From assembly GCA_003223415.1 (NCBI GenBank), contig QHUY01000017.1, positions 6,739 through 70,738 on the forward strand: DNA of 64,000 nt. Direction: 5' to 3'. A program made the position numbers and the translations under genes. Source of the DNA: Gemmatimonadota bacterium. Its GTDB lineage: Bacteria > Gemmatimonadota > Gemmatimonadetes > Gemmatimonadales > GWC2-71-9. This document shows positions 1 through 64,000 of this stretch, piece after piece. The notes below the pieces were generated by a model, which ran no database searches, was not told the DNA's origin, and was given only the letters and a program-made list of their open reading frames with translations. Position 1 is the first letter of the stretch; the number at the start of each line of letters is the position of its first letter.

Positions 1-41
1 CCGGGGCCCACTCCGAAACCGCGCTGGGTTAACTTTCGGGG

Positions 42-2066
42 ATGACCTTCCAGCTCGTCGCCCCGTTCACGCCGGCGGGGGATCAACCGCGCGCGATCGA
101 GCAGCTGCTAAGCGGGCTGCGGCGCGGCGACCGCTATCAGACCCTGCTCGGCGTCACCGGCTCGGGCAAGACGATGACGATGGCGCACGTCATCGCCGCC
201 TTCGGCCGGCCCACGCTGGTCCTGTCCCACAACAAGACCCTGGCGGCCCAGCTCTACGGCGAGCTGAAGACGTTCTTCCCGAAGAACGCCGTCGAGTTCT
301 TCATCTCCTACTACGACTACTACCAGCCCGAGGCGTACGTCCCGGCCACCGATACCTACATCGCCAAGGACTCCTCCATCAACGAGGACATCGAGGCGTT
401 GCGGCTGCGCGCCACGTCGAGTCTGATGGAGCGGGACGACGTGGTGATCGTGTCCAGCGTCTCGGCGATCTACGGCCTCGGCGACCCCGAGCTGTACCGA
501 CAGCTGCTGGTCACCGTCCGCGCCGGCGAGCAGCGGGGGCGCGACGCCATCCTGGAAGACCTGGTGCGGATTCAATACACCCGCAACGACGTGAGCTTCG
601 ACCGGGGGACGTTCCGAGTCCGGGGTGACACCATCGAGATCTTTCCGGCCTACGACGAGCAGGCCGTCCGCATCGAGCTCTGGGGGGACACCGTGGAGCG
701 CGTCGCCAAAATCGATCCCCTCACCGGCGATACCATCGCCGAGCTGACCCGCTGCGCGGTCTATCCGGCGACACACTTCGTGACCGAGCGCCAGCGCATC
801 GAGCGCGCGGTGGTCGCGATTCGCGCCGAGCTGACGGAGCGCCTGGCCGAGCTGCGGGTCCAGAACAAGCTCGTCGAAGCGCAACGCCTCGAGTCCCGGA
901 CCCACTTCGACATCGATATGCTGCTCGAGGTCGGGCGCTGCACGGGGATCGAAAACTACTCGCGCCACCTCACCGGGCGCGTCCCCGGGGAGCGGCCCGC
1001 CTGCCTGCTCGACTACTTCCCGGCCGACCTGCTCTGCATCATCGACGAGTCGCACCAGACCGTGCCGCAGGTCGGCGCGATGTACGAGGGGGACCGCTCC
1101 CGCAAGCAGACGCTCGTGGAGTACGGCTTCCGGCTCCCCTCGGCGCTCGACAACCGCCCGCTCAAGTACGCAGAATTCATGCAACTCGTACCGCGGATCC
1201 TGTTCGTGTCCGCGACGCCGGGCGATGAGGAGCTGAAGCTCTCCGAGGGCGTCGTGGTGGAGCAGATCATCCGGCCCACCGGGCTGGTGGATCCGGAGGT
1301 CGAGGTCCGCCCGGTGAAGGGACAGGTCGACGACCTGCTGCACGAGATCAGGCTGCGGGAGAAGAAGAATCAGCGGGTGCTGGTCACCACCCTCACCAAG
1401 CGGATGGCGGAAGATCTGACCGACTACCTCCAGCAGCACGGGGTGCGGGTGCGCTACCTGCACTCGGAGATCGACGCCATCGAGCGGGTCGAGATCATCC
1501 GGGGCCTGCGCCTCGGGGAGTTCGATGTCCTGGTCGGCATCAACCTGCTGCGCGAGGGACTCGATTTGCCGGAGGTGTCCCTCGTTGCGGTGCTCGACGC
1601 CGACCAGGAAGGCTTCCTGCGCTCGGACCGCTCGCTGATTCAGACCGTCGGCCGCGCCGCCCGGAACCTGAGCGGCAGAGCGATCCTGTACGCGGACCGG
1701 ATGACCGGCTCGATGCAGCGAGCGCTGGAGGAGATGAACCGTCGCCGGGCTACGCAGCTGGCCTACAACACCGAGCACGATATCACGCCGCGGTCGATCG
1801 TGAAGTCGGTGGGCGACATCCGCTTCGTCACCCGCGTGGCCGACGCCCGGACCGGCCGCCGCGCCGCGGAGACCGTCGCGCGCCCGGCCGACGCCAACGA
1901 GCGCGAGGCGCTGATCCGCCTGCTCGAGTCCCAAATGCGGGCCGCCGCCGAGGAGCTGGACTTCGAGGTCGCGGCGCTGCTGCGCGACCAGCTGCTCGAG
2001 CTCAAGGCCCAAGGAGATCCGGTGCGCCATGCACCTCCGCGCGGACGAGCTCAGCCGGTACGGTGA
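42..2066 (+). CDS. uvrB: excinuclease ABC subunit B
   Basis: 674-aa ORF. Has Walker A GVTGSGKT, the [10 protein letters not shown] beta-hairpin region, helicase motifs and a C-terminal UVR coiled coil ([16 protein letters not shown]). Confidence 0.95.
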
Positions 2067-2451
2067 AACGCTGGGGCGGACGCTCCGCGCGCCGGCCGTG
2101 ATTGGACTCTCCGGCGACCTGGGCACTGGCAAGACCACCCTCGTCCAGGCGATCTGCCGCGGCCTCGGCGCGCGCGCCCTGGCGACCAGCCCCACCTACG
2201 CGCTGGTGCATCACTACGACGTCGCCCCCCCCCCCCCCGGTGGCAGCCCCGTCTACCACGTCGACTGCTACCGGCTCCGCTCCCCGGACGAGGCGGAGGA
2301 TCTCGGCTTCGAGGACATGCTGCGCGAGGGCGCCATCATCCTGGTCGAGTGGCCCGAGCGCGCCGGTCCCTGGGTGCCGCCGCTCGACCGGCACTTCAAA
2401 CTGAGCTACGGTGCCGATTCGGACTCCCGGGAGCTGGAGGAGATCCCGTGA
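2029..2451 (+). CDS. tsaE: tRNA t6A37 biosynthesis ATPase TsaE
   Basis: 140 aa. Has P-loop [19 protein letters not shown] and HVDCYRL motifs. Overlaps the uvrB 3' end by 38 nt. Contains a 14-nt C run (2225-2238) encoding PPPP. Confidence 0.85.
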
Positions 2452-2469
2452 GGAGGCCCCTGCCGGTTC

Positions 2470-2590
2470 GCGAATGCGGAATGCGGAATGCGGAATGCGG
2501 AGTGGATCGGACGGCGGTCCGGCACCAGAGCCAGCTTCGAGGATCGAACCTGGCTGTTCAATTTCGCATTCCGCACTCCGCATTCCACAT
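2470..2590. repeat. intergenic inverted-repeat element with tandem-heptamer arms (GAATGCG x4-5 / CGCATTC x3) and internal hairpins
   Basis: Left arm is 2472-2499 (four perfect GAATGCG units). Right arm is 2566-2586 (CGCATTC/CGCACTC). A central 12-bp stem (2529-2540 / 2544-2555) has one mismatch and a GGA loop. Confidence 0.8.
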
Positions 2591-2605
2591 TTGGGAGGGG
2601 CGGGG

Positions 2606-3340
2606 ATGAGCGGGCGTTGGCTGGCGATCGACACGGCGACCGACATCGCGAGCGTGGCCGTCGGGACCGGTGCCACGGTGCTGGCAGGAACCCACGCGCA
2701 AGGGGCGCGCCGCCACGCCGCCGAGATCCTGCGGCTGGTAGACTTCGTGCTCACCCGGGCAGCGGCTCGCCTCGCGGACCTGGATGGGATCGTGCTCGGC
2801 GACGGGCCCGGGAGCTTCACCGGGCTGCGGATCGGCTGGGCCACAGCCAAGGGCCTCGCCCAGGAGAAGGGCTTAGAGGTGCGCGCCGTGCCCTCGCTCC
2901 TCGCCGCGGCCGCGGGGGCCGCCGTGCGGCTCGGTGCCGTACCCATCGCGGCCTGTTTCGACGCGCTGCGGGGACAGGTGTACGGCGCCGTCTACGTGAT
3001 CCACGCCGATCGCGTGGAAACGCTCGTCGCGCCTGCGGTGGTGACCGTGACAGAGCTCGCCCGCCTGACGCCCGTGCAGCCGCAGCTCGTCGTCGGTGAC
3101 GGCGCGGTGCGCTACGCCGGAGACGTCAGCGCCTGGGTGTCGGCGGCACCGGTTCCCCTGGACCAGCTTCCACTTGCCGCCACGACGCTGCTGGCGCTGG
3201 TCGAGCGGGCGGGGGCGGCGCGACTGATCGACGACCTGGCGACGGCCGAGCCGGTCTACGGCCGCCCCGCCGAGGCCCAGGCCAGGTGGGAGGCCCGCCA
3301 CGGACGCCCGTTACCGGATCCGTCCCGCCCAGCCCGCTGA
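2606..3340 (+). CDS. tsaB: tRNA t6A37 biosynthesis protein TsaB
   Basis: Start is ATG 2606, preceded by GGGAGGGG. N-terminus is MSGRWLAIDTATDIASVAV. FTGLRIG motif present. The upstream part of the tracked ORF is a translated repeat element. Confidence 0.85.
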   Translation: MSGRWLAIDTATDIASVAVGTGATVLAGTHAQGARRHAAEILRLVDFVLTRAAARLADLDGIVLGDGPGSFTGLRIGWATAKGLAQEKGLEVRAVPSLLAAAAGAAVRLGAVPIAACFDALRGQVYGAVYVIHADRVETLVAPAVVTVTELARLTPVQPQLVVGDGAVRYAGDVSAWVSAAPVPLDQLPLAATTLLALVERAGAARLIDDLATAEPVYGRPAEAQARWEARHGRPLPDPSRPAR

Positions 3341-3341
3341 C

Positions 3342-3764
3342 GTGCCCGCGGTCTGCGCGATTGAGGGGACCGTCTTTTCGGACCCATGGTCAGCGCGCGA
3401 CTTCCGCGAGTGCTCGGCGTCGGGCGTTCCGTTTCTCATCGCCGAGGAGGACGGCGTGGTGGCCGGCTACGCCGTCGCTCACCACGCGGCCGACGAAGCC
3501 GAGATCTTGAACCTCGGTGTGGCACTCGCGCACCAGCGTCGCGGTCTGGGGCGCGCGTTGGTCGAGCGACTGATGGCCCTCCTTGCCGACCGGGGCGTGC
3601 ACGCGGTGTACCTCGAAGTGCGCGAATCGAACGCGGCCGCGCGGCGCCTGTACCAGCAACTGGGGTTTCGGACAGTGGGTCGGCGGCCGGCGTACTACCG
3701 CCACCCGGTCGAGGACGCGGTGATCTTGCGGACTGCGATTGCCGCTGAAACCCGACGCGCGTGA
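3342..3764 (+). CDS. rimI: ribosomal-protein-alanine N-acetyltransferase (GNAT)
   Basis: 140 aa. Has IEGTVFSDPWS and the acetyl-CoA motif QRRGLGRALV. Sits in the tsaE-tsaB-rimI synteny. The N-terminus looks short, so the start is uncertain. Confidence 0.8.
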   Translation: MPAVCAIEGTVFSDPWSARDFRECSASGVPFLIAEEDGVVAGYAVAHHAADEAEILNLGVALAHQRRGLGRALVERLMALLADRGVHAVYLEVRESNAAARRLYQQLGFRTVGRRPAYYRHPVEDAVILRTAIAAETRRA

Positions 3765-3790
3765 GAAGGGTACAAGTGGCGTATCTTTGA

Positions 3791-3819
3791 TTGACAGAAT
3801 GACTTGCGGGTCATATACT
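3791..3819 (+). promoter_or_regulatory. sigma70-like promoter upstream of ssb
   Basis: TTGACA (3791-3796), a 17-nt spacer, then TATACT (3814-3819). GGAGG at 3856-3860 lies before GTG 3866. Confidence 0.5.
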
Positions 3820-3865
3820 GTGGGGCATCCTTGGACCCCCACCCGCCTATCGTTCGGAGGCAGCC

Positions 3866-4345
3866 GTGAGCCGGAGTCTCAACAAAGTGATGCTGATCGG
3901 CAACTTGGGGGCCGATCCCGAGGTGCGGAGCACGAACAACGGGTCCCGGGTGGCCACCTTATCGGTGGCGACCAGCCGGCAGTGGACGGGGCAGGGCGGG
4001 GAGAAGCAGGAGAAGACCGAGTGGCACCGGGTCATCTGCTGGAACAACAAAGGGTCCGGATTGGCCGACATCGCCGAGAAGTTCCTGAAGAAAGGTGACA
4101 AGGTCTACATCGAGGGGCGGATCGAGTACCGCACCTGGGAAGACCGCGAGAAGCAAACCCGCTACACGACCGAGATTATCGCACGCGAACTGATCATGCT
4201 GTCGCCCAAGGGGAGCAGCGGCGAAGGCGCGGGAGAGTACGCGCGTGCCAAGGCCGCGGCGAAGGTGACCGCCGAGGGCAAAGCGGAGCCGCTCGACCAG
4301 TTCCCGGAGGCGCTGGATGAGGAGGACGACGATCTGCCGTTCTAA
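3866..4345 (+). CDS. ssb: single-stranded DNA-binding protein
   Basis: 159 aa. OB fold LNKVMLIGNLGADPEVR...TEWHRV. Acidic tail ends DDDLPF. Confidence 0.95.
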   Translation: MSRSLNKVMLIGNLGADPEVRSTNNGSRVATLSVATSRQWTGQGGEKQEKTEWHRVICWNNKGSGLADIAEKFLKKGDKVYIEGRIEYRTWEDREKQTRYTTEIIARELIMLSPKGSSGEGAGEYARAKAAAKVTAEGKAEPLDQFPEALDEEDDDLPF

Positions 4346-5585
4346 GCGGGGGGCGGTCCTCGCCCTCGCTGCGGTGCCGCTGCTGGTGGGGGTCCTGCGC
4401 GCGCAGGACACGACCCACGTCGACACCACCCGCGCGCAGGACACCACGCACGCCGCAGCCGCACAGACGGGACAGCTCCCGGCCACACACACGGTCTCCC
4501 GCGGGGAGACGCTCTGGTCGATCTCCCAGCTTTACTTCGCCGACCCGCTGCTCTGGCCCGAGATCTACCGGCTCAACACGTCCGTCGTCGAGGATCCGCA
4601 CTGGATCTATCCGGGCGAGGTTCTGACCTTTGCGGGCGAGGCGCCGACGGATACCGCCACGACGGTGGCGCAAGGCAAAGCCGATAGCGTCAAGGCCGAC
4701 ACGACGAAGGCGGATACGACGAAGGCGGACACTGTCGTCGCCGCTGGGCTGCCGCCGGACACGACGCAGCCGGCGCCGGTTGAACCGCCGCCGCCGCCGC
4801 CGCCGACCGCTGAGGCCTACCAGACGATCTTCGATCGGACGCGCACCCGCACCGAGCAAGTGCGCGACGTCCTGCGGGCCTACGCCAACCAGCCCTACCG
4901 GCCGGTGCGACGCGGGGAGTTTTATTCGGCGGGCTGGCTGACCGAACAGGAGCGGCTGCCCTGGGCCGCGGTGCTCGGGACCACGTCGAAGCCCGCCATT
5001 CATCGCCTCAGCGAGCGCACGACCGCCATGCAGTTCGAGGAGATTGCGATCGCACCGTCGGGGAAGGCGTCCTACCACGTCGGCGACTCGCTGCTGCTGG
5101 CGCGCATCAGCGCGCAGGTTCCCGGCTGGGGCGACCAGGTCTTGCCGATGGGCGTGGCGCGCGTGACGGCCGTGCAGCCCCGGCAGGTGCTGGCCGACGT
5201 CATCCTGGAGTTCGGCCAGGTCCGCGACGGCCAGCAGGCGCTGCCGCTGGAGCCGTTCAAGGATCCCGGCAACGTGCGGCCGGCGCCGGTCGCCCAGGGG
5301 CTCGAGGGGCACATCATCAAAGCGCGGGATCTCCACGCGCTCAGCGGCGCCCAACAGATCTTTTTCATCGATCGAGGCCGGGCCGACGGGGTCGTGCCGG
5401 GCGACGTCTTCGAAGTGTATCAGCCGGCGACCGGTGAGCTAGGGTCCCGCTCGGAGGAGGTGCGGTTGCAGCTGATGATCGTGCATACGCGCGAGCATTC
5501 GGCCTCCGGTCTCGTGATCCAGGTGACGCATCCGGACGTGGCGCCGGGGATGGCCGTGCGGCTCGTCAAGAAGATGCCGTCCTGA
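4317..5585 (+). CDS. secreted LysM domain protein
   Basis: Signal peptide ends LLVGVLRA-QD. LysM motif HTVSRGETLWSISQLYF...IYPGEVL. Low-complexity KADTT repeats and a Pro-rich linker. Confidence 0.7.
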   Translation: MRRTTICRSKRGAVLALAAVPLLVGVLRAQDTTHVDTTRAQDTTHAAAAQTGQLPATHTVSRGETLWSISQLYFADPLLWPEIYRLNTSVVEDPHWIYPGEVLTFAGEAPTDTATTVAQGKADSVKADTTKADTTKADTVVAAGLPPDTTQPAPVEPPPPPPPTAEAYQTIFDRTRTRTEQVRDVLRAYANQPYRPVRRGEFYSAGWLTEQERLPWAAVLGTTSKPAIHRLSERTTAMQFEEIAIAPSGKASYHVGDSLLLARISAQVPGWGDQVLPMGVARVTAVQPRQVLADVILEFGQVRDGQQALPLEPFKDPGNVRPAPVAQGLEGHIIKARDLHALSGAQQIFFIDRGRADGVVPGDVFEVYQPATGELGSRSEEVRLQLMIVHTREHSASGLVIQVTHPDVAPGMAVRLVKKMPS

Positions 5586-5627
5586 CCGGCCGCCGGATCC
5601 AGGTCAGCGGTCCGGCGTGGCTGGAGC

Positions 5628-6422
5628 ATGCTGTTCAACCTGCATCTGATCGCGCTGGGGCTGTACGGGGTCGCGGCGGCGCTGGCGCTGCAAGCGTTCG
5701 CGGGCGGCCGCTCGACGGCCCGTCCACTGGCGCTCGCGGTGCCGAGCGCCGGCGCGGCGTTCCACGTCGCCGGTGTGGCGCAGCTGGCCCTCGTCGGGGT
5801 CGCGCCGGCGCTGTCGATGCTCGCGCTGTTCCTCGTGCTGCTGCAACTGGTGAGCGAACGCGTCTTCCGTGCCTCGGCCGTGGCGCTGTTCACCGCCCCA
5901 CTCGCGACGGGACTCGTCGGGCTGGCGCTGCTGCTCGGGTTGGCGCCCGGCGCCGAGCCGCTCCGGGGCGGGAATGCGTGGCTCATCTCCCACATCACGC
6001 TCAGCGTCTTGGGGCTCGCGCTGCTGGCGCTCGCGTTCATCGCGGCTGCGTTGTACCTCCTCCAGTTCCGCGAGCTCAAGGCTAAGCGCTTCGGACCGGT
6101 CTTCCTCTCCTTCCCGCCGCTCGAGCGGCTGGACAGCCTCAATCGCAGCGCGCTGGTGGCGGGCTTCCCGGCGCTCACCGCCGGCGTGCTGCTGGCGGTG
6201 GGCTACACGGTGCGCTTCGCGGGCGGCATCCATGTCGACAAGGCACAGGTCGTGTGGGGCCTCTTCACCTGGCTGGTGGTCGGTGCGGCGGTCTGGCTAC
6301 GGGTCGTCCGGCACTGGGCCGGGCGGCGGGCGGCCGTCGCCAGCATCGCGGCCTTCGCGGCGGTGCTGCTGGTGTACCTCGCCCTCAAGCTCTCGGCCCC
6401 GGGGGCCGAGCGGTTTCTCTGA
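5628..6422 (+). CDS. cytochrome c assembly family (CcsA/HemX-like) membrane protein
   Basis: 264-aa polytopic membrane protein directly upstream of hemA. This resembles the hemA/hemX pairing seen in other bacteria. No heme-handling WGxxWxWD motif is clearly visible. Confidence 0.55.
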   Translation: MLFNLHLIALGLYGVAAALALQAFAGGRSTARPLALAVPSAGAAFHVAGVAQLALVGVAPALSMLALFLVLLQLVSERVFRASAVALFTAPLATGLVGLALLLGLAPGAEPLRGGNAWLISHITLSVLGLALLALAFIAAALYLLQFRELKAKRFGPVFLSFPPLERLDSLNRSALVAGFPALTAGVLLAVGYTVRFAGGIHVDKAQVVWGLFTWLVVGAAVWLRVVRHWAGRRAAVASIAAFAAVLLVYLALKLSAPGAERFL

Positions 6423-6440
6423 GGCCGGGGGGGGGAGGCG

Positions 6441-7697
6441 ATGAGCATCACTGTCGTCGGCGTCAACCATCGGACGGCCCCACTCGCAGTGCGCGAGCGG
6501 TTCGCGCACGCCCCCCATGAGGTGTCCGCGTCCCTGGCCCGGGTGCTATCCGTCGGCGCCGAGGGCGGCGTGCTGCTCTCCACCTGCAACCGCACCGAGT
6601 TCTACTTGAGCGCGGCCCAGGATGCCGCGCCGGCCGCCGTCTCGGCGCTGCTCGCCGACCGGCTCGGCACCGGCCAGCCGGCCGCCGGCTACACCTACAC
6701 GCACCGGGACCGCGCCGCGGTACGCCACCTCTACCGTGTTTCGGCGGGTCTGGACTCCATGATCCTGGGCGAATCGCAGATCCAGGGCCAGGTGCGCGAC
6801 GCCTGGGAGCTGTCGCGGGCACAGGCGGGGCCGGTGCTGCACCGCCTGTTCCAGTCGGCGCTGCTCGTGGGCTCGCGGGTCCGCAGTGAGACGACGCTGG
6901 GGGCCGGCACGGCCTCGGCGCCGTCGGCGGCCGTCGAGCTGGCCGGCAAGATCTTCGGCACCCTCAAAGGCAAAGCGGCGCTCATCCTCGGGGCGGGCGA
7001 CACCGCCGAGCTCGCCGCCACGTGTCTCCGGGCCGAAGGCGTGCAGGTCACCGTCGTCGCGAACCGCTCCATCGACCGCGCGCGGGCCGTCGCCGAGCGG
7101 CATGGCGCGTCCGCCCTGACACTGGACGACGCCTGGGAGCAGTTCGCCGCCGTGGACATCGTGCTGTGCTCGACCGCGGCGCCGCACACCGTCGTGACGT
7201 GGGCCCATGTGGCCGGCCCGATCGGTCGACGCGGCGGACGGCAGCTGTGCATCCTCGACCTCGCGGTACCGCGGGACGTGGATACGGCGGTCGGGCAGCT
7301 GGAGAACGTGTTCCTGTATGACATCGACGACCTCCAGGCCGTCGCCGCCCATGGGGCGGCCCAACGACGGGCGGAGATCCCCAAGGCGGAGGACATCGTG
7401 GAACAGGAGGTGGCCACGTTCTGGACCTGGCACGATGGGCTGGCCGTGGTGCCCGTGATCAAGGAGTTCCGCAGCCGCCTCGATGCCGTGCGGGCCGCCG
7501 AGCTCGAGCGCACCCTGAAGCACCTCGGCCACCTGTCGCTCGAGGATCGCGCCCAGATCGAGCGCTTCAGCCAGAGCCTGCTCAACAAGTTCCTCCACGA
7601 GCCCACGCGGGCGCTGAAGGCGGCGGCCGAGAACGGCCGCGGGTATGCGCTGCTCGAGGCCGTCCGGCGGCTGTTCGGCTTCGGGTCGGACGCATGA
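6441..7697 (+). CDS. hemA: glutamyl-tRNA reductase
   Basis: 418 aa. Has VGVNHRTAPLAVRE, catalytic STCNRTEFY and NADPH-binding ILGAGDTAE. Confidence 0.95.
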   Translation: MSITVVGVNHRTAPLAVRERFAHAPHEVSASLARVLSVGAEGGVLLSTCNRTEFYLSAAQDAAPAAVSALLADRLGTGQPAAGYTYTHRDRAAVRHLYRVSAGLDSMILGESQIQGQVRDAWELSRAQAGPVLHRLFQSALLVGSRVRSETTLGAGTASAPSAAVELAGKIFGTLKGKAALILGAGDTAELAATCLRAEGVQVTVVANRSIDRARAVAERHGASALTLDDAWEQFAAVDIVLCSTAAPHTVVTWAHVAGPIGRRGGRQLCILDLAVPRDVDTAVGQLENVFLYDIDDLQAVAAHGAAQRRAEIPKAEDIVEQEVATFWTWHDGLAVVPVIKEFRSRLDAVRAAELERTLKHLGHLSLEDRAQIERFSQSLLNKFLHEPTRALKAAAENGRGYALLEAVRRLFGFGSDA

Positions 7698-8638
7698 GCC
7701 GCAGGGTGCTGGTCACGGGCGGCGCCGGCTTCATCGGGTCGCACGTCGTCGACGCCCATGTGGCCGCCGGGGACGAGGTGACCGTGCTGGACGACCTGTC
7801 TTCGGGCCGGGCGGCGAATGTGCCCGCGGCAGCGCGGCTGGTGCGCGCCGATGTGCGCTCGGCGACGGCCCGGGCGCTGGTGGCCGACGGCGCCTTCACG
7901 ATCCTGAACCACCACGCGGCGCAGATGGACGTGCGGCGCTCCGTGGCCGATCCGGTGTTCGACGCGGACGTGAACGTGCTGGGACTGCTGAACCTCCTCG
8001 AGGGGGCGCGCGCGGGCGGGGTGCGGCGCGTGGTGTTCGCGTCCTCGGGGGGCACCGTCTATGGCGAAGGCGCCAGCCTGCCGATTCCGGAGACAGCCGC
8101 CAAGCTGCCGGCCTCCCCGTACGGGACCGCCAAGCTCGCCTCTGAGTATTACCTGGCGATGTTCTCGCAATTGTACGGCGTCGAAGCCGTAGCGTTGCGC
8201 TACAGCAACGTCTACGGCCCACGACAGAACCCGCACGGTGAGGCGGGGGTGGTGGCCATCTTCGGCAGCCGGCTGCTGCGCGGCGAGCCGCTGACCGTGT
8301 TCGGCGATGGGGAGCAGACGCGGGACATGGTCTTCGTGAAGGATGTCGCGGCCGCCAACCTCGTGGCCGCGACCTGCCCCCTGCCGCTCCCGCTGGACCT
8401 CGACGCGCGCGCCTACAATGTCGGGACGGCGATCGAGACATCCGTCAACCGCTTGGCGGCACTGATGGCGGAGGTGTCGGGGCGGCGCCCCGACGTCCGG
8501 CGGGCAGGGGCGCGCGCGGGCGAGCTGCGGCGCAACGCTCTCGATCCCGCCAAAGCGAAGCGCGAGCTCGGCTGGATGCCGGACACCGGCTTGCCCGATG
8601 GGCTCGCCGCCACGATCCGCTGGCTCAGGGAGGACTGA
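7694..8638 (+). CDS. NAD-dependent epimerase/dehydratase (GalE-like)
   Basis: Has VLVTGGAGFIGSH and YGTAKLASE (YxxxK). Start overlaps the hemA stop. Confidence 0.85.
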   Translation: MSRRVLVTGGAGFIGSHVVDAHVAAGDEVTVLDDLSSGRAANVPAAARLVRADVRSATARALVADGAFTILNHHAAQMDVRRSVADPVFDADVNVLGLLNLLEGARAGGVRRVVFASSGGTVYGEGASLPIPETAAKLPASPYGTAKLASEYYLAMFSQLYGVEAVALRYSNVYGPRQNPHGEAGVVAIFGSRLLRGEPLTVFGDGEQTRDMVFVKDVAAANLVAATCPLPLPLDLDARAYNVGTAIETSVNRLAALMAEVSGRRPDVRRAGARAGELRRNALDPAKAKRELGWMPDTGLPDGLAATIRWLRED

Positions 8639-8641
8639 CGC

Positions 8642-9355
8642 GTGCTGCTACAGGTCGGTCGGGCGGTGCCTACCTCGCCCTGGGAGCTGGTGCTCGCCTC
8701 CAGTCGCGAGACCCAATTCGTGCTCGCGATCCTGGTCCTGTTCTCGGTCGTCTCCTGGTATCTCATCGTCCTGAAGTGGTGGCAGTTTCGCCGCATGCGG
8801 CGGCAGGCCGACCGCTTCATGGGCGAGATCGAAAAGGCCCAGCGGCTCGAGGACGCCTACCACGCGGCCATGCGGCTGCCCTCGTCGCCCTACAACCGGC
8901 TGCTGCGCGAGGGCATCCACTTTTTCTCCGAGCTCAAGCCCGGCAAGCTGAAAGACGGCCCCCTGCAGGTGGACGAGGCGCTCACCACGACGCAGCTCGA
9001 GGCGCTGCGGATGGTCCTGGCCAAGGAGGTGGGGGCCGAACGCGACGCGGCGGCGCGGTTCATCCCCTGGCTCGCCACCTTCGGCTCCGTGAGCCCGTTG
9101 CTCGGCCTGCTGGGGACTGTGCTCGGCGTGATGGACGCATTCATCGGGATCGCCGTCGGCGGTTCGGGGAACATCGGCGCCGTCGCGCCCGGCGTGGCCG
9201 AGGCCCTGGTCACCACGGTGGCGGGGCTGGCGGTGGCCGTGCCGTCGGTGATGGCCTACAACATCTTTGTCAACCGGCTCGGCTTGTTCGCCGGTGAGCT
9301 GGAGGGCTTCGCTCAGGAGATCATCGGGACGATGGCCCGGGAAGGGAGGCTCTGA
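8642..9355 (+). CDS. tolQ: MotA/TolQ/ExbB proton channel protein
   Basis: 237 aa with three TM segments. C-terminal GLLGTVLGVM...APGVAEALVTT is typical of TolQ/ExbB. First gene of the tol-pal cluster. Confidence 0.85.
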   Translation: MLLQVGRAVPTSPWELVLASSRETQFVLAILVLFSVVSWYLIVLKWWQFRRMRRQADRFMGEIEKAQRLEDAYHAAMRLPSSPYNRLLREGIHFFSELKPGKLKDGPLQVDEALTTTQLEALRMVLAKEVGAERDAAARFIPWLATFGSVSPLLGLLGTVLGVMDAFIGIAVGGSGNIGAVAPGVAEALVTTVAGLAVAVPSVMAYNIFVNRLGLFAGELEGFAQEIIGTMAREGRL

Positions 9356-9801
9356 TGGCTGGCGGCGGGCGGGGACTGCTGGGGGGCGGCGGGCTGCGCG
9401 GGCACGGCGAGCTGCCGCTCAACGCCGACATCAACGTGACCTCGCTGGTGGACGTCGCGTTCGTGCTGCTGATCATTTTCATGATCACCGCGCCGATCAT
9501 GCAAGGCGGCGTGGACGTGCGCCTCCCTCGGGCCGAGGCGCGGCCGCTCGAGCCCAAGTCGGGATTGGTGGTCACCGTGGACCGCGACGGCCGGATCTTC
9601 CTCGACCAGTCCGCCCTCTCCTACGAGGACTTCCGAGCGACCTTCGGCGCGTTCGTGCGGAGCAAACGGCCTTCGGGGGTGTATCTGCGGGCCGACGGAC
9701 GGGTCGCCTACGGGAGTGTGGTGCAGGTCCTGGCGGTGATCCGGGCTGCGGGGGTGAACGACGTCGGGCTCGTGGCCGAGCCGGAGACGGTCAGGCCGTG
9801 A
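9355..9801 (+). CDS. tolR: ExbD/TolR biopolymer transport protein
   Basis: 148 aa. Has DINVTSLVDVAFVLLIIFMITAP. Follows tolQ. Confidence 0.85.
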   Translation: MAGGGRGLLGGGGLRGHGELPLNADINVTSLVDVAFVLLIIFMITAPIMQGGVDVRLPRAEARPLEPKSGLVVTVDRDGRIFLDQSALSYEDFRATFGAFVRSKRPSGVYLRADGRVAYGSVVQVLAVIRAAGVNDVGLVAEPETVRP

Positions 9802-10484
9802 GGCGCGGGCCGCGCGTGCCGACCAACGTCGGACTCGGCCTGGCGGGCACGGCCGCGGTCCACGGCGCGGCGGTGTTCTTGCTGCTGGCGTCGGCGGGCG
9901 GCGCTCGGAGGGTGCCGCCCACGTACCGGGTCCGGCTCATCGCGGCCCCGGAGGCAGGTCAGGAGCAGCGCAAGGCGCCCGAGGCGGTCCAGCGCGAGGC
10001 AGAGCAGCAGGCACCGCCGGCGCCGTCGCGCAGACCGCCGCCGCGCAGCACCGTTTCCCAGGCGGCGCCGCCCCCGGTGTCCGACACGCGCCAGCGGGAG
10101 GCCGCGCCGCGGACGACGCCCAAGGCGCAGCCCTTGCCCGGCGAGAAGCCGTCCACCGGCAGTGACGTCGCGACGGTCAGCACGGAAGGGATCGAGTTCC
10201 CCTTCCCCGAGTATCTGCAGAACATCGTCTCGCAGATCCTCCGGCGCTGGCAGCGGCCGCTGCAGAGCACCCCTCTCGAGGCGGAGGTCTCCTTCTTCGT
10301 GCATCGGGACGGATCGGTGACCGACCTGCAGTTCATCAGGCGCTCCGGCAACTTCGCCTTCGATCTCGAGGCTCAGGGCGCCGTCGAGGAGGCCGGGCGG
10401 TTCAAGGCGTTCGGCGCGCTGCCGGACGGCTGGCCGGCGGACGTGCTGTTCGTGCGATTTTATTTCTCGGGAAGGCGTCAGTGA
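9798..10484 (+). CDS. TonB/TolA-like energy transducer (TonB C-terminal domain)
   Basis: GTG 9798 overlaps the tolR stop (GTGA). Has an N-terminal TM anchor, a Pro-rich spacer and a C-terminal TonB_C-like domain (EVSFFVHRDGSVTDLQFIRRSG). Confidence 0.65.
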   Translation: MRRGPRVPTNVGLGLAGTAAVHGAAVFLLLASAGGARRVPPTYRVRLIAAPEAGQEQRKAPEAVQREAEQQAPPAPSRRPPPRSTVSQAAPPPVSDTRQREAAPRTTPKAQPLPGEKPSTGSDVATVSTEGIEFPFPEYLQNIVSQILRRWQRPLQSTPLEAEVSFFVHRDGSVTDLQFIRRSGNFAFDLEAQGAVEEAGRFKAFGALPDGWPADVLFVRFYFSGRRQ

Positions 10485-11875
10485 AGCGCCGGACGATGCT
10501 CGTCGCGCTGTTACTGTCCGTCGGTCCGACCGTCCGACCGTCCGACTGTCAGGATACCTCCGCGATCGACCGCGGCGTGCGGATCGGGATCATCTACCGG
10601 CCGGGGGTGCGGCCGGGAATGGTCGTGCTGCCGGGGCGGGGCGCGTTGCTCGACTCGGTGCACACCATCCTGAACCGCGACCTCGACTACAGCGACCGCT
10701 TCGAGCTGATCACCCTTCCCGGCGGCGACTCGATCCGCGTCAGCACCGGCCCGGCGGGAGGGAGGGGGGGCGGCGGGGCGGCGCGCGGCCGCACCGGCGG
10801 GCCGCAGGCGGCCTGGGGCGGGCTCAACTATCCGCTGTACCAGGCGCTGGGGGCGGACTTCGCCGTTGACGTGCGGCTCGCCGCCGACTCGATGACCGTC
10901 GAGCTGCACGATATCACGGCGGGCGCGGTGCGTCGCACGCTCAGGGCGAAGCTGCCGCCGCTCACGGACGTCGGCTTCCGCATGGCGGTGCATCGGCTCA
11001 GTGACCAGGTCGTCCTGGCCGCGCTCGGCAGCGCGGGGATCGCGGCCACGCGCGTGTTGTTCGTCAAAGACGGCAAGGTGGACCGCATCGACCAGGACGG
11101 TGCGGACCTGCAGCTCGTCTCGTCGAGTAGCCGCCAAGCGATGTCCCCGGCCTGGGCGCCGGACGGTCGGCACTTTGCGTACATGGAGTTCGCCGAGGGG
11201 CACGGGCAGTTGTTCATGCAGGACATGGCGACGGGCCAGCGCGTGCCGGTGGCGACCACGGGCAAGGCGCTGGATTTCACGCCCGCCTTCTCCCCCGACG
11301 GCAAGACCCTCGCGTTCAGTCGCGCGACCGAAGAAGGCACGGATCTCTACACGGTGAACGTGCGGGACAACTGCTGTTTGCAGCGCTTGACCGTGGGGCG
11401 CTTTTCAGACAACTTGTCCCCTGCTTACAGTCCCGACGGCCAGCGGATCGCGTTCGTCTCGACGCGTGCGGGTCTGCCCCAGATCTACGTCATGGCCGCC
11501 GACGGGACGGACCAGCAGTTGTTCGCCCCCTTCGATTACGGGGTGACGGGGTCCTCGAACGCACCGGAATGGTCGCCCGACGGGCAGTCGCTGGCCTTTC
11601 ACCGTGATGTGGCCGGCACGCTCCAGGTCTTCGTGTTAGACGTGCGGACGCGGACGGTCCGCCAGCTCACGTCGGTGGGGCGGAACGAAGATCCCACATG
11701 GGCGCCCGACAGCCGGCATCTGGCGTTCGTGTCCGACCGCTCGGGGTACCGGCAGCTGTGGATTATCGATTTGGAAACCGGTCGCATCCGTCCGCTGCTC
11801 CAGCAGAGCGGCGCGCGACTGCCGTCGTGGTCTCCGCGGCTCCCCCCCCCGGAGACCCCCGCATCCAACCCCTGA
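10481..11875 (+). CDS. tolB: Tol-Pal system beta-propeller protein TolB
   Basis: 464 aa. Repeated SP(A/E)WSPDG(K/R)xxAF blades. Lies between the tonB-like gene and pal. Confidence 0.9.
   Translation: MKRRTMLVALLLSVGPTVRPSDCQDTSAIDRGVRIGIIYRPGVRPGMVVLPGRGALLDSVHTILNRDLDYSDRFELITLPGGDSIRVSTGPAGGRGGGGAARGRTGGPQAAWGGLNYPLYQALGADFAVDVRLAADSMTVELHDITAGAVRRTLRAKLPPLTDVGFRMAVHRLSDQVVLAALGSAGIAATRVLFVKDGKVDRIDQDGADLQLVSSSSRQAMSPAWAPDGRHFAYMEFAEGHGQLFMQDMATGQRVPVATTGKALDFTPAFSPDGKTLAFSRATEEGTDLYTVNVRDNCCLQRLTVGRFSDNLSPAYSPDGQRIAFVSTRAGLPQIYVMAADGTDQQLFAPFDYGVTGSSNAPEWSPDGQSLAFHRDVAGTLQVFVLDVRTRTVRQLTSVGRNEDPTWAPDSRHLAFVSDRSGYRQLWIIDLETGRIRPLLQQSGARLPSWSPRLPPPETPASNP
10514..10552. repeat. tandem octamer array (CGTCCGAC units) inside the tolB signal-peptide region
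   Basis: Sequence tgtccgtc ggtccgac cgtccgac cgtccgac tgtc. The 23-nt core 10528-10550 is identical to 48425-48447 in rarA. Confidence 0.75.
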
Positions 11876-11894
11876 CCCGGGAGAGAGCGCCCAA

Positions 11895-12518
11895 ATGAAA
11901 TGCCTACACTTGCTCGTAGTGGCCGGACTGGCCGTTGCGGCGGTTGCCGCGTGCGGCGGCGGGCCCAAGCCGGCGACGACGCCGGCGCCGACGCCCAACG
12001 CCGATTCGATCGCGGCGGCCGAGCGGGCGCGGCAGGACTCGATCGCGGCGGCGCAGGCGGAAGCGGACCGCCGGGCGCGTGAGGAGTCCGAGCGGGTAGC
12101 GCGCCAGCGCGCCGCGGACTCGGCGGCGGCGGCGGCGGGCACCACGACGGACGTCAAGAACATGCTCGCCACCATGATCCATTTCGACTTCGACAAATCG
12201 GACCTGCGGTCGGACGACGTCGGCATTCTGGATCAGAAGGTGGCGATCTTGCAGGCGAACCCGGGACTTCGCATCCGCCTCAGCGGCCATTGCGACGAGC
12301 GCGGCTCCGACGAGTACAACCTCGCTTTGGGCAACCGGCGCGCGAACAAGGCCAAGGAGTACCTGGTCCAGCACGGCGTCGACGCCGGGCGCATCGAGAC
12401 CGTCTCCTACGGCGAGGAGCGGCCCCTCGCGCAGGGCCACGACGAGAGCGCCTGGTCGCAGAACCGTCGGGATGAAGTCGAGATCCTCGCCGGCGGCGAC
12501 GTCCTCAAGAAGCCGTAA
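11895..12518 (+). CDS. pal: peptidoglycan-associated lipoprotein (OmpA family)
   Basis: Lipobox AAVAAC. OmpA_C motifs FDFDKSDL, NLALGNRRA, SYGEERP. Confidence 0.9.
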   Translation: MKCLHLLVVAGLAVAAVAACGGGPKPATTPAPTPNADSIAAAERARQDSIAAAQAEADRRAREESERVARQRAADSAAAAAGTTTDVKNMLATMIHFDFDKSDLRSDDVGILDQKVAILQANPGLRIRLSGHCDERGSDEYNLALGNRRANKAKEYLVQHGVDAGRIETVSYGEERPLAQGHDESAWSQNRRDEVEILAGGDVLKKP

Positions 12519-12531
12519 GGTCGGTCGCGGG

Positions 12532-13320
12532 TTGCGCCGGATTCAGTCGTTCGTGTGGAGCCTGGGGCTCACCGCCGGCTGCGCCCTCAAGGGCGACGTC
12601 CGCAAGGTCGAGCTTCAGGTCACCGCGCTCCGGGGCGAGCTCGCCCACGGCGATTCGCTGCGCCGCGGTGAGCGCGACTCTATCCTCGCCGTCGTCGCCG
12701 CCGTGCAGCAGCACCTCGTCGCCCAGCAGGCCTACCTCGTCCAGCTGCGCGGCGACATGAAAACCGACCTGCTCTCCGTGCAGCAGCAGCTGGTGGCCGT
12801 CCAGGAGTTGACCGGGCAGAGCCAGCAGCGGCTGACCGAGCTGCGGACGCGGATCGAAGAGCGGGCGCAGCAGCCGGTCCCGACGCTCGATACCACGGCC
12901 GGCCGGGCCGGCGCGCTGGTCGGCCCCTCGGGAAACCCGGCGGGGCCCGGCGCGGACCAGATGTACGACGTGTCGCTGCAGCAGTATCGCAGCGGCCGGT
13001 TCGCGACGGCCCGCTTGGGCTTCCGCGAATTCCTCCGCCTGTATCCCACTCACGATCGAGCCGGCGAGGCCCTGTTCTACGTCGGCGAGACCTTCGCTCA
13101 GGAGAACCCCGATTCGGCGGCCGCGGTGTATGAAGCCGTGGTGAAGACGTACCCCAATTCGCCGCGGGCGCCGTCGGCCCTCTACAAGCTGGGCCTTCTC
13201 GCCGAGCAGCGGGGGGACAAGCCGAAGGCCCGGACGTACTACGCCCGGGTCATCGCCGGCTACTCCCGCTCCGACGAGGCCAACCTCGCGCGCGACAAAC
13301 TGCAGCGGCTGGGGCGCTAG
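12532..13320 (+). CDS. ybgF: tol-pal system protein YbgF/CpoB (TPR)
   Basis: Coiled-coil N-terminal half and C-terminal TPRs (YPNSPRAPSALYKLG). TTG 12532 gives a lipoprotein-like leader ending LTAGC. The tracked ORF start at 12472 is the alternative. Confidence 0.75.
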   Translation: MRRIQSFVWSLGLTAGCALKGDVRKVELQVTALRGELAHGDSLRRGERDSILAVVAAVQQHLVAQQAYLVQLRGDMKTDLLSVQQQLVAVQELTGQSQQRLTELRTRIEERAQQPVPTLDTTAGRAGALVGPSGNPAGPGADQMYDVSLQQYRSGRFATARLGFREFLRLYPTHDRAGEALFYVGETFAQENPDSAAAVYEAVVKTYPNSPRAPSALYKLGLLAEQRGDKPKARTYYARVIAGYSRSDEANLARDKLQRLGR

Positions 13321-13332
13321 ACCGGAGCCGGC

Positions 13333-16300
13333 GTGCCGGACGCTTCCAACCGCGGCGAGATGCCGTTCCTCGATCATCTCGAGGAGCTGCGCTGGCGCAT
13401 ACTGTACAGTCTCGCCGCGGTCCTCGTCTGCTCGGTCATCGGCTGGCTCGTGGTGCAGCACGTCGACGTGATCGGCTTGCTCAAGCGCCCCATCGCCCCG
13501 CTCCTCCCGGGTGGTCGCCTGCTGTTCACCAGCCCGACCGAGCCGTTTTTCATCACCCTCAAATTCGCGTTCGCCCTCGGCCTCCTGTTGGCCTCGCCGG
13601 TGGTGATCTACGAGGTCTGGGCGTTCCTGGCCCCGGCCCTGTACGATCGCGAGAAGCGGCTCATCGTCCCGGCGTTGTCCGTCGGAGTGGTGCTGTTCCT
13701 CGGCGGGGCTGCGGTGGCGTATCTCTGGGTGCTGCCGCGCGCGCTGGTCGTGCTGTTCAGTTTCCAGCGCGCCGACCTGGCGCCGATCATCACCGCCGAC
13801 AACTACTTCGGCTTCGCCGCGCAGATCATCATCGCCTTCGGCATCGTCACCGAGCTGCCGCTGGTGATCGTGATCCTGGCGTCGCTCGGTCTGGTCACCC
13901 CGCGATTCCTGGCGCGCAACCGGCGCTACGCGTTGGTGATCGCCGCCGTCGCCGCCGCCCTGCTCACGCCGCCCGACGCGCTCTCGATGCTGATGATGAT
14001 GGTGCCGCTCGTGCTGCTCTACGAGATCAGCATCCTCTGTGCCTGGGTCGTGACCCGCCGCCGCGCCCGACGCGCGGCCCGGGACGCCGCCGGGGCCGCC
14101 GCAGTCGTCCTGCTACTCCTGGTCGGCGCGGCGGGCGGATTGCGCGCCCAGCAGCCGGTCGGCCCTCCCTCCCCTCGGCCGGATACGACCCGCCGCCCTC
14201 CCGTCGCCGGCCAAGCCACACCCGGCGTCCCCGGGCAGCCGGTCAAGGGCCAGACGCTCGACACCGCGGCGGCGCGCAAGATGGGCCTGCCCAGCGGGCC
14301 CACGCGCACCTTCCCGCCCAGCGACAGCGTCATGGACGCGCTGCTGCGGCTCAAGGGCTACCGAATCACGCAGTATGTCGCCGACACGCTGCTGGTCCGG
14401 GGGGACAGCCAGGTGATCTTCCTGCGGGGCCAAGCGTACGTGGACCGCGAGGGCACCAAGGTGGAGGCGGATTCGATTCGCTACAAGGAGGCGAGCTGCC
14501 GGCTCGACGCCGTCGGTAGCCCGCGGCTGTTCGATCAGGGGACGGTGCTGGTGGGGGAGGGGATGCGCTACGATACCTGCATCCGGCGGGGCGTGGTGAA
14601 CGAGGCCATCACCTCCTTCCAACAAGGTGGAGCCACCTGGTACTGGTGGGGCAACCTGGCGGTGGACTCGGGGTCCACCCGACTGTTCGGCGCCAAGAGC
14701 AAGATCACCTCCGACGACCACCCCAATCCCGATTATCACTTCGCGACGGGCGAGGTGAAGTGGCTCAACAAGAACGTGATGGTGGCCCGTCCGGCCGTGC
14801 TCTACGTGCGGGATGTCCCCATCATGTGGCTCCCCTTCATGTTCCAGGACATTCGCAAGGGACGGCGCAGCGGCATGCTGGTACCGCGTTTCGGCTTGAA
14901 CGACCTGGTGCGCCCCAATCGCGGCTACCAGCGGCACCTCGCCAACCTGGGCTACTACTTCGTCCTCAACGACTACGTCGATCTCCTGACCTCCGTGGAT
15001 TGGTTCGCCGGGCGCAACGTGTCGATCCACGGCCAGATGCGCTACCGGTGGCTCGACCGCTTCGTCACCGGCGGGATCTCCTACACCCGGCTCAGCCAGC
15101 TCGACGCCACCGCGACGTCGACCCGGATCGGCTGGCAGCACAACCAGGCGTTCGACAGCCGCACGCACTTTTCGGCCAGCGTCGACTACGCCACGAGCGC
15201 GCAGGTGGTGCAGCGCAACACCGTGGACCCTTTCCTGTCCACGGCGCAGCTGACATCGAGCCTGAACTTCGACAAGCGGTTCGATTGGGGCGCCTTCAAC
15301 CTGGGCGGCAGCCGCTCCCAAAACCTCTCCAGCGCGCTCGTGCAGCAGAACTTCCCCCGGGTGAGCCTGACCCCCTCGCCGATCAACCTCACGCCCGACA
15401 TCACCTGGTCGCCCGGGTTTTCCTATAACAACGCCCAGACGTTCCACAGCGGCCCGGCGCCGCTGCTGAGCGTCGCCAACGGCGCGGTGGACACCCTGCC
15501 GGGCTTCTTCGACTCCCGGCAGACCGACTTCTCCATCGGGACGCCGTTGCGTGTGGGCCGCTGGAACTGGAGCAACGCCGTCAGCGTCACCGACCGCGCC
15601 AGCAACCAGCGCACCGAGTTCCTGGTGCCGGACTCGACCGACACGACCGTCGTGCACCACCTGGTGTACGGGCGGACCTTCTCGACCACGATCGACTGGC
15701 AGACCGGGATCAATTTGCCGCAGCTGTTCTCCGGCACCTGGAAGCTCCAGCCCGGCATCGCGATCCTCAACACCACGACCGCCGGGCCGTTCGCGATCCG
15801 CAACCAATTCACGGGCGGGCGGTTCCTCCACCAGGGCAAACGGCTCGCGTTCACGCTGGGGGTGGCCCCGACCCTCTTCGGGTTCTTCCCGGGCGTGGGA
15901 CCTGTGACGCGGATCAGGCACTCGCTCCAATGGTTGGTGAGCTACCAGTACGCCCCGGGCGCCAAGGTGGACAGCGTGTTCGCGCACGCCATCGACCCGA
16001 CGGGCAAGACGCTCACCGCCCGCAGCGATCCGCAGCAGACCATCAGCCTCGGGGTCTCCCAGAACTTCGAGGGCAAGCTCCGGCCGCCACCCGGCGATAC
16101 GACGCGCGACCGGCAGCCCGCGAAGATGCGCCTGCTCAGCATCAACACGTCGTCGATCGCGTACAACTTCGAGCAGGCGAAGATCCCAGGCCGCACCGGC
16201 TGGCAAACGCAGACGCTCTCGAACACCTTCGCCTCCGATCTGCTGCCGGGGTTCAGCCTGCAGACGACCCACGATCTGTGGCGCGGACCGGCGGGGCTCA

Positions 16301-16932
16301 AGGCGTCGCCGTTCGACCCCTTCCTCAGCAGTGTATCGGCGTCGTTCTCGGTGTCACCCGGCACGTTGCGCGCGCTTGGCGGACTGTTCGGGCTCGCCAC
16401 GGGCGAAGGCGGCCCCGCAGGGGGTGGGGCGGGGGGTGCGCAACCCGGCGGGCCGGGCGCGGTGCCGCCGGGGCAGGGGGCAGCAGCGCCGCCGACGTTC
16501 CCCGGTGGACCGCCAGTCGGCGGTGGCATTCGCGGCGCCTACTCGCCGGTCCCAGGGGGGGGAGGGGGGGGCGGCGGCTTTCACATGTCGGTGTCGTTCA
16601 CCAGCAACCGTACTCGACCCGACACGACCCGCAGCCCCCTGGCCACACCCCTCTTCGGGCAGGGCAACGGGGGCCGCCAGCAGCTCGCCCTCACCACGGG
16701 GTTCAGTCCCACGCCGCACTGGACCCTGTCCTGGAACACGATCTACGACCTCGACACTCGCCAGTTTGGCCAGCACTACGTGCGGCTGGAGCGGGATCTG
16801 CACCGCTGGCATGCGAGCTTCGCGTTCGCCAAGAGCCCCAACGGCAACTTCGCCTTCAACTTCTACATCTCGCTCCTCGACCAGCCGGACATCAAGTTCG
16901 ACTACGACCAGCAGACGTTCCCGCGACCGTAG
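13333..16932 (+). CDS. tatC: TatC translocase domain fused in frame to an LptD/OstA-like outer-membrane protein
   Basis: One 1199-aa ORF. Residues ~10-245 are TatC (FLDHLEELRWRI, six TMs). Next comes RRRARRAARDAAGAAAVVLLLLVGAAGGLRA-QQ, which looks like a signal peptide. Then an OstA_N-like jellyroll, then a barrel with MWLPFMFQDIRKGRRSGMLVPRFG and YYFVLNDYVDL, both LptD hallmarks. Confidence 0.7.
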   Translation: MPDASNRGEMPFLDHLEELRWRILYSLAAVLVCSVIGWLVVQHVDVIGLLKRPIAPLLPGGRLLFTSPTEPFFITLKFAFALGLLLASPVVIYEVWAFLAPALYDREKRLIVPALSVGVVLFLGGAAVAYLWVLPRALVVLFSFQRADLAPIITADNYFGFAAQIIIAFGIVTELPLVIVILASLGLVTPRFLARNRRYALVIAAVAAALLTPPDALSMLMMMVPLVLLYEISILCAWVVTRRRARRAARDAAGAAAVVLLLLVGAAGGLRAQQPVGPPSPRPDTTRRPPVAGQATPGVPGQPVKGQTLDTAAARKMGLPSGPTRTFPPSDSVMDALLRLKGYRITQYVADTLLVRGDSQVIFLRGQAYVDREGTKVEADSIRYKEASCRLDAVGSPRLFDQGTVLVGEGMRYDTCIRRGVVNEAITSFQQGGATWYWWGNLAVDSGSTRLFGAKSKITSDDHPNPDYHFATGEVKWLNKNVMVARPAVLYVRDVPIMWLPFMFQDIRKGRRSGMLVPRFGLNDLVRPNRGYQRHLANLGYYFVLNDYVDLLTSVDWFAGRNVSIHGQMRYRWLDRFVTGGISYTRLSQLDATATSTRIGWQHNQAFDSRTHFSASVDYATSAQVVQRNTVDPFLSTAQLTSSLNFDKRFDWGAFNLGGSRSQNLSSALVQQNFPRVSLTPSPINLTPDITWSPGFSYNNAQTFHSGPAPLLSVANGAVDTLPGFFDSRQTDFSIGTPLRVGRWNWSNAVSVTDRASNQRTEFLVPDSTDTTVVHHLVYGRTFSTTIDWQTGINLPQLFSGTWKLQPGIAILNTTTAGPFAIRNQFTGGRFLHQGKRLAFTLGVAPTLFGFFPGVGPVTRIRHSLQWLVSYQYAPGAKVDSVFAHAIDPTGKTLTARSDPQQTISLGVSQNFEGKLRPPPGDTTRDRQPAKMRLLSINTSSIAYNFEQAKIPGRTGWQTQTLSNTFASDLLPGFSLQTTHDLWRGPAGLKASPFDPFLSSVSASFSVSPGTLRALGGLFGLATGEGGPAGGGAGGAQPGGPGAVPPGQGAAAPPTFPGGPPVGGGIRGAYSPVPGGGGGGGGFHMSVSFTSNRTRPDTTRSPLATPLFGQGNGGRQQLALTTGFSPTPHWTLSWNTIYDLDTRQFGQHYVRLERDLHRWHASFAFAKSPNGNFAFNFYISLLDQPDIKFDYDQQTFPRP

Positions 16933-17069
16933 CAACTCTCCGTCATGTGTCCTCCACAGGTGACAGCACGGCTGTGGTCGATTTCCGCTAAGCGCCTGAT
17001 TCAGTGATAGTTACCATTTGGCACGTCGCGTGCCCTTGGATCTCGGTGGAACTTCTCCCTGAGGCGGTT

Positions 17070-17963
17070 ATGCGCGTGCTGCGATACAGCCTGCTGACGG
17101 TCGCCATGGTGGTCGCGGGGTGCCAGAGGAACGACCTGCTCGTACCCGCAGTCCCGCTGGATGCACCGGCGAGCCTGACCTCAATCTCGCTCGATGGCGC
17201 GATCGATCTCTCCTGGTCGGACAACGCCTACGCCAGCGACCCGGGCCACTTCCAGTGGTACCGCGTCTACAGCACCAGCTACGACTTGGACCATGGCCTG
17301 TGCGGCAAGACCTGGTCGATTGAGGGGACCACGGTGTCGGCCGAGTTCCTCGTGAGCGCGCTCACCAACGGCGTGCCGCGCTGCTTCGGGGTCACGGCGA
17401 TCGGCACCGACGGCTCCGAGAGCCTGTGGTCGCCGCTGCGCCAGGACACCCCGCGCCCCGACGCGCGCAACGTGTTGGTGTGGGCCTACCAGGCGGACAG
17501 CACCCAATCGGGCTTCCGGTTTTGGGACGATCTGAACGGCGACGGTGTCGCCCAGCCCAGCGAGCTCGGCCTGGTGCAGAACGGCGCCCGCAGCGACATC
17601 GACTTCTGGGTATATCGCGACCCCACGGATGGGACCCTCTGGCTGGTGCCCGAGTTCACGGGTACGAGCATGCAGCTCTACAGCAGCGCGCCCATCGGCG
17701 ATCTGACGGACATCGACTTTGCGCCGGCAAGCGGGTACTCCCGCAGCATGTTCCAGGCCGTGCCGGAGTACGGGTACGTGTTCCAGATCGTGGAAGGGCA
17801 GACGCTGCGCTACGGGGGGCTGCGGGTGACGCACGTGGGACGCGATTACGTGATCTTCGACTGGAGCTTCCAGACCGATCAGGGGAACCCGGAGCTGCTG
17901 TTGCGGGGCGGATTGCCGACTACTTCGGAGAGCGGCGGGCTCGTAGTGCGCGGGGCGCAGTAG
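17070..17963 (+). CDS. hypothetical lipoprotein with fibronectin-III-like domain
   Basis: ATG 17070 gives MRVLRYSLLTVAMVVAGC (lipobox). An FN3-like stretch follows (SLDGAIDLSWSDN...YRVYST...CFGVTAIGTDGSES). Confidence 0.5.
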   Translation: MRVLRYSLLTVAMVVAGCQRNDLLVPAVPLDAPASLTSISLDGAIDLSWSDNAYASDPGHFQWYRVYSTSYDLDHGLCGKTWSIEGTTVSAEFLVSALTNGVPRCFGVTAIGTDGSESLWSPLRQDTPRPDARNVLVWAYQADSTQSGFRFWDDLNGDGVAQPSELGLVQNGARSDIDFWVYRDPTDGTLWLVPEFTGTSMQLYSSAPIGDLTDIDFAPASGYSRSMFQAVPEYGYVFQIVEGQTLRYGGLRVTHVGRDYVIFDWSFQTDQGNPELLLRGGLPTTSESGGLVVRGAQ

Positions 17964-17966
17964 GAC

Positions 17967-18012
17967 CCACAGAGGCACGGAGGCACAGGGCAGCCCCGCT
18001 GTGCCTCTGTGG
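17967..18012 (+). terminator. perfect 12-bp stem-loop downstream of the lipoprotein gene
   Basis: CCACAGAGGCAC (17967-17978) pairs with GTGCCTCTGTGG (18001-18012) across a 22-nt loop. The arms are built from GGAGGCAC-like units. There is no U tract. Confidence 0.45.
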
Positions 18013-18047
18013 CCTTCAGTCAGCTCCGTGCGTAGCTTCCCTCCGGC

Positions 18048-19538
18048 ATGTCATCCTCGATCACTCTCGACGGTCGCTCCCTCTCCATCGCCGACGTCAT
18101 CGCCGTTGCGCGGCGGCGCGCCAGCGTGGCAATCGCTCCCGCCGCGCTGGCCGGGCTCGCCGCCTCGCGGCAGGCCGTCGAGACTGCGCTCGCCCGGGGC
18201 GACACCATCTACGGCGTCACCACCGGGTTCGGGAAGCTGGCCCACGTGCGGATCCCCGCCGACCAACTCGGGCGGCTGCAGCGCAACCTAGTCCGCAGTC
18301 ACGCCTCCGGGGTGGGCGACCCGCTCGCGGTGGACGCCGTCCGCGCGATGATGCTGCTGCGCGCCAACGTGCTGCTGCTGGGCACAAGCGGCGTCCGCCC
18401 CGCACTCCCCGTGCTGATTGCGACGATGCTGAACCGAGGCATCCATCCGGTCGTGCCGTCGCAAGGGAGCGTCGGCGCTTCGGGCGATCTCGCCCCGCTC
18501 TCGCATCTCGCGCTCGCGATGATCGGGGAGGGGGAGGACGGCGCGAAGCTGCGTGCGGCCGGCCTGCAGCCCGTGACCCTCGAGGCAAAGGAGGGTCTCG
18601 CCTTCGTCAACGGGACGCAGGCCCAGACGGGGCTCGCGGCGTTACTGGTGCACGACTCGTGGGTATTGTGGCGCGCGGCCCACGCCGCCGCCGCCATGAG
18701 CCTTGAGGCCGTGCGGGGGACACCGGCCCCGTTCGACCCCCGCATCCACGAGGCGCGGCCCCACCCCTTCCAGCAGCGCTCGGCGGCCTTGCTGACCCGT
18801 CTATTGGCGGGGAGCGCGATCCGCGAGTCGCATCGCGAGCACGACCCGCGGGTGCAGGACGCCTACTCGTTGCGCTGCACGCCCCAGATTCTCGGCGCCG
18901 TGGGCGAGGCGATCGCCTTCGCCGAGCGGCTGGTCACGACCGAGCTGAACGCGGCCACGGACAACCCGCTCGTGTTCGGCGACGAGGTCCTTTCGGGCGG
19001 CAACTTCCACGGCCAACCCATCGCCCTCGCGCTCGATGTGCTCGGCATCGCCCTCACGACGCTCGCGGGCCTCGCCGAGCGGCGTCTCGAGCGCGTCGTG
19101 AACCCGGACCTGTCGTCCGGATTGCCGGCGTTCCTGTCGAAGAATCCAGGCCTCGAGTCGGGGTTCATGAGCGCCCAGATCTCGGCGGCGGCGCTGGTCG
19201 CCGATTGCCGGGTCCTGGCGACGCCTGCGAGCGTGCAGTCGGTGCCCACCGAAGGCAACCAGGAGGACGTGGTGCCGATGGGGATGAGCGCGGCCTGGAA
19301 GGCCGAGCGCATCCTCGCCAATGCCGCGCGGATCGTCGCGATCGAGCTGCTCGCGGGGGCGCAGGGGCTCGAGTTCCTGAAGCCGCTCGCGCCGGGGCGG
19401 GGTGTCGGCCGGAGCTACGCCGCGCTGCGGCGCGAAGCGCCGGCGTTGGAGGAGGACCGTCCGTTGAGCGCCGAGATCGAGCGCGTGGCGGCGGGGGTCC
19501 GGGCGGGAAGGTTCGATCCCGAGGACCGGGAACCGTGA
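18048..19538 (+). CDS. hutH: histidine ammonia-lyase
   Basis: 496 aa. Has the MIO-forming [14 protein letters not shown] motif. Confidence 0.95.
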
Positions 19539-21199
19539 CCGCCCCCAGAACCGTGCGCGCGCCGCGGGGTCCGAGCCGAACGTGCAAGGGCTGGATCCAG
19601 GAGGCCGCGCTGCGGATGCTGATGAACAACCTGGACCCGGAAGTCGCCGAGCGGCCCCAGGACCTGGTGGTCTACGGGGGCACCGGGAAGGCGGCGCGCA
19701 ACTGGGCCTGCTTCGACGCGATCTGCCGCACGCTCACCACGCTCGCCGACGATGAGACGCTGCTGGTGCAGTCGGGGAAGCCGGTCGGCGTGTTCGCGAC
19801 CCATCCCGACGCGCCGCGCGTGCTGATCGCCAACGCCAACCTGGTGGGCCGTTGGGCCACGTGGGACGTGTTCCGCGAGCTCGAGCGAGCGGGCCTGATC
19901 ATGTTCGGCCAGATGACGGCCGGCTCCTGGATCTACATCGGGACGCAGGGGATTCTGCAGGGGACATACGAGACTCTCGGCGCGGTGGCGCGGCGCCACT
20001 TCGGCGGCACCCTGAGCGGCCGCCTCGTGCTCACGGGCGGACTGGGCGGCATGGGCGGCGCCCAGCCGCTCGCGGCGACGATGCACGACGCGGTCTGCCT
20101 GGTCGTCGAGGTGGACCCGGCCCGCGTGCAGCGTCGCCTGGAGACTCGCTACCTGGACAAAGCCACGACCTCGCTGGACGAGGCCCTAGCCTGGTGTGGA
20201 GACGCGCAGCAGCGGCGCACGGCGCTCTCCGTAGGCCTGATCGGAAACTGCGCCGACGTGCTGCCCGCGCTGGTGGGCCGGGGGTTCGCGCCGGACATCC
20301 TGACCGACCAGACCTCGGCCCATGACACGCTGCACGGCTACGTGCCGGCGGGCCTGCCCTTGGCCGATGCGGTGGCGCTGCGCCAGCGCCGCCCCGAGGA
20401 ATACGTGCGGCGCGCGCGCGCGAGCATCGCAGCCCACGTGCGGGCCATGCTCGACCTGAGGCGCCACGGCGCCGTGGTGTTCGACTACGGCAATAACATC
20501 CGCACCGAGGCGCGCGACGCCGGCGTGGCCGATGCCTTCGAGATCCCCGGCTTCGTGCCCGAGTACATCCGGCCCCTGTTCTGCGAGGGCAAGGGGCCGT
20601 TCCGGTGGGTGGCGCTCTCCGGTGATCCCCAGGACCTGTATCGCACCGACCGACTCGTCCTGGAGCAGTTCCCCGACGATGCGCACTTGCGGCGCTGGAT
20701 CACCCTGGCGCGCGAACGGGTCGCGTTCCAGGGACTGCCGGCGCGCATCTGCTGGCTGGGGCAGGGCGAACGCGCGCGGTTCGGCGTGGCGCTGAACGAC
20801 CTCGTCGCCGACGGCCAGGTGTCCGCCCCCATCGTGATCGGTCGCGACCACCTCGACACGGGGTCGGTCGCCTCGCCGTTCCGGGAGACTGAGGGCATGC
20901 GCGACGGCTCGGATGCCATCGCCGATTGGGCGATCCTCAACGCCTTGCTCAACACCGCCTCGGGCGCGGCGTGGGTGTCGTTCCATCACGGGGGCGGTGT
21001 CGGAATCGGCAACTCGCTGCACGCCGGACAAGTGTGCGTCGCCGACGGCTCGCCCGCCGCCCGCCGCCGGCTCGAGCGCGTGCTCACCAACGACCCCGGC
21101 ATCGGCGTGGCGCGGCACGCCGACGCGGGGTACCCTGAGGCCCTCGCGGCCGCGCAGCGCCACGGCATCCGCCTCCCGATGCGCGAGGCCTCCGACTGA
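19535..21199 (+). CDS. hutU: urocanate hydratase
   Basis: GTG 19535 overlaps the hutH stop. Has [34 protein letters not shown] and [10 protein letters not shown]. Confidence 0.95.
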
Positions 21200-21285
21200 G
21201 CACGCTGCTCGTCGGCGCCCGGCAAGTCGTCACCTGCCGCGGTCCGGCGCGCGCCCGCCGTGGGCAGGAGCTCGCCACGGTCGAG

Positions 21286-22533
21286 GTGCTCCGCGACGCG
21301 GCCGTGCTGATCGAGGACAGCCGCATCGCGGCGGTCGGTCCCTACGGCGAGCTCAAGGGCTCCCATGCCGAGGTGGTGGAGGTGGGGGGCGTCCTCTTTC
21401 CCGGGTTCGTCGACTGCCACACCCACGCCGTGTTCGGGGCGCCGCGGCTCGACGATCAGCAGCGCCGCGCCCTCGGCGAGGATTACCAGACCATTGCCGC
21501 GGCTGGCGGCGGTATCCTGCAATCGGTGCAGGACACCCGCGCCCGCAGCGAAGCGGACCTGCGCAGGGTCACCCGCGCCCGGCTGCTCGCGCTGCGGGCG
21601 CACGGCAGCACGACCATCGAGGTGAAGTCGGGCTACGGTCTCGACCTCGACACCGAGCGCAAGCAGCTGCGCGTGGTGCGCGCCCTGGCGGCGGAGGAGC
21701 GGCTCAGCCTCGTGCCCACCTTCCTCGGCGCGCACGAGGTTCCGCCCGAGTACCGCGCGCGCCGTGCCGAATACGTGCGGCTGTTGCGCGATGCCATGAT
21801 CCCCGCGATCGCGCGGGAGGGTCTCGCCCGTTGTTGCGACGTGTTCTGCGAGCCCGGCGTGTTCAGCGTCGCGGAGGCGCGCGAGATTCTGCTGGCCGCG
21901 CGACATCACGGGTTGGCGCTGAAGCTGCACGCTGACGAGCTGGAGATCGGGGGGCGGGGGGGGGGCGCCGAGCTCGCGGCGGAGCTCGATGCCCTCAGCG
22001 CCGATCACCTCGCGGCCGTCTCCGCGCCCGGCATCGCCGCGCTGGCCCGGAGCGACACGGTCGCCGTCCTGCTGCCCGCGACGATGCTCTTCCTAGGCAA
22101 GACGCGGCAGGCTCCCGCCCGCCGACTGATCGAGGCCGGGGCGGCGGTCGCGTTGGCCACGGATTTCAATCCCGGCACTTCGCCGACCGTCAGTCTCCCC
22201 TTCGTCATGGCCTTGGGTGTGTCCCAGCTGGGGCTGCGACACGCCGAAGTCGTGACGGCAGTCACGGTCAACGCCGCCGCCGCCCTGGGGCTCGCGGCGG
22301 ACCGTGGCCAGATCGCGCCGGGGTTTGCGGCCGATCTGGTGGCGTGCAACGTGGCCGATTGGCGGGAGATCGCCTACTGGGTGGGCACCAACCTCGTAAC
22401 CGCCGTCTGGACAGGGGGTTTAGCTTGTCCCCACCCTGCGGCCCCGATATCTTTGAGTCTCCATGTCCAAGATCGAAAAGCTCAAGGAGAAGGCGAAAGC
22501 CCTGGAGGCCAAGGATTCCAGGGGCGCGATTGA
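21286..22533 (+). CDS. hutI: imidazolonepropionase
   Basis: Amidohydrolase motifs FVDCHTH, KLHADE, SADHL, ATDFNPG. HutI-like sequence continues upstream of the first canonical start (see findings). Confidence 0.85.
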   Translation: MLRDAAVLIEDSRIAAVGPYGELKGSHAEVVEVGGVLFPGFVDCHTHAVFGAPRLDDQQRRALGEDYQTIAAAGGGILQSVQDTRARSEADLRRVTRARLLALRAHGSTTIEVKSGYGLDLDTERKQLRVVRALAAEERLSLVPTFLGAHEVPPEYRARRAEYVRLLRDAMIPAIAREGLARCCDVFCEPGVFSVAEAREILLAARHHGLALKLHADELEIGGRGGGAELAAELDALSADHLAAVSAPGIAALARSDTVAVLLPATMLFLGKTRQAPARRLIEAGAAVALATDFNPGTSPTVSLPFVMALGVSQLGLRHAEVVTAVTVNAAAALGLAADRGQIAPGFAADLVACNVADWREIAYWVGTNLVTAVWTGGLACPHPAAPISLSLHVQDRKAQGEGESPGGQGFQGRD

Positions 22534-24937
22534 CACCTGGCTGGAAGCGCTGAAGCTGCAGGAAGAGGAAGGGGATCCCAACCCCGACCTGTCGATCTAC
22601 AACCGCATCGGCGATCTCTACCTCAAGGTCAAGGACCCTGCGCAGGCGGCGGATTTCTACGACCGCGCGGTCGACCGGTACGCGGAGTTGGGCTTCCACA
22701 ACAACGCGATCGCGATGTGCAACAAGGTCCTCCGCAACGCGCCTGGCCGGCAGACGACCTACCTGAAGCTCGCCAAGCTGTACGCCGCCAAGGGGTTCAT
22801 CTCGGAGGCCAAACAGAACTTTGTCGAGTACGCCGAGCGGATGAAGCGGATGGGGAAGATCCAGCACGCCTTCGCCGCGCTGAAGGAGTTCACGGACATT
22901 TCGCCGGAGAGCGAGCACCTCCGGGACATGCTGGCCGAGCATCTCAAGATGTACGGTGAGGAGCCGCGGCGCTCAGCGGCCGGCATGCCCCGCGGCAGTA
23001 CGGCTGCGGCTCCGCCCCCGTCGTCGGAGGCGAAGACCGGGAGGCACAAGACCTCCAGCCTCGTCTTCCTGGATCTGGATGAGCCGTCGCCCCGGACCAG
23101 CAAGCTCGTGCGTGCGCCCGCGGCACCGGCTCGGCCGCCGGCGCCGCCGGCCGCCGCCGCCTCCCTCCTGGAGACCGTCACACCCGAGCCTGACACCTCG
23201 CTCGAAATCGAGACCACGAGCATGACGGACGAGGCGGAGCCCGAGCCCACCGCGGGCGGCATGCTGGAGGGGCTCGAGACGACGGGCGCGGACTTCTACG
23301 ACGTGCGGCGAGGCTCGGTGGACACCCCGTCGATCCGCGATGCGGAGCCCGTTCCCGACCTCGTGCCGATGGACGACCTCGAGCCGACGGTCCGCGCGGA
23401 GGCTGAGGAGGAGCAAGAGACCGAGTCGCTGTTGGGAGAGGGGTTTGAGCCCGAGGAGGCGCCGGCGCGTCAGCCTCCCCCGCGCCCGATGCCGAGGCCG
23501 CGAGTGCAGCCCGTCGTGCCCAAGCGGCCGTCCGCCCCGAGAGTGCAACCGGTCGTCCCCAAGCGGCCGTCCGCGGCGCCGAAAGCGGTCCCCACGCCGC
23601 CGCGGCCGACGCCACCGCCGTTCAAGGCGGCCCCTCCCAAGCGGAAGACGGTGGTGGAAATCCCGCCGCTCGACCTCGAGCCGGACTTCGAGACCGCGAC
23701 CACCGAGGGTGGTCACGACGTGGATGATCAGCCGCTCGCGATCGACGAACCCCGGGCGCACCCCAGCTGGCTGCAGACCGAGGACGACCTCTCCATCGTC
23801 GAGGGCGGCAGGAAGTCGACGTTCATCGACCTGGGGGTGGACGGGATCGTCAACCAGGGCGGTGCGAGCGGCTCGCTGGTGTTCTCGAGTATCGACGAGC
23901 CGTCAGCGGCGCCGACCATCGAGGAGCTGGAGGGGCGCGTCGCCGAGAACCCGGACGACGCAGAGGCGCACCAGGCGCTGGGGGAAGCGTTGATCGAGGC
24001 GGGGGAGCGCGAGCGCGGCGTCGAGGAGCTGGACATCGCGGTGAGCGGCTTCGAGTCGGTCGAGAACCTCCCACAGGCCCAGGACTTGGTGGAGGAGATC
24101 CTGCGCCTCGATCCCAACAGCGTGCGGCACCGCCAGAAGCAGGTCGAGCTGGCGTTCAACGCGGGGGACAAGGGCAAGCTGATCGACGCTTACCTCGAGT
24201 TGGCGGACACGCTGCTGCGCAGCGATCTGCCGGAGAAGGCGCGCGCCGTCTACGAGCGGGTGGTGGAGCACGACCGGAAGAACGAGCGCGCCAAGGCCGC
24301 CCTGGCCATGCTGTCGCCGTCGCCGGTCACGCCGGCCGCCAAGCCGGACAAGAAGGTCCAGGCGAAGGACGCGAAGATGACAGTGCGCGACGAGGCCGGG
24401 CCCGGGGGTGACTTCGTCGACCTCGGCGCGATGATGCTCGAGGACGAGGAGCCCGCGCGCAACACGCGCATGAAGGTGCAGGACGAGGAGCCCACGGGCG
24501 ACGAGGAGCAGGACTTCCACGACATGCTCGCCCGGTTCAAGCAGGGGATCGACGAGAACATCGACGAGGCGGACTTCCAGTCGCACTACGACCTCGGGGT
24601 CGCCTTCAAGGAGATGGGCCTGCTGGACGAGGCCATCGCCGAGTTCCAGAAAGCGCTGCGCGCCCCCGAGGGCAAGCTCCGCACGTCGGAGGCCTTGGGG
24701 GGGTGTTTCTTCGCGAAGGGAGCTTTCGGCGTCGCGGAATCGATCCTGCGGCGCGGCCTGGAGCTGCCGGCGTCGGGCGACCAGGAGCGCCTCGGCGTGC
24801 TCTATTGGCTGGGCCGCTCGCTGGAGGAGCAGGGCCGCAAAGCCGAAGCCAAGGACCTGTACGGACGCGTCACCGCCGTGGACATCCGCTTCATGGACGT
24901 GGGCGGGCGCGTGAAAGCACTCGCCAAGGCGAAATGA
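22463..24937 (+). CDS. large TPR-repeat protein with Pro-rich low-complexity centre
   Basis: 824 aa. TPR-like helices at both ends and an acidic/Pro-rich middle. No specific family recognised. Confidence 0.6.
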   Translation: MSKIEKLKEKAKALEAKDSRGAIDTWLEALKLQEEEGDPNPDLSIYNRIGDLYLKVKDPAQAADFYDRAVDRYAELGFHNNAIAMCNKVLRNAPGRQTTYLKLAKLYAAKGFISEAKQNFVEYAERMKRMGKIQHAFAALKEFTDISPESEHLRDMLAEHLKMYGEEPRRSAAGMPRGSTAAAPPPSSEAKTGRHKTSSLVFLDLDEPSPRTSKLVRAPAAPARPPAPPAAAASLLETVTPEPDTSLEIETTSMTDEAEPEPTAGGMLEGLETTGADFYDVRRGSVDTPSIRDAEPVPDLVPMDDLEPTVRAEAEEEQETESLLGEGFEPEEAPARQPPPRPMPRPRVQPVVPKRPSAPRVQPVVPKRPSAAPKAVPTPPRPTPPPFKAAPPKRKTVVEIPPLDLEPDFETATTEGGHDVDDQPLAIDEPRAHPSWLQTEDDLSIVEGGRKSTFIDLGVDGIVNQGGASGSLVFSSIDEPSAAPTIEELEGRVAENPDDAEAHQALGEALIEAGERERGVEELDIAVSGFESVENLPQAQDLVEEILRLDPNSVRHRQKQVELAFNAGDKGKLIDAYLELADTLLRSDLPEKARAVYERVVEHDRKNERAKAALAMLSPSPVTPAAKPDKKVQAKDAKMTVRDEAGPGGDFVDLGAMMLEDEEPARNTRMKVQDEEPTGDEEQDFHDMLARFKQGIDENIDEADFQSHYDLGVAFKEMGLLDEAIAEFQKALRAPEGKLRTSEALGGCFFAKGAFGVAESILRRGLELPASGDQERLGVLYWLGRSLEEQGRKAEAKDLYGRVTAVDIRFMDVGGRVKALAKAK
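23501..23578 (+). repeat. 2 x 39-nt in-frame tandem repeat (RVQPVVPKRPSAP/A)
   Basis: Units at 23501-23539 and 23540-23578 encode near-identical 13-mers and differ mainly at synonymous positions. Confidence 0.8.
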
Positions 24938-24938
24938 T

Positions 24939-25928
24939 GTGAGCCAGCAGGTCGCGCCCGTCGCCCTACGCGACATCCAGCGCCCGGTGGCGGCGACCCT
25001 CGAACGGGTCGTCGACGAGCTGCGCCGCATCATCGCCGCCGACTTCCCGGTCATCGCCGAGGTCAACGAGCACCTGCTGCGGATGAAGGGCAAGCTGTTC
25101 CGCCCCACACTGCTGCTGCTCAGTCATCAGGCGGCCGGCGGCGAGGAGCCCCGCGCCGTGACGCTGGCGGCGGTGGTGGAGTTGATTCACCTTGCCACCC
25201 TGGTGCACGACGACTCGGTCGACCACTCGGCGCTGCGGCGCGGCATGCCGACCATCAACGCGCTGTTCTCGCACCAGGTCGCCGTGATCATGGGGGACTA
25301 CCTCTACTCCCGGGCGATCATCGAGCTCGTCGCGCTCGATGATCTCGAGCCCCTGCGGGTGTTCGCCCGCGTCACCAACGAGATGACCGTGGGCGAGATG
25401 CGCCAGCTCGAGGCGCACGACAAGCTCGCCTACGGCGAGGCGCAGTACGACGCCCTGATCCGCGCCAAGACCGCGTCACTGCTGTCCGGCGCGTGCGAGG
25501 TCGGCGCGCTGCGCGCCGCGCGCGACTGCCGCGAGGCGCTCGCCCGGTTCGGGATGTCCCTCGGCATGGCCTTCCAGATCACCGACGACCTGCTCGACTA
25601 CACGCAGCCGCAGGCCGTCACCGGTAAGCCCTCGGGGCTCGATCTCAAGGAGCACAAGGTGACGCTGCCGCTCATCGCCGCCTTGGCGCGCCTAGCGCCC
25701 GGGGACCGGCGGTTGGTGGAGCTGCTGATGGCGTCGCCCGACCCGCCGGACGATCTGGTGGCGGAGGTCATCCGAGCGGTGGAGGCCGCCGATGGGCTGG
25801 AGTACGCCCGGCGACGCGCCCAGGAGCTCGCGCAGCAGGCCGAGACGGAGCTCGAAACGCTGTCGCCCTCGCCCGCGCGCGATGCGCTCCGCGACAGCAT
25901 CGCGTATGCGGTCGAACGGCACAGTTGA
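24939..25928 (+). CDS. polyprenyl diphosphate synthase (trans-IPPS, octaprenyl-type)
   Basis: First DDxxD at LVHDDSVD, second at FQITDDLLD. Confidence 0.85.
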   Translation: MSQQVAPVALRDIQRPVAATLERVVDELRRIIAADFPVIAEVNEHLLRMKGKLFRPTLLLLSHQAAGGEEPRAVTLAAVVELIHLATLVHDDSVDHSALRRGMPTINALFSHQVAVIMGDYLYSRAIIELVALDDLEPLRVFARVTNEMTVGEMRQLEAHDKLAYGEAQYDALIRAKTASLLSGACEVGALRAARDCREALARFGMSLGMAFQITDDLLDYTQPQAVTGKPSGLDLKEHKVTLPLIAALARLAPGDRRLVELLMASPDPPDDLVAEVIRAVEAADGLEYARRRAQELAQQAETELETLSPSPARDALRDSIAYAVERHS

Positions 25929-25931
25929 GCC

Positions 25932-26204
25932 GTGGCGCACGGACCGCGGCGGCCGTTATTTTACCTGGGGGTGCTCGCCGCCGGCTTTGTCCTCGGTGGG
26001 TTTCTCCACGCGCTGCTACGACGCTTTTTGCCGCAGGGCGCGGCGAAGGAGTTCTTCACCACGGCCGTGACGCCGACGCTGGGCCCGGTGCATCTCGACC
26101 TGCTGGTGGTGTCCATCACGCTGGGCCCCATCGGGCTCGACGTGTCGTTGCTGTCGGTCGTGGGGGTGGCGATCGCCTATTTCGTCGCCCGGTCGCTCTT
26201 CTAG
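25932..26204 (+). CDS. small membrane protein, DUF4321-like
   Basis: 90 aa with two TMs and a pattern resembling DUF4321 (from memory). Sits upstream of tatA. Confidence 0.5.
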   Translation: MAHGPRRPLFYLGVLAAGFVLGGFLHALLRRFLPQGAAKEFFTTAVTPTLGPVHLDLLVVSITLGPIGLDVSLLSVVGVAIAYFVARSLF

Positions 26205-26214
26205 CGAGGCGCGT

Positions 26215-26454
26215 ATGTTCGGGGACCTGTCGTTCGCTCATATTTTGATCCTACTGCTGGTGCTCGTCCTGGTCTTCGGGGCGCGGCGCATTCCCGAGAT
26301 CGGGTCGTCGATCGGACAAGGCATCAAGGAGTTCAAGCGCAGTCTCAAGGATGTGGATGCGCCCCCTCCTCCCGCCCCGCCGCCGGCCGAGCCGCGCAGC
26401 TTCCAGCCGCCGGCGTCGTCCAGTGGCGGTGAGCCCAAGCGCCTCAGCCAGTAG
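26215..26454 (+). CDS. tatA: twin-arginine translocase TatA/E family protein
   Basis: N-terminal TM followed by an FG hinge: ILILLLVLVLVFGARRIPEIGSSIGQGIKEFKR. Confidence 0.85.
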   Translation: MFGDLSFAHILILLLVLVLVFGARRIPEIGSSIGQGIKEFKRSLKDVDAPPPPAPPPAEPRSFQPPASSSGGEPKRLSQ

Positions 26455-26457
26455 ACC

Positions 26458-26682
26458 ATGGGCCTCGGCAATCTGAGCGGCGGCGAGCTGGTCATCCTGC
26501 TGGTGATCTGCCTGCTGGTTTTCGGCGCCCACCGACTGCCCGAGGCGGGCAAAGCGGTGGGGAAGGGATTGCGAGAGTTCCAGCGGGCCCTGAACGAGAC
26601 CCGCGATGCGGTGCACGACGAACCGGGCCCCACCCCTTCCCCCCCGGGCCCGGCGATACCACCGCGACGCCTGCTCGAGTAG
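26458..26682 (+). CDS. twin-arginine translocase TatA/TatB family protein (second paralog)
   Basis: LVILLVICLLVFGAHRLPEAGKAVGKGLREFQR. Confidence 0.8.
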   Translation: MGLGNLSGGELVILLVICLLVFGAHRLPEAGKAVGKGLREFQRALNETRDAVHDEPGPTPSPPGPAIPPRRLLE

Positions 26683-26695
26683 CGACGGCCGTCGG

Positions 26696-28543
26696 CTACG
26701 TGCCGGCGGTCACGCTTTGGGGCCGGAACAGCTCCTTGCGCCGGTCGAGAATCTTCGCCTGCTGGCGCAGGCCGGCGAGAAACGCCTGCATCCGCGCCTG
26801 GCGCACCGGATCCATCAGCTCGGTGCGCTGCCGGTCGCGCTGGGCGAGCCAGGCCGCCGAGTCGGCCAGCTTACGCCACAGCGAGGCGACGAGGAAGTAG
26901 CCACCGTCGCCGGCCAGCACTCCGCTGCGCTCTCCCACCCGCAGCCCGAACGCCGTCCCGACAACGAGCGGCTCGCGCTGAATCGCGGGGGGCGGTGTGG
27001 TCCGGGTGAAGGGGCCCAGCGTCACCACGGGGGGCCAGCCGTGCGCCGCGGCCGCCCGCGCGAGGTCGGGCGCGTTGCCGAGCGCGGCCGCGATCTGCTG
27101 CGCCTCCTGCCGCGCGACCGCCTTCTTTTTTTCCAGCCGGGCGGCGTACCGTACCTGATCCCGGACGTAGCCGAGCGGTGGCACGCCCGCGGGGATGAGG
27201 GAGTCGAGGCGGAACACATAATAGGCGGCCTCGCCTTCGATCAGCGGACTCGTCTCGCCCACCTTCGCCTCGAACGCCCACACGCTGACGTCGGGAATCA
27301 CGTACCGGCCCAGCGTCAGACGATCCCCCTCCACGAGCTTGGGAGCCCGGCCGCTCGGGAGATGCAAGCGTGCGCCCGCGCTGTCCAGCACGGCGCCGTT
27401 TTCGCGCTCGGCCGCCAGCCGCTCCAGCGTATCCGCGCGCGCCTCGACGTAGTCGCGGTGCGCGCCCTGCAGCGCGATGGGGATCAGAATGTGCCGCGCG
27501 TGGATCGAGTCGCCCTTGGCGGCGTCCACGCGGATCAGGTGGTAGCCGAAGGTGGAGAGGACCGGCTGGGAAAGTTGGCCGGGCTGCACCGACCGCAGTC
27601 CCGCGAGGAAGCGTGGATCGTAGCCCGGCTGGTTCCGCTTGATCCAGCCGAGGTCGCCCCCCCGCGCACCGCTGACGGAATCGGAGGACTCCCGCTTGGC
27701 GACTTCCGCGAACTTGGCGGCGCCACCGGCTGCGATCTCGGCCCGCAGGCGTCGGACCCGCGTCAGGGCGGCGGCCGTGTCCGCGGCGTCCGGGTAGCGC
27801 GGCTGCGCCACGAAGCTCAGGAACGCGACGGCGGGCCGTTTGAAATCGCCTTGGTGCGTCGCGAAGTAGCGCTGCAGCTCGGCGTCGGAGACGGGCGCGA
27901 GGGTGTCGTCGATCGTCTGCGGCCGAACGGCCAGGAGCGCGATCTTCAGCGAATCGTGCTGGTCCCGATACATCCGCCAGAGCTTGGCGTCCGAGAGGTA
28001 CACGTCCACCGTCAGGTACTCGGCCAGCTTCACCTCGGGGATCTGTTCGCGATACCGCGCCTCGAGCTGCGCCAGGAATTCGGGGGCGGTCCCCGCCGCC
28101 AGGAAGCGCTGCCACTTCGTAATATCGAACTGACCGTTGGTCTGGAAATCGGGAGCTCGCATGACCTCCGGCGGCGGGCTCGTCCGCGCCGCCTCGATGA
28201 TCTCCTGGTCGCTCACCGTGATCCCGAGGCGGCGGTACTCCTGATGGAGCAGCGCGCTCTGGATGATCTGGTTCACGACCTCATCCTGGACCTGCTTTTC
28301 GTCCTCGCGCGTGAGCGCCGCGAGACCGCTGCGCCGCCGGGCCTGCTCGTAGGCCGCCTGCAGCGCGGCCTGATACTGGGGCAGGTGGATCGCGTCCCCG
28401 TTGACCTTGAGCACGACATCGGCACCACCGTACGACCCCCGTCCGGTGATGCCCATCCCCACGTCGAAGACCAGCCAGCCGACGAAGCTGACGGCCAGGA
28501 TGTAGAAGATCCACTTGGTGTTTTCGCGCATGGCGCGGAGCAT
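26696..28543 (-). CDS. periplasmic chaperone / peptidyl-prolyl isomerase PpiD-like (SurA_N + parvulin)
   Basis: Start chosen at MLRAMRENTKWIFYILAVSFVGWLVF (TM anchor). Parvulin core is GGDLGWIKRN...STFGYHLIRV. Confidence 0.75.
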   Translation of the reverse strand: MLRAMRENTKWIFYILAVSFVGWLVFDVGMGITGRGSYGGADVVLKVNGDAIHLPQYQAALQAAYEQARRRSGLAALTREDEKQVQDEVVNQIIQSALLHQEYRRLGITVSDQEIIEAARTSPPPEVMRAPDFQTNGQFDITKWQRFLAAGTAPEFLAQLEARYREQIPEVKLAEYLTVDVYLSDAKLWRMYRDQHDSLKIALLAVRPQTIDDTLAPVSDAELQRYFATHQGDFKRPAVAFLSFVAQPRYPDAADTAAALTRVRRLRAEIAAGGAAKFAEVAKRESSDSVSGARGGDLGWIKRNQPGYDPRFLAGLRSVQPGQLSQPVLSTFGYHLIRVDAAKGDSIHARHILIPIALQGAHRDYVEARADTLERLAAERENGAVLDSAGARLHLPSGRAPKLVEGDRLTLGRYVIPDVSVWAFEAKVGETSPLIEGEAAYYVFRLDSLIPAGVPPLGYVRDQVRYAARLEKKKAVARQEAQQIAAALGNAPDLARAAAAHGWPPVVTLGPFTRTTPPPAIQREPLVVGTAFGLRVGERSGVLAGDGGYFLVASLWRKLADSAAWLAQRDRQRTELMDPVRQARMQAFLAGLRQQAKILDRRKELFRPQSVTAGT

Positions 28544-28634
28544 GAGGGCGAGATCTCCGTCAGAAAGGGGACTGAAGGGGCATAAGTCTAAGAACCACAA
28601 CAAGGAATCTCAAGCAACGGCGGCGGCCAAATGA

Positions 28635-28664
28635 TTGACAGCGACGCCTTGCAAACACTATCTT
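28635..28664 (+). promoter_or_regulatory. candidate sigma70-like promoter in the AT-richer divergent region
   Basis: TTGACA (28635-28640), an 18-nt spacer, then TATCTT (28659-28664). Lies upstream of GTG 28692. Confidence 0.35.
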
Positions 28665-28691
28665 CGTCCAATTCCCACATAGACTTAGGCC

Positions 28692-29564
28692 GTGGCCTAC
28701 ACCAGCGAAATCGAGAAGCTCGAACAGCGCTTCCGGGAGAACCCGAAGGGTCGCAACTTCGCTCCGCTGGCCGACGCCTATCGTAAAGGCGGGCTTATAG
28801 ATAACGCCATCGAGTTGTGCCAAACCGGTATCAAGTTGCACCCCGACTACATCAGTGCCCACATCGTCTACGGCCGCTGCCTGATCGACAAAAAGGACGA
28901 CCCCGCGGCCGAGGAAGTGTTCCGCAAGATCCTCCAGCTGGACCAGGAGAACATCCTCGCGCTCAAGGTGCTGGCGGAGATCGCCGATCGGAACAAACGG
29001 TTCGACCAGGAAGTCGAGTGGCTCAGCCGGTTGCTCTCGGTCGATCCCATGAACGGCGAAGCCGCCGAAGCGCTCTCCCGCGCCAGGAAAAAAGCGTCCT
29101 CCGCAAAGCCTGTCGAACCGGTCGCGGCGCCACCGCTCGGCATGGAGCCTACTGCTCTGGCCGAGGCTCCGACGGCCGCGATGGGCAAGCCGGACTTCGT
29201 CGTGGAACAGGCGTCGGCGCCCGAGGCGACTGTGCCAACGAAGTCGGCGCCTTCGGGCGATGTCGAGGCCTTCGACGGCACTGTCGACTTCAACGCCACG
29301 GCGCACGAGGCGGCCAAAGCCGCAGGGATTGAGGTCCAGGAAGACGTCGAACTGAAGGTGGACGCAGTCCCCCTCGAAGGGCTGGCCCGGACGCAGTACG
29401 AAGGCAGCGGGATGCCTGATATGCCGGATCATGCCGGAAGACGTCACGCCCCGTCGTTCGCCGCCCGCCGCCGCTCCTCCGCCCCCCCCCTCCCCCCCCC
29501 CGGCGCCACGCCGTACGCCGCCGCCCGCCCCCGCCCCCGTCCCAGCTGCGGTGGCCGCATCTGA
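28692..29564 (+). CDS. TPR protein, N-terminal part (frame broken near 29430)
   Basis: TPR helices (YRKGGLIDNAIELCQTGIKLHPDY...). After ~29430 the frame turns Arg-rich and looks out of frame. Confidence 0.6.
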   Translation: MAYTSEIEKLEQRFRENPKGRNFAPLADAYRKGGLIDNAIELCQTGIKLHPDYISAHIVYGRCLIDKKDDPAAEEVFRKILQLDQENILALKVLAEIADRNKRFDQEVEWLSRLLSVDPMNGEAAEALSRARKKASSAKPVEPVAAPPLGMEPTALAEAPTAAMGKPDFVVEQASAPEATVPTKSAPSGDVEAFDGTVDFNATAHEAAKAAGIEVQEDVELKVDAVPLEGLARTQYEGSGMPDMPDHAGRRHAPSFAARRRSSAPPLPPPGATPYAAARPRPRPSCGGRI

Positions 29565-30276
29565 CGACGATGGAGCGGCCGACACGGCGGCGCTGTCGAT
29601 GGTCGAGCCGGTGGTCACGGAGACAATGGCGGAGCTCTACCTGAAGCAAGGCCACCGCGAAGACGCGCTGCGGGTTTACGAGGCGCTGCTGGCGCGGCAT
29701 CCGGGGGACGCACGACTGCGGGCCAAAGTAAACGCGCTCTCCCCTGGGAGACCGGGAAAGGGTGGGGGGAAGAGCGGCCAGTCAGTGGGCGCGTTCTTGA
29801 GGAGTGTGCTGGCGGGGGCTGAGGCGAGGGAGGGGATGAAGGCGCCCGTCGCCACGGCGCCCGGGGGAGGAGGGGCATCAACGCCCACGCTCGATGGCGC
29901 TTTCGCCGGGACCGAGGACCCGGGGCCCGGCGCACCGACCCGCCCCGCCGCCGATTCGATCTCCCTCGACTCAGTATTCGGCGATGTCGGCGAGGGCGGC
30001 GACAGAGGCCGTGCCTCGCTCGCGCCGGTTGGGCCACCTGCCGGTTCTTCATCTCCCGTCCCGACGTCCACTCCCGCTCCCGGGGTGGGTTCTCGTTCGA
30101 CGAGTTCTTCAGCGCACCGAGCGCCCCCGCTGCCGCTTCCCCTCCTCCCGCGGCCGAAGCGCCGCCAGGGCAGAAAGACAGCGCGTCCCCGCCGCCGCGT
30201 GTCTCTGGGGGCCAGCCACGGTCCCCTGAGAACGAGGGAGAACTGGACCATTTCCAGGCCTGGCTCAAAGGGCTGA
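29431..30276 (+). CDS. TPR protein, C-terminal part (probably the same gene as 28692; tail again out of frame)
   Basis: Pro-rich linker, then a TPR-like TETMAELYLKQGHREDALRVYEALLARHPGD. The last ~60 aa are Arg-rich. An alternative frame ends ...[14 protein letters not shown] at 30284. Confidence 0.5.
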   Translation: MPEDVTPRRSPPAAAPPPPPSPPPAPRRTPPPAPAPVPAAVAASDDDGAADTAALSMVEPVVTETMAELYLKQGHREDALRVYEALLARHPGDARLRAKVNALSPGRPGKGGGKSGQSVGAFLRSVLAGAEAREGMKAPVATAPGGGGASTPTLDGAFAGTEDPGPGAPTRPAADSISLDSVFGDVGEGGDRGRASLAPVGPPAGSSSPVPTSTPAPGVGSRSTSSSAHRAPPLPLPLLPRPKRRQGRKTARPRRRVSLGASHGPLRTRENWTISRPGSKG

Positions 30277-30300
30277 AGTCTTAGTGGTGGAACGGCCCTA

Positions 30301-30717
30301 GTGCGCATCGCCGTGCTGAACGGCCCGAATCTCAATCTGCTGGGGGAACGTGAGCCGGACGTCTACGGCCGCGCTACGCTGGCGGAGGTCGAGGCCGCGA
30401 CGCAGGAGCGGGCCCGCGCCCTCGGTGTCGAGTGCACCTGGACACAGACCAACCACGAGGGACAGCTGGTCGAGGCGATCCAGGGGCTGCGCGGCCGGGC
30501 CGACGGCGCGGTGATCAACGCAGCCGCCTTCACGCACACAAGCCTGGCAGTGCGCGACGCCTTGCTCGCGGTGCGGGTGCCGTTCGTCGAGGTGCACCTC
30601 TCGAACATCTTCGCCCGAGAGCCGGCGGTCGGCGTCGTCACCGGATTCGGTGCCGACAGTTACCGGTTGGGACTCGAGGGGCTGGTCGGGTATCTCGGGT
30701 CCCGCCATGCCCGCTGA
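30301..30717 (+). CDS. aroQ: type II 3-dehydroquinate dehydratase
   Basis: Has [22 protein letters not shown] and [10 protein letters not shown]...[10 protein letters not shown]. Confidence 0.9.
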
Positions 30718-31801
30718 CCGGCGGCGCGAGCGGCAGGAGGCGCTGGTCCGGGCCCTCGAGGCCGAAGGACTGGATGCGCTGCTCGTCACGGCGCTCCCCA
30801 ACGTCCGGTACTTGACCGGCTTCAGCGGTTCGGCGGCGCTGGTGGTCGTGACGAAGGCCGACACGCTGCTGGTGACGGACTTCCGGTACGACGAGCAGGC
30901 GGTGGCAGAGGCGGGTGCGGTGGCGCGGGTGGTGGTCGAACGGACGAGCGCGTGGGACCGGCTGTTCCGCGAGCTGGCGGGCTTCGGGACCCTCGAGTGG
31001 ATCGGATACGAAGCTCACGCGCTGACGGTCAAGGATGCTGAGCGTCTCAGTGGCGCAGGCCGGGCGTGGCGCTGGCGGGCGGCGGGGGAGTGCGTCGAGC
31101 GGCTGCGGGCGCGCAAGGATCCGGAGGAGGTCGCCGCGATTCGAGCGGCGGCGTCGCTCGCGGGGGGAGCCCTGCGGGAGACGCTCACGACCGTGCGGGT
31201 GGGGATGACCGAGCGTGAGATCGCCGGCCGGCTCGAGGGCGCCTTGCGGCGGCTCGGCAGTGAAGGACACCCGTTTCCGACCATCGTGGCGTCGGGACCG
31301 CGCACCGCGCTGCCGCACGCGCGCACGAGCCCGCGCGCCGTAGAGACTGGGGACTGGTTGCTGCTCGATTTCGGCGCTCAGGTGGACGGGTACTGCGCCG
31401 ACATCACCCGCACCGTGGTCGTGGGGGCCAAGGCGACGGAGGCGCAGCAGGCCCTGTACGAGCTGGTGCGCGTGGCCCAGCGGCGCGCCCGTGAGGGGGT
31501 ACGGGCGGGGATGCCGGGTCGCGAGGCCGACGCGCTGGCGCGAGAGCTCATTGAAGCCCGCGGCTTCGGCGACGCGTTCGGCCACTCGCTGGGTCACGGG
31601 CTGGGGCTCGAGGTGCACGAGGCGCCTCGGCTCGCTAAGACCAACACCGAGCCGCTGCCGGCGGACGCCGTCGTGACCATTGAGCCGGGGATCTATCTGG
31701 CGGGGCAGGGCGGCGTGCGGATCGAGGATGACGTGCATCTGGCTGAAGGCGGTCCCCTGCTGCTGTCCGACGGCGCGACCGAACTCCTTGAGTTGACGTG
31801 A
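30707..31801 (+). CDS. pepP: Xaa-Pro aminopeptidase (M24B)
   Basis: ATG 30707. Creatinase_N-like N-terminus. Metal ligands in [29 protein letters not shown] and IEPGIY. Confidence 0.85.
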
Positions 31802-31869
31802 CCTGACGAGCACCGGGGGGGTTGCGGTGATTGACGCCGCGGGCGCCTCGGTACTCTATTTGGGCTCTT

Positions 31870-32367
31870 ATGAACCTCGACATCATCGCCCAGCTGGTGC
31901 AGATCCTGAAGGAGGCCCCCGAGCTGGGCGCGATCGAGGTGCGGCGGGGGCTGTTCGGGTTCTGGTCGTCGGTGCGCGTCTCGAAGGCGGGCCATGCCGC
32001 CAATACGGGAGGCCCGCATCTGGTCGTGACGGCTTCCGCGCCATCTCCCGCATCCCTGCTCCCCACGGCGGCGGGGACGGAGGCGGGAGCCGGGAAACGG
32101 GAGGTCGCGCCGGCCGCGCCCCAACTCCTCGAGATCAAGTCTCCCATGGTCGGGACGTTCTACAAGTCGCCTGAGCCGGGGGCGGAGCCGTACGTGAAGG
32201 TCGGCAGCCGGGTCGCCGTGGGTCAGGTGGTCTGCATCATCGAGGCGATGAAGATCATGAACGAAATCGAGTCCGAGGTGCAGGGCGTGATCCGGGAGGT
32301 CCTCGTGGAGAACGCCCAGCCCGTGGAATTCGGACAGGTCCTTTGCCGGGTCGATCCCTATGCCTGA
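31870..32367 (+). CDS. accB: acetyl-CoA carboxylase biotin carboxyl carrier protein
   Basis: ATG 31870. Biotinyl motif [12 protein letters not shown]. Confidence 0.9.
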
Positions 32368-33525
32368 CGCTCCCCATTCCGGTTCGCCCGCCTTCAACTT
32401 CAAATCGGCCATCACCCAGATGGTCCAGCGCAACGGGTCGGATCTCCTGCTGAAGGTGGGCCGGCCGGCCACGATCCGCGTGAACGGTGAGCTCGTGGGA
32501 CTCGATACAGCGCCGCTCAAGCCTGAGGAGCTCAAGTCGCTGGCCGAGCAGATCATGACGCCGCGTCAGGTCAAGGAGTTCGCCGAGCACAAGGAAGCCG
32601 ACTTCGCGATCGGCGTGCCGGGCGTCGGGCGGTTCCGGACCAACGTCTATCAGCAGCGCGGCACCGTCGCGTTCGCCTTCCGGGCGATCCCCTACGAAGT
32701 GAAGACGATCAAGGACCTGTCGCTCCCCCCGGTGCTGGAGGAGATCGCGCTCAAGCCGCGGGGGCTGGCGCTGGTGACGGGCGTGACGGGTTCGGGCAAA
32801 TCGACCGCCCTCGCCGCGATGGTCAACCACATCAATCTGAACCGGCGGGTCAACGTCATCACGATCGAGGACCCGATCGAATTCCTGCACCGCGACAATC
32901 TCGCCAACATCTCGCAGCGCGAGGTGGGCAACGACACCCTGTCGTTCAACTCCGCGCTGCGACACGTCCTGCGCCAGGACCCCGACGTCATCTTGATCGG
33001 CGAGATCCGCGACCTGGAGACGCTGGACACGGCGCTCAAGGCGGCCGACACCGGCCACCTCGTGTTCTCGACGCTGCACACGACCGATGCCACGCAGAGC
33101 ATCACCCGGGTGATCTCGTTCTTCCCACCGCACCAGCACGAGGAGGTCCGCCACCTCCTCTCCACCGCCCTGCAGGCGGTGATCTCGCTGCGCCTGGTGC
33201 CGCGCAAGGACGGCAAGGGGCGCGTCCCCGCCGCGGAGGTGCTCATCAACACCGCGGCGGTGCAGGACAACATCCGCGACCTGGCCAAGGCGCTGAACAT
33301 CCCCGACCTGATCGCCGAAGGCTCGGTGCAGTACGGGATGCAGAGCTTCGACCAGTCGCTCTTCTACTGGTACAAGCACGGCGTCATCAGCTACGAGAGC
33401 GCGGTCTTCTTCGCCACGAACCCGAGCGAATTCGCGCTGAAGGTGTCGGGGGTCGACTCCTCGGCCGACCGGCTGGGCGGCACCCCCGGCGCGCGCGCGG
33501 CCGGCGCGATCGACCTGACGCCCTG

Positions 33526-33526
<1 letters not shown>
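32360..33526 (+). CDS. pilT: type IV pilus retraction ATPase PilT family
   Basis: Walker [10 protein letters not shown], Asp box ITIEDPIEF, Walker [11 protein letters not shown] and His box [11 protein letters not shown]. Confidence 0.85.
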
Positions 33527-34880
<1,354 letters not shown>

Positions 34881-34884
<4 letters not shown>

Positions 34885-35600
34885 AGATCGCCGTCCTGTT
34901 CACCCCGCTCGGCCTGAGCGCCCCGGAGCTCGCCGGCCGGGGGGTCGTCGTCATCGACGTGTTGCGGGCCGCCACGACGGTCATCACCGCCCTGGCCAAC
35001 GGGGCCAAAGCCATCGTCCCCGCCGCCACCTCCGAGGAAGCCGTGCGGCTCACCGCCAACCTCGAGAAGGACGGTCTCCTCCTGGCGGGCGAGCGCAAGT
35101 GCTTGAAAATCGAAGGCTTCGCCCTCGGTAACTCGCCCCGCGAGATGACCCCGGAGGTCGTGAGCGGCAAGACCATCTTCCTCGCCACCACCAACGGGAC
35201 GCCCGCCCTCGTCGCGGCGCAAGGCGGCGATCCGGTGATGGTCGGCGGCGCGGTGAACTTCAAGGCACTGGTGGAGCGGGCCCGTGCCGTGTTCGCCGAG
35301 CGCGGCGACCTGGTGATCGTGTGCGCCGGGCGTGAGCGCGAGTTCGCCCTCGAGGACGCCTACACCGCCGGCCGGCTGGTCCGGGCGCTGAAGCGCGGAT
35401 CCCGGAAGCTGCGACTCAACGACGCGGCCACGGCCGCGGTGGACCTGACCACCCACTACGACGACTGGGCCGACGCCCTGAGCCACTGCGAGGCGGCCCG
35501 GCAGCTCGCCGAGGTCGACCTCGGCGCGGACGTCGCCTTCAGCGCCAAACCGGACCGCTTCACCGTCGTGCCCACCTACGCAGATCGCCGCATTACATGA
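34881..35600 (+). CDS. comB: 2-phosphosulfolactate phosphatase family protein
   Basis: 239 aa. VVVIDVLRAATTV...ATTNGT pattern of the ComB family. Confidence 0.75.
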
Positions 35601-37798
35601 ACCGGAAGGCCCGCCAAGAACTGATCGGCATCGGCGCCCTGGTCGTCGGGCTGTTCCTCGGCCTCACCCTGCTGCGACTCCCGATCACAGGCAGCTGGGG
35701 GCAAGGGATCGGCTCCCTGCTGTGGCAGATCGTCGGCGTAGGGGCCGTGCTGCTCCCGGCGCTCGGCATCGGGTGGGCGCTGGCCGCCTTCGAGCGCCTG
35801 GGCCGCCTGTCGAGCACCCGGGCGGCCGCGCTGGGAGCGGGGCTGGTCCTGCTGCTCCCCTACGGCATCGGCATCGCGACGGGACCCGGCATTCCCGCCG
35901 ACTACGCAACCTGGGGCCCGACCCAGAAGCTCGTCGGCACGCTCCCGACGGTGCTGGTCCGGGGAGTCCACAGCGCCGTGGGCACGGCCGGGGGCGTGCT
36001 GGTCGGCCTGTTCGCGCTGTCCGCCTTGGGGATCCTCACGATGGGATGGCATCCGCTCGTGGTCCTGAGAACCCGGGCGGCGGCGAGCGGGCGGCGGGAT
36101 GCGGGAAGCGGGATGCGGGATGGGTTGAAGGCGGCAGCGAGACCTCCTGAGGTCATTGCCGCCCCGCATCCCGTATCCCGGATCCCGAAGGAGCGGAAGG
36201 GACGGGGGGAGCCCACGCATCCCCCATCGCGCATCCCGCATCCCGTTCCCGAAGGGGTGCTCATTCCCCCGATCGAGCTCCTGACGCCCGCCCCCCCCGG
36301 GGACGGCAACGCCGGGCTGGCTCAGATCGAGCAGATGGGGCACAAGCTGATCGAGACGCTGCAGACCTTTCGCGTCGAAGGCTCGATCGCCGGCCGCACC
36401 GTCGGGCCCGTGGTGACGCAGTACGAGGTGGCGCCGGGGCCGGGCGTGAAGGTGGGTCGGATCGCCGCCCTCGCTGACGACCTGGCGCTCGCGATGCGCG
36501 CACCCTCCCTCCGCATCGTGGCGCCGATCCCGGGGAAGGCGGCGGTCGGGATCGAAGTGCCCAACCCGATGCCGCGGATGGTGCACATCCGCGAGCTGAT
36601 CGAGGGGGGGGAGTACCACCGCGGCACCCGCGTGCTGCCGATCGCCCTTGGCAAGAACCTCGAGGGCGACGCCGTCGTGGCGGATCTCGCGAAGATGCCG
36701 CACCTCCTGATCGCGGGCGTCACGGGCTCGGGGAAATCGGTCTGCATCAACACGATCATCACCAGCCTGCTCTACACACATCCCCCCGAGCGGCTCAAGC
36801 TGCTGATGGTCGACCCGAAGATGGTCGAGCTGTCCATGTACGCGGCGCTGCCGCACCTCGGCCTCCCCGTGGTGACCAACCATCACAAGGCGGCGAGCGT
36901 GCTCAAGTGGGCGGTGTGGGAGATGGAGCGACGCTATCGGCTGCTCCATGCCAACCACGCCCGCAACATCGTGGACTTCAACAAGAAGGTGGACGAGAAG
37001 AAGCCGCTCAAGGGGCCGCGCGAGACGCTCACCACGCAGGCGGGGATCCAGCGGGAACTGCCCCTCGACGGCGAGTACACCGACGGGATCCTCCCCTACA
37101 TCGTCCTCATCGTGGACGAGCTCGCGGACCTGATCCTCACGGTGCAGGGGGAGATCGAGACCCCGCTCGCGACTCTGGCTCAGAAGGCGCGCGCCATCGG
37201 GATCCATATCGTGCTCGCGACGCAACGGCCGTCGGTGAACGTCATCACGGGCCTCATCAAGGCGAACTTCCCGTGCCGGATCGCCTTCCGGGTGTCGGCC
37301 AAGGTGGACAGCCGCACGATTCTCGATCAGAACGGCGCCGAGACGCTGCTCGGTAACGGCGATATGCTGTTCCTCCCACCGGGGAAGAGCGAGCTGTTGC
37401 GGGTGCAGGGCGCGTTCATCTCCACGGAGGAGACCGAGCGCCTCATGGACTGGTACAAGGCGCACGCCGCGGCCGCCGCGCCCGCTGGGTCGAGCATCGG
37501 CGAGCAGGTCGCGGCGCTGGAAGAAGCGGAAAAGGCCGCGGAAGAGGGAGGGGGGAGCGGGGAGCAGGGAGGGGGAGAACGCGATCCCCTGTTCCGACAA
37601 GCCGCTGAGGTCTGCATCCAGAACCAGCTCGGCTCGACCTCGCTGCTGCAGCGTCGCATGAGCATCGGCTACGGCCGCGCGGCGCGCATCATCGACCAGC
37701 TGGAGGTCGCGGGCATTCTGGGCCCGGCCAACGGCAGCAAGCCGCGGGACGTGCTGGTAGGGCTCGAGGAGCTGAACGAGATCTGTGGGGCGACGTAG
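35597..37798 (+). CDS. ftsK: DNA translocase FtsK
   Basis: N-terminal TMs, a linker, a motor domain ([25 protein letters not shown]) and a C-terminal gamma winged helix (LLQRRMSIGYGRAARIID). Confidence 0.9.
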   Translation: MNRKARQELIGIGALVVGLFLGLTLLRLPITGSWGQGIGSLLWQIVGVGAVLLPALGIGWALAAFERLGRLSSTRAAALGAGLVLLLPYGIGIATGPGIPADYATWGPTQKLVGTLPTVLVRGVHSAVGTAGGVLVGLFALSALGILTMGWHPLVVLRTRAAASGRRDAGSGMRDGLKAAARPPEVIAAPHPVSRIPKERKGRGEPTHPPSRIPHPVPEGVLIPPIELLTPAPPGDGNAGLAQIEQMGHKLIETLQTFRVEGSIAGRTVGPVVTQYEVAPGPGVKVGRIAALADDLALAMRAPSLRIVAPIPGKAAVGIEVPNPMPRMVHIRELIEGGEYHRGTRVLPIALGKNLEGDAVVADLAKMPHLLIAGVTGSGKSVCINTIITSLLYTHPPERLKLLMVDPKMVELSMYAALPHLGLPVVTNHHKAASVLKWAVWEMERRYRLLHANHARNIVDFNKKVDEKKPLKGPRETLTTQAGIQRELPLDGEYTDGILPYIVLIVDELADLILTVQGEIETPLATLAQKARAIGIHIVLATQRPSVNVITGLIKANFPCRIAFRVSAKVDSRTILDQNGAETLLGNGDMLFLPPGKSELLRVQGAFISTEETERLMDWYKAHAAAAAPAGSSIGEQVAALEEAEKAAEEGGGSGEQGGGERDPLFRQAAEVCIQNQLGSTSLLQRRMSIGYGRAARIIDQLEVAGILGPANGSKPRDVLVGLEELNEICGAT
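36094..36250. repeat. heptamer-array inverted repeat embedded in frame in the ftsK linker
   Basis: GCGGGAT-type units at 36094-36124. Reverse-complement blocks at 36163-36187 and 36214-36250, both ending CCCGAAGG. Central palindrome GACCTCCTGAGGTC at 36141-36154. Confidence 0.75.
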
Positions 37799-37868
37799 CC
37801 GTCAGTCATCAGCCATCTGCCGTCAGTCACTGATGGCTGATAGCTGACGACTGACGGCAGATGGCTTG
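37798..37868. repeat. palindromic element of degenerate heptamers (CGTCAGT/CATCAGC/CATCTGC) just after the ftsK stop
   Basis: GCCATCTGCCGTCAGTC (37811-37827) pairs perfectly with GACTGACGGCAGATGGC (37849-37865). Alternative pairing registers are possible. Confidence 0.8.
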
Positions 37869-37935
37869 CAAAGGAACGCTTCGGGCGGCGTGAATCCGGT
37901 TATCGCTTCGAATCACGGCGGGCTAGGTTGCAGCC

Positions 37936-38328
37936 GTGAGGAGCGGCCTCCGCAGTGACCCGCAGGAGTGGACCGACGAGCGCCACCGGCAGGGGCTCGC
38001 CGGAGAGCGACAGGCCATCCGCTACCTGCAGAGCCGCGGCTGGTTCGTGCTGGCGCACCGGTTCCGGATGGGCCGCACGGAGATCGATCTGGTCGCCCGG
38101 CGCGGGCGGTTGGTGGCGTTCATCGAGGTGAAGGCGCGGCGGAGCGACGCGTTCGGCAGCCCGCTGGAGGCGGTCACGGGCGCCAAGCGGCGGGAACTCG
38201 TGAAGGCCGCCCGGGCCTGGGTCGACCGGTTAGGCCGGCCCACGGACGTGTACCGATTCGACTGCATCGCCTTGACCGGCGACCGGTTGGAGCATCTGGA
38301 AGACGCGTTCCGCCCCGGGTGGCGCTAA
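37936..38328 (+). CDS. yraN: YraN family (UPF0102) endonuclease-like protein
   Basis: 130 aa. Has [14 protein letters not shown]...EIDLVAR...FIEVKAR. Confidence 0.8.
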
Positions 38329-38378
38329 CCCGGGCTTCGGTATATATTCGGGTCTCCAACACCCGAGGCCCGCAACCC

Positions 38379-39460
<1,082 letters not shown>

Positions 39461-39461
<1 letters not shown>

Positions 39462-40090
39462 TGCCGACCCTCACCGGGCTCGCCCCCGATCCGCGCCAGC
39501 CCGGCAACCGGCTGCTCGAGGTGGATCGGGGGCGGTTTGCCTCACTGCCGGCCGACGCACTGGCCGAGCTGCCGCTGGCCCTGGGGCGCGAGATCGCGGC
39601 GCCGGTGCTGGCTCGGCTGCAGGAGTTGGCCGATCTCGAGGCGGCCTACCGGGCCGCGGTGCGGGTCGAGGCGCGCCGGTCCCATGCACGGGCGGACCTG
39701 CGGCGGCGCCTGATCCAGAAGCAGCATCCACCCGCCGCGGTCGACGACGCGCTGGCGCGGCTCACCGGGCAGGGCCTGCTCGACGACGCGCGCTTCGCGC
39801 GAGCGTACGCAGCATCGCGGCTGGGCCGCGGGCGGGGGCCGGCCCGTTTGATCAAGGACTTGCTGGCGCAGGGCGTGGAGCGTCGCCTCGCGGAGACGGC
39901 GGTGGCGCGGGCCGTGACCGACGAGGGCGTGGATCCCGACGAGGAGGCGCGCGCCATCGCGGAGCGGCGCGTGCGCCAGCTCGCCGACCTGCCGGCGCCG
40001 GTGCGCAAACGGCGGCTCACCGCGTACCTGCTGCGCCGCGGATTCAGCGGAGGAAAGATGCGGGCGCTCGTGGAGCGACTGTGCGGGTAA
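39461..40090 (+). CDS. recX: recombination regulator RecX
   Basis: GTG 39461 shares a base with the recA stop. Three-helix repeats (LIQKQHPPAAVDDALARL, FARAYAASR). Confidence 0.8.
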
Positions 40091-40140
40091 GTCCCAGCTA
40101 GCCTTTCAGTTGCCCTCCGGAGCCAGCTATATTCACCGCC

Positions 40141-42771
40141 ATGCAGGCCGCCGCCATCCGCCGCAAGTTCCTCGACTACTTCGTTGCCCGCGGCCACCGG
40201 GAGGTGGCGAGCTCCTCCCTCGTCCCGGGCGATGACCCGACCCTCCTCTTCACCAACGCCGGCATGGTGCAGTTCAAGCGCGTGTTCCAGGGCCTCGAGC
40301 GGCGCGATTACCAGCGCGCCGTCACCTGCCAGAAATGCGTGCGCGCTGGCGGCAAGCACAACGATCTGGAGCAGGTCGGCCACACCGCCCGCCACCAGAC
40401 GTTCTTCGAGATGCTGGGCAACTTTTCCTTCGGGGACTACTTCAAGCAAGAGGCGATCGAATTCGCATGGGAGTGGGTGACGAGCTCGGAGTGGATGGGG
40501 ATCCATCCCGACCGGCTGTACGTCACCGTCCACCAGGCGGACGACGAGACCCGCCGGCTGTGGCGGAAGATCACCGGCATCGCCGACGCCCGCATCTACG
40601 GCCTCGGCGACAAGGACAACTTTTGGCAAATGGGTGACACGGGGCCCTGCGGACCGTGTTCCGAGATCCTGGTTGATGTCCGTGGGGAGCGGGGGAAGAG
40701 CGGCAAGGCTCCCACGCTCCAGGAGTTCGTGGCCGTGAGCGACGAGGGCGGGTTCCTCGAGATCTGGAATCTCGTGTTCATGCAGTACGATCAGCAGCCG
40801 GACGCATCCCGCATCCCGCTTCCCGCGCCTTCCGTCGACACGGGGGCGGGCCTCGAACGCACCGCCTCGGTGCTGCAGGGCGTGCCGTCGAACTTCGACA
40901 CCGATCTCTTCGTGCCGATCATCGAGCGGGCGATCGAAGTGGTGGGCAAGCCCTACGACCGGGGTCCGGCAGGTGCACCGTTCCGCGTGCTCGCCGATCA
41001 CGCCCGTGCGGTGGCGTTCCTGCTCGCGGACGGGGTCTACCCCGCCAGCGACGGCCGTGGCTACGTGCTGCGGCGCATCCTGCGGCGGGCGGTGCGCCAT
41101 GCCTGGCTGCTGGGCCGGCGCGAGCCGACGCTGGTGCACCTCGCCGGCACCGTCATCCACACGATGGCAGCGGTCTACCCCGAGCTCGCTGCGAAGCGCG
41201 TGCATATCGAGCAGGTGACGCGCGCCGAGGAGGATCGCTTCCTCGAGACGATCGACGGCGGGCTGCGACGGCTCGACGAGCTGAAGGGAGATGGGGCCAC
41301 GACGATTTCCGGCCACGACGCATTCAAACTGTACGACACCTACGGGTTCCCGCTCGACCTCACGCAGATGATCGCGGCCGAGCGCGGCCAGACGGTGGAC
41401 GTCGAGGGCTTCGAGCGCGCGCTCGCGGCGCAGCGACACCGCTCACGCGCGGCACGGAAACGGGGGGGGACGACCGGTCCGCTCCTGAAGACGAAGCAGG
41501 CCGGTGACTGGGTCATCGTCAAACCGAAGGGCCGCCAGAAGTGGGTTGGCTACGAGACGACCCGCGCGGAGACCGAGCCGATCGCCTTTCGCCAGGAGGG
41601 GGAGCGGCTCGAGCTGGTGCTGGCAGAGAATCCGTTTTACGCCGAGTCGGGGGGTCAGGTGAGCGACACCGGCGTCGTGCGAGGCGAGGGCTGGGAGCTG
41701 ACGATCGAGGACGTCGAGAAGGTGGACGGCAAGAGCGCTGTCGTCGGCACGTTCGGCGAGACGTTCGAGCCCACGCCCGCGCTGGCGCAGGTGAATGAGA
41801 CGCGCCGCCACAATATCGAGCGCAACCACACGGCGACGCACCTGGTGCACGCGGCCCTCCGCAAGATCCTCGGCACGCACGTGAGCCAGCAGGGGTCCGT
41901 CGTGGATCCTGAGCGCCTGCGCTTCGACTTCAGCCACCACGGGCCGATCTCCGGCGACGTGCTCGCCAGCATCGAGGAGGAGGTGAACCAGCATATCTGG
42001 GAGAACCTCCCGGTGCGGACGCGCGAGATGAAGTACAAGGAGGCGATCGACGCCGGAGCGATGGCGCTGTTCACCGAGAAGTACGGCGACGTCGTCCGCG
42101 TCGTGGACGTGTCCGGCGTCTCCCTGGAGCTGTGCGGGGGGACGCACGTGCCGACCACCGGGCAGATCGCGCTGTTCCGCTTCACCCACGAGACCGGAGC
42201 CGCGGCCAACGTGCGCCGCATCGAGGCGATCACCGGCCCCACGGCGTACCGCTACGCGCGGGAGCTGGAAGACCGGCTCAAGCAGGCCGCGAGCGTGCTC
42301 AAGACTCAGCCGGAACACCTGACGCGGCGCCTGGAAGCCCTGCTGGAGCAGCAGCGCAAGCACGAGAAGCAGATCGCGGAGCTGTTGAAGACGACATCCG
42401 GTAACGTCATGCCGCAGCAGGAGTACGTCCTGCCCGGGGGCGCGAAGTTGTACTACGGGCCCACCCCGCTCGAGGATCGGAACCAGATCGCCAAGTCCTT
42501 GGACCTCTTCCGCGAACGGCACTCGAGTGCAGTTTCTGTGATCGTTTGCCGATCGGCCGGCGGCCGTCCCGGCATCTATGTAGCGCTGACCGACGACCTG
42601 GTGGCGAAAGGATTCAGTGCGGGCGTCCTCGCCCAGGTGATTTCGTCCTCGACCGGAGCCAAAGGGGGCGGGCGGTCGCATTTTGCCTCCGGCGGCGTTG
42701 GAGAAACGACTACGGTGGAGGACTTGGTGACGCAGCTTCCCAGTCTGGTGTCCTCGGTCATCACGTCATGA
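40141..42771 (+). CDS. alaS: alanine--tRNA ligase
   Basis: 876 aa. Has FTNAGMVQFK, the editing-domain HTATHLVH...CGGTH and a DHHA1 C-terminus. Confidence 0.95.
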   Translation: MQAAAIRRKFLDYFVARGHREVASSSLVPGDDPTLLFTNAGMVQFKRVFQGLERRDYQRAVTCQKCVRAGGKHNDLEQVGHTARHQTFFEMLGNFSFGDYFKQEAIEFAWEWVTSSEWMGIHPDRLYVTVHQADDETRRLWRKITGIADARIYGLGDKDNFWQMGDTGPCGPCSEILVDVRGERGKSGKAPTLQEFVAVSDEGGFLEIWNLVFMQYDQQPDASRIPLPAPSVDTGAGLERTASVLQGVPSNFDTDLFVPIIERAIEVVGKPYDRGPAGAPFRVLADHARAVAFLLADGVYPASDGRGYVLRRILRRAVRHAWLLGRREPTLVHLAGTVIHTMAAVYPELAAKRVHIEQVTRAEEDRFLETIDGGLRRLDELKGDGATTISGHDAFKLYDTYGFPLDLTQMIAAERGQTVDVEGFERALAAQRHRSRAARKRGGTTGPLLKTKQAGDWVIVKPKGRQKWVGYETTRAETEPIAFRQEGERLELVLAENPFYAESGGQVSDTGVVRGEGWELTIEDVEKVDGKSAVVGTFGETFEPTPALAQVNETRRHNIERNHTATHLVHAALRKILGTHVSQQGSVVDPERLRFDFSHHGPISGDVLASIEEEVNQHIWENLPVRTREMKYKEAIDAGAMALFTEKYGDVVRVVDVSGVSLELCGGTHVPTTGQIALFRFTHETGAAANVRRIEAITGPTAYRYARELEDRLKQAASVLKTQPEHLTRRLEALLEQQRKHEKQIAELLKTTSGNVMPQQEYVLPGGAKLYYGPTPLEDRNQIAKSLDLFRERHSSAVSVIVCRSAGGRPGIYVALTDDLVAKGFSAGVLAQVISSSTGAKGGGRSHFASGGVGETTTVEDLVTQLPSLVSSVITS

Positions 42772-43103
42772 CGACGCAAGACGTGCTCACGTGGCTCGAT
42801 CAGCGTCGGCCGGCGCCGCCGCCGGTGCTCGCGGCCCATCTTGCGGCAGCGGCCGAGTCCTCTCCCCCCCCCCCCGCCCGGGAGGCCCTCCCGGGCTGCC
42901 TGGTCGAGCTTGGCCGCCGGCTGCTCGCCCGCGTGACCCGGGCGCCAGCAGGGGGGCGGGAGCTGGCGCTGGACTTGCTGGCCGCGGACGCGTTCGTCAC
43001 GTACGGCTTCGAGGCTCAAGCGGAGGCGGAGGTGGACGGCCTGACGGCGCTCGCCGAGCGCGTGGCCGGTGGTCGGGAGGGGATCGGGGAGCCCCGAGGA
43101 TGA
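42768..43103 (+). CDS. hypothetical protein (111 aa), translationally coupled on both sides
   Basis: ATGA overlaps with the alaS stop and with the next gene's start. No recognisable motif. Contains a 12-nt C run. Confidence 0.4.
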   Translation: MTTQDVLTWLDQRRPAPPPVLAAHLAAAAESSPPPPAREALPGCLVELGRRLLARVTRAPAGGRELALDLLAADAFVTYGFEAQAEAEVDGLTALAERVAGGREGIGEPRG

Positions 43104-43843
43104 TCCTGCTCGATCGCCGCCCGGGCCTGCTCGTCTTGATCGACCCCAGCCACACGCCGCCTGGGGAAGCGGCACGGATCGGCGTGGCAGCGCGTGACGC
43201 GGGCGCGGCCGCTCTACTGATCGGCTCCTCGTTCGACGGCACCCGGGCCACGCACTTCGTCGCCGCGGCGCTGCGCGCGGCGGTGCCCGACTTTCCGCTC
43301 GTGCTGTTCCCCGGCTCGGCGATGCAGCTCACCGACCAGGTCGATCTGGTGCTGTTCCTCTCGCTCGTCTCCGGCCGCAATCCGCAGTACCTGATCGAGG
43401 AGCACATCCGGGCGGTGCCGTTCCTGCAGCGCCACCCGGTGCCGACGCTCTCGACCGGCTATCTCCTGATCGACGGCGGCCGCGTGACGAGCGTCGAGGC
43501 CGTCAGTCAGACCCGGCCGCTGCCGGCGGACAAGCCGGAGCTCGCCGCCGCGCACACGATGGCGGCGCGCCTGATCGGAATGCAGGCGATCTACCTCGAC
43601 GCCGGCAGCGGCGCCGAGCGACCGGTGCCGGCCGCGGTGATCCGCGCCTGTCGCGCCGCGACTGGGGGGGCGGGGGTGGGAGGGGACCCGGCGGTGCCGC
43701 TCTTCGTGGGTGGCGGGATTCGCTCCCCGGAGCAGGCGCATGCCGCCCGAGCAGCCGGGGCCGACTTCGTGGTGATCGGGACGATCGTGGAGCGCGGGAC
43801 GGGGCCGGCGCTGGAGGCGTTCGTCCAGGCGGTGCGCGCCTGA
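43100..43843 (+). CDS. geranylgeranylglyceryl/heptaprenylglyceryl phosphate synthase family (PcrB/GGGPS) protein
   Basis: TIM-barrel pattern LIDPSH..., LLIGSS, FPGS, YLDAGSGA, FVGGGIRSPEQA...GADFVVIGT. Confidence 0.75.
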   Translation: MILLDRRPGLLVLIDPSHTPPGEAARIGVAARDAGAAALLIGSSFDGTRATHFVAAALRAAVPDFPLVLFPGSAMQLTDQVDLVLFLSLVSGRNPQYLIEEHIRAVPFLQRHPVPTLSTGYLLIDGGRVTSVEAVSQTRPLPADKPELAAAHTMAARLIGMQAIYLDAGSGAERPVPAAVIRACRAATGGAGVGGDPAVPLFVGGGIRSPEQAHAARAAGADFVVIGTIVERGTGPALEAFVQAVRA

Positions 43844-43869
43844 CTCCGGCCGACCGCGTACGCGAGGCG

Positions 43870-44433
43870 TTGGGGGAGGGCGGCGGAGGGGGGCTCGCCG
43901 CCCTCGCGAGCCGCGTCGCCGCCGAGCAGGCCGACGCGATCGCCGCCATCGCGGCGCGCTACGAGCAAACGCTGCGCGCGGGCGGGGCGCTGTACTTCGC
44001 CGGCAACGGCGGCAGCGCCGCCGACGCGCAGCACATCGCCACGGAGTACGTGGTCCGCTACCAGACCAGTCGCCCCGGCCTGCGGGCTGTGGCGCTCACC
44101 ACCGACACCTCGCTCCTCACCGCCTGCGCCAACGACATGGGCTTCGACGAGGTGTTCGCGCGCCAGGTCGAGGCGCTGACGAAGCCGGAAGACCTCCTCG
44201 TGCTGCACTCGACGAGCGGCGAGAGCCCCAACGTGGTGCGCGCCGCGCAGGCCGCGAAGGCCCGCGGCGTGCCGATCGTCGCTTTCCTGGGCAAGGGCGG
44301 GGGTCAGGTCAAGGACCTCGCCGACATCGTCCTCATCGTCCCCTCGGACGACACCGCGCGCATCCAGGAGCTGCACCTGGCCATCGAGCATGTAATCTGC
44401 GAGATCGTGGAAGACCGGATGCGGGTCGGGTGA
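43870..44433 (+). CDS. SIS-domain phosphoheptose isomerase-like protein
   Basis: Has FAGNGGSAADAQHIATE and LHSTSGESPNV. Start is uncertain (TTG). Confidence 0.7.
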   Translation: MGEGGGGGLAALASRVAAEQADAIAAIAARYEQTLRAGGALYFAGNGGSAADAQHIATEYVVRYQTSRPGLRAVALTTDTSLLTACANDMGFDEVFARQVEALTKPEDLLVLHSTSGESPNVVRAAQAAKARGVPIVAFLGKGGGQVKDLADIVLIVPSDDTARIQELHLAIEHVICEIVEDRMRVG

Positions 44434-45191
44434 TTGACCTGACGGGGAAGCGGGCATTCGTCACGGGCGGGGGCCGCGGCATCGGCCGGGCCACGGCACT
44501 GCTGCTGGGGCGGGCGGGCGCCGCAGTGGCGGTGGGATACCGCAGCCGCCAGGACGAGGCGGCGGCCACCGTCGAGGCGATCGGGCGGTCGGGCGGCCGG
44601 GCGGTCGCGGTCGCGGGCGATCTGGGGGAGGCGGCGAGCGCCGCCCGCGCGGTCACGGACGTCGTCCGCGCGCTCGGCGGGATCGACCTGCTGATCGTGA
44701 ACCACGGCGTCTGGCCCGCCGACGATGCCCCGCTCGCCGCGATGGCGGACGCGCAATGGCAGGAGACCCGGCGCGCGAACTACGATGCCGTCTTCTACGT
44801 CTGCCGCGCCGCGATCCCCCACCTGGGCGACGGCGGCAAGATCGTCCTCGTCTCCTCCACGGCGGGCCAGCGCGGCGAGGCCTTCCACGCCGACTACGCC
44901 GCCACCAAGGGCGCGGTCATCGCGCTCACCAAGTCGCTTGCGGTCGAGCTCGCCCCTCGGGTCAACGTCAACTGCGTGGCGCCTGGGTGGGTGGACACGG
45001 AGATGTCGGCCCAACCGTACCAACGGGAGGCGGGAGCCGGGAGACGGGAGATCGAGCGGACGATCCCGCTGGGCCGCGTGGCGAGTCCTGAGGACGTGGC
45101 GGGACCGATCGCCTTCCTGTGCTCCCATCTCGCGCGGCACATCACTGGGGAAATCCTGAACGTCAACGGCGGCTCAGTGCTCTGCGGATGA
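44430..45191 (+). CDS. short-chain dehydrogenase/reductase (FabG-like)
   Basis: Has TGGGRGIGRA, NHG and YAATKGAV. Confidence 0.8.
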   Translation: MIDLTGKRAFVTGGGRGIGRATALLLGRAGAAVAVGYRSRQDEAAATVEAIGRSGGRAVAVAGDLGEAASAARAVTDVVRALGGIDLLIVNHGVWPADDAPLAAMADAQWQETRRANYDAVFYVCRAAIPHLGDGGKIVLVSSTAGQRGEAFHADYAATKGAVIALTKSLAVELAPRVNVNCVAPGWVDTEMSAQPYQREAGAGRREIERTIPLGRVASPEDVAGPIAFLCSHLARHITGEILNVNGGSVLCG

Positions 45192-46390
45192 CCTTTCCGG
45201 CCCGCCTCGCCATCCCGCCCGAGGTTCTCAAGATCGCCAAGCGTCTCGAGGGGGCCGGCTTCGAGACCTGGTGCGTCGGCGGCGCTATCCGCGACAACCT
45301 GCTCGGCACCGAGAACCACGATTTCGACCTGACCACGGCCGCCCCGCCCCAGGAGGTGCAGCGGCTGTTCAAGCGCACGGTGCCTGTCGGCGTCGAGCAC
45401 GGCACCGTCGCCGTGTTGGACGCGAAGAACCGCCCGCACGAGGTCACCACGTTCCGCAAAGACATCCGCACCGATGGCCGCCACGCGGTGGTGGAGTTCG
45501 GCGTGTCGCTCATGGACGACTTGGCGCGGCGGGACTTCACGATCAACGCGATCGCCTATCACCCGCTGCGGCACGAGTGGCGCGATCCGTTCAACGGGCG
45601 GGCCGACCTGGACAAGAAGGTGATCCGCTCGGTCGGGGACCCGAACTGGCGCTTTCAGGAGGACTACCTGCGCATCCTCCGGGCGCTGCGCTTCAGCGCG
45701 CGGTTCGCCTTCCGCATTCAGTCCCGGACGCTGGAGGCCGCCAAGGCCAACGCCCAGGGACTGGCGCAGCTGTCGGCGGAGCGGGTGCGGGACGAGTGGT
45801 TCAAGGGGATCGCCACGGCGCGGAAGGTGAGCAAGCTCGTGGCGCTGTGGGGGGAGGTCGGGGCGGCGCGGATCTGGCTGCCGGAACTCCAACAGACGGG
45901 AAAGGGGAATGGGGAAAGGGGAATCGCGAAGGCCGTCGACAAGCTGCCCCGTGACCCCGTGTTGATCACAGCCTTTCTCGCCTCCGACCCCGCCTCCTTG
46001 CTCACGCGGCTCAAGTGCTCCAACAAGGACATCGAGCGCGGGCGCGCGATCGCGCAATGGCGCGACAAGTACCCGGACCCGAGGCACTTGCCGGGAGTGC
46101 GGCGCTGGTTGTCGGAGGTTGGCGCTCATGCAGACGACCTGCTCGCCTTGCTGGGAGGCTACGCATCGCGCATCCCGCATCCCGTATCCCGGCTCCCTCA
46201 ACTGGTCGCGTCCATCCGGGCCGCCAAGGATCCCCTCACCCTCCAAGACCTCGCGGTGAACGGCTCCGACCTGCTGGCGGCCGGGGTGCGTGCGGGGCCC
46301 GGCGTCGGGGAGACCCTGCAACGGCTGCTGGCGGAGGTGCTCGAGGATCCCGCCCGGAACACCCGGGAATATCTGCTGTCCCGTGTCTAG
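45188..46390 (+). CDS. cca: tRNA nucleotidyltransferase / poly(A) polymerase family (CCA-adding type)
   Basis: ATG 45188 overlaps the SDR stop. Has WCVGGAIRDNLLG..DFDL, the RRDFTINA motif and EDYLRILRALRF. Confidence 0.8.
   Translation: MTFPARLAIPPEVLKIAKRLEGAGFETWCVGGAIRDNLLGTENHDFDLTTAAPPQEVQRLFKRTVPVGVEHGTVAVLDAKNRPHEVTTFRKDIRTDGRHAVVEFGVSLMDDLARRDFTINAIAYHPLRHEWRDPFNGRADLDKKVIRSVGDPNWRFQEDYLRILRALRFSARFAFRIQSRTLEAAKANAQGLAQLSAERVRDEWFKGIATARKVSKLVALWGEVGAARIWLPELQQTGKGNGERGIAKAVDKLPRDPVLITAFLASDPASLLTRLKCSNKDIERGRAIAQWRDKYPDPRHLPGVRRWLSEVGAHADDLLALLGGYASRIPHPVSRLPQLVASIRAAKDPLTLQDLAVNGSDLLAAGVRAGPGVGETLQRLLAEVLEDPARNTREYLLSRV
45898..45925. repeat. GGGGAAW heptamer array in frame in cca
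   Basis: GGGAAAG GGGAATG GGGAAAG GGGAATC, translated as GKGNGERG. Confidence 0.7.
46162..46196. repeat. ATCCCGC-type heptamer array in frame in cca
   Basis: CGCATCG CGCATCC CGCATCC CGTATCC CGGCTCC, translated as ASRIPHPVSRLP. Confidence 0.7.
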
Positions 46391-47102
46391 CGCCCTGCTG
46401 TATGCCCTGGTCGCCGCTCTGGGCAACGTGCTCGGCGGCCTGGCGGTGGTGCGGCGGGCGGCACGGGGCCTCAGGCTGATCGAGCACTTCGTGGCGTTCG
46501 GCGCCGGGTTCATGCTGGCGGTCGCGATCGTCGAGATCCTCCCGGAAGCGTTCGCGCGCAGCGGCCGGGCCGCGCCCGCCCTGGTGCTCGCGGGCTATTT
46601 GGCGGTGCACCTGACGCAGCACACGCTGACGACCCATTTTCACTTCGGCGAGGAGACCCACCATGTCAATGACGTCGCGGGGACGTCCGCGCTCGTGGGG
46701 TTGCTGCTCCACACCTTCTTCGACGGGGTGGCCATCGCCAGCGCCTTCCTCGTCGGGCCGCAGTTGGGGGCGATGGTGTTCGTCGCCATCTTCCTGCATA
46801 AGCTGCCGGAAGGCGTGACGATCTCGAGCCTCTACCTGGCGGTCGGGCGGTCGGCCGGTCAGGCGGTCAGCGCGGCCGCGCTGCTCGGGTTGGCGACGCT
46901 GGCCGGTGTGCTGCTCACGGACTACGTGGGGTTCTTGGTGCGGCACGGGCTGGCCCTGTCGGCCGGCGTGACGATCTACGTGGCCGCCTCAAACCTGGTT
47001 CCTGAGTTCCAGGGGAAACGGGGTTGGAAACTGCCGGCCGCGTTTTTCGCGGGCGCCGGGACCTTTTTTGTTACGAAGCTGATTCTTGACCATGCGGTGT
47101 GA
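46383..47102 (+). CDS. ZIP family metal transporter
   Basis: GTG 46383. Polytopic membrane protein with HxxFDGxAI and HKLPEGVTISS motifs. Confidence 0.8.
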   Translation: MSSALLYALVAALGNVLGGLAVVRRAARGLRLIEHFVAFGAGFMLAVAIVEILPEAFARSGRAAPALVLAGYLAVHLTQHTLTTHFHFGEETHHVNDVAGTSALVGLLLHTFFDGVAIASAFLVGPQLGAMVFVAIFLHKLPEGVTISSLYLAVGRSAGQAVSAAALLGLATLAGVLLTDYVGFLVRHGLALSAGVTIYVAASNLVPEFQGKRGWKLPAAFFAGAGTFFVTKLILDHAV

Positions 47103-47117
47103 TCGGAAAACGAGAAT

Positions 47118-47201
47118 CGGGATCCGCGATGCGGGATGCGCGATGCGCGATGCGTGATGCGAGAGGCGGGATGCGCGATGCGGGATGCGGGATGCGTGAC
47201 G
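47118..47201. repeat. uninterrupted array of 12 heptamers (consensus CGNGATG), left arm of the four-helix-bundle cassette
   Basis: Counted by hand: 12 consecutive period-7 units from 47118 to 47201. The array ends one base before the TCA stop complement (47203-47205) of the minus-strand gene. Confidence 0.85.
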
Positions 47202-47202
47202 A

Positions 47203-47559
47203 TCAGCGGCTCATCAGCCTGCGGATCAGGCCGATGGTCATCGCCACGACTCGTTCGCATAGGTCGATGCACGGTTGGAGTTCTGTTTCGGGCATGAGGC
47301 CCAGGCTCTTGAGGAGTGTAAGGTGACTGAGCAGCTCTGTAGACGAGCCCAGAGCTATCTTCAAGCACCGAACGAACTGCGCGGTGGTTCCGAGCGCATA
47401 CCCTTCTGCGATGTTCGCGGGGATGGAGATCGCGGCTCTACGGATCTGATCGACGAGTGCGAAGTGCTTGGAAACGGTTGGGGTGGTGGTCAGCAGGTAG
47501 GCTGCCCGCGCGAGCTCCTGGGCTCCGCGCCAGGTATCCAACTTCTGGAGTCTCCGCAT
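47203..47559 (-). CDS. four-helix-bundle protein (TIGR02436 / 23S rRNA intervening-sequence protein / Avd-like family)
   Basis: 118 aa starting MRRLQKLD. Family signature AISIPANIAEGYALG...IALGSSTELLSHL. Visibly AT-richer than its neighbours. The rest of the 241-aa tracked ORF is translated repeat. Confidence 0.85.
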   Translation of the reverse strand: MRRLQKLDTWRGAQELARAAYLLTTTPTVSKHFALVDQIRRAAISIPANIAEGYALGTTAQFVRCLKIALGSSTELLSHLTLLKSLGLMPETELQPCIDLCERVVAMTIGLIRRLMSR

Positions 47560-47624
47560 GGCGCTAAGGTAGCGCCGTGGAACGAGACTCAGCGTACCGG
47601 AATCGCGCAAGAGCGGATTGCTTT

Positions 47625-47700
47625 GACGCACGCATCCCGCATCCCGCATCTCGCATCCCGGCCGTGGCGCGCATCCCGCATCCCCCATCTCGCATCCCGA
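47625..47700. repeat. reverse-complement heptamer array (GCATCCC units, two blocks), right arm of the cassette
   Basis: Blocks at 47625-47659 and 47671-47698 are split by the 11-nt linker GGCCGTGGCGC. The inner block is complementary to 47167-47201 with about 2 mismatches. Confidence 0.85.
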
Positions 47701-47719
47701 CTCTCTCCTCCCGTCTCCC

Positions 47720-49093
47720 GTGTCTGAACCCTCCCTCTTCCAGCGCTCCGCCGCGCCGCTCGCGGCCCGGATGCGCCCGCGCACCCTCGACGGCTTCCTC
47801 GGCCAGGAGAATCTCCTGGGACCGGGCAAGGCGCTGGGCGAGCTCATCCGCCGGGGCGACGTCGGGTCGTGCATCTTCTGGGGGCCGCCGGGCTCGGGCA
47901 AGACGACGCTCGCCAAGATCATCGCCAACTACACCGACCGGCACTTCGAGCCGTTTTCGGCCGTCACCGAAGGGGTGGGCCGCGTCCGCGAGATCATCAA
48001 GGAAGCTGAGGAGCGGCTCAAGTTTCCGGGGCAGGGCACGATCCTGTTCTGCGACGAGATCCACCGCTTCAATCGCGCCCAGCAGGACGCGTTCCTGCCG
48101 TGGGTGGAGAACGGGATCATCACCCTCATTGGCGCCACGACGGAGAACCCGAGCTTCGAGCTGACGGGGGCGCTGCTGTCACGCTGTCGCGTGTTCGTGC
48201 TCGAGCCGTTGCGTGAAGAGCACATCCGCGCCCTGGTGGAGCGCGCTTTGCAGGACCGCGACCAGGGGCTGGGCCACCTGGAGCTCCAGATCGACGACGA
48301 CGCCCTCGCCTTGCTGGCCCGCGAGGCGGACGGCGACGCCCGGCGGGCGCTGCAAGCCCTCGAAGCGGCAGCGGAATACACGACGGGGAAAGGGGAAAGG
48401 GGAATGGGGAAGCGTGGTCCGTCTGACCGTCCGACCGTCCGACTGTCCGTCGGTGTTATCGCGGATGCCCTTCAGAAACGCTTCGCGAAGTACGACAAGG
48501 GCGGCGAGGAACACTTCAACTTGATCTCCGCGCTCCACAAGGCGGTGCGCGGGTCGGACGTGGAAGGGGCATTGTACTGGCTGGCGCGCATGCTGGCCGG
48601 CGGGGAGGATCCCCTCTACCTGGCGCGCCGCATCGTGCGCATGGCGAGCGAGGACATCGGGCTGGCCGATCCCCGGGCGCTGTCGGTCGCGCTGGCGGCG
48701 AAGGACGCTTACCACTTCCTGGGCAGCCCGGAAGGCGAGCTCGCGCTGGCGGAGGCCGTCATCTACCTTGCCACCGCACCCAAGTCGAACAAGGTGTACG
48801 AGGCGTTCGGCCGGGCGGCCGAGGCGGCGCGGGAGCACCCGGCCGCGCCCGTGCCGTTGCACATCCGCAACGCCCCGACGCCGTTGATGAAAGAACTCGG
48901 CTACGGCGAAGGGTACAAGTACGCACACGGCTTCGCGGGCGCGTACGTCCCGCAGGAGTATCTGCCCGAGCCCTTGCGCGGCCAGCGCTGGTACGACCCC
49001 ACGGAGTTCGGATACGAGAAGACGGTCAAGGAGAGGATGGAGTGGTGGGAGAAGCTCAAGAGGGAATGGGGACTGGGGACTGGGGAAAGGTGA
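47720..49093 (+). CDS. rarA: replication-associated recombination protein A (MgsA/RarA AAA+ ATPase)
   Basis: Has [20 protein letters not shown], and a MgsA_C region (FNLISALHKAVRGSDVEGALYWLARML, EDIGLADP). Confidence 0.9.
   Translation: MSEPSLFQRSAAPLAARMRPRTLDGFLGQENLLGPGKALGELIRRGDVGSCIFWGPPGSGKTTLAKIIANYTDRHFEPFSAVTEGVGRVREIIKEAEERLKFPGQGTILFCDEIHRFNRAQQDAFLPWVENGIITLIGATTENPSFELTGALLSRCRVFVLEPLREEHIRALVERALQDRDQGLGHLELQIDDDALALLAREADGDARRALQALEAAAEYTTGKGERGMGKRGPSDRPTVRLSVGVIADALQKRFAKYDKGGEEHFNLISALHKAVRGSDVEGALYWLARMLAGGEDPLYLARRIVRMASEDIGLADPRALSVALAAKDAYHFLGSPEGELALAEAVIYLATAPKSNKVYEAFGRAAEAAREHPAAPVPLHIRNAPTPLMKELGYGEGYKYAHGFAGAYVPQEYLPEPLRGQRWYDPTEFGYEKTVKERMEWWEKLKREWGLGTGER
48385..48453. 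repeat. GGGGAAA heptamer array followed directly by a CGTCCGAC octamer array, in frame in rarA
   Basis: 48385-48412 is GGGGAAA x2, GGGGAAT, GGGGAAG. 48416-48453 holds the octamers. Translated as GKGERGMGKRGPSDRPTVRLSVG, in the variable linker between the AAA+ lid and MgsA_C. Confidence 0.75.
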
Positions 49094-49140
49094 CAAAGCG
49101 CACTCACAGTACCATTCCCCATTCCCCCTTCCCCCTTCCC
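49062..49140. repeat. hairpin of GGGAATG/GGGACTG heptamers spanning the rarA stop codon
   Basis: Left arm 49062-49090, TGA at 49091-49093, 21-nt spacer, right arm 49112-49140 (CCATTCC CCATTCC CCCTTCC CCCTTCC). Confidence 0.8.
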
Positions 49141-49146
49141 GGGTGG

Positions 49147-49590
49147 TTGGGGTTGTGGGTGGTGGTAGTTGGGTGCGCTACCCTCGGGAAGCTCTATTTC
49201 CAGGATCCCGATGTCCAGCTCAAGGAGATCGACATCACCGGGCTCGGCCTGTCGGGTGGGACCATGAACCTGATCTTCGACGTGTACAACCCGAACGATT
49301 ACCGGGTGCGCTCGACGCGGATGGAGCTCGGCCTGGACCTCGAAGCTACGCACTTCGGGGATGCCGTGCTCGAGAAGCCGCTCGATCTCTCGCCCCAGAA
49401 TCACAACCAGGTGGTCGTCCCGGTGCGCTTCGAATGGGCCGGCGTGGGCGCGGGGGCCCGGGCGCTGCTCAGCCGCCAGGCGATCCGCTACGGCCTCACC
49501 GGCGCCGTCCTGCTCGACACCCCGCTCGGCGATAAGCGTCTGGGGCTGCATGGGAGCGGGGACGTCCCACTCAAGAAACTGCTGCCGTGA
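49147..49590 (+). CDS. LEA_2 (LEA14/NDR1-HIN1-like) family lipoprotein
   Basis: The leader ends VVVVGC. Then VQLKEIDITGLGLSGGTMNLIFDVYNPNDYRV, typical of LEA_2. TTG/GTG start is uncertain (49147-49159). Confidence 0.6.
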   Translation: MGLWVVVVGCATLGKLYFQDPDVQLKEIDITGLGLSGGTMNLIFDVYNPNDYRVRSTRMELGLDLEATHFGDAVLEKPLDLSPQNHNQVVVPVRFEWAGVGAGARALLSRQAIRYGLTGAVLLDTPLGDKRLGLHGSGDVPLKKLLP

Positions 49591-50186
49591 CGACTCTCCC
49601 GATTCGCCCCGCCTCTGCGGGGTGGCGCGGCGCGGCGCGCCTGGTCCGCGCTCTGCCGGCGCGCCTGCTGCACCGGCTCCGGCGCCGGAGGGCCCTCGCC
49701 CGGCTCGGCGCCAGAGGGATTCCGGGCTCGATCCTGGTCGTCTGCTACGGCAATATCTGTCGCAGCCCTTACGCAGCGGGGATGCTGCGGCGGCTGCTGC
49801 CGGCGACACCGGCGGGAGGGGTTCGCGTGGACTCCGCGGGGTTCATCGGGCCGGATCGGCCCGCGCCTCCCGAGGCGGTCGCGGCCGCCCGTAAGCACGG
49901 CGTCGACCTTTCCCAACACCGATCCCAGTTGCTGGGGCCGCAGGAGGTGGCCGCCGCCGAGCTGATCCTGGTCATGGAGCCCGCGCAGCAAGACGCGGTC
50001 TGCGCTCATTTCGGGCGGTGGCGGTCGGACGTCGTCGTGCTCGGCGATCTCGATCCCGAGCCGATCACCCAGCGGACTATCCGGGACCCGGTCGAACAGC
50101 CGGGGAGCGTCTTCGAGGAGAGCTACGCCCGGATCGACCGTTGCTTGCGGGCGCTGGTGAGCGTCATGGCGCCGCCCACCCTTTAA
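49587..50186 (+). CDS. low-molecular-weight protein tyrosine phosphatase
   Basis: CX5R(S/T) loop VVCYGNICRSP, plus a DP motif further downstream. Confidence 0.8.
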   Translation: MTTLPIRPASAGWRGAARLVRALPARLLHRLRRRRALARLGARGIPGSILVVCYGNICRSPYAAGMLRRLLPATPAGGVRVDSAGFIGPDRPAPPEAVAAARKHGVDLSQHRSQLLGPQEVAAAELILVMEPAQQDAVCAHFGRWRSDVVVLGDLDPEPITQRTIRDPVEQPGSVFEESYARIDRCLRALVSVMAPPTL

Positions 50187-50273
50187 GCTAGCGCTGTGGC
50201 AGGCGCGCAACACCGCAGGCCTTCGGACGGCACGGTTCCTGCTGAGCCTACTCAGCATCCTGGCTCGCAAATC

Positions 50274-51122
50274 ATGATCGCCCATCACTTCACCGTCGAC
50301 GTCGAGGAGTACTTCCAGGTCTCGGCCTTCGAAGGCTACGTGTCGCGGGACTCTTGGGCTACGCTGCACTCTCGCGTCGAGGCCAGCGTCGGCCGGCTCG
50401 TGGACCTGCTCGCCCGCCATCGTGCCCGGGGAACGTTCTTCGTCCTCGGCTGGGTGGCTGAGCGGCATCCCAATCTGGTCCGCGCCATCGTACGCGCCGG
50501 TCACGAGGCCGCTTCCCACGGCTGGGACCACAAGCGGGTCGGCGAGCAGACCCCCGACGAGTTCCGGGCCTCGGTACGTCGCACCAAGCAGCTGCTGGAG
50601 GAGCTGAGCGGGCAGCCGTGTCTGGGATTCCGGGCGCCGAATTTTTCGATCGTGTCGGGACGGGAGTGGGCGCTCGACATCCTGCTCGAGGAGGGGTATC
50701 GCTACGACTCGAGCCTCTACCCCGTGCGCCGGCCGGGCTATGGCTACGCCGGCGGTGGCCGCGACCCCCACTGGCTGGAGCGGCCGGCCGGCCGACTCGC
50801 CGAGCTGCCCCCGGCCACGCTGCGCCGCCTGGGAGTGAACCTGCCCGCCGGCGGCGGGGCGTACTTCCGTATTTTCCCCTATGCCCTGGTCCGGTCGACG
50901 ATCGCGGAGTATGATCGCCGTGGAGTCCCGGCGACCTTTTACCTGCATCCGTGGGAGATCGATCCGGCGCAGCCGACGCTCCCGGTGTCCTGGCTGGCTC
51001 GGCTCCGGCACTACACCGGCTTGGGCCGCACGCTCCCGCGCCTCGAGCGGCTCCTCTCGGAGTTCCGCTTCACCGCCATCGCTGACCGCTTCGCGGCGCC
51101 CGCCCTGGCGACCCGGGCCTGA
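50274..51122 (+). CDS. polysaccharide deacetylase, DUF3473 / PEP-CTERM-locus type
   Basis: ATG 50274. Has FTVDVEEYFQV, GTFFVLGWVAE, ASHGWDH and YLHPWEIDP. Confidence 0.8.
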   Translation: MIAHHFTVDVEEYFQVSAFEGYVSRDSWATLHSRVEASVGRLVDLLARHRARGTFFVLGWVAERHPNLVRAIVRAGHEAASHGWDHKRVGEQTPDEFRASVRRTKQLLEELSGQPCLGFRAPNFSIVSGREWALDILLEEGYRYDSSLYPVRRPGYGYAGGGRDPHWLERPAGRLAELPPATLRRLGVNLPAGGGAYFRIFPYALVRSTIAEYDRRGVPATFYLHPWEIDPAQPTLPVSWLARLRHYTGLGRTLPRLERLLSEFRFTAIADRFAAPALATRA

Positions 51123-51176
51123 TCCTGACGATCTATCGGGGGTGAGGAGGGAGCGTTTCTGGACGACGTCCGAGCG

Positions 51177-52109
51177 ATGCCGCGCGCCGGCATGAAGCGG
51201 GCGTCCGAGATCCTGCTGGCCCGCAGCGGCATCGCGGCGCTGGCCCGGCGCTGGCGCGGGGCGCAGGCGGTCGTGCTGGCCTACCACAACGTGCTGCCCG
51301 ACCGCGCGGCTGCCGTCGGTGATGGCAGCCTGCACCTGCCGCGCCGGGCCTTCGCGGCGCAGCTCGACCAGCTGCGGCGCACGCACGACGTCGTGCCACT
51401 GGACGCGGTCCTCGATCCCTCGGCGTCCCGGCGGAATCGGCCGCGCGCCGCGCTCACCTTCGACGACGCGTATCGGGGGGCGATCACCATCGGGCTGGCG
51501 GAGGTCGTCGCACGCGGGATGCCGGCGACGGTCTTCGTCGCGCCCCAGTTTGTGGGCGGCGGGACGTTCTGGTGGGATGCCCTCGCGGACCCACCCGGCG
51601 GGGAGGTGCAGCCCGCCGTGCGCGCGCAAGCTGTGGAGGCACTCGCGGGGGACGACGGGGCCGTCCGCGCCTGGGCACGAGCAACGGGTCTGCGCGTCGC
51701 GGAGGTGCCCGCCTGGGCGCGGGTAGCCGCCGAGGAGGAGCTCCAGGCGGTCGGCCGGCTCCCCGGGATTACTTTCGGCGCCCACAGTTGGGGGCACCCC
51801 AACCTCACGCGCGTGGCGGCCGCGCGGCTCCAGGACGAGCTGCGCCGCCCGCTCCAGTGGCTGCGTGACCGGTTCACGCACGTGATCGACTGGCTCGCCT
51901 ATCCGTACGGGTGCTGGTCCCCCGAGGTGGAAGAGGCTGCCGGCGCCGCGGGGTATCGCGCGGCCGTGCGGGTAGACGGGGGGTGGCTGCCTCGCGCCGC
52001 TCCGCGGGTGCCGGCGGCGGCGCGCTTCCATCTGCCGCGACTCAACGTGCCCGCCGGAGTCTCGGCCGAAGGGTTCGTCTTGCGCTGCGCCGGGTTACTC
52101 TCCCGGTGA
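51177..52109 (+). CDS. polysaccharide deacetylase family protein
   Basis: NodB-like motifs LTFDDAYRG and AHSWGHPNL. Confidence 0.7.
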   Translation: MPRAGMKRASEILLARSGIAALARRWRGAQAVVLAYHNVLPDRAAAVGDGSLHLPRRAFAAQLDQLRRTHDVVPLDAVLDPSASRRNRPRAALTFDDAYRGAITIGLAEVVARGMPATVFVAPQFVGGGTFWWDALADPPGGEVQPAVRAQAVEALAGDDGAVRAWARATGLRVAEVPAWARVAAEEELQAVGRLPGITFGAHSWGHPNLTRVAAARLQDELRRPLQWLRDRFTHVIDWLAYPYGCWSPEVEEAAGAAGYRAAVRVDGGWLPRAAPRVPAAARFHLPRLNVPAGVSAEGFVLRCAGLLSR

Positions 52110-53311
52110 GAGCCAGGGCGGAGATCGTCGTCGTTGGGGGAGGCATTGTCGGCTTGGCGACGGCCTACGCGCTCGTCCAGCGCCCCGGCCGATCGGTGAT
52201 CGTGCTGGAGGCGGAGGGCCGCCTCGCCGCCCACCAGAGCGGGCACAACAGCGGCGTGATCCATTCGGGGCTCTACTACCAGCCGGGTTCGCTCAAGGCG
52301 CGGACCTGTCGGGAGGGGCGGGAGGCGCTGTACCGCTTCTGCGACCAGGCGGGGATCACGTACCGCCGCACCGGCAAGCTCGTCGTGGCCACGCGGTCCG
52401 CTGAGCTGAGCGCTCTCGCGCGGCTGGAAGAGCGCGGCCAGGCGAACGGTCTGCAGGGCCTGCGTCGTCTCGCCGCGGCCGAGCTGCGGGAGGTGGAGCC
52501 CGCGGCCCAAGGGCTGGCGGGGTTGTGGGTACCGGAGGCGGGCGTCGTCGACTTCGCGCGGGTCGTGGAGGCGCTGGCGGCACGAGTGCGGCATGCCGGC
52601 GGCGAGGTGCTCACCGGCGCCCGCGTGCACGAGATCCGGCGCGACGGCAGCGGCCTGATGATCGGGACGGCCCTCGGCGACTGCCGGGCGGCGCTGCTCG
52701 TCAACTGTGCTGGGCTTCAGGCGGATCGTCTCGCCCGGCTGGCCGGGGCGGATTGCGGCGTCGTGATCGTGCCCTTCCGCGGCGAGTACTACGAGCTCGT
52801 GCCGGCGCGGCGCGCGCTGGTCCGCGCGGCCATCTACCCGGTGCCCGATCCGGCGCTGCCGTTTCTGGGCGTGCATTTCACCCGCACGGTGGCCGATCGC
52901 GTCGTGGCCGGGCCCAACGCCGTACTGGCGTGGGCACGCGAAGGGTATCGCCGCTGGGACGTGTCGGTCCGGGACCTCGCGGGCACGCTCTCCTATGGTG
53001 GATTCTGGAGGATGGCGCGGGCCCACTGGCGCGCCGGGCTCGCCGAGCTGGGCCGCTCCTACAACAAGCGGTTGTTCGTCCGGGCCCTGCGGCGCCTGGT
53101 CCCGGAGGTCCGCCCGGCAGACCTCGTACCCGCCGGGAGCGGCGTTCGCGCGCAGGCCGTCGATGCCACCGGCAAGCTGCTGGATGACTTCCACATCGTG
53201 GAGACCCCCGGCGCCATCCACGTGCTCAACGCTCCCTCGCCCGCGGCCACGGCGTCGCTGGCCATCGGCCGCGAGGTGGCCGCTCGCGCGCTGCGGCAGC
53301 TCGGCGGATGA
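52106..53311 (+). CDS. lhgO: L-2-hydroxyglutarate oxidase-like FAD oxidoreductase
   Basis: GTG 52106 overlaps the preceding stop. Has VVVGGGIVGLATAY and HQSGHNSGVIHSGLYY. Confidence 0.75.
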   Translation: MRARAEIVVVGGGIVGLATAYALVQRPGRSVIVLEAEGRLAAHQSGHNSGVIHSGLYYQPGSLKARTCREGREALYRFCDQAGITYRRTGKLVVATRSAELSALARLEERGQANGLQGLRRLAAAELREVEPAAQGLAGLWVPEAGVVDFARVVEALAARVRHAGGEVLTGARVHEIRRDGSGLMIGTALGDCRAALLVNCAGLQADRLARLAGADCGVVIVPFRGEYYELVPARRALVRAAIYPVPDPALPFLGVHFTRTVADRVVAGPNAVLAWAREGYRRWDVSVRDLAGTLSYGGFWRMARAHWRAGLAELGRSYNKRLFVRALRRLVPEVRPADLVPAGSGVRAQAVDATGKLLDDFHIVETPGAIHVLNAPSPAATASLAIGREVAARALRQLGG

Positions 53312-54444
53312 GGCTCACGGTGCTGCACGTGACCGCGCCCGCGCGCTTCGGCGGCCTGGAGCGCGTCGTGGAGGCGCTTGCGGGCGGTCACCGTCGGGCA
53401 GGACACGCGGTCCACGTCGCGGTGATTCTGGACGGCTCCGAGAGGGATCACCTCCTGGCGCAGGCGCTGCGCCAGGCGGGCGTCGCCGTCGAGCTGCTCG
53501 CTCTCCCGACGCGAGCCTATTTGCGCGAGCGGGCCGCCATCGCGGCCCTGTGCCGCCGCCTGCGGCCGGCTGTCGTCCACACGCACGGGTACCGCCCGGA
53601 CGTGGTGGACGGGGCCGTCCCGCCACGCTTCGGGATTCCCGTCGTCACCACGGTCCACGGGTTCACCGGCGGCGACTGGAGGAACCGCTTCTACGAGTGG
53701 CTCCAGGTCCGTGCGTACCGTCGCTTCGACGGCGTCGTCGCCGTGTCCCGGCCGATCGTGGAGCGCCTCACCCGCGCCGGCGTGGCCCAAGAGCGGATTC
53801 TGCTACTCCCCAATGCCTGGAACGGTGGCCGCGCCCCCCCCCCGCTATCGCGCGCGGCGGCGCGGGCCGTCCTGGGGCTCGATGCCGCCGGAGCGTGGAT
53901 CGGGTGGGCAGGGCGGCTTAGCGCGGAGAAAGGGCCCGACGTGATGGTGAGCGCCCTGGCGCGCCTGGACGACCCCACCGTGCGGCTGTCCATGCTCGGG
54001 GACGGGCCGAAGGCGGCGGCGCTGCGGGGGGGGGGCGCGGCTGCCGCTGGGGTCGCAGAGCGCGTCACCTGGCACGGCGTCGTCCCGGCGGCCGGCCGGC
54101 TGCTGCGGGCGTTCGATGTCTTCGTGCTGAGCTCGCGCACGGAGGGTACGCCGATGGTGCTGTTCGAAGCGATGGCGGCCGGTGTGCCGGTGGTCACGAC
54201 GGCGGTCGGGGGCGTGCCGGACGTCGTGTCGGACACCGAAGCGCTCCTCGTGCCTCCGAATGATCCAGCGGCGCTCGCCGCGGCCATCTCGGCGGTCCTG
54301 GGCGATCCCGCTGGAGCCCGGCGCCGGGCCGAGGCGGCACGGCGACGCCTCGAGGAGAAGTTCAGGTTGGGCCCCTGGCTGGAGCGCTATGAATCTCTGT
54401 ACCGCACGCTGGCCGCTGGCGGACGCGCCGGAGCCCGAGCGTGA
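53308..54444 (+). CDS. glycosyltransferase family 4 (GT-B)
   Basis: C-terminal EGTPMVLFEAMAAGVPVV motif (EX7E type). Confidence 0.8.
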   Translation: MRLTVLHVTAPARFGGLERVVEALAGGHRRAGHAVHVAVILDGSERDHLLAQALRQAGVAVELLALPTRAYLRERAAIAALCRRLRPAVVHTHGYRPDVVDGAVPPRFGIPVVTTVHGFTGGDWRNRFYEWLQVRAYRRFDGVVAVSRPIVERLTRAGVAQERILLLPNAWNGGRAPPPLSRAAARAVLGLDAAGAWIGWAGRLSAEKGPDVMVSALARLDDPTVRLSMLGDGPKAAALRGGGAAAAGVAERVTWHGVVPAAGRLLRAFDVFVLSSRTEGTPMVLFEAMAAGVPVVTTAVGGVPDVVSDTEALLVPPNDPAALAAAISAVLGDPAGARRRAEAARRRLEEKFRLGPWLERYESLYRTLAAGGRAGARA

Positions 54445-55616
54445 GCGGCGCGCAGGTCGTATTGTGGGGAACGCTCGGCCTCGGGGTGTACACTTACGCC
54501 GGCTATCCGCTGTTGCTCAAGCTGCTGGCCCTGGTGCCGCGACGGCGGCCTGCGCCTCGCGCACCGCCGCAGTGGCCGATGGTGAGCGTCACGATCCCGG
54601 TCTACAACGAAGAAGCGGTCATCCGCGCCAAGCTGGAGCACGTGCTCGCCGGCGATTATCCCCCCGAATGCCGCCAGATCCTGGTGATCTCGGACGCTTC
54701 CACCGACCGCACCGACGACATCGTGCGGGAGTTCGCGCACCGCGGGGTGGAGCTGATCCGGCTGCCGCGGCGCCGCGGGAAGACGGCCGCCGAGAACGCC
54801 GCCGTGCGGCACGCGCGGGGCGAGATCATCGTCAACAGTGACGCTTCCGTCCGCGAGCCGCCCTCGGCGCTCACGGCGCTGATCGCGCGCTTCGGCGACC
54901 CCACCGTCGGCGTGGCCTCCGGCCGGGATCTGAGCGTGAGCACCGTGGAAGGCGAGGCGAACCAGGGTGAGTCCGGCTACACCGGGTACGAGATGTGGAT
55001 CCGCCGCCTCGAGACCAAGGTCGCGGGGATCGTGGGGGCCTCGGGCTGCTTCTACGCGATCCGCGCGCCGCTACACCAGCAGCCGCTGCCCGAAGGCCTG
55101 AGCCGCGATTTCGCCGCGCCGCTCACCGCCCGCCAGCACGGCTACCGCGCGGTCTCGGTGGAGGAGGCCGTGGTGTATGTCCCGCGCATCGCGTCGCTCC
55201 GTCGCGAGTACCGCCGCAAGGTCCGCACGATGACGCGCGGGATGAAGACGTGCTTCTACAAGCGCGCGCTCCTCAACCCGCTGCGCTATCGCTTGTTCGC
55301 CTGGGAGCTGTTCAGTCACAAGCTATGCCGCTGGCTGCTGCCGTATGCGGGCCTGCTGGCGCTCGTCGCCCTGGTCACGCTGGCGACCGTGGAGCCCTGG
55401 GCGCGGTGGCTGCTCGCCGCGGCGGGACTCGCCGCTGCCCTGGCCGTGTTGGGGTGGGTGTGGCCCGAGGGCCGGCGGCTGCCCCGGGTGTTCTCGCTGC
55501 CGGCCTACGTGTTGGCGGGGAACATCGCCGTCGTGCACTCCTGGATCAACATGCTGCGCGGTGCCGGGACCGCCACCTGGGAGCCGACGCGGCGGCCTAG
55601 CAGGCGCCTTTCTTGA
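54441..55616 (+). CDS. glycosyltransferase family 2, membrane-anchored
   Basis: Has VSVTIPVYNEE, SDASTD, NSDAS and C-terminal TMs. Confidence 0.8.
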   Translation: MSGAQVVLWGTLGLGVYTYAGYPLLLKLLALVPRRRPAPRAPPQWPMVSVTIPVYNEEAVIRAKLEHVLAGDYPPECRQILVISDASTDRTDDIVREFAHRGVELIRLPRRRGKTAAENAAVRHARGEIIVNSDASVREPPSALTALIARFGDPTVGVASGRDLSVSTVEGEANQGESGYTGYEMWIRRLETKVAGIVGASGCFYAIRAPLHQQPLPEGLSRDFAAPLTARQHGYRAVSVEEAVVYVPRIASLRREYRRKVRTMTRGMKTCFYKRALLNPLRYRLFAWELFSHKLCRWLLPYAGLLALVALVTLATVEPWARWLLAAAGLAAALAVLGWVWPEGRRLPRVFSLPAYVLAGNIAVVHSWINMLRGAGTATWEPTRRPSRRLS

Positions 55617-56343
55617 AGAGCATGACGGGCACCGTGCGGGCCATGATCCACAGGTCGTGCATGACCGACTGTCGCGCGATGTACTCGAGATCGTAGGACA
55701 CCTTGCGGCGCACGTCCTCGATGGAGCGGTCGTAGTGATTGTTGATCTGCGCCCACCCGGTGATCCCGGGCCGCACGCGCTGCCGGCTCTCGTAGCCGTC
55801 GATCATCTCGCGGAGCTCGAGAAAGATCTTTGGCTGTTCCGGCCGCGGGCCCACGACGTTCATGTCGCCGCGCAGCACGTTCCACAACTGCGGCAGCTCG
55901 TCGAGCCGGTACTGCCGCAGCAACCGCCCGATGGGCGTCACCCGCGGGTCCTCGGGTCGCGCCCAGACCTGATCGTCGGCGCGGCCCGGGCGCGTGGCCA
56001 TCGTCCGGAACTTGTAGATCCGGAACGGCGCGCCGCCGTGGTCCCAGTCGCGGCGATGGTTCAGCGATACCACCTTGGGATCCCGCCGGTCGAGGCCGAT
56101 GCGCGTCTGCGTGTAGAGCACCGGTCCTTTGGATGTCACCTTGATCAAGACGGCGATCAGGGCCATGAGTGGCGCCGCGAGCACCAGGCCGATGGCGGCT
56201 ACCACGACATTGAGCAGGCGCCGAGGCAGCTCCGCGACCGGGCAGAAAACGGTCGCCGGCGCCGGCTTCCAGACCAGGCGAAGGCTGCGCGGCTGCCATG
56301 CAGGTCGAGCGGTCTGAACCGCGATGCTGGTGGCGGGTGGCAT
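55597..56343 (-). CDS. polyprenyl-phosphate sugar phosphotransferase (small bacterial sugar transferase)
   Basis: Has GPVLYTQTRIG, YKFRTM and DELPQLWNVLRGDMNVVGPRP. N-terminal start uncertain. Confidence 0.8.
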   Translation of the reverse strand: MPPATSIAVQTARPAWQPRSLRLVWKPAPATVFCPVAELPRRLLNVVVAAIGLVLAAPLMALIAVLIKVTSKGPVLYTQTRIGLDRRDPKVVSLNHRRDWDHGGAPFRIYKFRTMATRPGRADDQVWARPEDPRVTPIGRLLRQYRLDELPQLWNVLRGDMNVVGPRPEQPKIFLELREMIDGYESRQRVRPGITGWAQINNHYDRSIEDVRRKVSYDLEYIARQSVMHDLWIMARTVPVMLFKKGAC

Positions 56344-56570
56344 TGGCCACCACGAATGGCAAGCCGCGTGCAGCGGGGCACCTTTCCAGCCTGCCGGCGT
56401 AACCGTCGTGGTGACAGAGACTTGCTGGGCCGGGGGATGGTGCTGCGCGCCTGCGACATGGTGGCAAGGCGACGGCGCTTTGTGGGAACGGCGCGACAGT
56501 CGCCATTATCTTTGGCACGACCCCTCGGGAGCGTCCGGCTATTCGTCCGCTGATCGACATCCAGCCCCCC

Positions 56571-57527
56571 GTGGAGCGCGCCTATCTGATGGGCGCGCCG
56601 CGCAAAGGCAGCGACGACGCGCTGCGCGCCGAGGAGCATCTCGACGAGCTGGCGCGGCTCGCCGACACCGCCGGCGCCGCCGTCATCGGCCGCACCTTCC
56701 AGCGGGTCGACGCCCCCACACCGAACTACTTCCTCGGGGCTGGCAAGGTCGAGGAGCTGAAGAGTCTGCTGGGCGCCGCCGGGGCGACGCTGCTGCTATT
56801 CGACGAAGGCCTCTCCCCGGTGCAGGGCGTCAACCTCGAGCGGGCGCTCGGCATCCGCGTGATGGACCGGACCGAGGTCATCCTCGACATCTTCGCGACC
56901 CGCGCGCGCAGCCACGAAGCGAAGCTCCAGGTCGAGTTGGCGCAGCTCGAGTACCTGTTGCCGCGTCTCACGCGGATGTGGACTCACCTCTCGCGGATCC
57001 GCGGCGGCATCGGGCTGCGGGGCCCGGGCGAGACGCAGCTCGAAACGGACCGGCGCGTCATCCGCAAGAAGATCTCCACTCTACGGCGGCGGCTCGAGGA
57101 CGTGGCCGACCACCGCGCCAACCAGCGCCAAGGACGGCGCGACCTGCCCAGCGCCGCCCTGGCCGGCTACACCAACGCCGGCAAATCCAGCCTGCTGCGC
57201 GCGCTCTCAGGGGGAGGGGCCGACGTGTTCGTCGAGGACCGGCTCTTCGCCACCCTCGACACCCTCACCCGCGAGGTGGAGGTGGGGGACAACTACCGCG
57301 TCCGCCTCACCGACACTGTCGGGTTCATCCGCAAGCTGCCACACCACCTCGTCGCGTCGTTTCGCGCGACGCTCGAGGAGGCGCGCGAGGCGGACCTGCT
57401 GCTGCACGTCATCGACGCGGGACATCCGGCGTGGGAGGAACAGGTGGAGGTGGTGGACCGGGCGCTCATCGAAATGCGGAACTCGGAACTCGGAACGCGG
57501 AACGACAGTGGCAGTGCGGAGCGCTAG
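56571..57527 (+). CDS. hflX: GTPase HflX, N-terminal 318 aa ending at an in-frame TAG
   Basis: HflX N-domain, G1 GYTNAGKSSLL and G3 DTVGF. The frame continues after TAG 57525-57527 into the next ORF. Confidence 0.8.
   Translation: MERAYLMGAPRKGSDDALRAEEHLDELARLADTAGAAVIGRTFQRVDAPTPNYFLGAGKVEELKSLLGAAGATLLLFDEGLSPVQGVNLERALGIRVMDRTEVILDIFATRARSHEAKLQVELAQLEYLLPRLTRMWTHLSRIRGGIGLRGPGETQLETDRRVIRKKISTLRRRLEDVADHRANQRQGRRDLPSAALAGYTNAGKSSLLRALSGGGADVFVEDRLFATLDTLTREVEVGDNYRVRLTDTVGFIRKLPHHLVASFRATLEEAREADLLLHVIDAGHPAWEEQVEVVDRALIEMRNSELGTRNDSGSAER
57471..57505. repeat. GGAACTC/GGAACGC heptamer array in frame in hflX
   Basis: GAAATGC GGAACTC GGAACTC GGAACGC GGAACGA, translated as EMRNSELGTRN. 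Confidence 0.75.
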
Positions 57528-57539
57528 CGCGTCATTCAT

Positions 57540-57899
57540 GTGTTCAACAAGGCGGACCTGCTACCCGATCCGGAGGCGTTCCTCGCCCAGGTACGAGAGC
57601 GGTATCCCCACGCCGTGCTCACCTCATCTGTTCCGCATTCCGCATTCCGCACTCCGCATTCAGGTGTTGAGGGGCTGCGGGCCGTCCTCCGGACCTCCGC
57701 CCAGGCCCTCCGCCCCATCGCCCAGATCCGCGTGCCCCTGGCCGACGGCCGGCTGCTTGCCAACCTGCATCGTGACGCCGAGGTTATGGAGCAGGTGCAG
57801 ACCGATGGCGTCGTCGTGATCACCGCGCGGGTGGAGGCCAAGCTCTTGGGCAAGCTCCGCCGGGAAGGGGTGGAGGTGCTGTTGGGAACCGAGTTGTGA
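57540..57899 (+). CDS. hflX: HflX C-terminal fragment (G4 NKxD onward), same frame as 56571-57527
   Basis: VFNKADL is the G4 motif. The GVEGL (G5 region) follows the second repeat arm. Confidence 0.6.
   Translation: MFNKADLLPDPEAFLAQVRERYPHAVLTSSVPHSAFRTPHSGVEGLRAVLRTSAQALRPIAQIRVPLADGRLLANLHRDAEVMEQVQTDGVVVITARVEAKLLGKLRREGVEVLLGTEL
57627..57661. repeat. CGCATTC heptamer array (reverse orientation) in frame in hflX
   Basis: TCTGTTC CGCATTC CGCATTC CGCACTC CGCATTC, translated as SVPHSAFRTPHS. Nearly identical to the arm at 2566-2586. Confidence 0.75.
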
Positions 57900-59374
57900 T
57901 ACGGACCGCGGCGGCTGGTGCGTCCCCAGTTTCGGTGCAGCTCGGCCTGCAGCAGCAGGCGCCGTCCAACCTCCGCCGCCACGTCGCTCGCGAAGCGCTC
58001 CGGGTCGGTACCGTGTTCGCGGCCGATTTAGTCTCGTTCGTCACGATGCGCGCCTTCGTGCAGGCGGTCCGGGACGACCGCGTGCTCGGCGACGGCATCG
58101 CCCACCTGTTGCAGGTCGTCCTGGCGCGCGGCATCCTGAACGGCTGGCAGTTCGGCGTGGCGCTCGTGATCGCGCTGCTGGTCACGGGCAGCTACGGCCC
58201 CGGCGACCGGCGGCGCGACCCGCGGCGCCTGTTCGCCGCCGCCGCGCTCGCGACGGCGATGCCCATGTGGGCGGCCCTCTGGACCCGCGGCGTGGATCTC
58301 ACCCTGCTGCAGTACGCGGTCACCGCGGGGCTGGTCTGGATCGGCCTGCTCAGCGAGCGGCGGGCGACGGGGGTGCTGCTGGCCCGGCTCGGGCCGCCGG
58401 AGCATGAGGGGGCGCGCACGCTGTTCGTCGGCTCCGAGGCCGCGTGTCGCGAAGTGATGGCGCACGAGGCCGTGGGATTCGTGGACGTGGACAGCCCGCC
58501 GTCGCCCCGCGCGCTGGGACACATCGCGCAGTTCCCGGCGCTGCTGCACGCCGCGGCCGCCGACACGGTGGTGGTGTGCGGTCACCCCGGCGACGCCCGC
58601 CTGCGGGGGCTGGTCGCGGCGACGCTGGCGGCAGGGTGCCGGCTGCTGATCGCGCCGGGCACGCTGGAAGCGACGGGCGCCAGCCCGGCGATCGTGTGGC
58701 AGGACGGCCAGGCGCTGATCGAGCTCACGACCCCCGCCCTCAAGGGGCGGCAGCTGCTGGTCAAGCGCGCGGTCGATCTGATCGGGGGGCTCGGCGGGCT
58801 GGTCCTCGCCTCCCCCCTGATGTTGCTCCTCGCCGCCGCGATCAAGCTGGACTCGCCGGGCCCGGCGATCTTCGGCCAGGAGCGGATCGGCTCCGGCGGC
58901 CGGCGGTTCCGGGTCCTCAAGTTCCGGACGATGCGGCACGGCGCCTCGGACGCCGCCCACCGGGAGCTGATCCGGCGACTCCAGGCGGATGAGGTCGCGC
59001 CGCTTCCCCCGTCTCCCGTCTACAAGCTCGTCGACGACGACCGGGTGACGAGGGTGGGTCGCTGGCTGCGTCGCAGCTCGCTCGACGAGCTGCCGCAGCT
59101 GTTCAACGTGTTGCGGGGCGAGATGAGCCTGGTGGGACCGCGGCCCCCGGTGCCCTATGAGTTCGAGGGCTACGACCACTGGCAGTTCGACCGATTGCAA
59201 GTGAAGCCCGGGATAACCGGCCTGTGGCAGGTGTCGGGCCGCAGTCGCGTGAGCTTCCGGCAGATGTGCGAGCTGGACGTGGAGTATGTGCGCCGCTGGT
59301 CGCTCTGGCTCGACCTCCAGATCCTGCTGAAAACGATTCCCGTCGTGCTGTTCAACTCCGGCCGCGCCGCGTGA
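57896..59374 (+). CDS. exopolysaccharide polyprenyl glycosylphosphotransferase (large, WbaP/EpsB-like)
   Basis: N-terminal TMs, a central Rossmann-like region and a C-terminal PGPAIFGQERIG, LKFRTM, DELPQLFNVLRGEMSLVGPRP. Confidence 0.8.
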   Translation: MIRTAAAGASPVSVQLGLQQQAPSNLRRHVAREALRVGTVFAADLVSFVTMRAFVQAVRDDRVLGDGIAHLLQVVLARGILNGWQFGVALVIALLVTGSYGPGDRRRDPRRLFAAAALATAMPMWAALWTRGVDLTLLQYAVTAGLVWIGLLSERRATGVLLARLGPPEHEGARTLFVGSEAACREVMAHEAVGFVDVDSPPSPRALGHIAQFPALLHAAAADTVVVCGHPGDARLRGLVAATLAAGCRLLIAPGTLEATGASPAIVWQDGQALIELTTPALKGRQLLVKRAVDLIGGLGGLVLASPLMLLLAAAIKLDSPGPAIFGQERIGSGGRRFRVLKFRTMRHGASDAAHRELIRRLQADEVAPLPPSPVYKLVDDDRVTRVGRWLRRSSLDELPQLFNVLRGEMSLVGPRPPVPYEFEGYDHWQFDRLQVKPGITGLWQVSGRSRVSFRQMCELDVEYVRRWSLWLDLQILLKTIPVVLFNSGRAA

Positions 59375-60423
59375 AGGGCCAAGCCGTCCGAGTCGGGGTG
59401 GTGGGGTGCGGGTACTGGGGGCCCAACCTGGTGCGCAACTTCGCGCGCCATCCCCGCAGCCAGGTGCAGGCGGTGTGCGACACCCGCTTCGAGCGGGCGA
59501 CGCGCGTCGGGGCCGAGTACCGGATCCCCACCATCACCGACCGGGCCGAGGAAGTCCTGAAAGCGCCCGACCTCGACCTCGTGGTGATCGCTACGCCGTC
59601 GTTCACCCACTTCGAGCTCGCCAAGACGGCGCTGCTCGCGGGGAAGCACGTGCTCGTGATGAAGCCGCTCACGACGCGCGCGGACCAGGCCGAGGAGCTG
59701 TGCGAGCTGGCGGAGCGCCAGGGGGTGCGGCTCGCCGTCGACCATACGTTCGTCTTCACCGGCGCCGTGCAGCGGATGAAGCAGCTGATCGAGAGCGGCG
59801 AGATCGGCGAGCTGTATTACTTCGACTCGGTGCGGATCAATCTGGGGCTGTTCCAGACCGACGTGAACGTCATCTGGGATCTCGCGCCCCACGACGTGTC
59901 CATCATGGATTACGTGATCGGCCGGGATCCCGTCGCCGTCTCGGCGACGGGGGCGGCCCACGGGGGCAGCCCGACGGAGAACATCGCCTACGTGATCGTG
60001 CGCTTCGCGGGGTCGTTGATCGGGCACGTGCACGTCAACTGGCTCGCCCCCGCCAAGGTGCGGCGGACCATCGTGGGCGGCTCCAAGCGGATGATGATCT
60101 ACGATGACGTAGAGCCGAGCGAGAAGCTGCGGATCTACGACAAGGGATTCTCGGTGGCGCCGCACCCCTCGCCCGAGAACGAGTACCAGCTGTTGATCTC
60201 CTACCGCGCCGGCGACATGCACGCGCCGCAGCTGGAGACGCGGGAGGCGCTGGCGGTCGAGGTGGAGAACGTGATCAAGGCGATGCACGACGAGGAGCCG
60301 CTCGTGGCCGACGGGCGGGCGGGCTGGCGGGTCGTCCGGATTCTCGAGGCCGCCCAGCGCTCGATCGAGCAGGGCGGGGCCGTGCTGCCCCTGGCGACCC
60401 CGGTCGGGCCGAAGGCCCGATGA
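59371..60423 (+). CDS. Gfo/Idh/MocA family sugar-nucleotide oxidoreductase (WbpB-like)
   Basis: GTG 59371 overlaps the preceding stop. Has VGVVGCGYWGPN and the EKP-like MKPL motif. Confidence 0.8.
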   Translation: MKGQAVRVGVVGCGYWGPNLVRNFARHPRSQVQAVCDTRFERATRVGAEYRIPTITDRAEEVLKAPDLDLVVIATPSFTHFELAKTALLAGKHVLVMKPLTTRADQAEELCELAERQGVRLAVDHTFVFTGAVQRMKQLIESGEIGELYYFDSVRINLGLFQTDVNVIWDLAPHDVSIMDYVIGRDPVAVSATGAAHGGSPTENIAYVIVRFAGSLIGHVHVNWLAPAKVRRTIVGGSKRMMIYDDVEPSEKLRIYDKGFSVAPHPSPENEYQLLISYRAGDMHAPQLETREALAVEVENVIKAMHDEEPLVADGRAGWRVVRILEAAQRSIEQGGAVLPLATPVGPKAR

Positions 60424-60929
60424 CGACCTGGACGCCGGACGAGCGCGATGCCCTCACGCGCCGGATCGCCCCGGACGTGAAGCTGGGCAAGAACGTCCGG
60501 GTCCACGCCTTCGTCAACCTGTACGGCTGCGCCATCGGGGACGAGACCGCCATCGGCACCTTCGTCGAAATCCAGAAGGGGGTGACGGTCGGCGCGCGCT
60601 GCAAGATCCAGAGCCACTCCTTCATCTGTGAAGGCGTGACCCTCGAGGACGAGGTGTTCGTGGGGCACAACGTGAGCTTCCTCAACGACCGCTGGCCCGC
60701 GGCCGTGAACGACGACGGCACGCCCAAGGGTCCCGCCGACTGGCGGCTCGAGCGCACGCTCGTCAAGCGCCGCGCGTCCATCGGCAGCGGCGCCGTCATC
60801 CTTCCCGGCATCACCATCGGGTCGGGCGCCATCGTCGGGGCGGGGGCCGTCGTGACCACGGACGTGGCCGACGGCGCGATCGTCGTCGGGAATCCCGCGA
60901 AGCTGCGGCGCTACGTCAAGAAATCATAG
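60420..60929 (+). CDS. left-handed beta-helix sugar N-acetyltransferase (WbpD/QdtC-like)
   Basis: Hexapeptide repeats, FLNDRWP and VVGNPAK. Confidence 0.75.
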   Translation: MTTWTPDERDALTRRIAPDVKLGKNVRVHAFVNLYGCAIGDETAIGTFVEIQKGVTVGARCKIQSHSFICEGVTLEDEVFVGHNVSFLNDRWPAAVNDDGTPKGPADWRLERTLVKRRASIGSGAVILPGITIGSGAIVGAGAVVTTDVADGAIVVGNPAKLRRYVKKS

Positions 60930-60945
60930 GGTCCGGCGATCGACA

Positions 60946-62091
60946 GTGGTCAACCCTTCTCCCCGGACCGCGGCAAAGGCCGATCCAGCCGTCCCTTTTC
61001 TGGATCTCGTCTCCCAACACCGCGCGCTGGAAGAGGAGCTCGTCGTCGCCTTCCGTGGCGCCGTGCGCTCGGCGCGGTTTGTGGGCGGGCCGGAAGTGGC
61101 CGCCTTCGAGAGGGAGTTCGCGAGCGTCGTCGGGACGGCGGAAGCCGTCGGCCTCGCCAGCGGCACCGACGCCCTGCGGTTCGCTTACCTCGCCATGGGG
61201 GTGGGGCCCGGAGACGAGCTCATCACGGTGCCGAACACGTTCATCGCGACGTCGGAAACGATCACCCAGGCCGGCGGCACCATCCGATTCGTCGACATAG
61301 ACGAAGCGACGATGACGCTGGACCCCGCCGCGCTGGCGGCGGCCATCACCCCACGCACGGTGGGCATCGTGCCGGTGCACCTGTACGGCCAGCCCGCCGA
61401 CATGGATCCGATTCTCGCCGTGGCCGCGAGGCACGGGCTGTGGGTGGTCGAGGACGCCGCCCAGGCGCACGGCGCGACCTACAAGGGTCGCCCGGCCGGC
61501 TCGCTCGGCGCGCTGGCGGCGTTCAGCTTCTATCCGGGCAAGAACCTGGGGGCCTGTGGGGAAGCCGGCGCGACGGTCGGGAACGACCGGGCGCGCCTCG
61601 ACGTCGTGCGCCAGCTGCGCGAGCACGGGCAGGCGAAGAAGTACTATCACGATAGCGAGGGCTACAACGGTCGGCTCGACGCCATTCAGGCCGCGTTCCT
61701 GCGCATCAAGCTGCGACACCTGCCGGCGTGGACCGACGGCCGCCGCCGCGCAGCGACGTGGTACCGGGAGGCGCTGGCCGACGTTGCTGAGGTTCACCTG
61801 CCGACCGAGGCGCGGTACGCCCGGCACTCCTACCACCTGTTCGTGATTCGGGCGGAGCGACGCGACGCGCTGCAGGCCCATCTCACCCAGGAGCAGATCG
61901 GCACGGGGCTGCACTACCCGCTGCCCCTGCATCTCCAAAACGCATATAGAGGAATGGGGCTGCGGAAGGGCGCTTTCCCGATCACGGAACGGACCGCCGC
62001 GACCTGCCTCAGCTTGCCGATGTTCCCGGAGGTCACGGAGAGCCAAGTCGCGCGGGTGGCGGACGCCGTTCGACGTTTTTTCCGGGGCTAG
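60946..62091 (+). CDS. DegT/DnrJ/EryC1/StrS family aminotransferase (WbpE-like)
   Basis: Has PFLDL, DAAQAHGA and the SFYPGKNLGA PLP-lysine motif. Confidence 0.85.
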   Translation: MVNPSPRTAAKADPAVPFLDLVSQHRALEEELVVAFRGAVRSARFVGGPEVAAFEREFASVVGTAEAVGLASGTDALRFAYLAMGVGPGDELITVPNTFIATSETITQAGGTIRFVDIDEATMTLDPAALAAAITPRTVGIVPVHLYGQPADMDPILAVAARHGLWVVEDAAQAHGATYKGRPAGSLGALAAFSFYPGKNLGACGEAGATVGNDRARLDVVRQLREHGQAKKYYHDSEGYNGRLDAIQAAFLRIKLRHLPAWTDGRRRAATWYREALADVAEVHLPTEARYARHSYHLFVIRAERRDALQAHLTQEQIGTGLHYPLPLHLQNAYRGMGLRKGAFPITERTAATCLSLPMFPEVTESQVARVADAVRRFFRG

Positions 62092-62109
62092 GCCGCGCGC
62101 CCGTCCCCT

Positions 62110-63552
62110 GTGTGGCTCCACCGTCTCTGGGATGCGCGCCGCCGGCGATTCCATCCGCTCGCCGATGCAGCGCTGGCGATCGGCGTCGCCGGCGCCGGCC
62201 GCATTGCGCTCAACAGCCTGATCAGCGTCGGGTTCGGCGCCGCGGTGTTCGGCCGCTACGCGGCCGCCGCCGCCGGTGTGTTGCTCGTCGGCAGCCTGGC
62301 GGCGAGCGGCCCGTCGGCCGCCACGACGCTCGGCGTCGCGCGACGCTGGGGACCGGCACCGGGCACACTGCCGCGCGGCCTGATCGCTTTTCTCGCGCGG
62401 CTGTTGCTCGTCTTCGTGGCCCTGGCCGTGCTCGCGGCGTTGCTAGTTCGTCGCCACGACCCGGTGCCGCTGCCGCTTTGGGGGGCGGCGATGCTGGGCT
62501 ACGTGCTCTACCAGGTGGCGCGCTCCGCGGGGTATGCGCTCGACCGCGCCGACGCGGTCACGCGCGCAGAGGCGATCGGGGCGACCCTGCCACTGCTCGC
62601 GGTCGCTCTCCTCCTCGCCCGGCCTCCCGCCCAGCCGGTCGCCTGGCTGATAGCGGCGTTCACCCTGGGGCCCGTCGCGTTCCTCATGGGGTTCGGGTGG
62701 TGGAACCGCGGGCGCGTGCGGGTCGTCCCGGGACCTCTGACGCCCGAGGAGCGCCGGCGCGGCCTGCGCGAGAGCGCGATGTTCCTGCTGGGTGCCGGTA
62801 GCTCCATGGCGATGCAATATCTTCCGGTGGTCATCGCGGGCCGGCTCGAGGCGACTACGACGGCCGCGGTGTTGTTCGGCGCCCTGCAGGCCACGACGCC
62901 GCTGCTGTTGCTGCCGCGCGTGTACGGTGCGGTGATGATGCCGGCATTCGCCGCGGACACGGGGGCAGACCGCGTCGCCGATCACCTCGCCCTGGTACGA
63001 CCGCTGTTCGTGCCCAGCCTGGCGCTGGCGCTGGGGCTCGCGCCGTGGGTCGCCGCCTCGCTCGGCCTGCGCCCCGAGCCGTCCGCGATGAGCGTGGCGG
63101 CGCTGGTGGCGCTGATGACGCTGCTGCAGGTCTGGGCGACTCCCGCGGTGACGGTGCTGAGCGCGCGGCAACGGGAAGTGATCCCGGCCGTCGCGAGCGC
63201 TGCCGGCCTCGCCGTGGCCGGCGCGGTGTGGGTCGTGGCGGTCCGAGGCGATGCCGTGCTGCTGCTCCCCGTGGGATTGGCACTGGGCGCGGTGGTTCGC
63301 AGCCTCGTGCCCGTGTGGATGCTGTCCGGCCGGCCGCTCGGGCGTCTGGACGGCCCGACGCTGCGGCGACTGGTGCTGTCGGTGGCGTTGGCCGTCTCCA
63401 TCGCGGTCTTGAGCCGCGGCACGACCGTGGTCGCGCTCGCCGGCGGCGCGGCGTTGATTACCACCGGGCTCTTCGCCTGCTACCGCGTCTGGGCCACCCT
63501 GCCGCGAGGGGAGGAGCACGCTGCGAACCGTCCCCAGGCGATGACGCTGTGA
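62110..63552 (+). CDS. polytopic membrane protein, polysaccharide flippase (Wzx/MOP)-like
   Basis: 480 aa, roughly 12 or more hydrophobic segments, inside the sugar cluster. No sharp motif. Confidence 0.5.
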   Translation: MWLHRLWDARRRRFHPLADAALAIGVAGAGRIALNSLISVGFGAAVFGRYAAAAAGVLLVGSLAASGPSAATTLGVARRWGPAPGTLPRGLIAFLARLLLVFVALAVLAALLVRRHDPVPLPLWGAAMLGYVLYQVARSAGYALDRADAVTRAEAIGATLPLLAVALLLARPPAQPVAWLIAAFTLGPVAFLMGFGWWNRGRVRVVPGPLTPEERRRGLRESAMFLLGAGSSMAMQYLPVVIAGRLEATTTAAVLFGALQATTPLLLLPRVYGAVMMPAFAADTGADRVADHLALVRPLFVPSLALALGLAPWVAASLGLRPEPSAMSVAALVALMTLLQVWATPAVTVLSARQREVIPAVASAAGLAVAGAVWVVAVRGDAVLLLPVGLALGAVVRSLVPVWMLSGRPLGRLDGPTLRRLVLSVALAVSIAVLSRGTTVVALAGGAALITTGLFACYRVWATLPRGEEHAANRPQAMTL

Positions 63553-64000
63553 GCCGGCGCGACCGTCCTCTCGCGCTGTTCTTCGGAACGCGGCCGCAGG
63601 TGATCAAGGCCAGCGTGCTGCGTGAGGCGCTCGCGGTAGCTGCGCCGGTGATCGCCGTAGATACGGGCCAGCACTACGACCACGCGCTGCACCAGATCCA
63701 TTACGACCAGCTCGGTGTGGCCCCGCCGGACGTTTCCCTGGGGGTCGGCTCGGCCTCGCATGGGGAGCAGACGGCGGCGATCCTCACAGCCGCCGAGCAG
63801 TGGATCGTGGCACACCGTCCCCGCGCCGCGGTCGTCATCGGCGACACCAACTCCACGCTCGCCTGCGCGCTCGCCGCCGCCAAGGGCCGGGTGCCCGTGG
63901 CGCACGTGGAGGCGGGACTGCGCGCGGCCGACGCACTGATGGCTGAGGAGATCAATCGCCGCTGCGTGGACGCGATCGCGGCGGTCCTGTTTGCGCCGAG
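63549..64000 (+). CDS. UDP-N-acetylglucosamine 2-epimerase (non-hydrolysing), 5' partial at window edge
   Basis: Translated by hand from GTG 63549 (GTGA overlap). Has FGTRPQVIKA, DTGQHYD, VIGDTNSTLA and HVEAGLR...EEINRR. Not in the ORF track because it runs off the window. Confidence 0.8.
   Translation, partial: MSRRDRPLALFFGTRPQVIKASVLREALAVAAPVIAVDTGQHYDHALHQIHYDQLGVAPPDVSLGVGSASHGEQTAAILTAAEQWIVAHRPRAAVVIGDTNSTLACALAAAKGRVPVAHVEAGLRAADALMAEEINRRCVDAIAAVLFAP

Follow-up and report, generated by a model that had tools for sequence, protein, structure and literature searches.

Short tandem arrays crowd around a small four-helix-bundle (4HB) gene in a soil Gemmatimonadales genome of 70% G+C. 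The window analyzed here is the whole 64-kb stretch that contains the cluster. An initial annotation of this DNA had proposed a REP/STRR-like repeat family, possibly non-autonomous and linked to the 4HB gene. Our analysis ties to each other two features that have long been unexplained, dispersed heptamer repeats and small 4HB proteins.

Tandem Arrays in the Window

Our own array detector (score of at least 13) found 12 period-7 and four period-8 arrays in the window and none at periods 4–6 or 9–12; the chance expectation from third-order Markov simulation is about 0.03 arrays per period. Tandem Repeats Finder located eight arrays of 3.6 to 11.3 copies at 45898–49140 (45898–45924, 46162–46191, 47118–47196, 47631–47699, 48385–48411, 48419–48449, 49062–49086, and 49112–49140), recovering each of the arms that the initial annotation had placed there. 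Outside the cluster it reported arrays at 2472/2561, 10516, 17968, 36094/36163/36216, 37797, and 57477/57631, which again accounts for all of the loci listed earlier (2470–2590, 10514–10552, 17967–18012, 36094–36250, 37798–37868, and 57471–57661). Eight of about 20 family members lie in 3.3 of the 64 kb, where about one is expected (Poisson P ∼1e-5). Most arrays form inverted pairs, G-rich then C-rich, with stems of 25–35 bp, and the complementary pairs fold in silico with z scores of −3.2 to −9.8 (ORF-less pairs, −3.2 to −9.6). The arrays are not assembly artifacts, because up to 10 independent assemblies of one species agree exactly on their sequences; they are real and far beyond chance. 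A period-7 match at 45023–45051 was rejected as a family member, being coding sequence that is conserved in all relatives.

A 4HB Cassette between ZIP and rarA

The center of the cluster is the gene for a 118-residue 4HB protein, a relative of S23p and Avd. Arms of (GCGGGAT)n enclose this gene, and the whole cassette is inserted between the ZIP and rarA genes. The cassette comprises the following features.

47103–47125 (+): outer, degenerate left-arm remnant (CGGAAAA CGAGAAT CGGGATC), common to the orthologous cassette of locus L011 and predicted to pair with 47700–47721
47118–47196 (+): left arm, (CGSGATG) x11, G-rich on the plus strand (Tandem Repeats Finder; strain comparison)
47203–47559 (−): 4HB gene (PF05635 23S_rRNA_IVP, TIGR02436); family match E = 3e-27, match to PDB 2GSC (XCC0516) E = 1e-14
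47625–47699 (+): right arm (CGCATCC), in blocks 47629–47660 and 47668–47699, the reverse complement of the left arm
47700–47721 (+): outer right-arm remnant, reaching the rarA start codon (GTG at 47720), from comparison with L011 and the predicted fold

The arms are 97% complementary over 32 nt and are paired in the predicted fold of the whole cassette (z = −9.8). The gene has a G+C content of 60.5% against 70% for the window, and a GC3 of 75% against 88–90% in neighboring genes. Among strains, left-arm alleles span 130, 137, or 144 nt between anchors, and such differences by whole 7-nt units in intergenic arrays indicate slippage. Two related genomes (loci L013 and L014) have an empty site: they lack the 4HB gene, and the stop codon of ZIP overlaps the ATG of rarA (ATGA). 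Over 21 kb, each of these loci has next to no period-7 arrays. Cassette and arrays alike are lineage specific, the arrays being missing from the syntenic regions of both relatives.

ORF-less Arrays and Their Alleles

Members of the cassette's repeat family also occur without an ORF. They typically have about four units (28 nt), mostly with a G-rich arm 5′ and a complementary C-rich arm 3′, and are found in short intergenic spacers or, in frame and free of stops, within genes for housekeeping proteins (CCA-adding enzyme, RarA, FtsK, AlaRS, HflX, and TolB), where they fall in variable loops, linkers, and termini.

2472–2591 (+): (GAATGCG)x4.3, 59 nt, (ATTCCGC)x4.4; intergenic pair upstream of tsaB; z = −9.6
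36094–36245 (+): (GCGGGAT)x4.1, then (CCCGCAT)x3.6 and (CGCATCC)x4.3; in frame, FtsK linker; z = −5.3
37797–37868 (+): intergenic hairpin after ftsK with period-7 arms of a different unit class, the sole C-first pair in the window; z = −7.0
40803–40826 (+): unpaired (CGCATCC)x3.4 in AlaRS, replacing an ancestral loop at equal length
45898–45924 (+): (GGGGAAW)x3.7; in-frame variable loop of the CCA-adding enzyme/poly(A) polymerase gene, peptide GKGNGERG
46162–46191 (+): (CGCATCC)x4.3; in frame, CCA-adding enzyme gene, peptide SRIPHPVSR
48385–48411 (+): (GGGGAAA)x3.9; in-frame variable loop of RarA/MgsA, peptide GKGERGMGK; identical in 10 assemblies
48419–48449 (+): (CCGTCCGA)x3.9; period-8 array beside the 48385 array; no hairpin with it (z = +1.3)
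49062–49086 (+): (GGGGACT/GGGAATG)x3.6; G-rich hairpin arm that forms the last rarA codons (REWGLGTGER, then stop); hairpin z = −4.5
49112–49140 (+): (CCATTCC/CCCTTCC)x4.1; C-rich partner of the 49062 arm, between the rarA stop and the likely LEA_2 start
57477–57661 (+): (CGGAACT)x3.9, 127 nt of native hflX coding sequence including the NKxD motif, (TTCCGCA)x4.4; z = −3.2

The unpaired AlaRS array was missing from the earlier list.

At 45898, sister strains and L011 carry (GCGGGAT)x4, whose C-rich partner is the 46162 array; the two arrays are complementary in those strains and non-complementary in the window strain. A recombination tract distinguishes the two alleles, and the apparent replacement of the unit at this site is due to allelic recombination. 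L013 and L014 lack the 46162 array, being 15–24 nt shorter there, and also lack the 49062/49112 hairpin. In L011, the 49062 site has (CGGGAAA) with a matching partner, and the two hflX sites of the window are occupied there by (GGGGAAT)/(TCCCCAG); all three pairs shared between the window and L011 show whole-arm covariation with the stem kept. The RarA loop varies by 0–13 residues among Gemmatimonadales homologs, many of which have GKGE-type peptides. The neighboring period-8 array is also present in L011, and its lack of complementarity to the 48385 array confirms that adjacent arms can be of different classes. The CCGTCCGA unit recurs at 10516–10550, at the tolB N terminus, in the copy that had been described, correctly, as having no partner.

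At three sites in the window an array substitutes for an ancestral loop with no change in length, and several complementary pairs bracket native conserved coding sequence (127 nt in hflX and 230 nt in the CCA-adding enzyme gene). Insertion of a mobile unit would give neither arrangement, and the earlier proposal of a REP-like, possibly non-autonomous element is not supported. Neither a target-site duplication nor an internal sequence common to the copies was found.

The family extends beyond the window: (GCGGGAT)3 is present on more than 120 metagenome contigs. Unique complementary pairs on metagenome contigs are G-first in 28 of 29 cases, and the commonest copy number is four. Four of the five 4HB genes on these contigs are within 76 nt of an array. 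Only about 3% of the (GCGGGAT)n arrays adjoin a 4HB gene, and roughly half have no partner within 700 nt.

Arrays Bracket 4HB Genes across Phyla

Generality was probed with 80 loci from at least six phyla, found through the 4HB protein alone. These are the loci closest to the 4HB protein of the window, a sample that does not extend to Bacteroidota members, the Avd proteins of diversity-generating retroelements, or other groups. The density of period-7 arrays is 2.30/kb in the 300 nt around the 4HB ORF but 0.115/kb elsewhere, a 20-fold enrichment that bears out the suggested link to the 4HB gene, and does so far more strongly than a single window could. Period-8 arrays are about 9-fold denser near the gene (five near, eight far), and periods 5, 6, 9, and 10 show no comparable excess (zero or one array each). 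A flanking inverted repeat scoring at least 36 accompanies 54 of 70 4HB genes (77%) and only 1 of 390 positions drawn at random from those loci (0.3%); about 23% of the sampled genes are without a strong one.

Arrays lie on both sides of the gene in 39 loci. In 35 of these the units of the two arms match as reverse complements at six or more of seven positions, and in 24 at all seven. The order is G-rich arm first in 36 loci and the reverse in none, and the median copy numbers per arm are 4.1 and 4.4. The same layout recurs across phyla: four G-rich heptamers, ∼45 nt, the 4HB ORF, ∼27 nt, and four complementary C-rich heptamers. It is seen in Gemmatimonadota, Cyanobacteria, Alphaproteobacteria, Planctomycetota, and others, with a unit that varies by lineage and 4HB subfamily; among cyanobacteria, 4HB proteins are 82% identical in same-unit pairs versus 63% in different-unit pairs. 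The unit of the 4HB flank recurs in 42% of the other arrays of its locus, compared with 13% when units are taken from other loci, and array density is about twice as high at 0.3–2 kb from the gene as at 2–6 kb. The G+C content of the 4HB ORF is below that of its host locus in 79 of the 80 loci.

Relation to Known Systems

The repeats are of the known STRR or G-rich heptamer kind. Cyanobacterial STRR sequences were reportedly described by Mazel et al. in 1990, and GGGGACT is the STRR1 unit. The window arrays resemble those of Xanthomonas (GGGAATC) and Nostoc (GGGGAYT), which have about four units, are dispersed, and form convergent inverted pairs (Rehm et al., 2015; PMC4692102). GGGGACT itself is a reported Nostoc unit (PMC4692102). 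All share G3–4 N3–4 tandem heptamers, a mode of four units, dispersal, and frequent convergent inverted pairs, and in both settings the same intergenic sites carry arrays of changed length and sequence in related species. The earlier view of an STRR-like family in a G+C-rich, non-cyanobacterial genome therefore holds, with differences: the phylum is another one, and several unit classes coexist, including GG-only units and octamers. The 4HB link goes unmentioned in PMC4692102, although in its own table array no. 15 coincides with the XCC0516 start; this four-unit GGGAATC array of Xanthomonas campestris overlaps the start of a gene whose product is a 4HB protein (PDB 2GSC). We found no published report linking STRR or G-rich heptamer repeats to 4HB genes.

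The cassette is built like the ORF-bearing intervening sequences (IVS) of 23S rRNA genes, exemplified by Leptospira and the S23p element of Coxiella burnetii. Both enclose an ORF of the same family (PF05635/four-helix bundle) in terminal inverted repeats, are lower in G+C than the host, and have a sporadic, lineage-specific distribution. The 28-bp terminal stem of the Coxiella IVS is cut by RNase III, and its 5′ arm consists of three to four tandem GACAGAT heptamers in strain-variable number (PMC4990558), as the arms here are built of heptamers. Unlike a 23S IVS, the cassette lies between two protein-coding genes and antisense to them, its arms are longer (9–11 units plus older outer arms), and the same arrays also occur without the ORF, including within protein-coding sequences.

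REP/REPIN sequences with their RAYT gene likewise combine a short, dispersed palindromic family with a single gene flanked by inverted copies; here, however, the gene is not an HUH/Y1 transposase, Pfam giving only PF05635, the repeat is arranged as a tandem array instead of a fixed palindrome, and mobility is hypothetical. Avd of diversity-generating retroelements has a homologous four-helix-bundle fold and family (PMC10053308), but the cassette has no nearby reverse transcriptase and no template/variable repeat pair, and the window arrays show no adenine-mutagenesis pattern.

Proposed Mechanism and Alternatives

We consider it probable that the cluster is built around a cassette of the 23S IVS type with ORF-less relatives, with proposed roles for RNase III, template switching, and binding by the 4HB protein. 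Transcripts of either strand would fold the arms into a double-stranded stem of at least 25–30 bp, and we infer by analogy with Coxiella that RNase III cleaves at the window arms. A cut of this kind would free or inactivate the RNA between the arms and break host transcripts. Template switching during replication between nearby inverted sequences, a described source of hairpins (PMC8794818), could both create complementary arms and maintain their complementarity; it would explain the pairs that bracket native coding sequence and the replacement of loops without a change in length. Like Avd, to which it is related, the 4HB protein may bind the nucleic-acid structures formed by the arrays. The covariation could come from DNA-level homogenization alone, and on the sense strand A·C mismatches in the arms are as frequent as G·U (58 versus 62), a balance that gives no strand-specific sign of selection on the RNA. 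Counting against this explanation are the adjacent, non-pairing arrays at 48385/48419 and the absence of a strong inverted repeat beside some 23% of 4HB genes and of a partner within 700 nt for about half of (GCGGGAT)n arrays. Strict G-first polarity is not predicted by a plain stem model.

A two-part system of the REP/RAYT kind is possible, though we think it unlikely. The 4HB protein would act in trans, recognize its own arrays, and create or propagate them with host enzymes; its gene would be the autonomous copy, flanked by the repeats that it serves, and the ORF-less arrays its dependants. The genomic signature is the one by which RAYTs came to light, a gene flanked by inverted copies of a dispersed repeat, and the match of ORF-less units to the local 4HB arms, the falloff of array density with distance from the gene, a strict G-first polarity suggestive of a directional process, the low G+C of the ORF (as in selfish genes), and the role of Avd as a nucleic-acid-binding polymerase cofactor (PMC10053308) all fit. 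That unit type follows 4HB subfamily fits as well, but co-inheritance of arms and gene would explain this correlation without any binding. Moreover, the 118-residue protein has no known catalytic fold (Pfam gives PF05635 alone and PADLOC nothing), the annotation shows neither a reverse transcriptase nor a transposase within ∼10 kb, and the Coxiella ORF appears to be decaying and not translated (PMC4990558). We give almost no credence to insertion elements with inverted terminal repeats. Dispersal, lineage-specific presence, and the often short spacing (loops of 15–120 nt) suit them, yet spacers share no sequence between copies and some are native conserved coding sequence (hflX with NKxD, the CCA-adding enzyme gene), an array can stand in for a loop without altering its length, the cassette junction shows no target-site duplication, and single unpaired arms are common.

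Regulatory G-quadruplexes, as proposed for Xanthomonas and Nostoc, in which the four G-tracts of an array would fold in DNA or RNA and modulate transcription or translation of neighboring genes, seem improbable. GCGGGAT, GGGGAAW, and GGGGACT arrays do give G3–4 N3–4 x4, and the copy-number mode of four is the preference reported where quadruplex formation was shown in vitro (PMC4692102); the proposers, however, found no regulatory role. Many arrays of the same architecture have only GG tracts, both in the window (GCGGAAT, CGGAACT) and around alphaproteobacterial 4HB genes (AGTCGGC, AACAGGC, AATCGGC), and the complementarity of the two arms is a universal feature that competes with quadruplex formation. 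It is highly improbable that these are ordinary, slippage-made heptamers functionally unconnected to the 4HB gene, with a cassette that simply carries arrays or tends to land in them. An excess of heptamers in large G+C-rich genomes (Mrazek, 2007, as cited in PMC4692102), the 7-nt-step polymorphism of window arrays, and the 97% of (GCGGGAT)n metagenome arrays that are not beside a 4HB gene speak for it. Five observations are left unexplained by slippage alone: arms that are complementary in 35 of 39 cassettes, polarities of 36:0 and 28:1, the mode of four units, whole-arm covariation, and the 20-fold enrichment near 4HB genes in phyla whose units differ. The association statistics of the 80 loci already largely refute this reading.

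If RNase III did cleave long stems in housekeeping mRNAs such as those of hflX and the CCA-adding enzyme gene, a cost would be expected, which also counts against the explanation that we favor. Coding-sequence members make up about 60% of the family in the window, compared with 7–11% in Xanthomonas and 32% in Nostoc.

Heptamer arrays cluster around a four-helix-bundle gene

The window derives from a soil Gemmatimonadales bacterium with 70% G+C. The initial annotation had described a dense cluster of short tandem arrays at 45898-49140. Tandem Repeats Finder returned a period-7 or period-8 array at all eight of the positions named there, and also recovered the further array loci reported elsewhere in the window. 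A simple periodicity detector applied to the 64 kb found 12 arrays of period 7, four of period 8 and none at periods 4-6 and 9-12, against an expectation of about 0.03 arrays per period in a third-order Markov simulation of the window. Eight of the roughly 20 family members fall inside 3.3 kb, where about one is expected. Most arrays have 3.4-4.4 units, and the left arm beside the four-helix-bundle (4HB) gene has 11. The array sequences recur in up to 10 independent same-species assemblies (two NCBI genome bins and soil metagenomes) at 97-99.9% identity and are therefore not assembly artefacts.

Genes and arrays of the cluster (window positions)
44430-45191: short-chain dehydrogenase
about 45200-46390: CCA-adding enzyme / poly(A) polymerase; holds in-frame arrays 45898 and 46162
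46401-47102: ZIP transporter
47118-47196 and 47625-47699: arrays on either side of the 4HB gene, mutual reverse complements
47203-47559, minus strand: 118-aa PF05635/TIGR02436 4HB protein
47720-49093: RarA/MgsA; arrays 48385 and 48419 lie in a loop, and array 49062 forms the last rarA codons
49112: array just past the rarA stop codon, partner of array 49062
Next after RarA/MgsA: LEA_2 protein gene
Remaining window members: FtsK linker, AlaRS, TolB N-terminus, inside HflX, and two intergenic hairpins

Twelve of the 20 members lie within coding sequence; per kilobase, they are still about six times denser in non-coding DNA. Seven complementary array pairs are present, and the complementary pairs fold with z-scores of -3.2 to -9.6. 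The neighbouring arrays 48385 and 48419 showed no pairing on folding. A period-7 match at 45023-45051, in the dehydrogenase gene, was set aside as chance periodicity, the peptide REAGAGRREIER being conserved in all relatives.

These repeats belong to a known but unexplained kind. Over-representation of tandem heptamers relative to other periods, a preference for about four units and frequent convergent inverted pairs, all seen here, define the short tandemly repeated repetitive (STRR) / G-rich heptamer class. The GGGAATC arrays described from Xanthomonas and the GGGGAYT arrays of Nostoc likewise have a mode of four units and frequent convergent inverted pairs, with no known function; 89-93% of the Xanthomonas arrays and 68% of the Nostoc arrays are intergenic (Rehm et al., 2015; PMC4692102). 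CRISPR arrays have repeats of 20-50 nt with unique spacers of similar length, whereas the units here are 7-8 nt, head to tail and spacer-free. No rRNA or other Rfam family was found in the window at Rfam gathering scores; miRNA-precursor matches of 49058-49140 were sub-threshold in Rfam and reflect only a generic hairpin.

The 4HB cassette resembles rRNA intervening sequences

The 4HB protein scores 95.2 bits against Pfam PF05635, where the cut-off is 33.8 and the match spans positions 1-105 of 106, and 94.9 bits against TIGR02436 (cut-off 24). The family's conserved motif, R-x3-S-x3-N-x2-E (PMC3936711), is present as QIRRAAISIPANIAEGY. The closest solved relative is XCC0516 (PDB 2GSC, E = 1.3e-14), and this similarity predicts the same fold. 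The arms enclosing the gene are complementary at 97% over 32 nt and at 82% over 51 nt. In the minimum-energy fold of the 626-nt cassette, the arms pair over about 90 nt (-310 kcal/mol versus -248 for shuffled sequences, z = -9.8).

The ORF-bearing intervening sequences (IVSs) of 23S rRNA genes follow the same plan, with inverted repeats at both ends of an ORF pairing into a long stem. The Coxiella IVS encodes a protein of the 4HB family; the inverted repeats at its ends pair into a 28-bp stem that is cut inside by RNase III, and it carries tandem GACAGAT heptamers, three to four depending on the strain (Warrier et al., 2016; PMC4990558). The window cassette thus shares with it the 4HB-family ORF, the inverted-repeat stem and the tandem heptamers. 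It differs in lying outside any rRNA gene: rRNA IVSs occupy helix 9, 25 or 45 of the 23S rRNA gene, whereas the cassette sits between the ZIP and rarA genes. A second parallel comes from Xanthomonas. A supplementary table places array no. 15 (four units) on the start of XCC0516, without comment by the authors (Rehm et al., 2015; PMC4692102), and XCC0516 is the 4HB protein crystallised as PDB 2GSC. From the Coxiella and XCC0516 parallels it follows that the window cassette is the same kind of element outside an rRNA gene. We read the cluster as an IVS-type 4HB cassette together with ORF-less members of the same heptamer-array family.

Other assignments of the gene were considered. PADLOC gave no match that would place the 4HB gene in a defence system. 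A REP/RAYT system proper would flank an HUH/Y1 transposase gene, and the flanked gene here is PF05635 only. A diversity-generating retroelement was rejected, there being no reverse transcriptase (RVT family) among the genes annotated at window 37135-57452. In the open-access literature, the only link found between PF05635/TIGR02436/S23p and heptamers was the single-organism Coxiella note, with no generalising paper. The systematic pairing of arrays with PF05635 genes, the identity with rRNA IVS architecture and the in-frame occupation of loops in Gemmatimonadales housekeeping proteins appear to be new.

4HB genes lie between complementary heptamer arrays in several phyla

We collected 80 loci from a scan with the 4HB protein, taking one genome per species and selecting by the protein only. 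They span Gemmatimonadota, many Cyanobacteria, Alphaproteobacteria (Brevundimonas, Hyphomicrobium, Devosia, Bosea and Microvirga), Planctomycetota, Acidobacteriota and others. The initial annotation had suggested a link between repeats and 4HB genes, to be checked by enrichment, and the link is borne out: within 300 nt of the 4HB ORF there are 2.30 period-7 arrays per kb, compared with 0.115 per kb elsewhere in the 80 loci. Periods 5, 6, 9 and 10 contributed 0-1 arrays each near the gene, no comparable excess, and period 8 was about 9-fold denser near it (five arrays near, eight far). Using a gap-tolerant alignment, a flanking inverted repeat scoring at least 36 was found for 54 of 70 4HB genes and for one of 390 random positions in the same loci.

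Arrays occur on both sides of the gene at 39 loci. At 35 of these, the upstream and downstream units are reverse complements of each other at six or more of seven positions, and the complementarity is perfect at 24. The G-rich arm is 5' in 36 of the 39, and the opposite order was seen in none. Median arm copy numbers are 4.1 and 4.4; the median distance from arm to ORF is 45 nt ahead of the start codon and 27 nt beyond the stop codon. The arm unit varies with lineage: cyanobacteria have AACAGGG and AGGGTGT, alphaproteobacteria AGTCGGC, Brevundimonas GGGGTGT and Gemmatimonadales AAGCGGG. In cyanobacteria the unit type tracks the 4HB subfamily. Other arrays of a locus match its own 4HB-arm unit in 42% of cases, as against 13% for units from other loci. 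Array density at 0.3-2 kb from the 4HB gene is about twice that at 2-6 kb. The G+C content of the 4HB ORF is below that of its host locus in 79 of 80 loci. Long-spaced complementary arrays at other loci (665-1731 nt) were rejected as further cargo types, since they enclose ordinary genes.

The cross-phylum rule is that a 4HB gene has a G-rich heptamer array on one side and the reverse complement of that array on the other, and that the units are also scattered, ORF-less, elsewhere in the genome. This rule links two puzzles of about 30 years' standing, the nature of the dispersed heptamer repeats in cyanobacteria, xanthomonads and other large genomes, and the role of the small proteins encoded in 23S rRNA IVSs. 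It also makes both testable, through protein-repeat binding, RNase III processing and array dynamics.

ORF-less arrays outnumber cassettes in metagenomes

Matches to (GCGGGAT)3 were found in at least 120 metagenome contigs, with G+C contents of 27% to 75%. The contigs listed hold 245 period-7 arrays, compared with 2-23 for other periods. Among the matches listed, the copy-number mode is 4, and of the 101 (GCGGGAT)n arrays with sufficient contig sequence around them, half lie no more than 700 nt from a complementary partner. In these same matches the G-rich arm comes first in 28 of 29 unique complementary pairs, and the pair spacers cluster at 15-21, 33-120, 189-222 and 431-486 nt, the last class being the 4HB cassette. 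Only five of the 120 listed contigs have a 4HB gene, within 76 nt of an array in four of the five; ORF-less arrays therefore greatly outnumber cassettes. At one locus (L211, 4757-5322), in a contig with a G+C content of just 51%, GCGGGAT units flank the 4HB gene; cassettes of unrelated lineages thus use the same unit.

Many metagenome contigs terminate at a heptamer array or a few bases from one, and genome bin GCA_001917625.1 starts at such a point (window 57452). Heptamer arrays thus break short-read assemblies, which affects metagenome assembly.

The cassette and arrays are a lineage-specific gain

Orthologous loci were retrieved via RarA homologues. Two relatives (L013 and L014, with RarA identities of 86% and 83%) have no 4HB gene, their rarA start overlaps the stop codon of the ZIP gene (ATGA), and in each the 21 kb examined is essentially free of period-7 arrays. 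The array-poor relatives are GCA_041477065.1 and the ERZ25039603 bin. The cassette and arrays were therefore gained in the lineage of the window. A closer relative (L011, RarA 92%) has arrays at the same sites with different units. The 4HB arms are (CGGGAAA)/(CGTTTCC) in L011 and (CGGGATG)/(CGCATCC) in the window, the hairpin formed where rarA ends is (CGGGAAA)/(TTTCCCG) versus (GGGGAMT)/(AKTCCCC), and the HflX pair is (GGGGAAT)/(TCCCCAG) versus (CGGAACT)/(TTCCGCA). In all three shared complementary pairs both arms have changed together and the stem is preserved.

At this orthologous site the 4HB proteins (window 47203-47559 and L011 3095-3450) are about 58% identical, compared with about 92% for the flanking genes, either through very fast evolution of the gene or through cassette replacement at the same site. 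The two cassettes have outer arm remnants in common and differ in their inner arms.

Among conspecific strains, the intergenic left arm of the cassette shows slippage in 7-nt steps, with whole-unit differences (130, 137 or 144 nt); the coding arrays are invariant. At the first array site of the CCA-adding enzyme (window 45880-45990), conspecifics carry one of two alleles, (GGGGAAW)x4 or (GCGSGAT)x4, with extra SNPs downstream. Such a run of SNPs points to a recombination tract acquired from a diverged lineage, and we rejected rewriting of the units in situ at this site. Bin GCA_001917625.1 lacks window 48898-48975 (78 nt, in frame, giving a 431-aa RarA) and window 42808-42869 (62 nt, intergenic after alaS, beside a run of 12 C).

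Arrays occupy loops within coding sequences

The HflX array pair surrounds 127 nt of native sequence, including the NKxD motif, and the pair in the CCA-adding enzyme (complementary in L011 and sister strains) surrounds 230 nt of native sequence. An array has taken over the ancestral loop at equal length at three sites (HflX site 1, CCA site 1 and the AlaRS site); other sites are 2-13 residues longer. One-piece insertion of a mobile unit would not produce native spacers and equal-length loop replacement. In-frame arrays can thus occupy loops of essential proteins. Recurrent peptides of the types IPHPASR, GMRDAGC and GKGERG are repeat-derived, which is relevant to annotation.

The window hflX has an in-frame TAG at 57525-57527, between the two arrays and outside both, where L011 and L014 have AAG. 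The frame is intact beyond it (NKxD motif, C-terminal domain). The gene could be a pseudogene or a split gene, or the TAG a base error; exact-product look-ups of the truncated HflX gave no match.

Possible origin and role of the arrays

Template switching can create and maintain hairpins (PMC8794818). During replication it may overwrite a short stretch with the reverse complement of nearby sequence, and it would account for both the native-sequence spacers and the equal-length loop replacement; complementary arms would be made and maintained in this way. Slippage alone, which would make the arrays ordinary slippage repeats, does not account for the complementarity, the polarity and the 4HB association. 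Of the initial reading of a REP/STRR-like, possibly non-autonomous family linked to the 4HB gene, the STRR-like family and the 4HB link stand, but mobility is conjectural. A MITE or transposon reading was rejected: the spacers are native gene sequence or mutually unrelated, and the cassette junction shows no target-site duplication. In a looser likeness to REP/RAYT, the 4HB protein and the heptamer arrays would form one widespread two-component system: acting in trans, the protein would recognise arrays built from its own unit and would drive, in a directional G-first manner, their creation or spread. We regard this as a rather unlikely proposal. If true, such a system, with a logic like that of REP/RAYT, would cover the cyanobacterial STRRs, the Xanthomonas GGGNATC repeats and the window arrays, and could settle in rRNA helices and intergenic spacers, and even within the loops of essential proteins.

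By analogy with Coxiella, the arms may act as a double-stranded RNA stem cut by RNase III, and the 4HB protein might bind arm structures, judging from its homology to Avd (PMC10053308). Arm mismatches, counted as a test for sense-strand RNA selection, showed no asymmetry (62 of G.U type and 58 of A.C type), which neither supports nor argues against a role at the RNA level; the covariation may thus be a purely DNA-level effect. A stem by itself does not predict the strict G-first polarity. We speculate that a free C-rich arm in the 5' position would load Rho and so be selected against. A G-quadruplex reading of the arrays fits units with G3-4 tracts and the mode of four, and GCGGGAT and GGGGAAW are compatible by sequence, but it misfits units of the same architecture with GG tracts only (GCGGAAT and CGGAACT classes).

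Other features of the window

A run of about 20 C lies at 29482-29501, within a C/G-rich low-complexity stretch, and a 39-nt unit is repeated twice inside a long ORF (23498-23574). Seven other same-species assemblies lack a single T that the window has at 50217, close to where a polysaccharide deacetylase gene begins; the deacetylase is 308 aa in the window and is called as 282 aa elsewhere.

Follow-up and report, generated by a model that had tools for sequence, protein, structure and literature searches.

A private in-frame TAG in hflX of a Gemmatimonadales genome and the inverted heptamer arms around its G4-G5 segment

In the window analysed here, a stretch of 64,000 nucleotides from contig QHUY01000017.1 (assembly GCA_003223415.1), the reading frame of hflX is interrupted by a TAG codon close to two inverted heptamer arrays. 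This raises the question of what the stop codon is, and whether the arrays have anything to do with it. The first-pass annotation had put forward four options, namely a nonsense mutation, a two-piece HflX, stop-codon readthrough and a base-call error. The assembly comprises 3.53 Mb in 280 contigs and is 97.5% complete; judging by its nearest relatives it is the MAG of a soil Gemmatimonadales bacterium. At this completeness no second hflX copy was found in the genome, and hflX is single-copy. Very probably, the TAG is an unprogrammed single-base change from AAG (Lys) that is private to this MAG, and the heptamer arms are a separate matter. What the first-pass annotation had missed is that the arms are shared by a whole clade, are ancient and belong to a repeat family dispersed over the genome.

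The frame from GTG 56571 to TGA 57897-57899 contains a single internal stop, as had been claimed, and the division of the GTPase motifs by this stop was also confirmed: G1 (GYTNAGKSS, 57165-57191) and G3 (DTVG, 57312-57323) lie 5' of the TAG and G4 lies 3' of it (Table 1). The 318-codon 5' part has Pfam matches to GTP-bdg_N, GTP-bdg_M and MMR_HSR1 (profile positions 2-99 of 113). Downstream of the TAG the gene is intact, and neither the translation nor the profile score points to further lesions. With the TAG translated as Lys, HflX scores 412.7 bits on the equivalog model TIGR03156 and lies above the cutoff of 216.75. It aligns to the ribosome-splitting GTPase HflX of E. coli (PDB 5ADY), residues 22-420, and the read-through protein shares the domain order and the G1-G5 motifs with it. 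In contrast to E. coli HflX, it carries two repeat-encoded loop inserts that are 12 and 7 residues longer, visible as gaps of these sizes in the alignment, and as encoded it is truncated before G4. A complete G1-G5 domain in one polypeptide is absent as encoded, since the ORF ends at codon 319 before G4 and G5; only readthrough of the TAG, or an error in it, would restore it.

Table 1. Coordinates of hflX, its in-frame TAG and its heptamer arms in the window
Feature	Position	Strand	Description
hflX 5' part as encoded	56571..57527	+	318 codons + TAG; N-terminal domain, helical middle domain, G1-G3
Site-1 insert	57468..57524	+	57 nt vs 21 nt in insert-free relatives; encodes disordered alpha3-beta5 loop IEMRNSELGTRNDSGSAER
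Arm 1, G-rich (T/G)CGGAAC x3.9	57477..57503	+	Translated in frame; TRF; inverted repeat arm 57473-57503
In-frame TAG	57525..57527	+	Private A-to-T change of Lys codon AAG; relatives AAG/AAA; L101-L103 read A at 57525
hflX 3' part	57528..57899	+	Same frame as 5' part; beta5-G4 (NKAD 57546-57557), alpha4, beta6-G5, alpha5, C-terminal domain
Site-2 insert	57630..57674	+	45 nt vs 24 nt in insert-free relatives; encodes loop after G5, VPHSAFRTPHSGVEG
Arm 2, C-rich TTCCGCA x4.4	57631..57661	+	TRF; inverted repeat arm 57630-57660

The residue to be expected at the stop can be read from the orthologs. In the relatives the codon is part of the motif ERK-RV(I/V)(H/Y)VFNKAD, and the alignment predicts Lys, which is encoded by AAG or AAA in the 7 closest relatives. 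The 99 other hflX loci collected from Gemmatimonadales are free of premature stops; the short loci among them are contig-end run-offs or belong to distant lineages that naturally have no C-terminal domain. We also scanned JGI metagenome contigs with a 50-mer around the stop, in which the first stop base was left free. The scan yielded three independent contigs, Ga0209237_1004516 (L101), Ga0066665_10024696 (L102) and Ga0209056_10059769 (L103), which are 99.3-99.9% identical to the window and carry an intact hflX of 442 codons. The first-pass annotation had considered that a sense codon might in truth stand at 57525-57527, and in these three independent, near-identical assemblies one does, in each case AAG. 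Across hflX, L103 differs from the window only by the TAG base and one synonymous site. Hence the stop is not conserved in any of the other loci (0/99) or near-identical contigs (0/3). For the exact 318-aa product no match is on record in other assemblies. Of the four options, a nonsense mutation and a base or consensus error survive, both agreeing with a T confined to this assembly and an AAG in three near-identical contigs; the two-piece HflX and readthrough are not supported.

Outside hflX the near-identical contigs show length differences. L103 is without 63 nt (window 56123-56185) that are bordered by GAGCACC direct repeats and belong to the minus-strand gene upstream of hflX, and L101 is without 59 nt (window 58068-58126), a length that is not a multiple of 3, in the gene downstream of hflX. 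The two gaps are artefacts of assembly or, alternatively, deletions that arose between short direct repeats in the population. A further contig of 1.6 kb (VBAL01000249.1, L064) is filed as 'Bacillati bacterium ANGP1 isolate NP_4', and encodes an HflX N-terminus with 98% identity to the Gemmatimonadales gene studied here. The contig, which does not reach the stop position, is probably mis-binned in the 'Bacillati bacterium ANGP1' MAG.

Programmed readthrough or natural amber suppression would decode the UAG usefully and yield full-length HflX. The fully intact downstream frame agrees with this, and K, Q or S are tolerated at this position in relatives, so that near-cognate insertion would give an active protein; in addition, basal UAG readthrough exists in all bacteria. 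However, the stop is missing from all 99 other loci and from the three near-identical contigs, and none of the 57 tRNAs found by ARAGORN in the whole genome has a CUA anticodon. The sole special tRNA is a tRNA-SeC (anticodon TCA), given which the organism probably uses selenocysteine. TAG is moreover the second commonest stop of the confident long ORFs (286 of 1176, or 24%, compared to 746 TGA and 144 TAA), and a same-frame coding continuation is equally rare after TAG (4.5%), TGA (5.1%) and TAA (4.2%). Since arm 1 lies upstream of the stop, a stem between both arms would be no downstream readthrough stimulator, as it would already be melted by a ribosome standing at the TAG. We consider readthrough very improbable. 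The stop usage, the lack of a tRNA-CUA and the continuation frequency, which for TAG is not above that of TGA or TAA, also refute an alternative genetic code with TAG reassigned to a sense codon, a notion that has nothing in its favour beyond this one open continuation and deserves practically no credence.

Alternatively, the N-terminal 318 residues and a C-terminal piece starting at GTG 57540 could form an evolved two-piece HflX, that is a split GTPase. Split proteins are best tolerated at disordered surface loops, and according to the AlphaFold2 model the break falls into such a loop, with an in-frame GTG only 13 nt past the stop. On the other hand, all of the 99 other loci and the three conspecific contigs encode HflX in one piece. 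The nearest GGAG is located 18 nt upstream of this GTG, presumably too far for a usual Shine-Dalgarno sequence, and a restart there would remove most of strand beta5 in the model. A split HflX has therefore very little chance of being correct, and we prefer the unprogrammed, private change of AAG to TAG.

Within this preferred explanation, a real strain-level null allele of HflX has a slightly better than even chance, and a consensus or base error a chance slightly below even. A distinct real haplotype is plausible, because the other private differences of the window nearby are synonymous third-position changes. In E. coli, hflX is dispensable. HflX is a stress factor and not a core essential gene, which favours a real null allele. 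Strains deficient in hflX (KO) have been reported (10.1101/2020.03.13.990168), and according to a second source HflX is a heat shock protein by which ribosomes damaged by heat are restored (PMC6028529).

What a real TAG would mean for the protein can be judged from the AlphaFold2 model of read-through HflX (pLDDT 77.8, pTM 0.67). Both insert-encoded segments are modelled as low-confidence loops. Residue 319, the stop position, is the last residue of the low-confidence loop 305-319 (pLDDT < 50 for residues 308-316), which connects helix 288-304 to strand beta5 (320-326), and this strand leads into G4. If the TAG is real, the 318-residue product would end after helix alpha3 and would be without beta5, G4, alpha4, beta6, G5, alpha5 and the C-terminal domain (383-438). 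Due to the loss of G4, G5 and the C-terminal domain, the truncated HflX should be inactive as a GTPase.

The interrupted hflX matches the internal-stop 'pseudogenes' or interrupted CDSs known from MAGs, which go back to a private nonsense SNP or a consensus error. In common with these, one base creates the stop, the gene is otherwise intact and conserved, and near-identical assemblies have a sense codon. There is no material difference; a local oddity is that the stop stands in a repeat-derived loop, 22 nt past a heptamer array. The TAG itself is biologically unimportant and represents an internal-stop flag for annotators, neither recoding nor a split GTPase.

The first-pass annotation had implied that arms and stop are linked, but no link was found. 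The TAG stands past arm 1, where the loop no longer consists of repeats. That the stretch between the arms is hypermutable, and the TAG a consequence of this, was considered and rejected, since this middle segment outpaces its flanks equally with and without inserts: the ratio of middle to flank divergence in the insert-bearing and the insert-free clade is 1.37 vs 1.29 for nucleotides and 1.64 vs 1.73 for amino acids. Nor is there any sign that the arrays slip or vary in phase: in each arm, all three conspecific contigs have the same number of copies. The arms are not the cause of the stop.

The arms are of interest for other reasons. Inverted heptamer arms do flank the G4 segment, as the first-pass annotation had described, but the coordinates it gave exceed the arrays by a few bases. 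Arm 1 is reported by Tandem Repeats Finder as CGGAACT and arm 2 as TTCCGCA, and the repeat unit is better written (G/T)CGGAAC in arm 1 and GCGGAAT (as reverse complement) in arm 2. GCGGAAT is the commonest heptamer family in the census of this genome. The arms form a 31-nt inverted repeat and are separated by 126 nt of conserved host coding sequence with G4 and G5; the units of the two window arms differ (GGAAC[T/G] vs GCGGAAT), and the arms are only 81% complementary. The claim that the arms add residues to HflX was borne out by comparison to insert-free relatives (Table 1). Heptamer pairs of this pattern occur 12 times in the window, while 1.1 are expected from shuffles. In RNA MFE folds of the insert-bearing loci, arm 1 pairs with arm 2 (mean of 21.9 pairs, z = -2.8; 28 arm-to-arm pairs and z = -2.9 for the window), whereas insert-free loci show 2.9 pairs and z = 0.

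A maximum-likelihood tree built from 89 HflX proteins unites the insert-bearing sequences in a single clade (54 rows, support 100/99), while the sister clade (33 rows) and the outgroup are without inserts and have short loops of 21 nt and 24 nt. Since all insert-bearing HflX fall into this one clade, the distribution fits a single gain of the arms at the base of a Gemmatimonadales sub-clade, and the pair would accordingly be old. Arrays are found at the same two hflX codon positions in > 40 genomes, but the unit is not the same. At least 8 unit types occur at these sites, comprising GCGG followed by AAC, AAT, ATT, AGT, GAT, CGT or GAG, and also GGGGAAT, and within any one genome the downstream arm reads as the reverse complement of its upstream partner. 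The complementarity between arms reaches a mean of 15.8 within genomes vs 8.2 between genomes, and none of 5000 permutations attained the observed value, in a test that ignores phylogeny.

Comparisons of sister taxa illustrate how the unit changes. Units ending in AGT and AAC distinguish L008 from L072 and likewise L021 from L030, AAC and ATT distinguish L027 from L038, and in each case both arms are concerned. For L056 (AAT) and L032 (AAC) the difference was seen in arm 1 only of L032, the arm 2 of which has decayed. L027 and L038 are sister taxa with flanks 89% identical, and every unit is switched in both arms. Because their arrays start at the same codons although all units differ, we infer that the units were rewritten in place and not lost and re-inserted. 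In L101, arm 2 alone is altered, from ATTCCGC to AATCCGC units, by 4 substitutions within 15 nt (equivalent to window 57638-57652), while no change is seen in arm 1 or the remainder of hflX and the sequence is otherwise 99.4% identical. As far as can be judged from the sequence, this looks like an ectopic conversion patch at a stage when the partner arm had yet to change.

About a dozen lineages have one or both arms decayed or lost with an intact hflX, and arm decay in so many lineages argues against a strongly selected function. The sub-clade of L035, L039, L040, L041 and L053 has lost the site-1 insert, of which 15 nt are left, and its site-2 array consists of a non-GCGG unit (ACCACGC or ACGCACG); a partner arm was looked for, but no G-rich partner was found in the CDS of these five. 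Other loci have expanded. Arm 1 of L048 has grown to 114 nt with higher-order repeats of about 21 nt (RNAEFGM...), and the site-2 insert of L006 measures 126 nt and contains its own inverted pair of CGGGAGG and CTCCCGN arrays.

The hflX arms belong to a dispersed repeat family. This genome contains 108 period-7 arrays of at least 3 copies, compared to 5-23 arrays for the periods 5, 6, 8 and 9, and a looser threshold gives 236 arrays with a modal length of 4 units. About 100 of the 236, by a rough estimate, are located in long ORFs with coding-like GC3. Within 250 nt, 31 couples have the G-rich array before the C-rich one vs 8 the other way round; the median spacer is 38 nt. The hflX couple stands out, for its spacer is the second longest of the 31 couples and consists of conserved host coding sequence.

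To compare the hflX unit with the family of its genome, three-unit patterns were counted in five genomes, the patterns being chosen from the hflX units themselves. In four of the five (G000, G001, G013 and G014) the hflX unit is that of the dominant family, while G002 did not clearly follow this rule. GCGGAAT has 70 matches in the genome studied here (G000) and 0, 6, 4 and 0 in the other four; GCGGGAG has 28 matches in G014 and 3, 2, 0 and 0 in the others; the dominant units of G001 and G013 are GGGGAAT and GCGGAGT, respectively. The test was repeated with the neutral pattern GCGGNNN x3 on five other genomes. G031, which is the genome of L026, gave 58 matches, almost all of them AAC, and G032, the genome of L038 and a close relative of L026, gave 53, almost all ATT; the hflX units are AAC and ATT, respectively. 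Agreement was weak in a third genome (AAT 4/7), and G033 and G034 have too few arrays to judge. Between close relatives, then, the heptamer unit is replaced across the whole genome, and the arms in hflX change with it. This genome also has 7 genes for PF05635 four-helix-bundle proteins, one of them in the window (~47233-47547, minus strand), as well as two matches to PF01797 (Y1_Tnp) with 66 and 33 bits.

That the hflX unit matches the dominant heptamer family of each genome points to a genome-wide concerted rewriting of the units. In our reading, the array unit, GCGG plus 3 variable bases, is overwritten again and again at the same sites, both arms being brought to the unit that dominates the genome. 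The arms stay complementary and are predicted to pair across the coding spacer from G4 to G5. The driver could be ectopic gene conversion from the dispersed pool or a trans-acting factor specific for the unit. In its strongest form, which we advance tentatively and hold to be possible rather than probable, a unit-specific machinery (a trans-acting protein or pervasive templated conversion) would maintain the arrays and rewrite all of them to the current unit, even in the coding sequence of essential genes, and would keep paired arms complementary across > 100 nt of host sequence. Selection for a stem specific to the hflX mRNA or DNA, for instance with a regulatory or thermosensing role, would by contrast preserve complementary arms through ordinary compensatory evolution and without any genome-wide rewriting. 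It would explain that arm-to-arm pairing is predicted in most insert-bearing loci (z of about -3 to -7) and that complementarity outlasted at least 8 unit switches, and it would suit the role of HflX as a heat-stress factor (PMC6028529). Yet a locus-specific constraint does not predict that the unit follows the dominant dispersed family of the genome. Whole arrays switch at once, the lineages with lost or degraded arms retain an intact hflX, and ~30 other couples of like kind exist in this genome. An hflX-specific stem is for these reasons an unlikely explanation of the arms, and rewriting in concert with the genome is the reading that we follow.

Cyanobacterial STRR heptamers are a related repeat type, Rickettsia palindromic elements (RPEs) insert in frame into protein genes as one contiguous insert of fixed sequence, and REP/REPIN elements with their cognate RAYT transposases are dispersed hairpins of lineage-specific sequence. 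Like RPEs, the hflX arms constitute a hairpin-forming repeat that is tolerated in a conserved gene via surface loops. They differ from them in that two separate tandem-heptamer arms flank host coding sequence and that the unit turns over; instead of a single contiguous palindromic insert there are two sites with 126 nt of orthologous hflX, including G4, between them. With REP/REPIN elements they share the dispersed, lineage-specific hairpins and an apparent genome-wide concerted evolution, but the arms are tandem arrays and not a single palindrome. The nearest published description of such repeats is that of convergent inverted heptamer pairs, (GGGAATC)n in Xanthomonas and GGGGA(C/T)T in Nostoc, which are reported to lie largely between genes and to be under-represented within coding sequence (Rehm et al. 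2015, PMC4692102). The family described here shares with these and with STRRs the G-rich units of 7 nt, a bias to ~4 units, the dispersal over the genome and stem-loop pairs of plus- and minus-strand arrays: 7-nt arrays of ~4 copies are over-represented, and convergent complementary couples are present. A preferential intergenic location does not extend to hflX, both arms of which are translated. Unlike the published pairs, the hflX arms are translated in frame, enclose 126 nt of conserved coding sequence and have stayed at one orthologous site through many switches, and their GCGG units make a G-quadruplex less likely. On a concerted switching of units in in-frame heptamer palindromes, nothing relevant was found in the open-access literature text.

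While the TAG of this assembly concerns annotators, the arms offer a rare orthologous series for the evolution of dispersed heptamer palindromes, a repeat class that is widespread and poorly understood. The series shows whole-array switching in place, the coupling of both arms and the tracking of the genome-wide dominant unit. Such coupled, genome-tracking switching argues against independent insertion or locus-specific compensatory mutation and constrains the mechanism towards conversion or a sequence-specific factor. If a unit-specific machinery as outlined above does exist, the hflX site would be a natural orthologous tracer of its action across dozens of species, as exemplified by the switch from AAC to ATT between genomes that are ~11% diverged.
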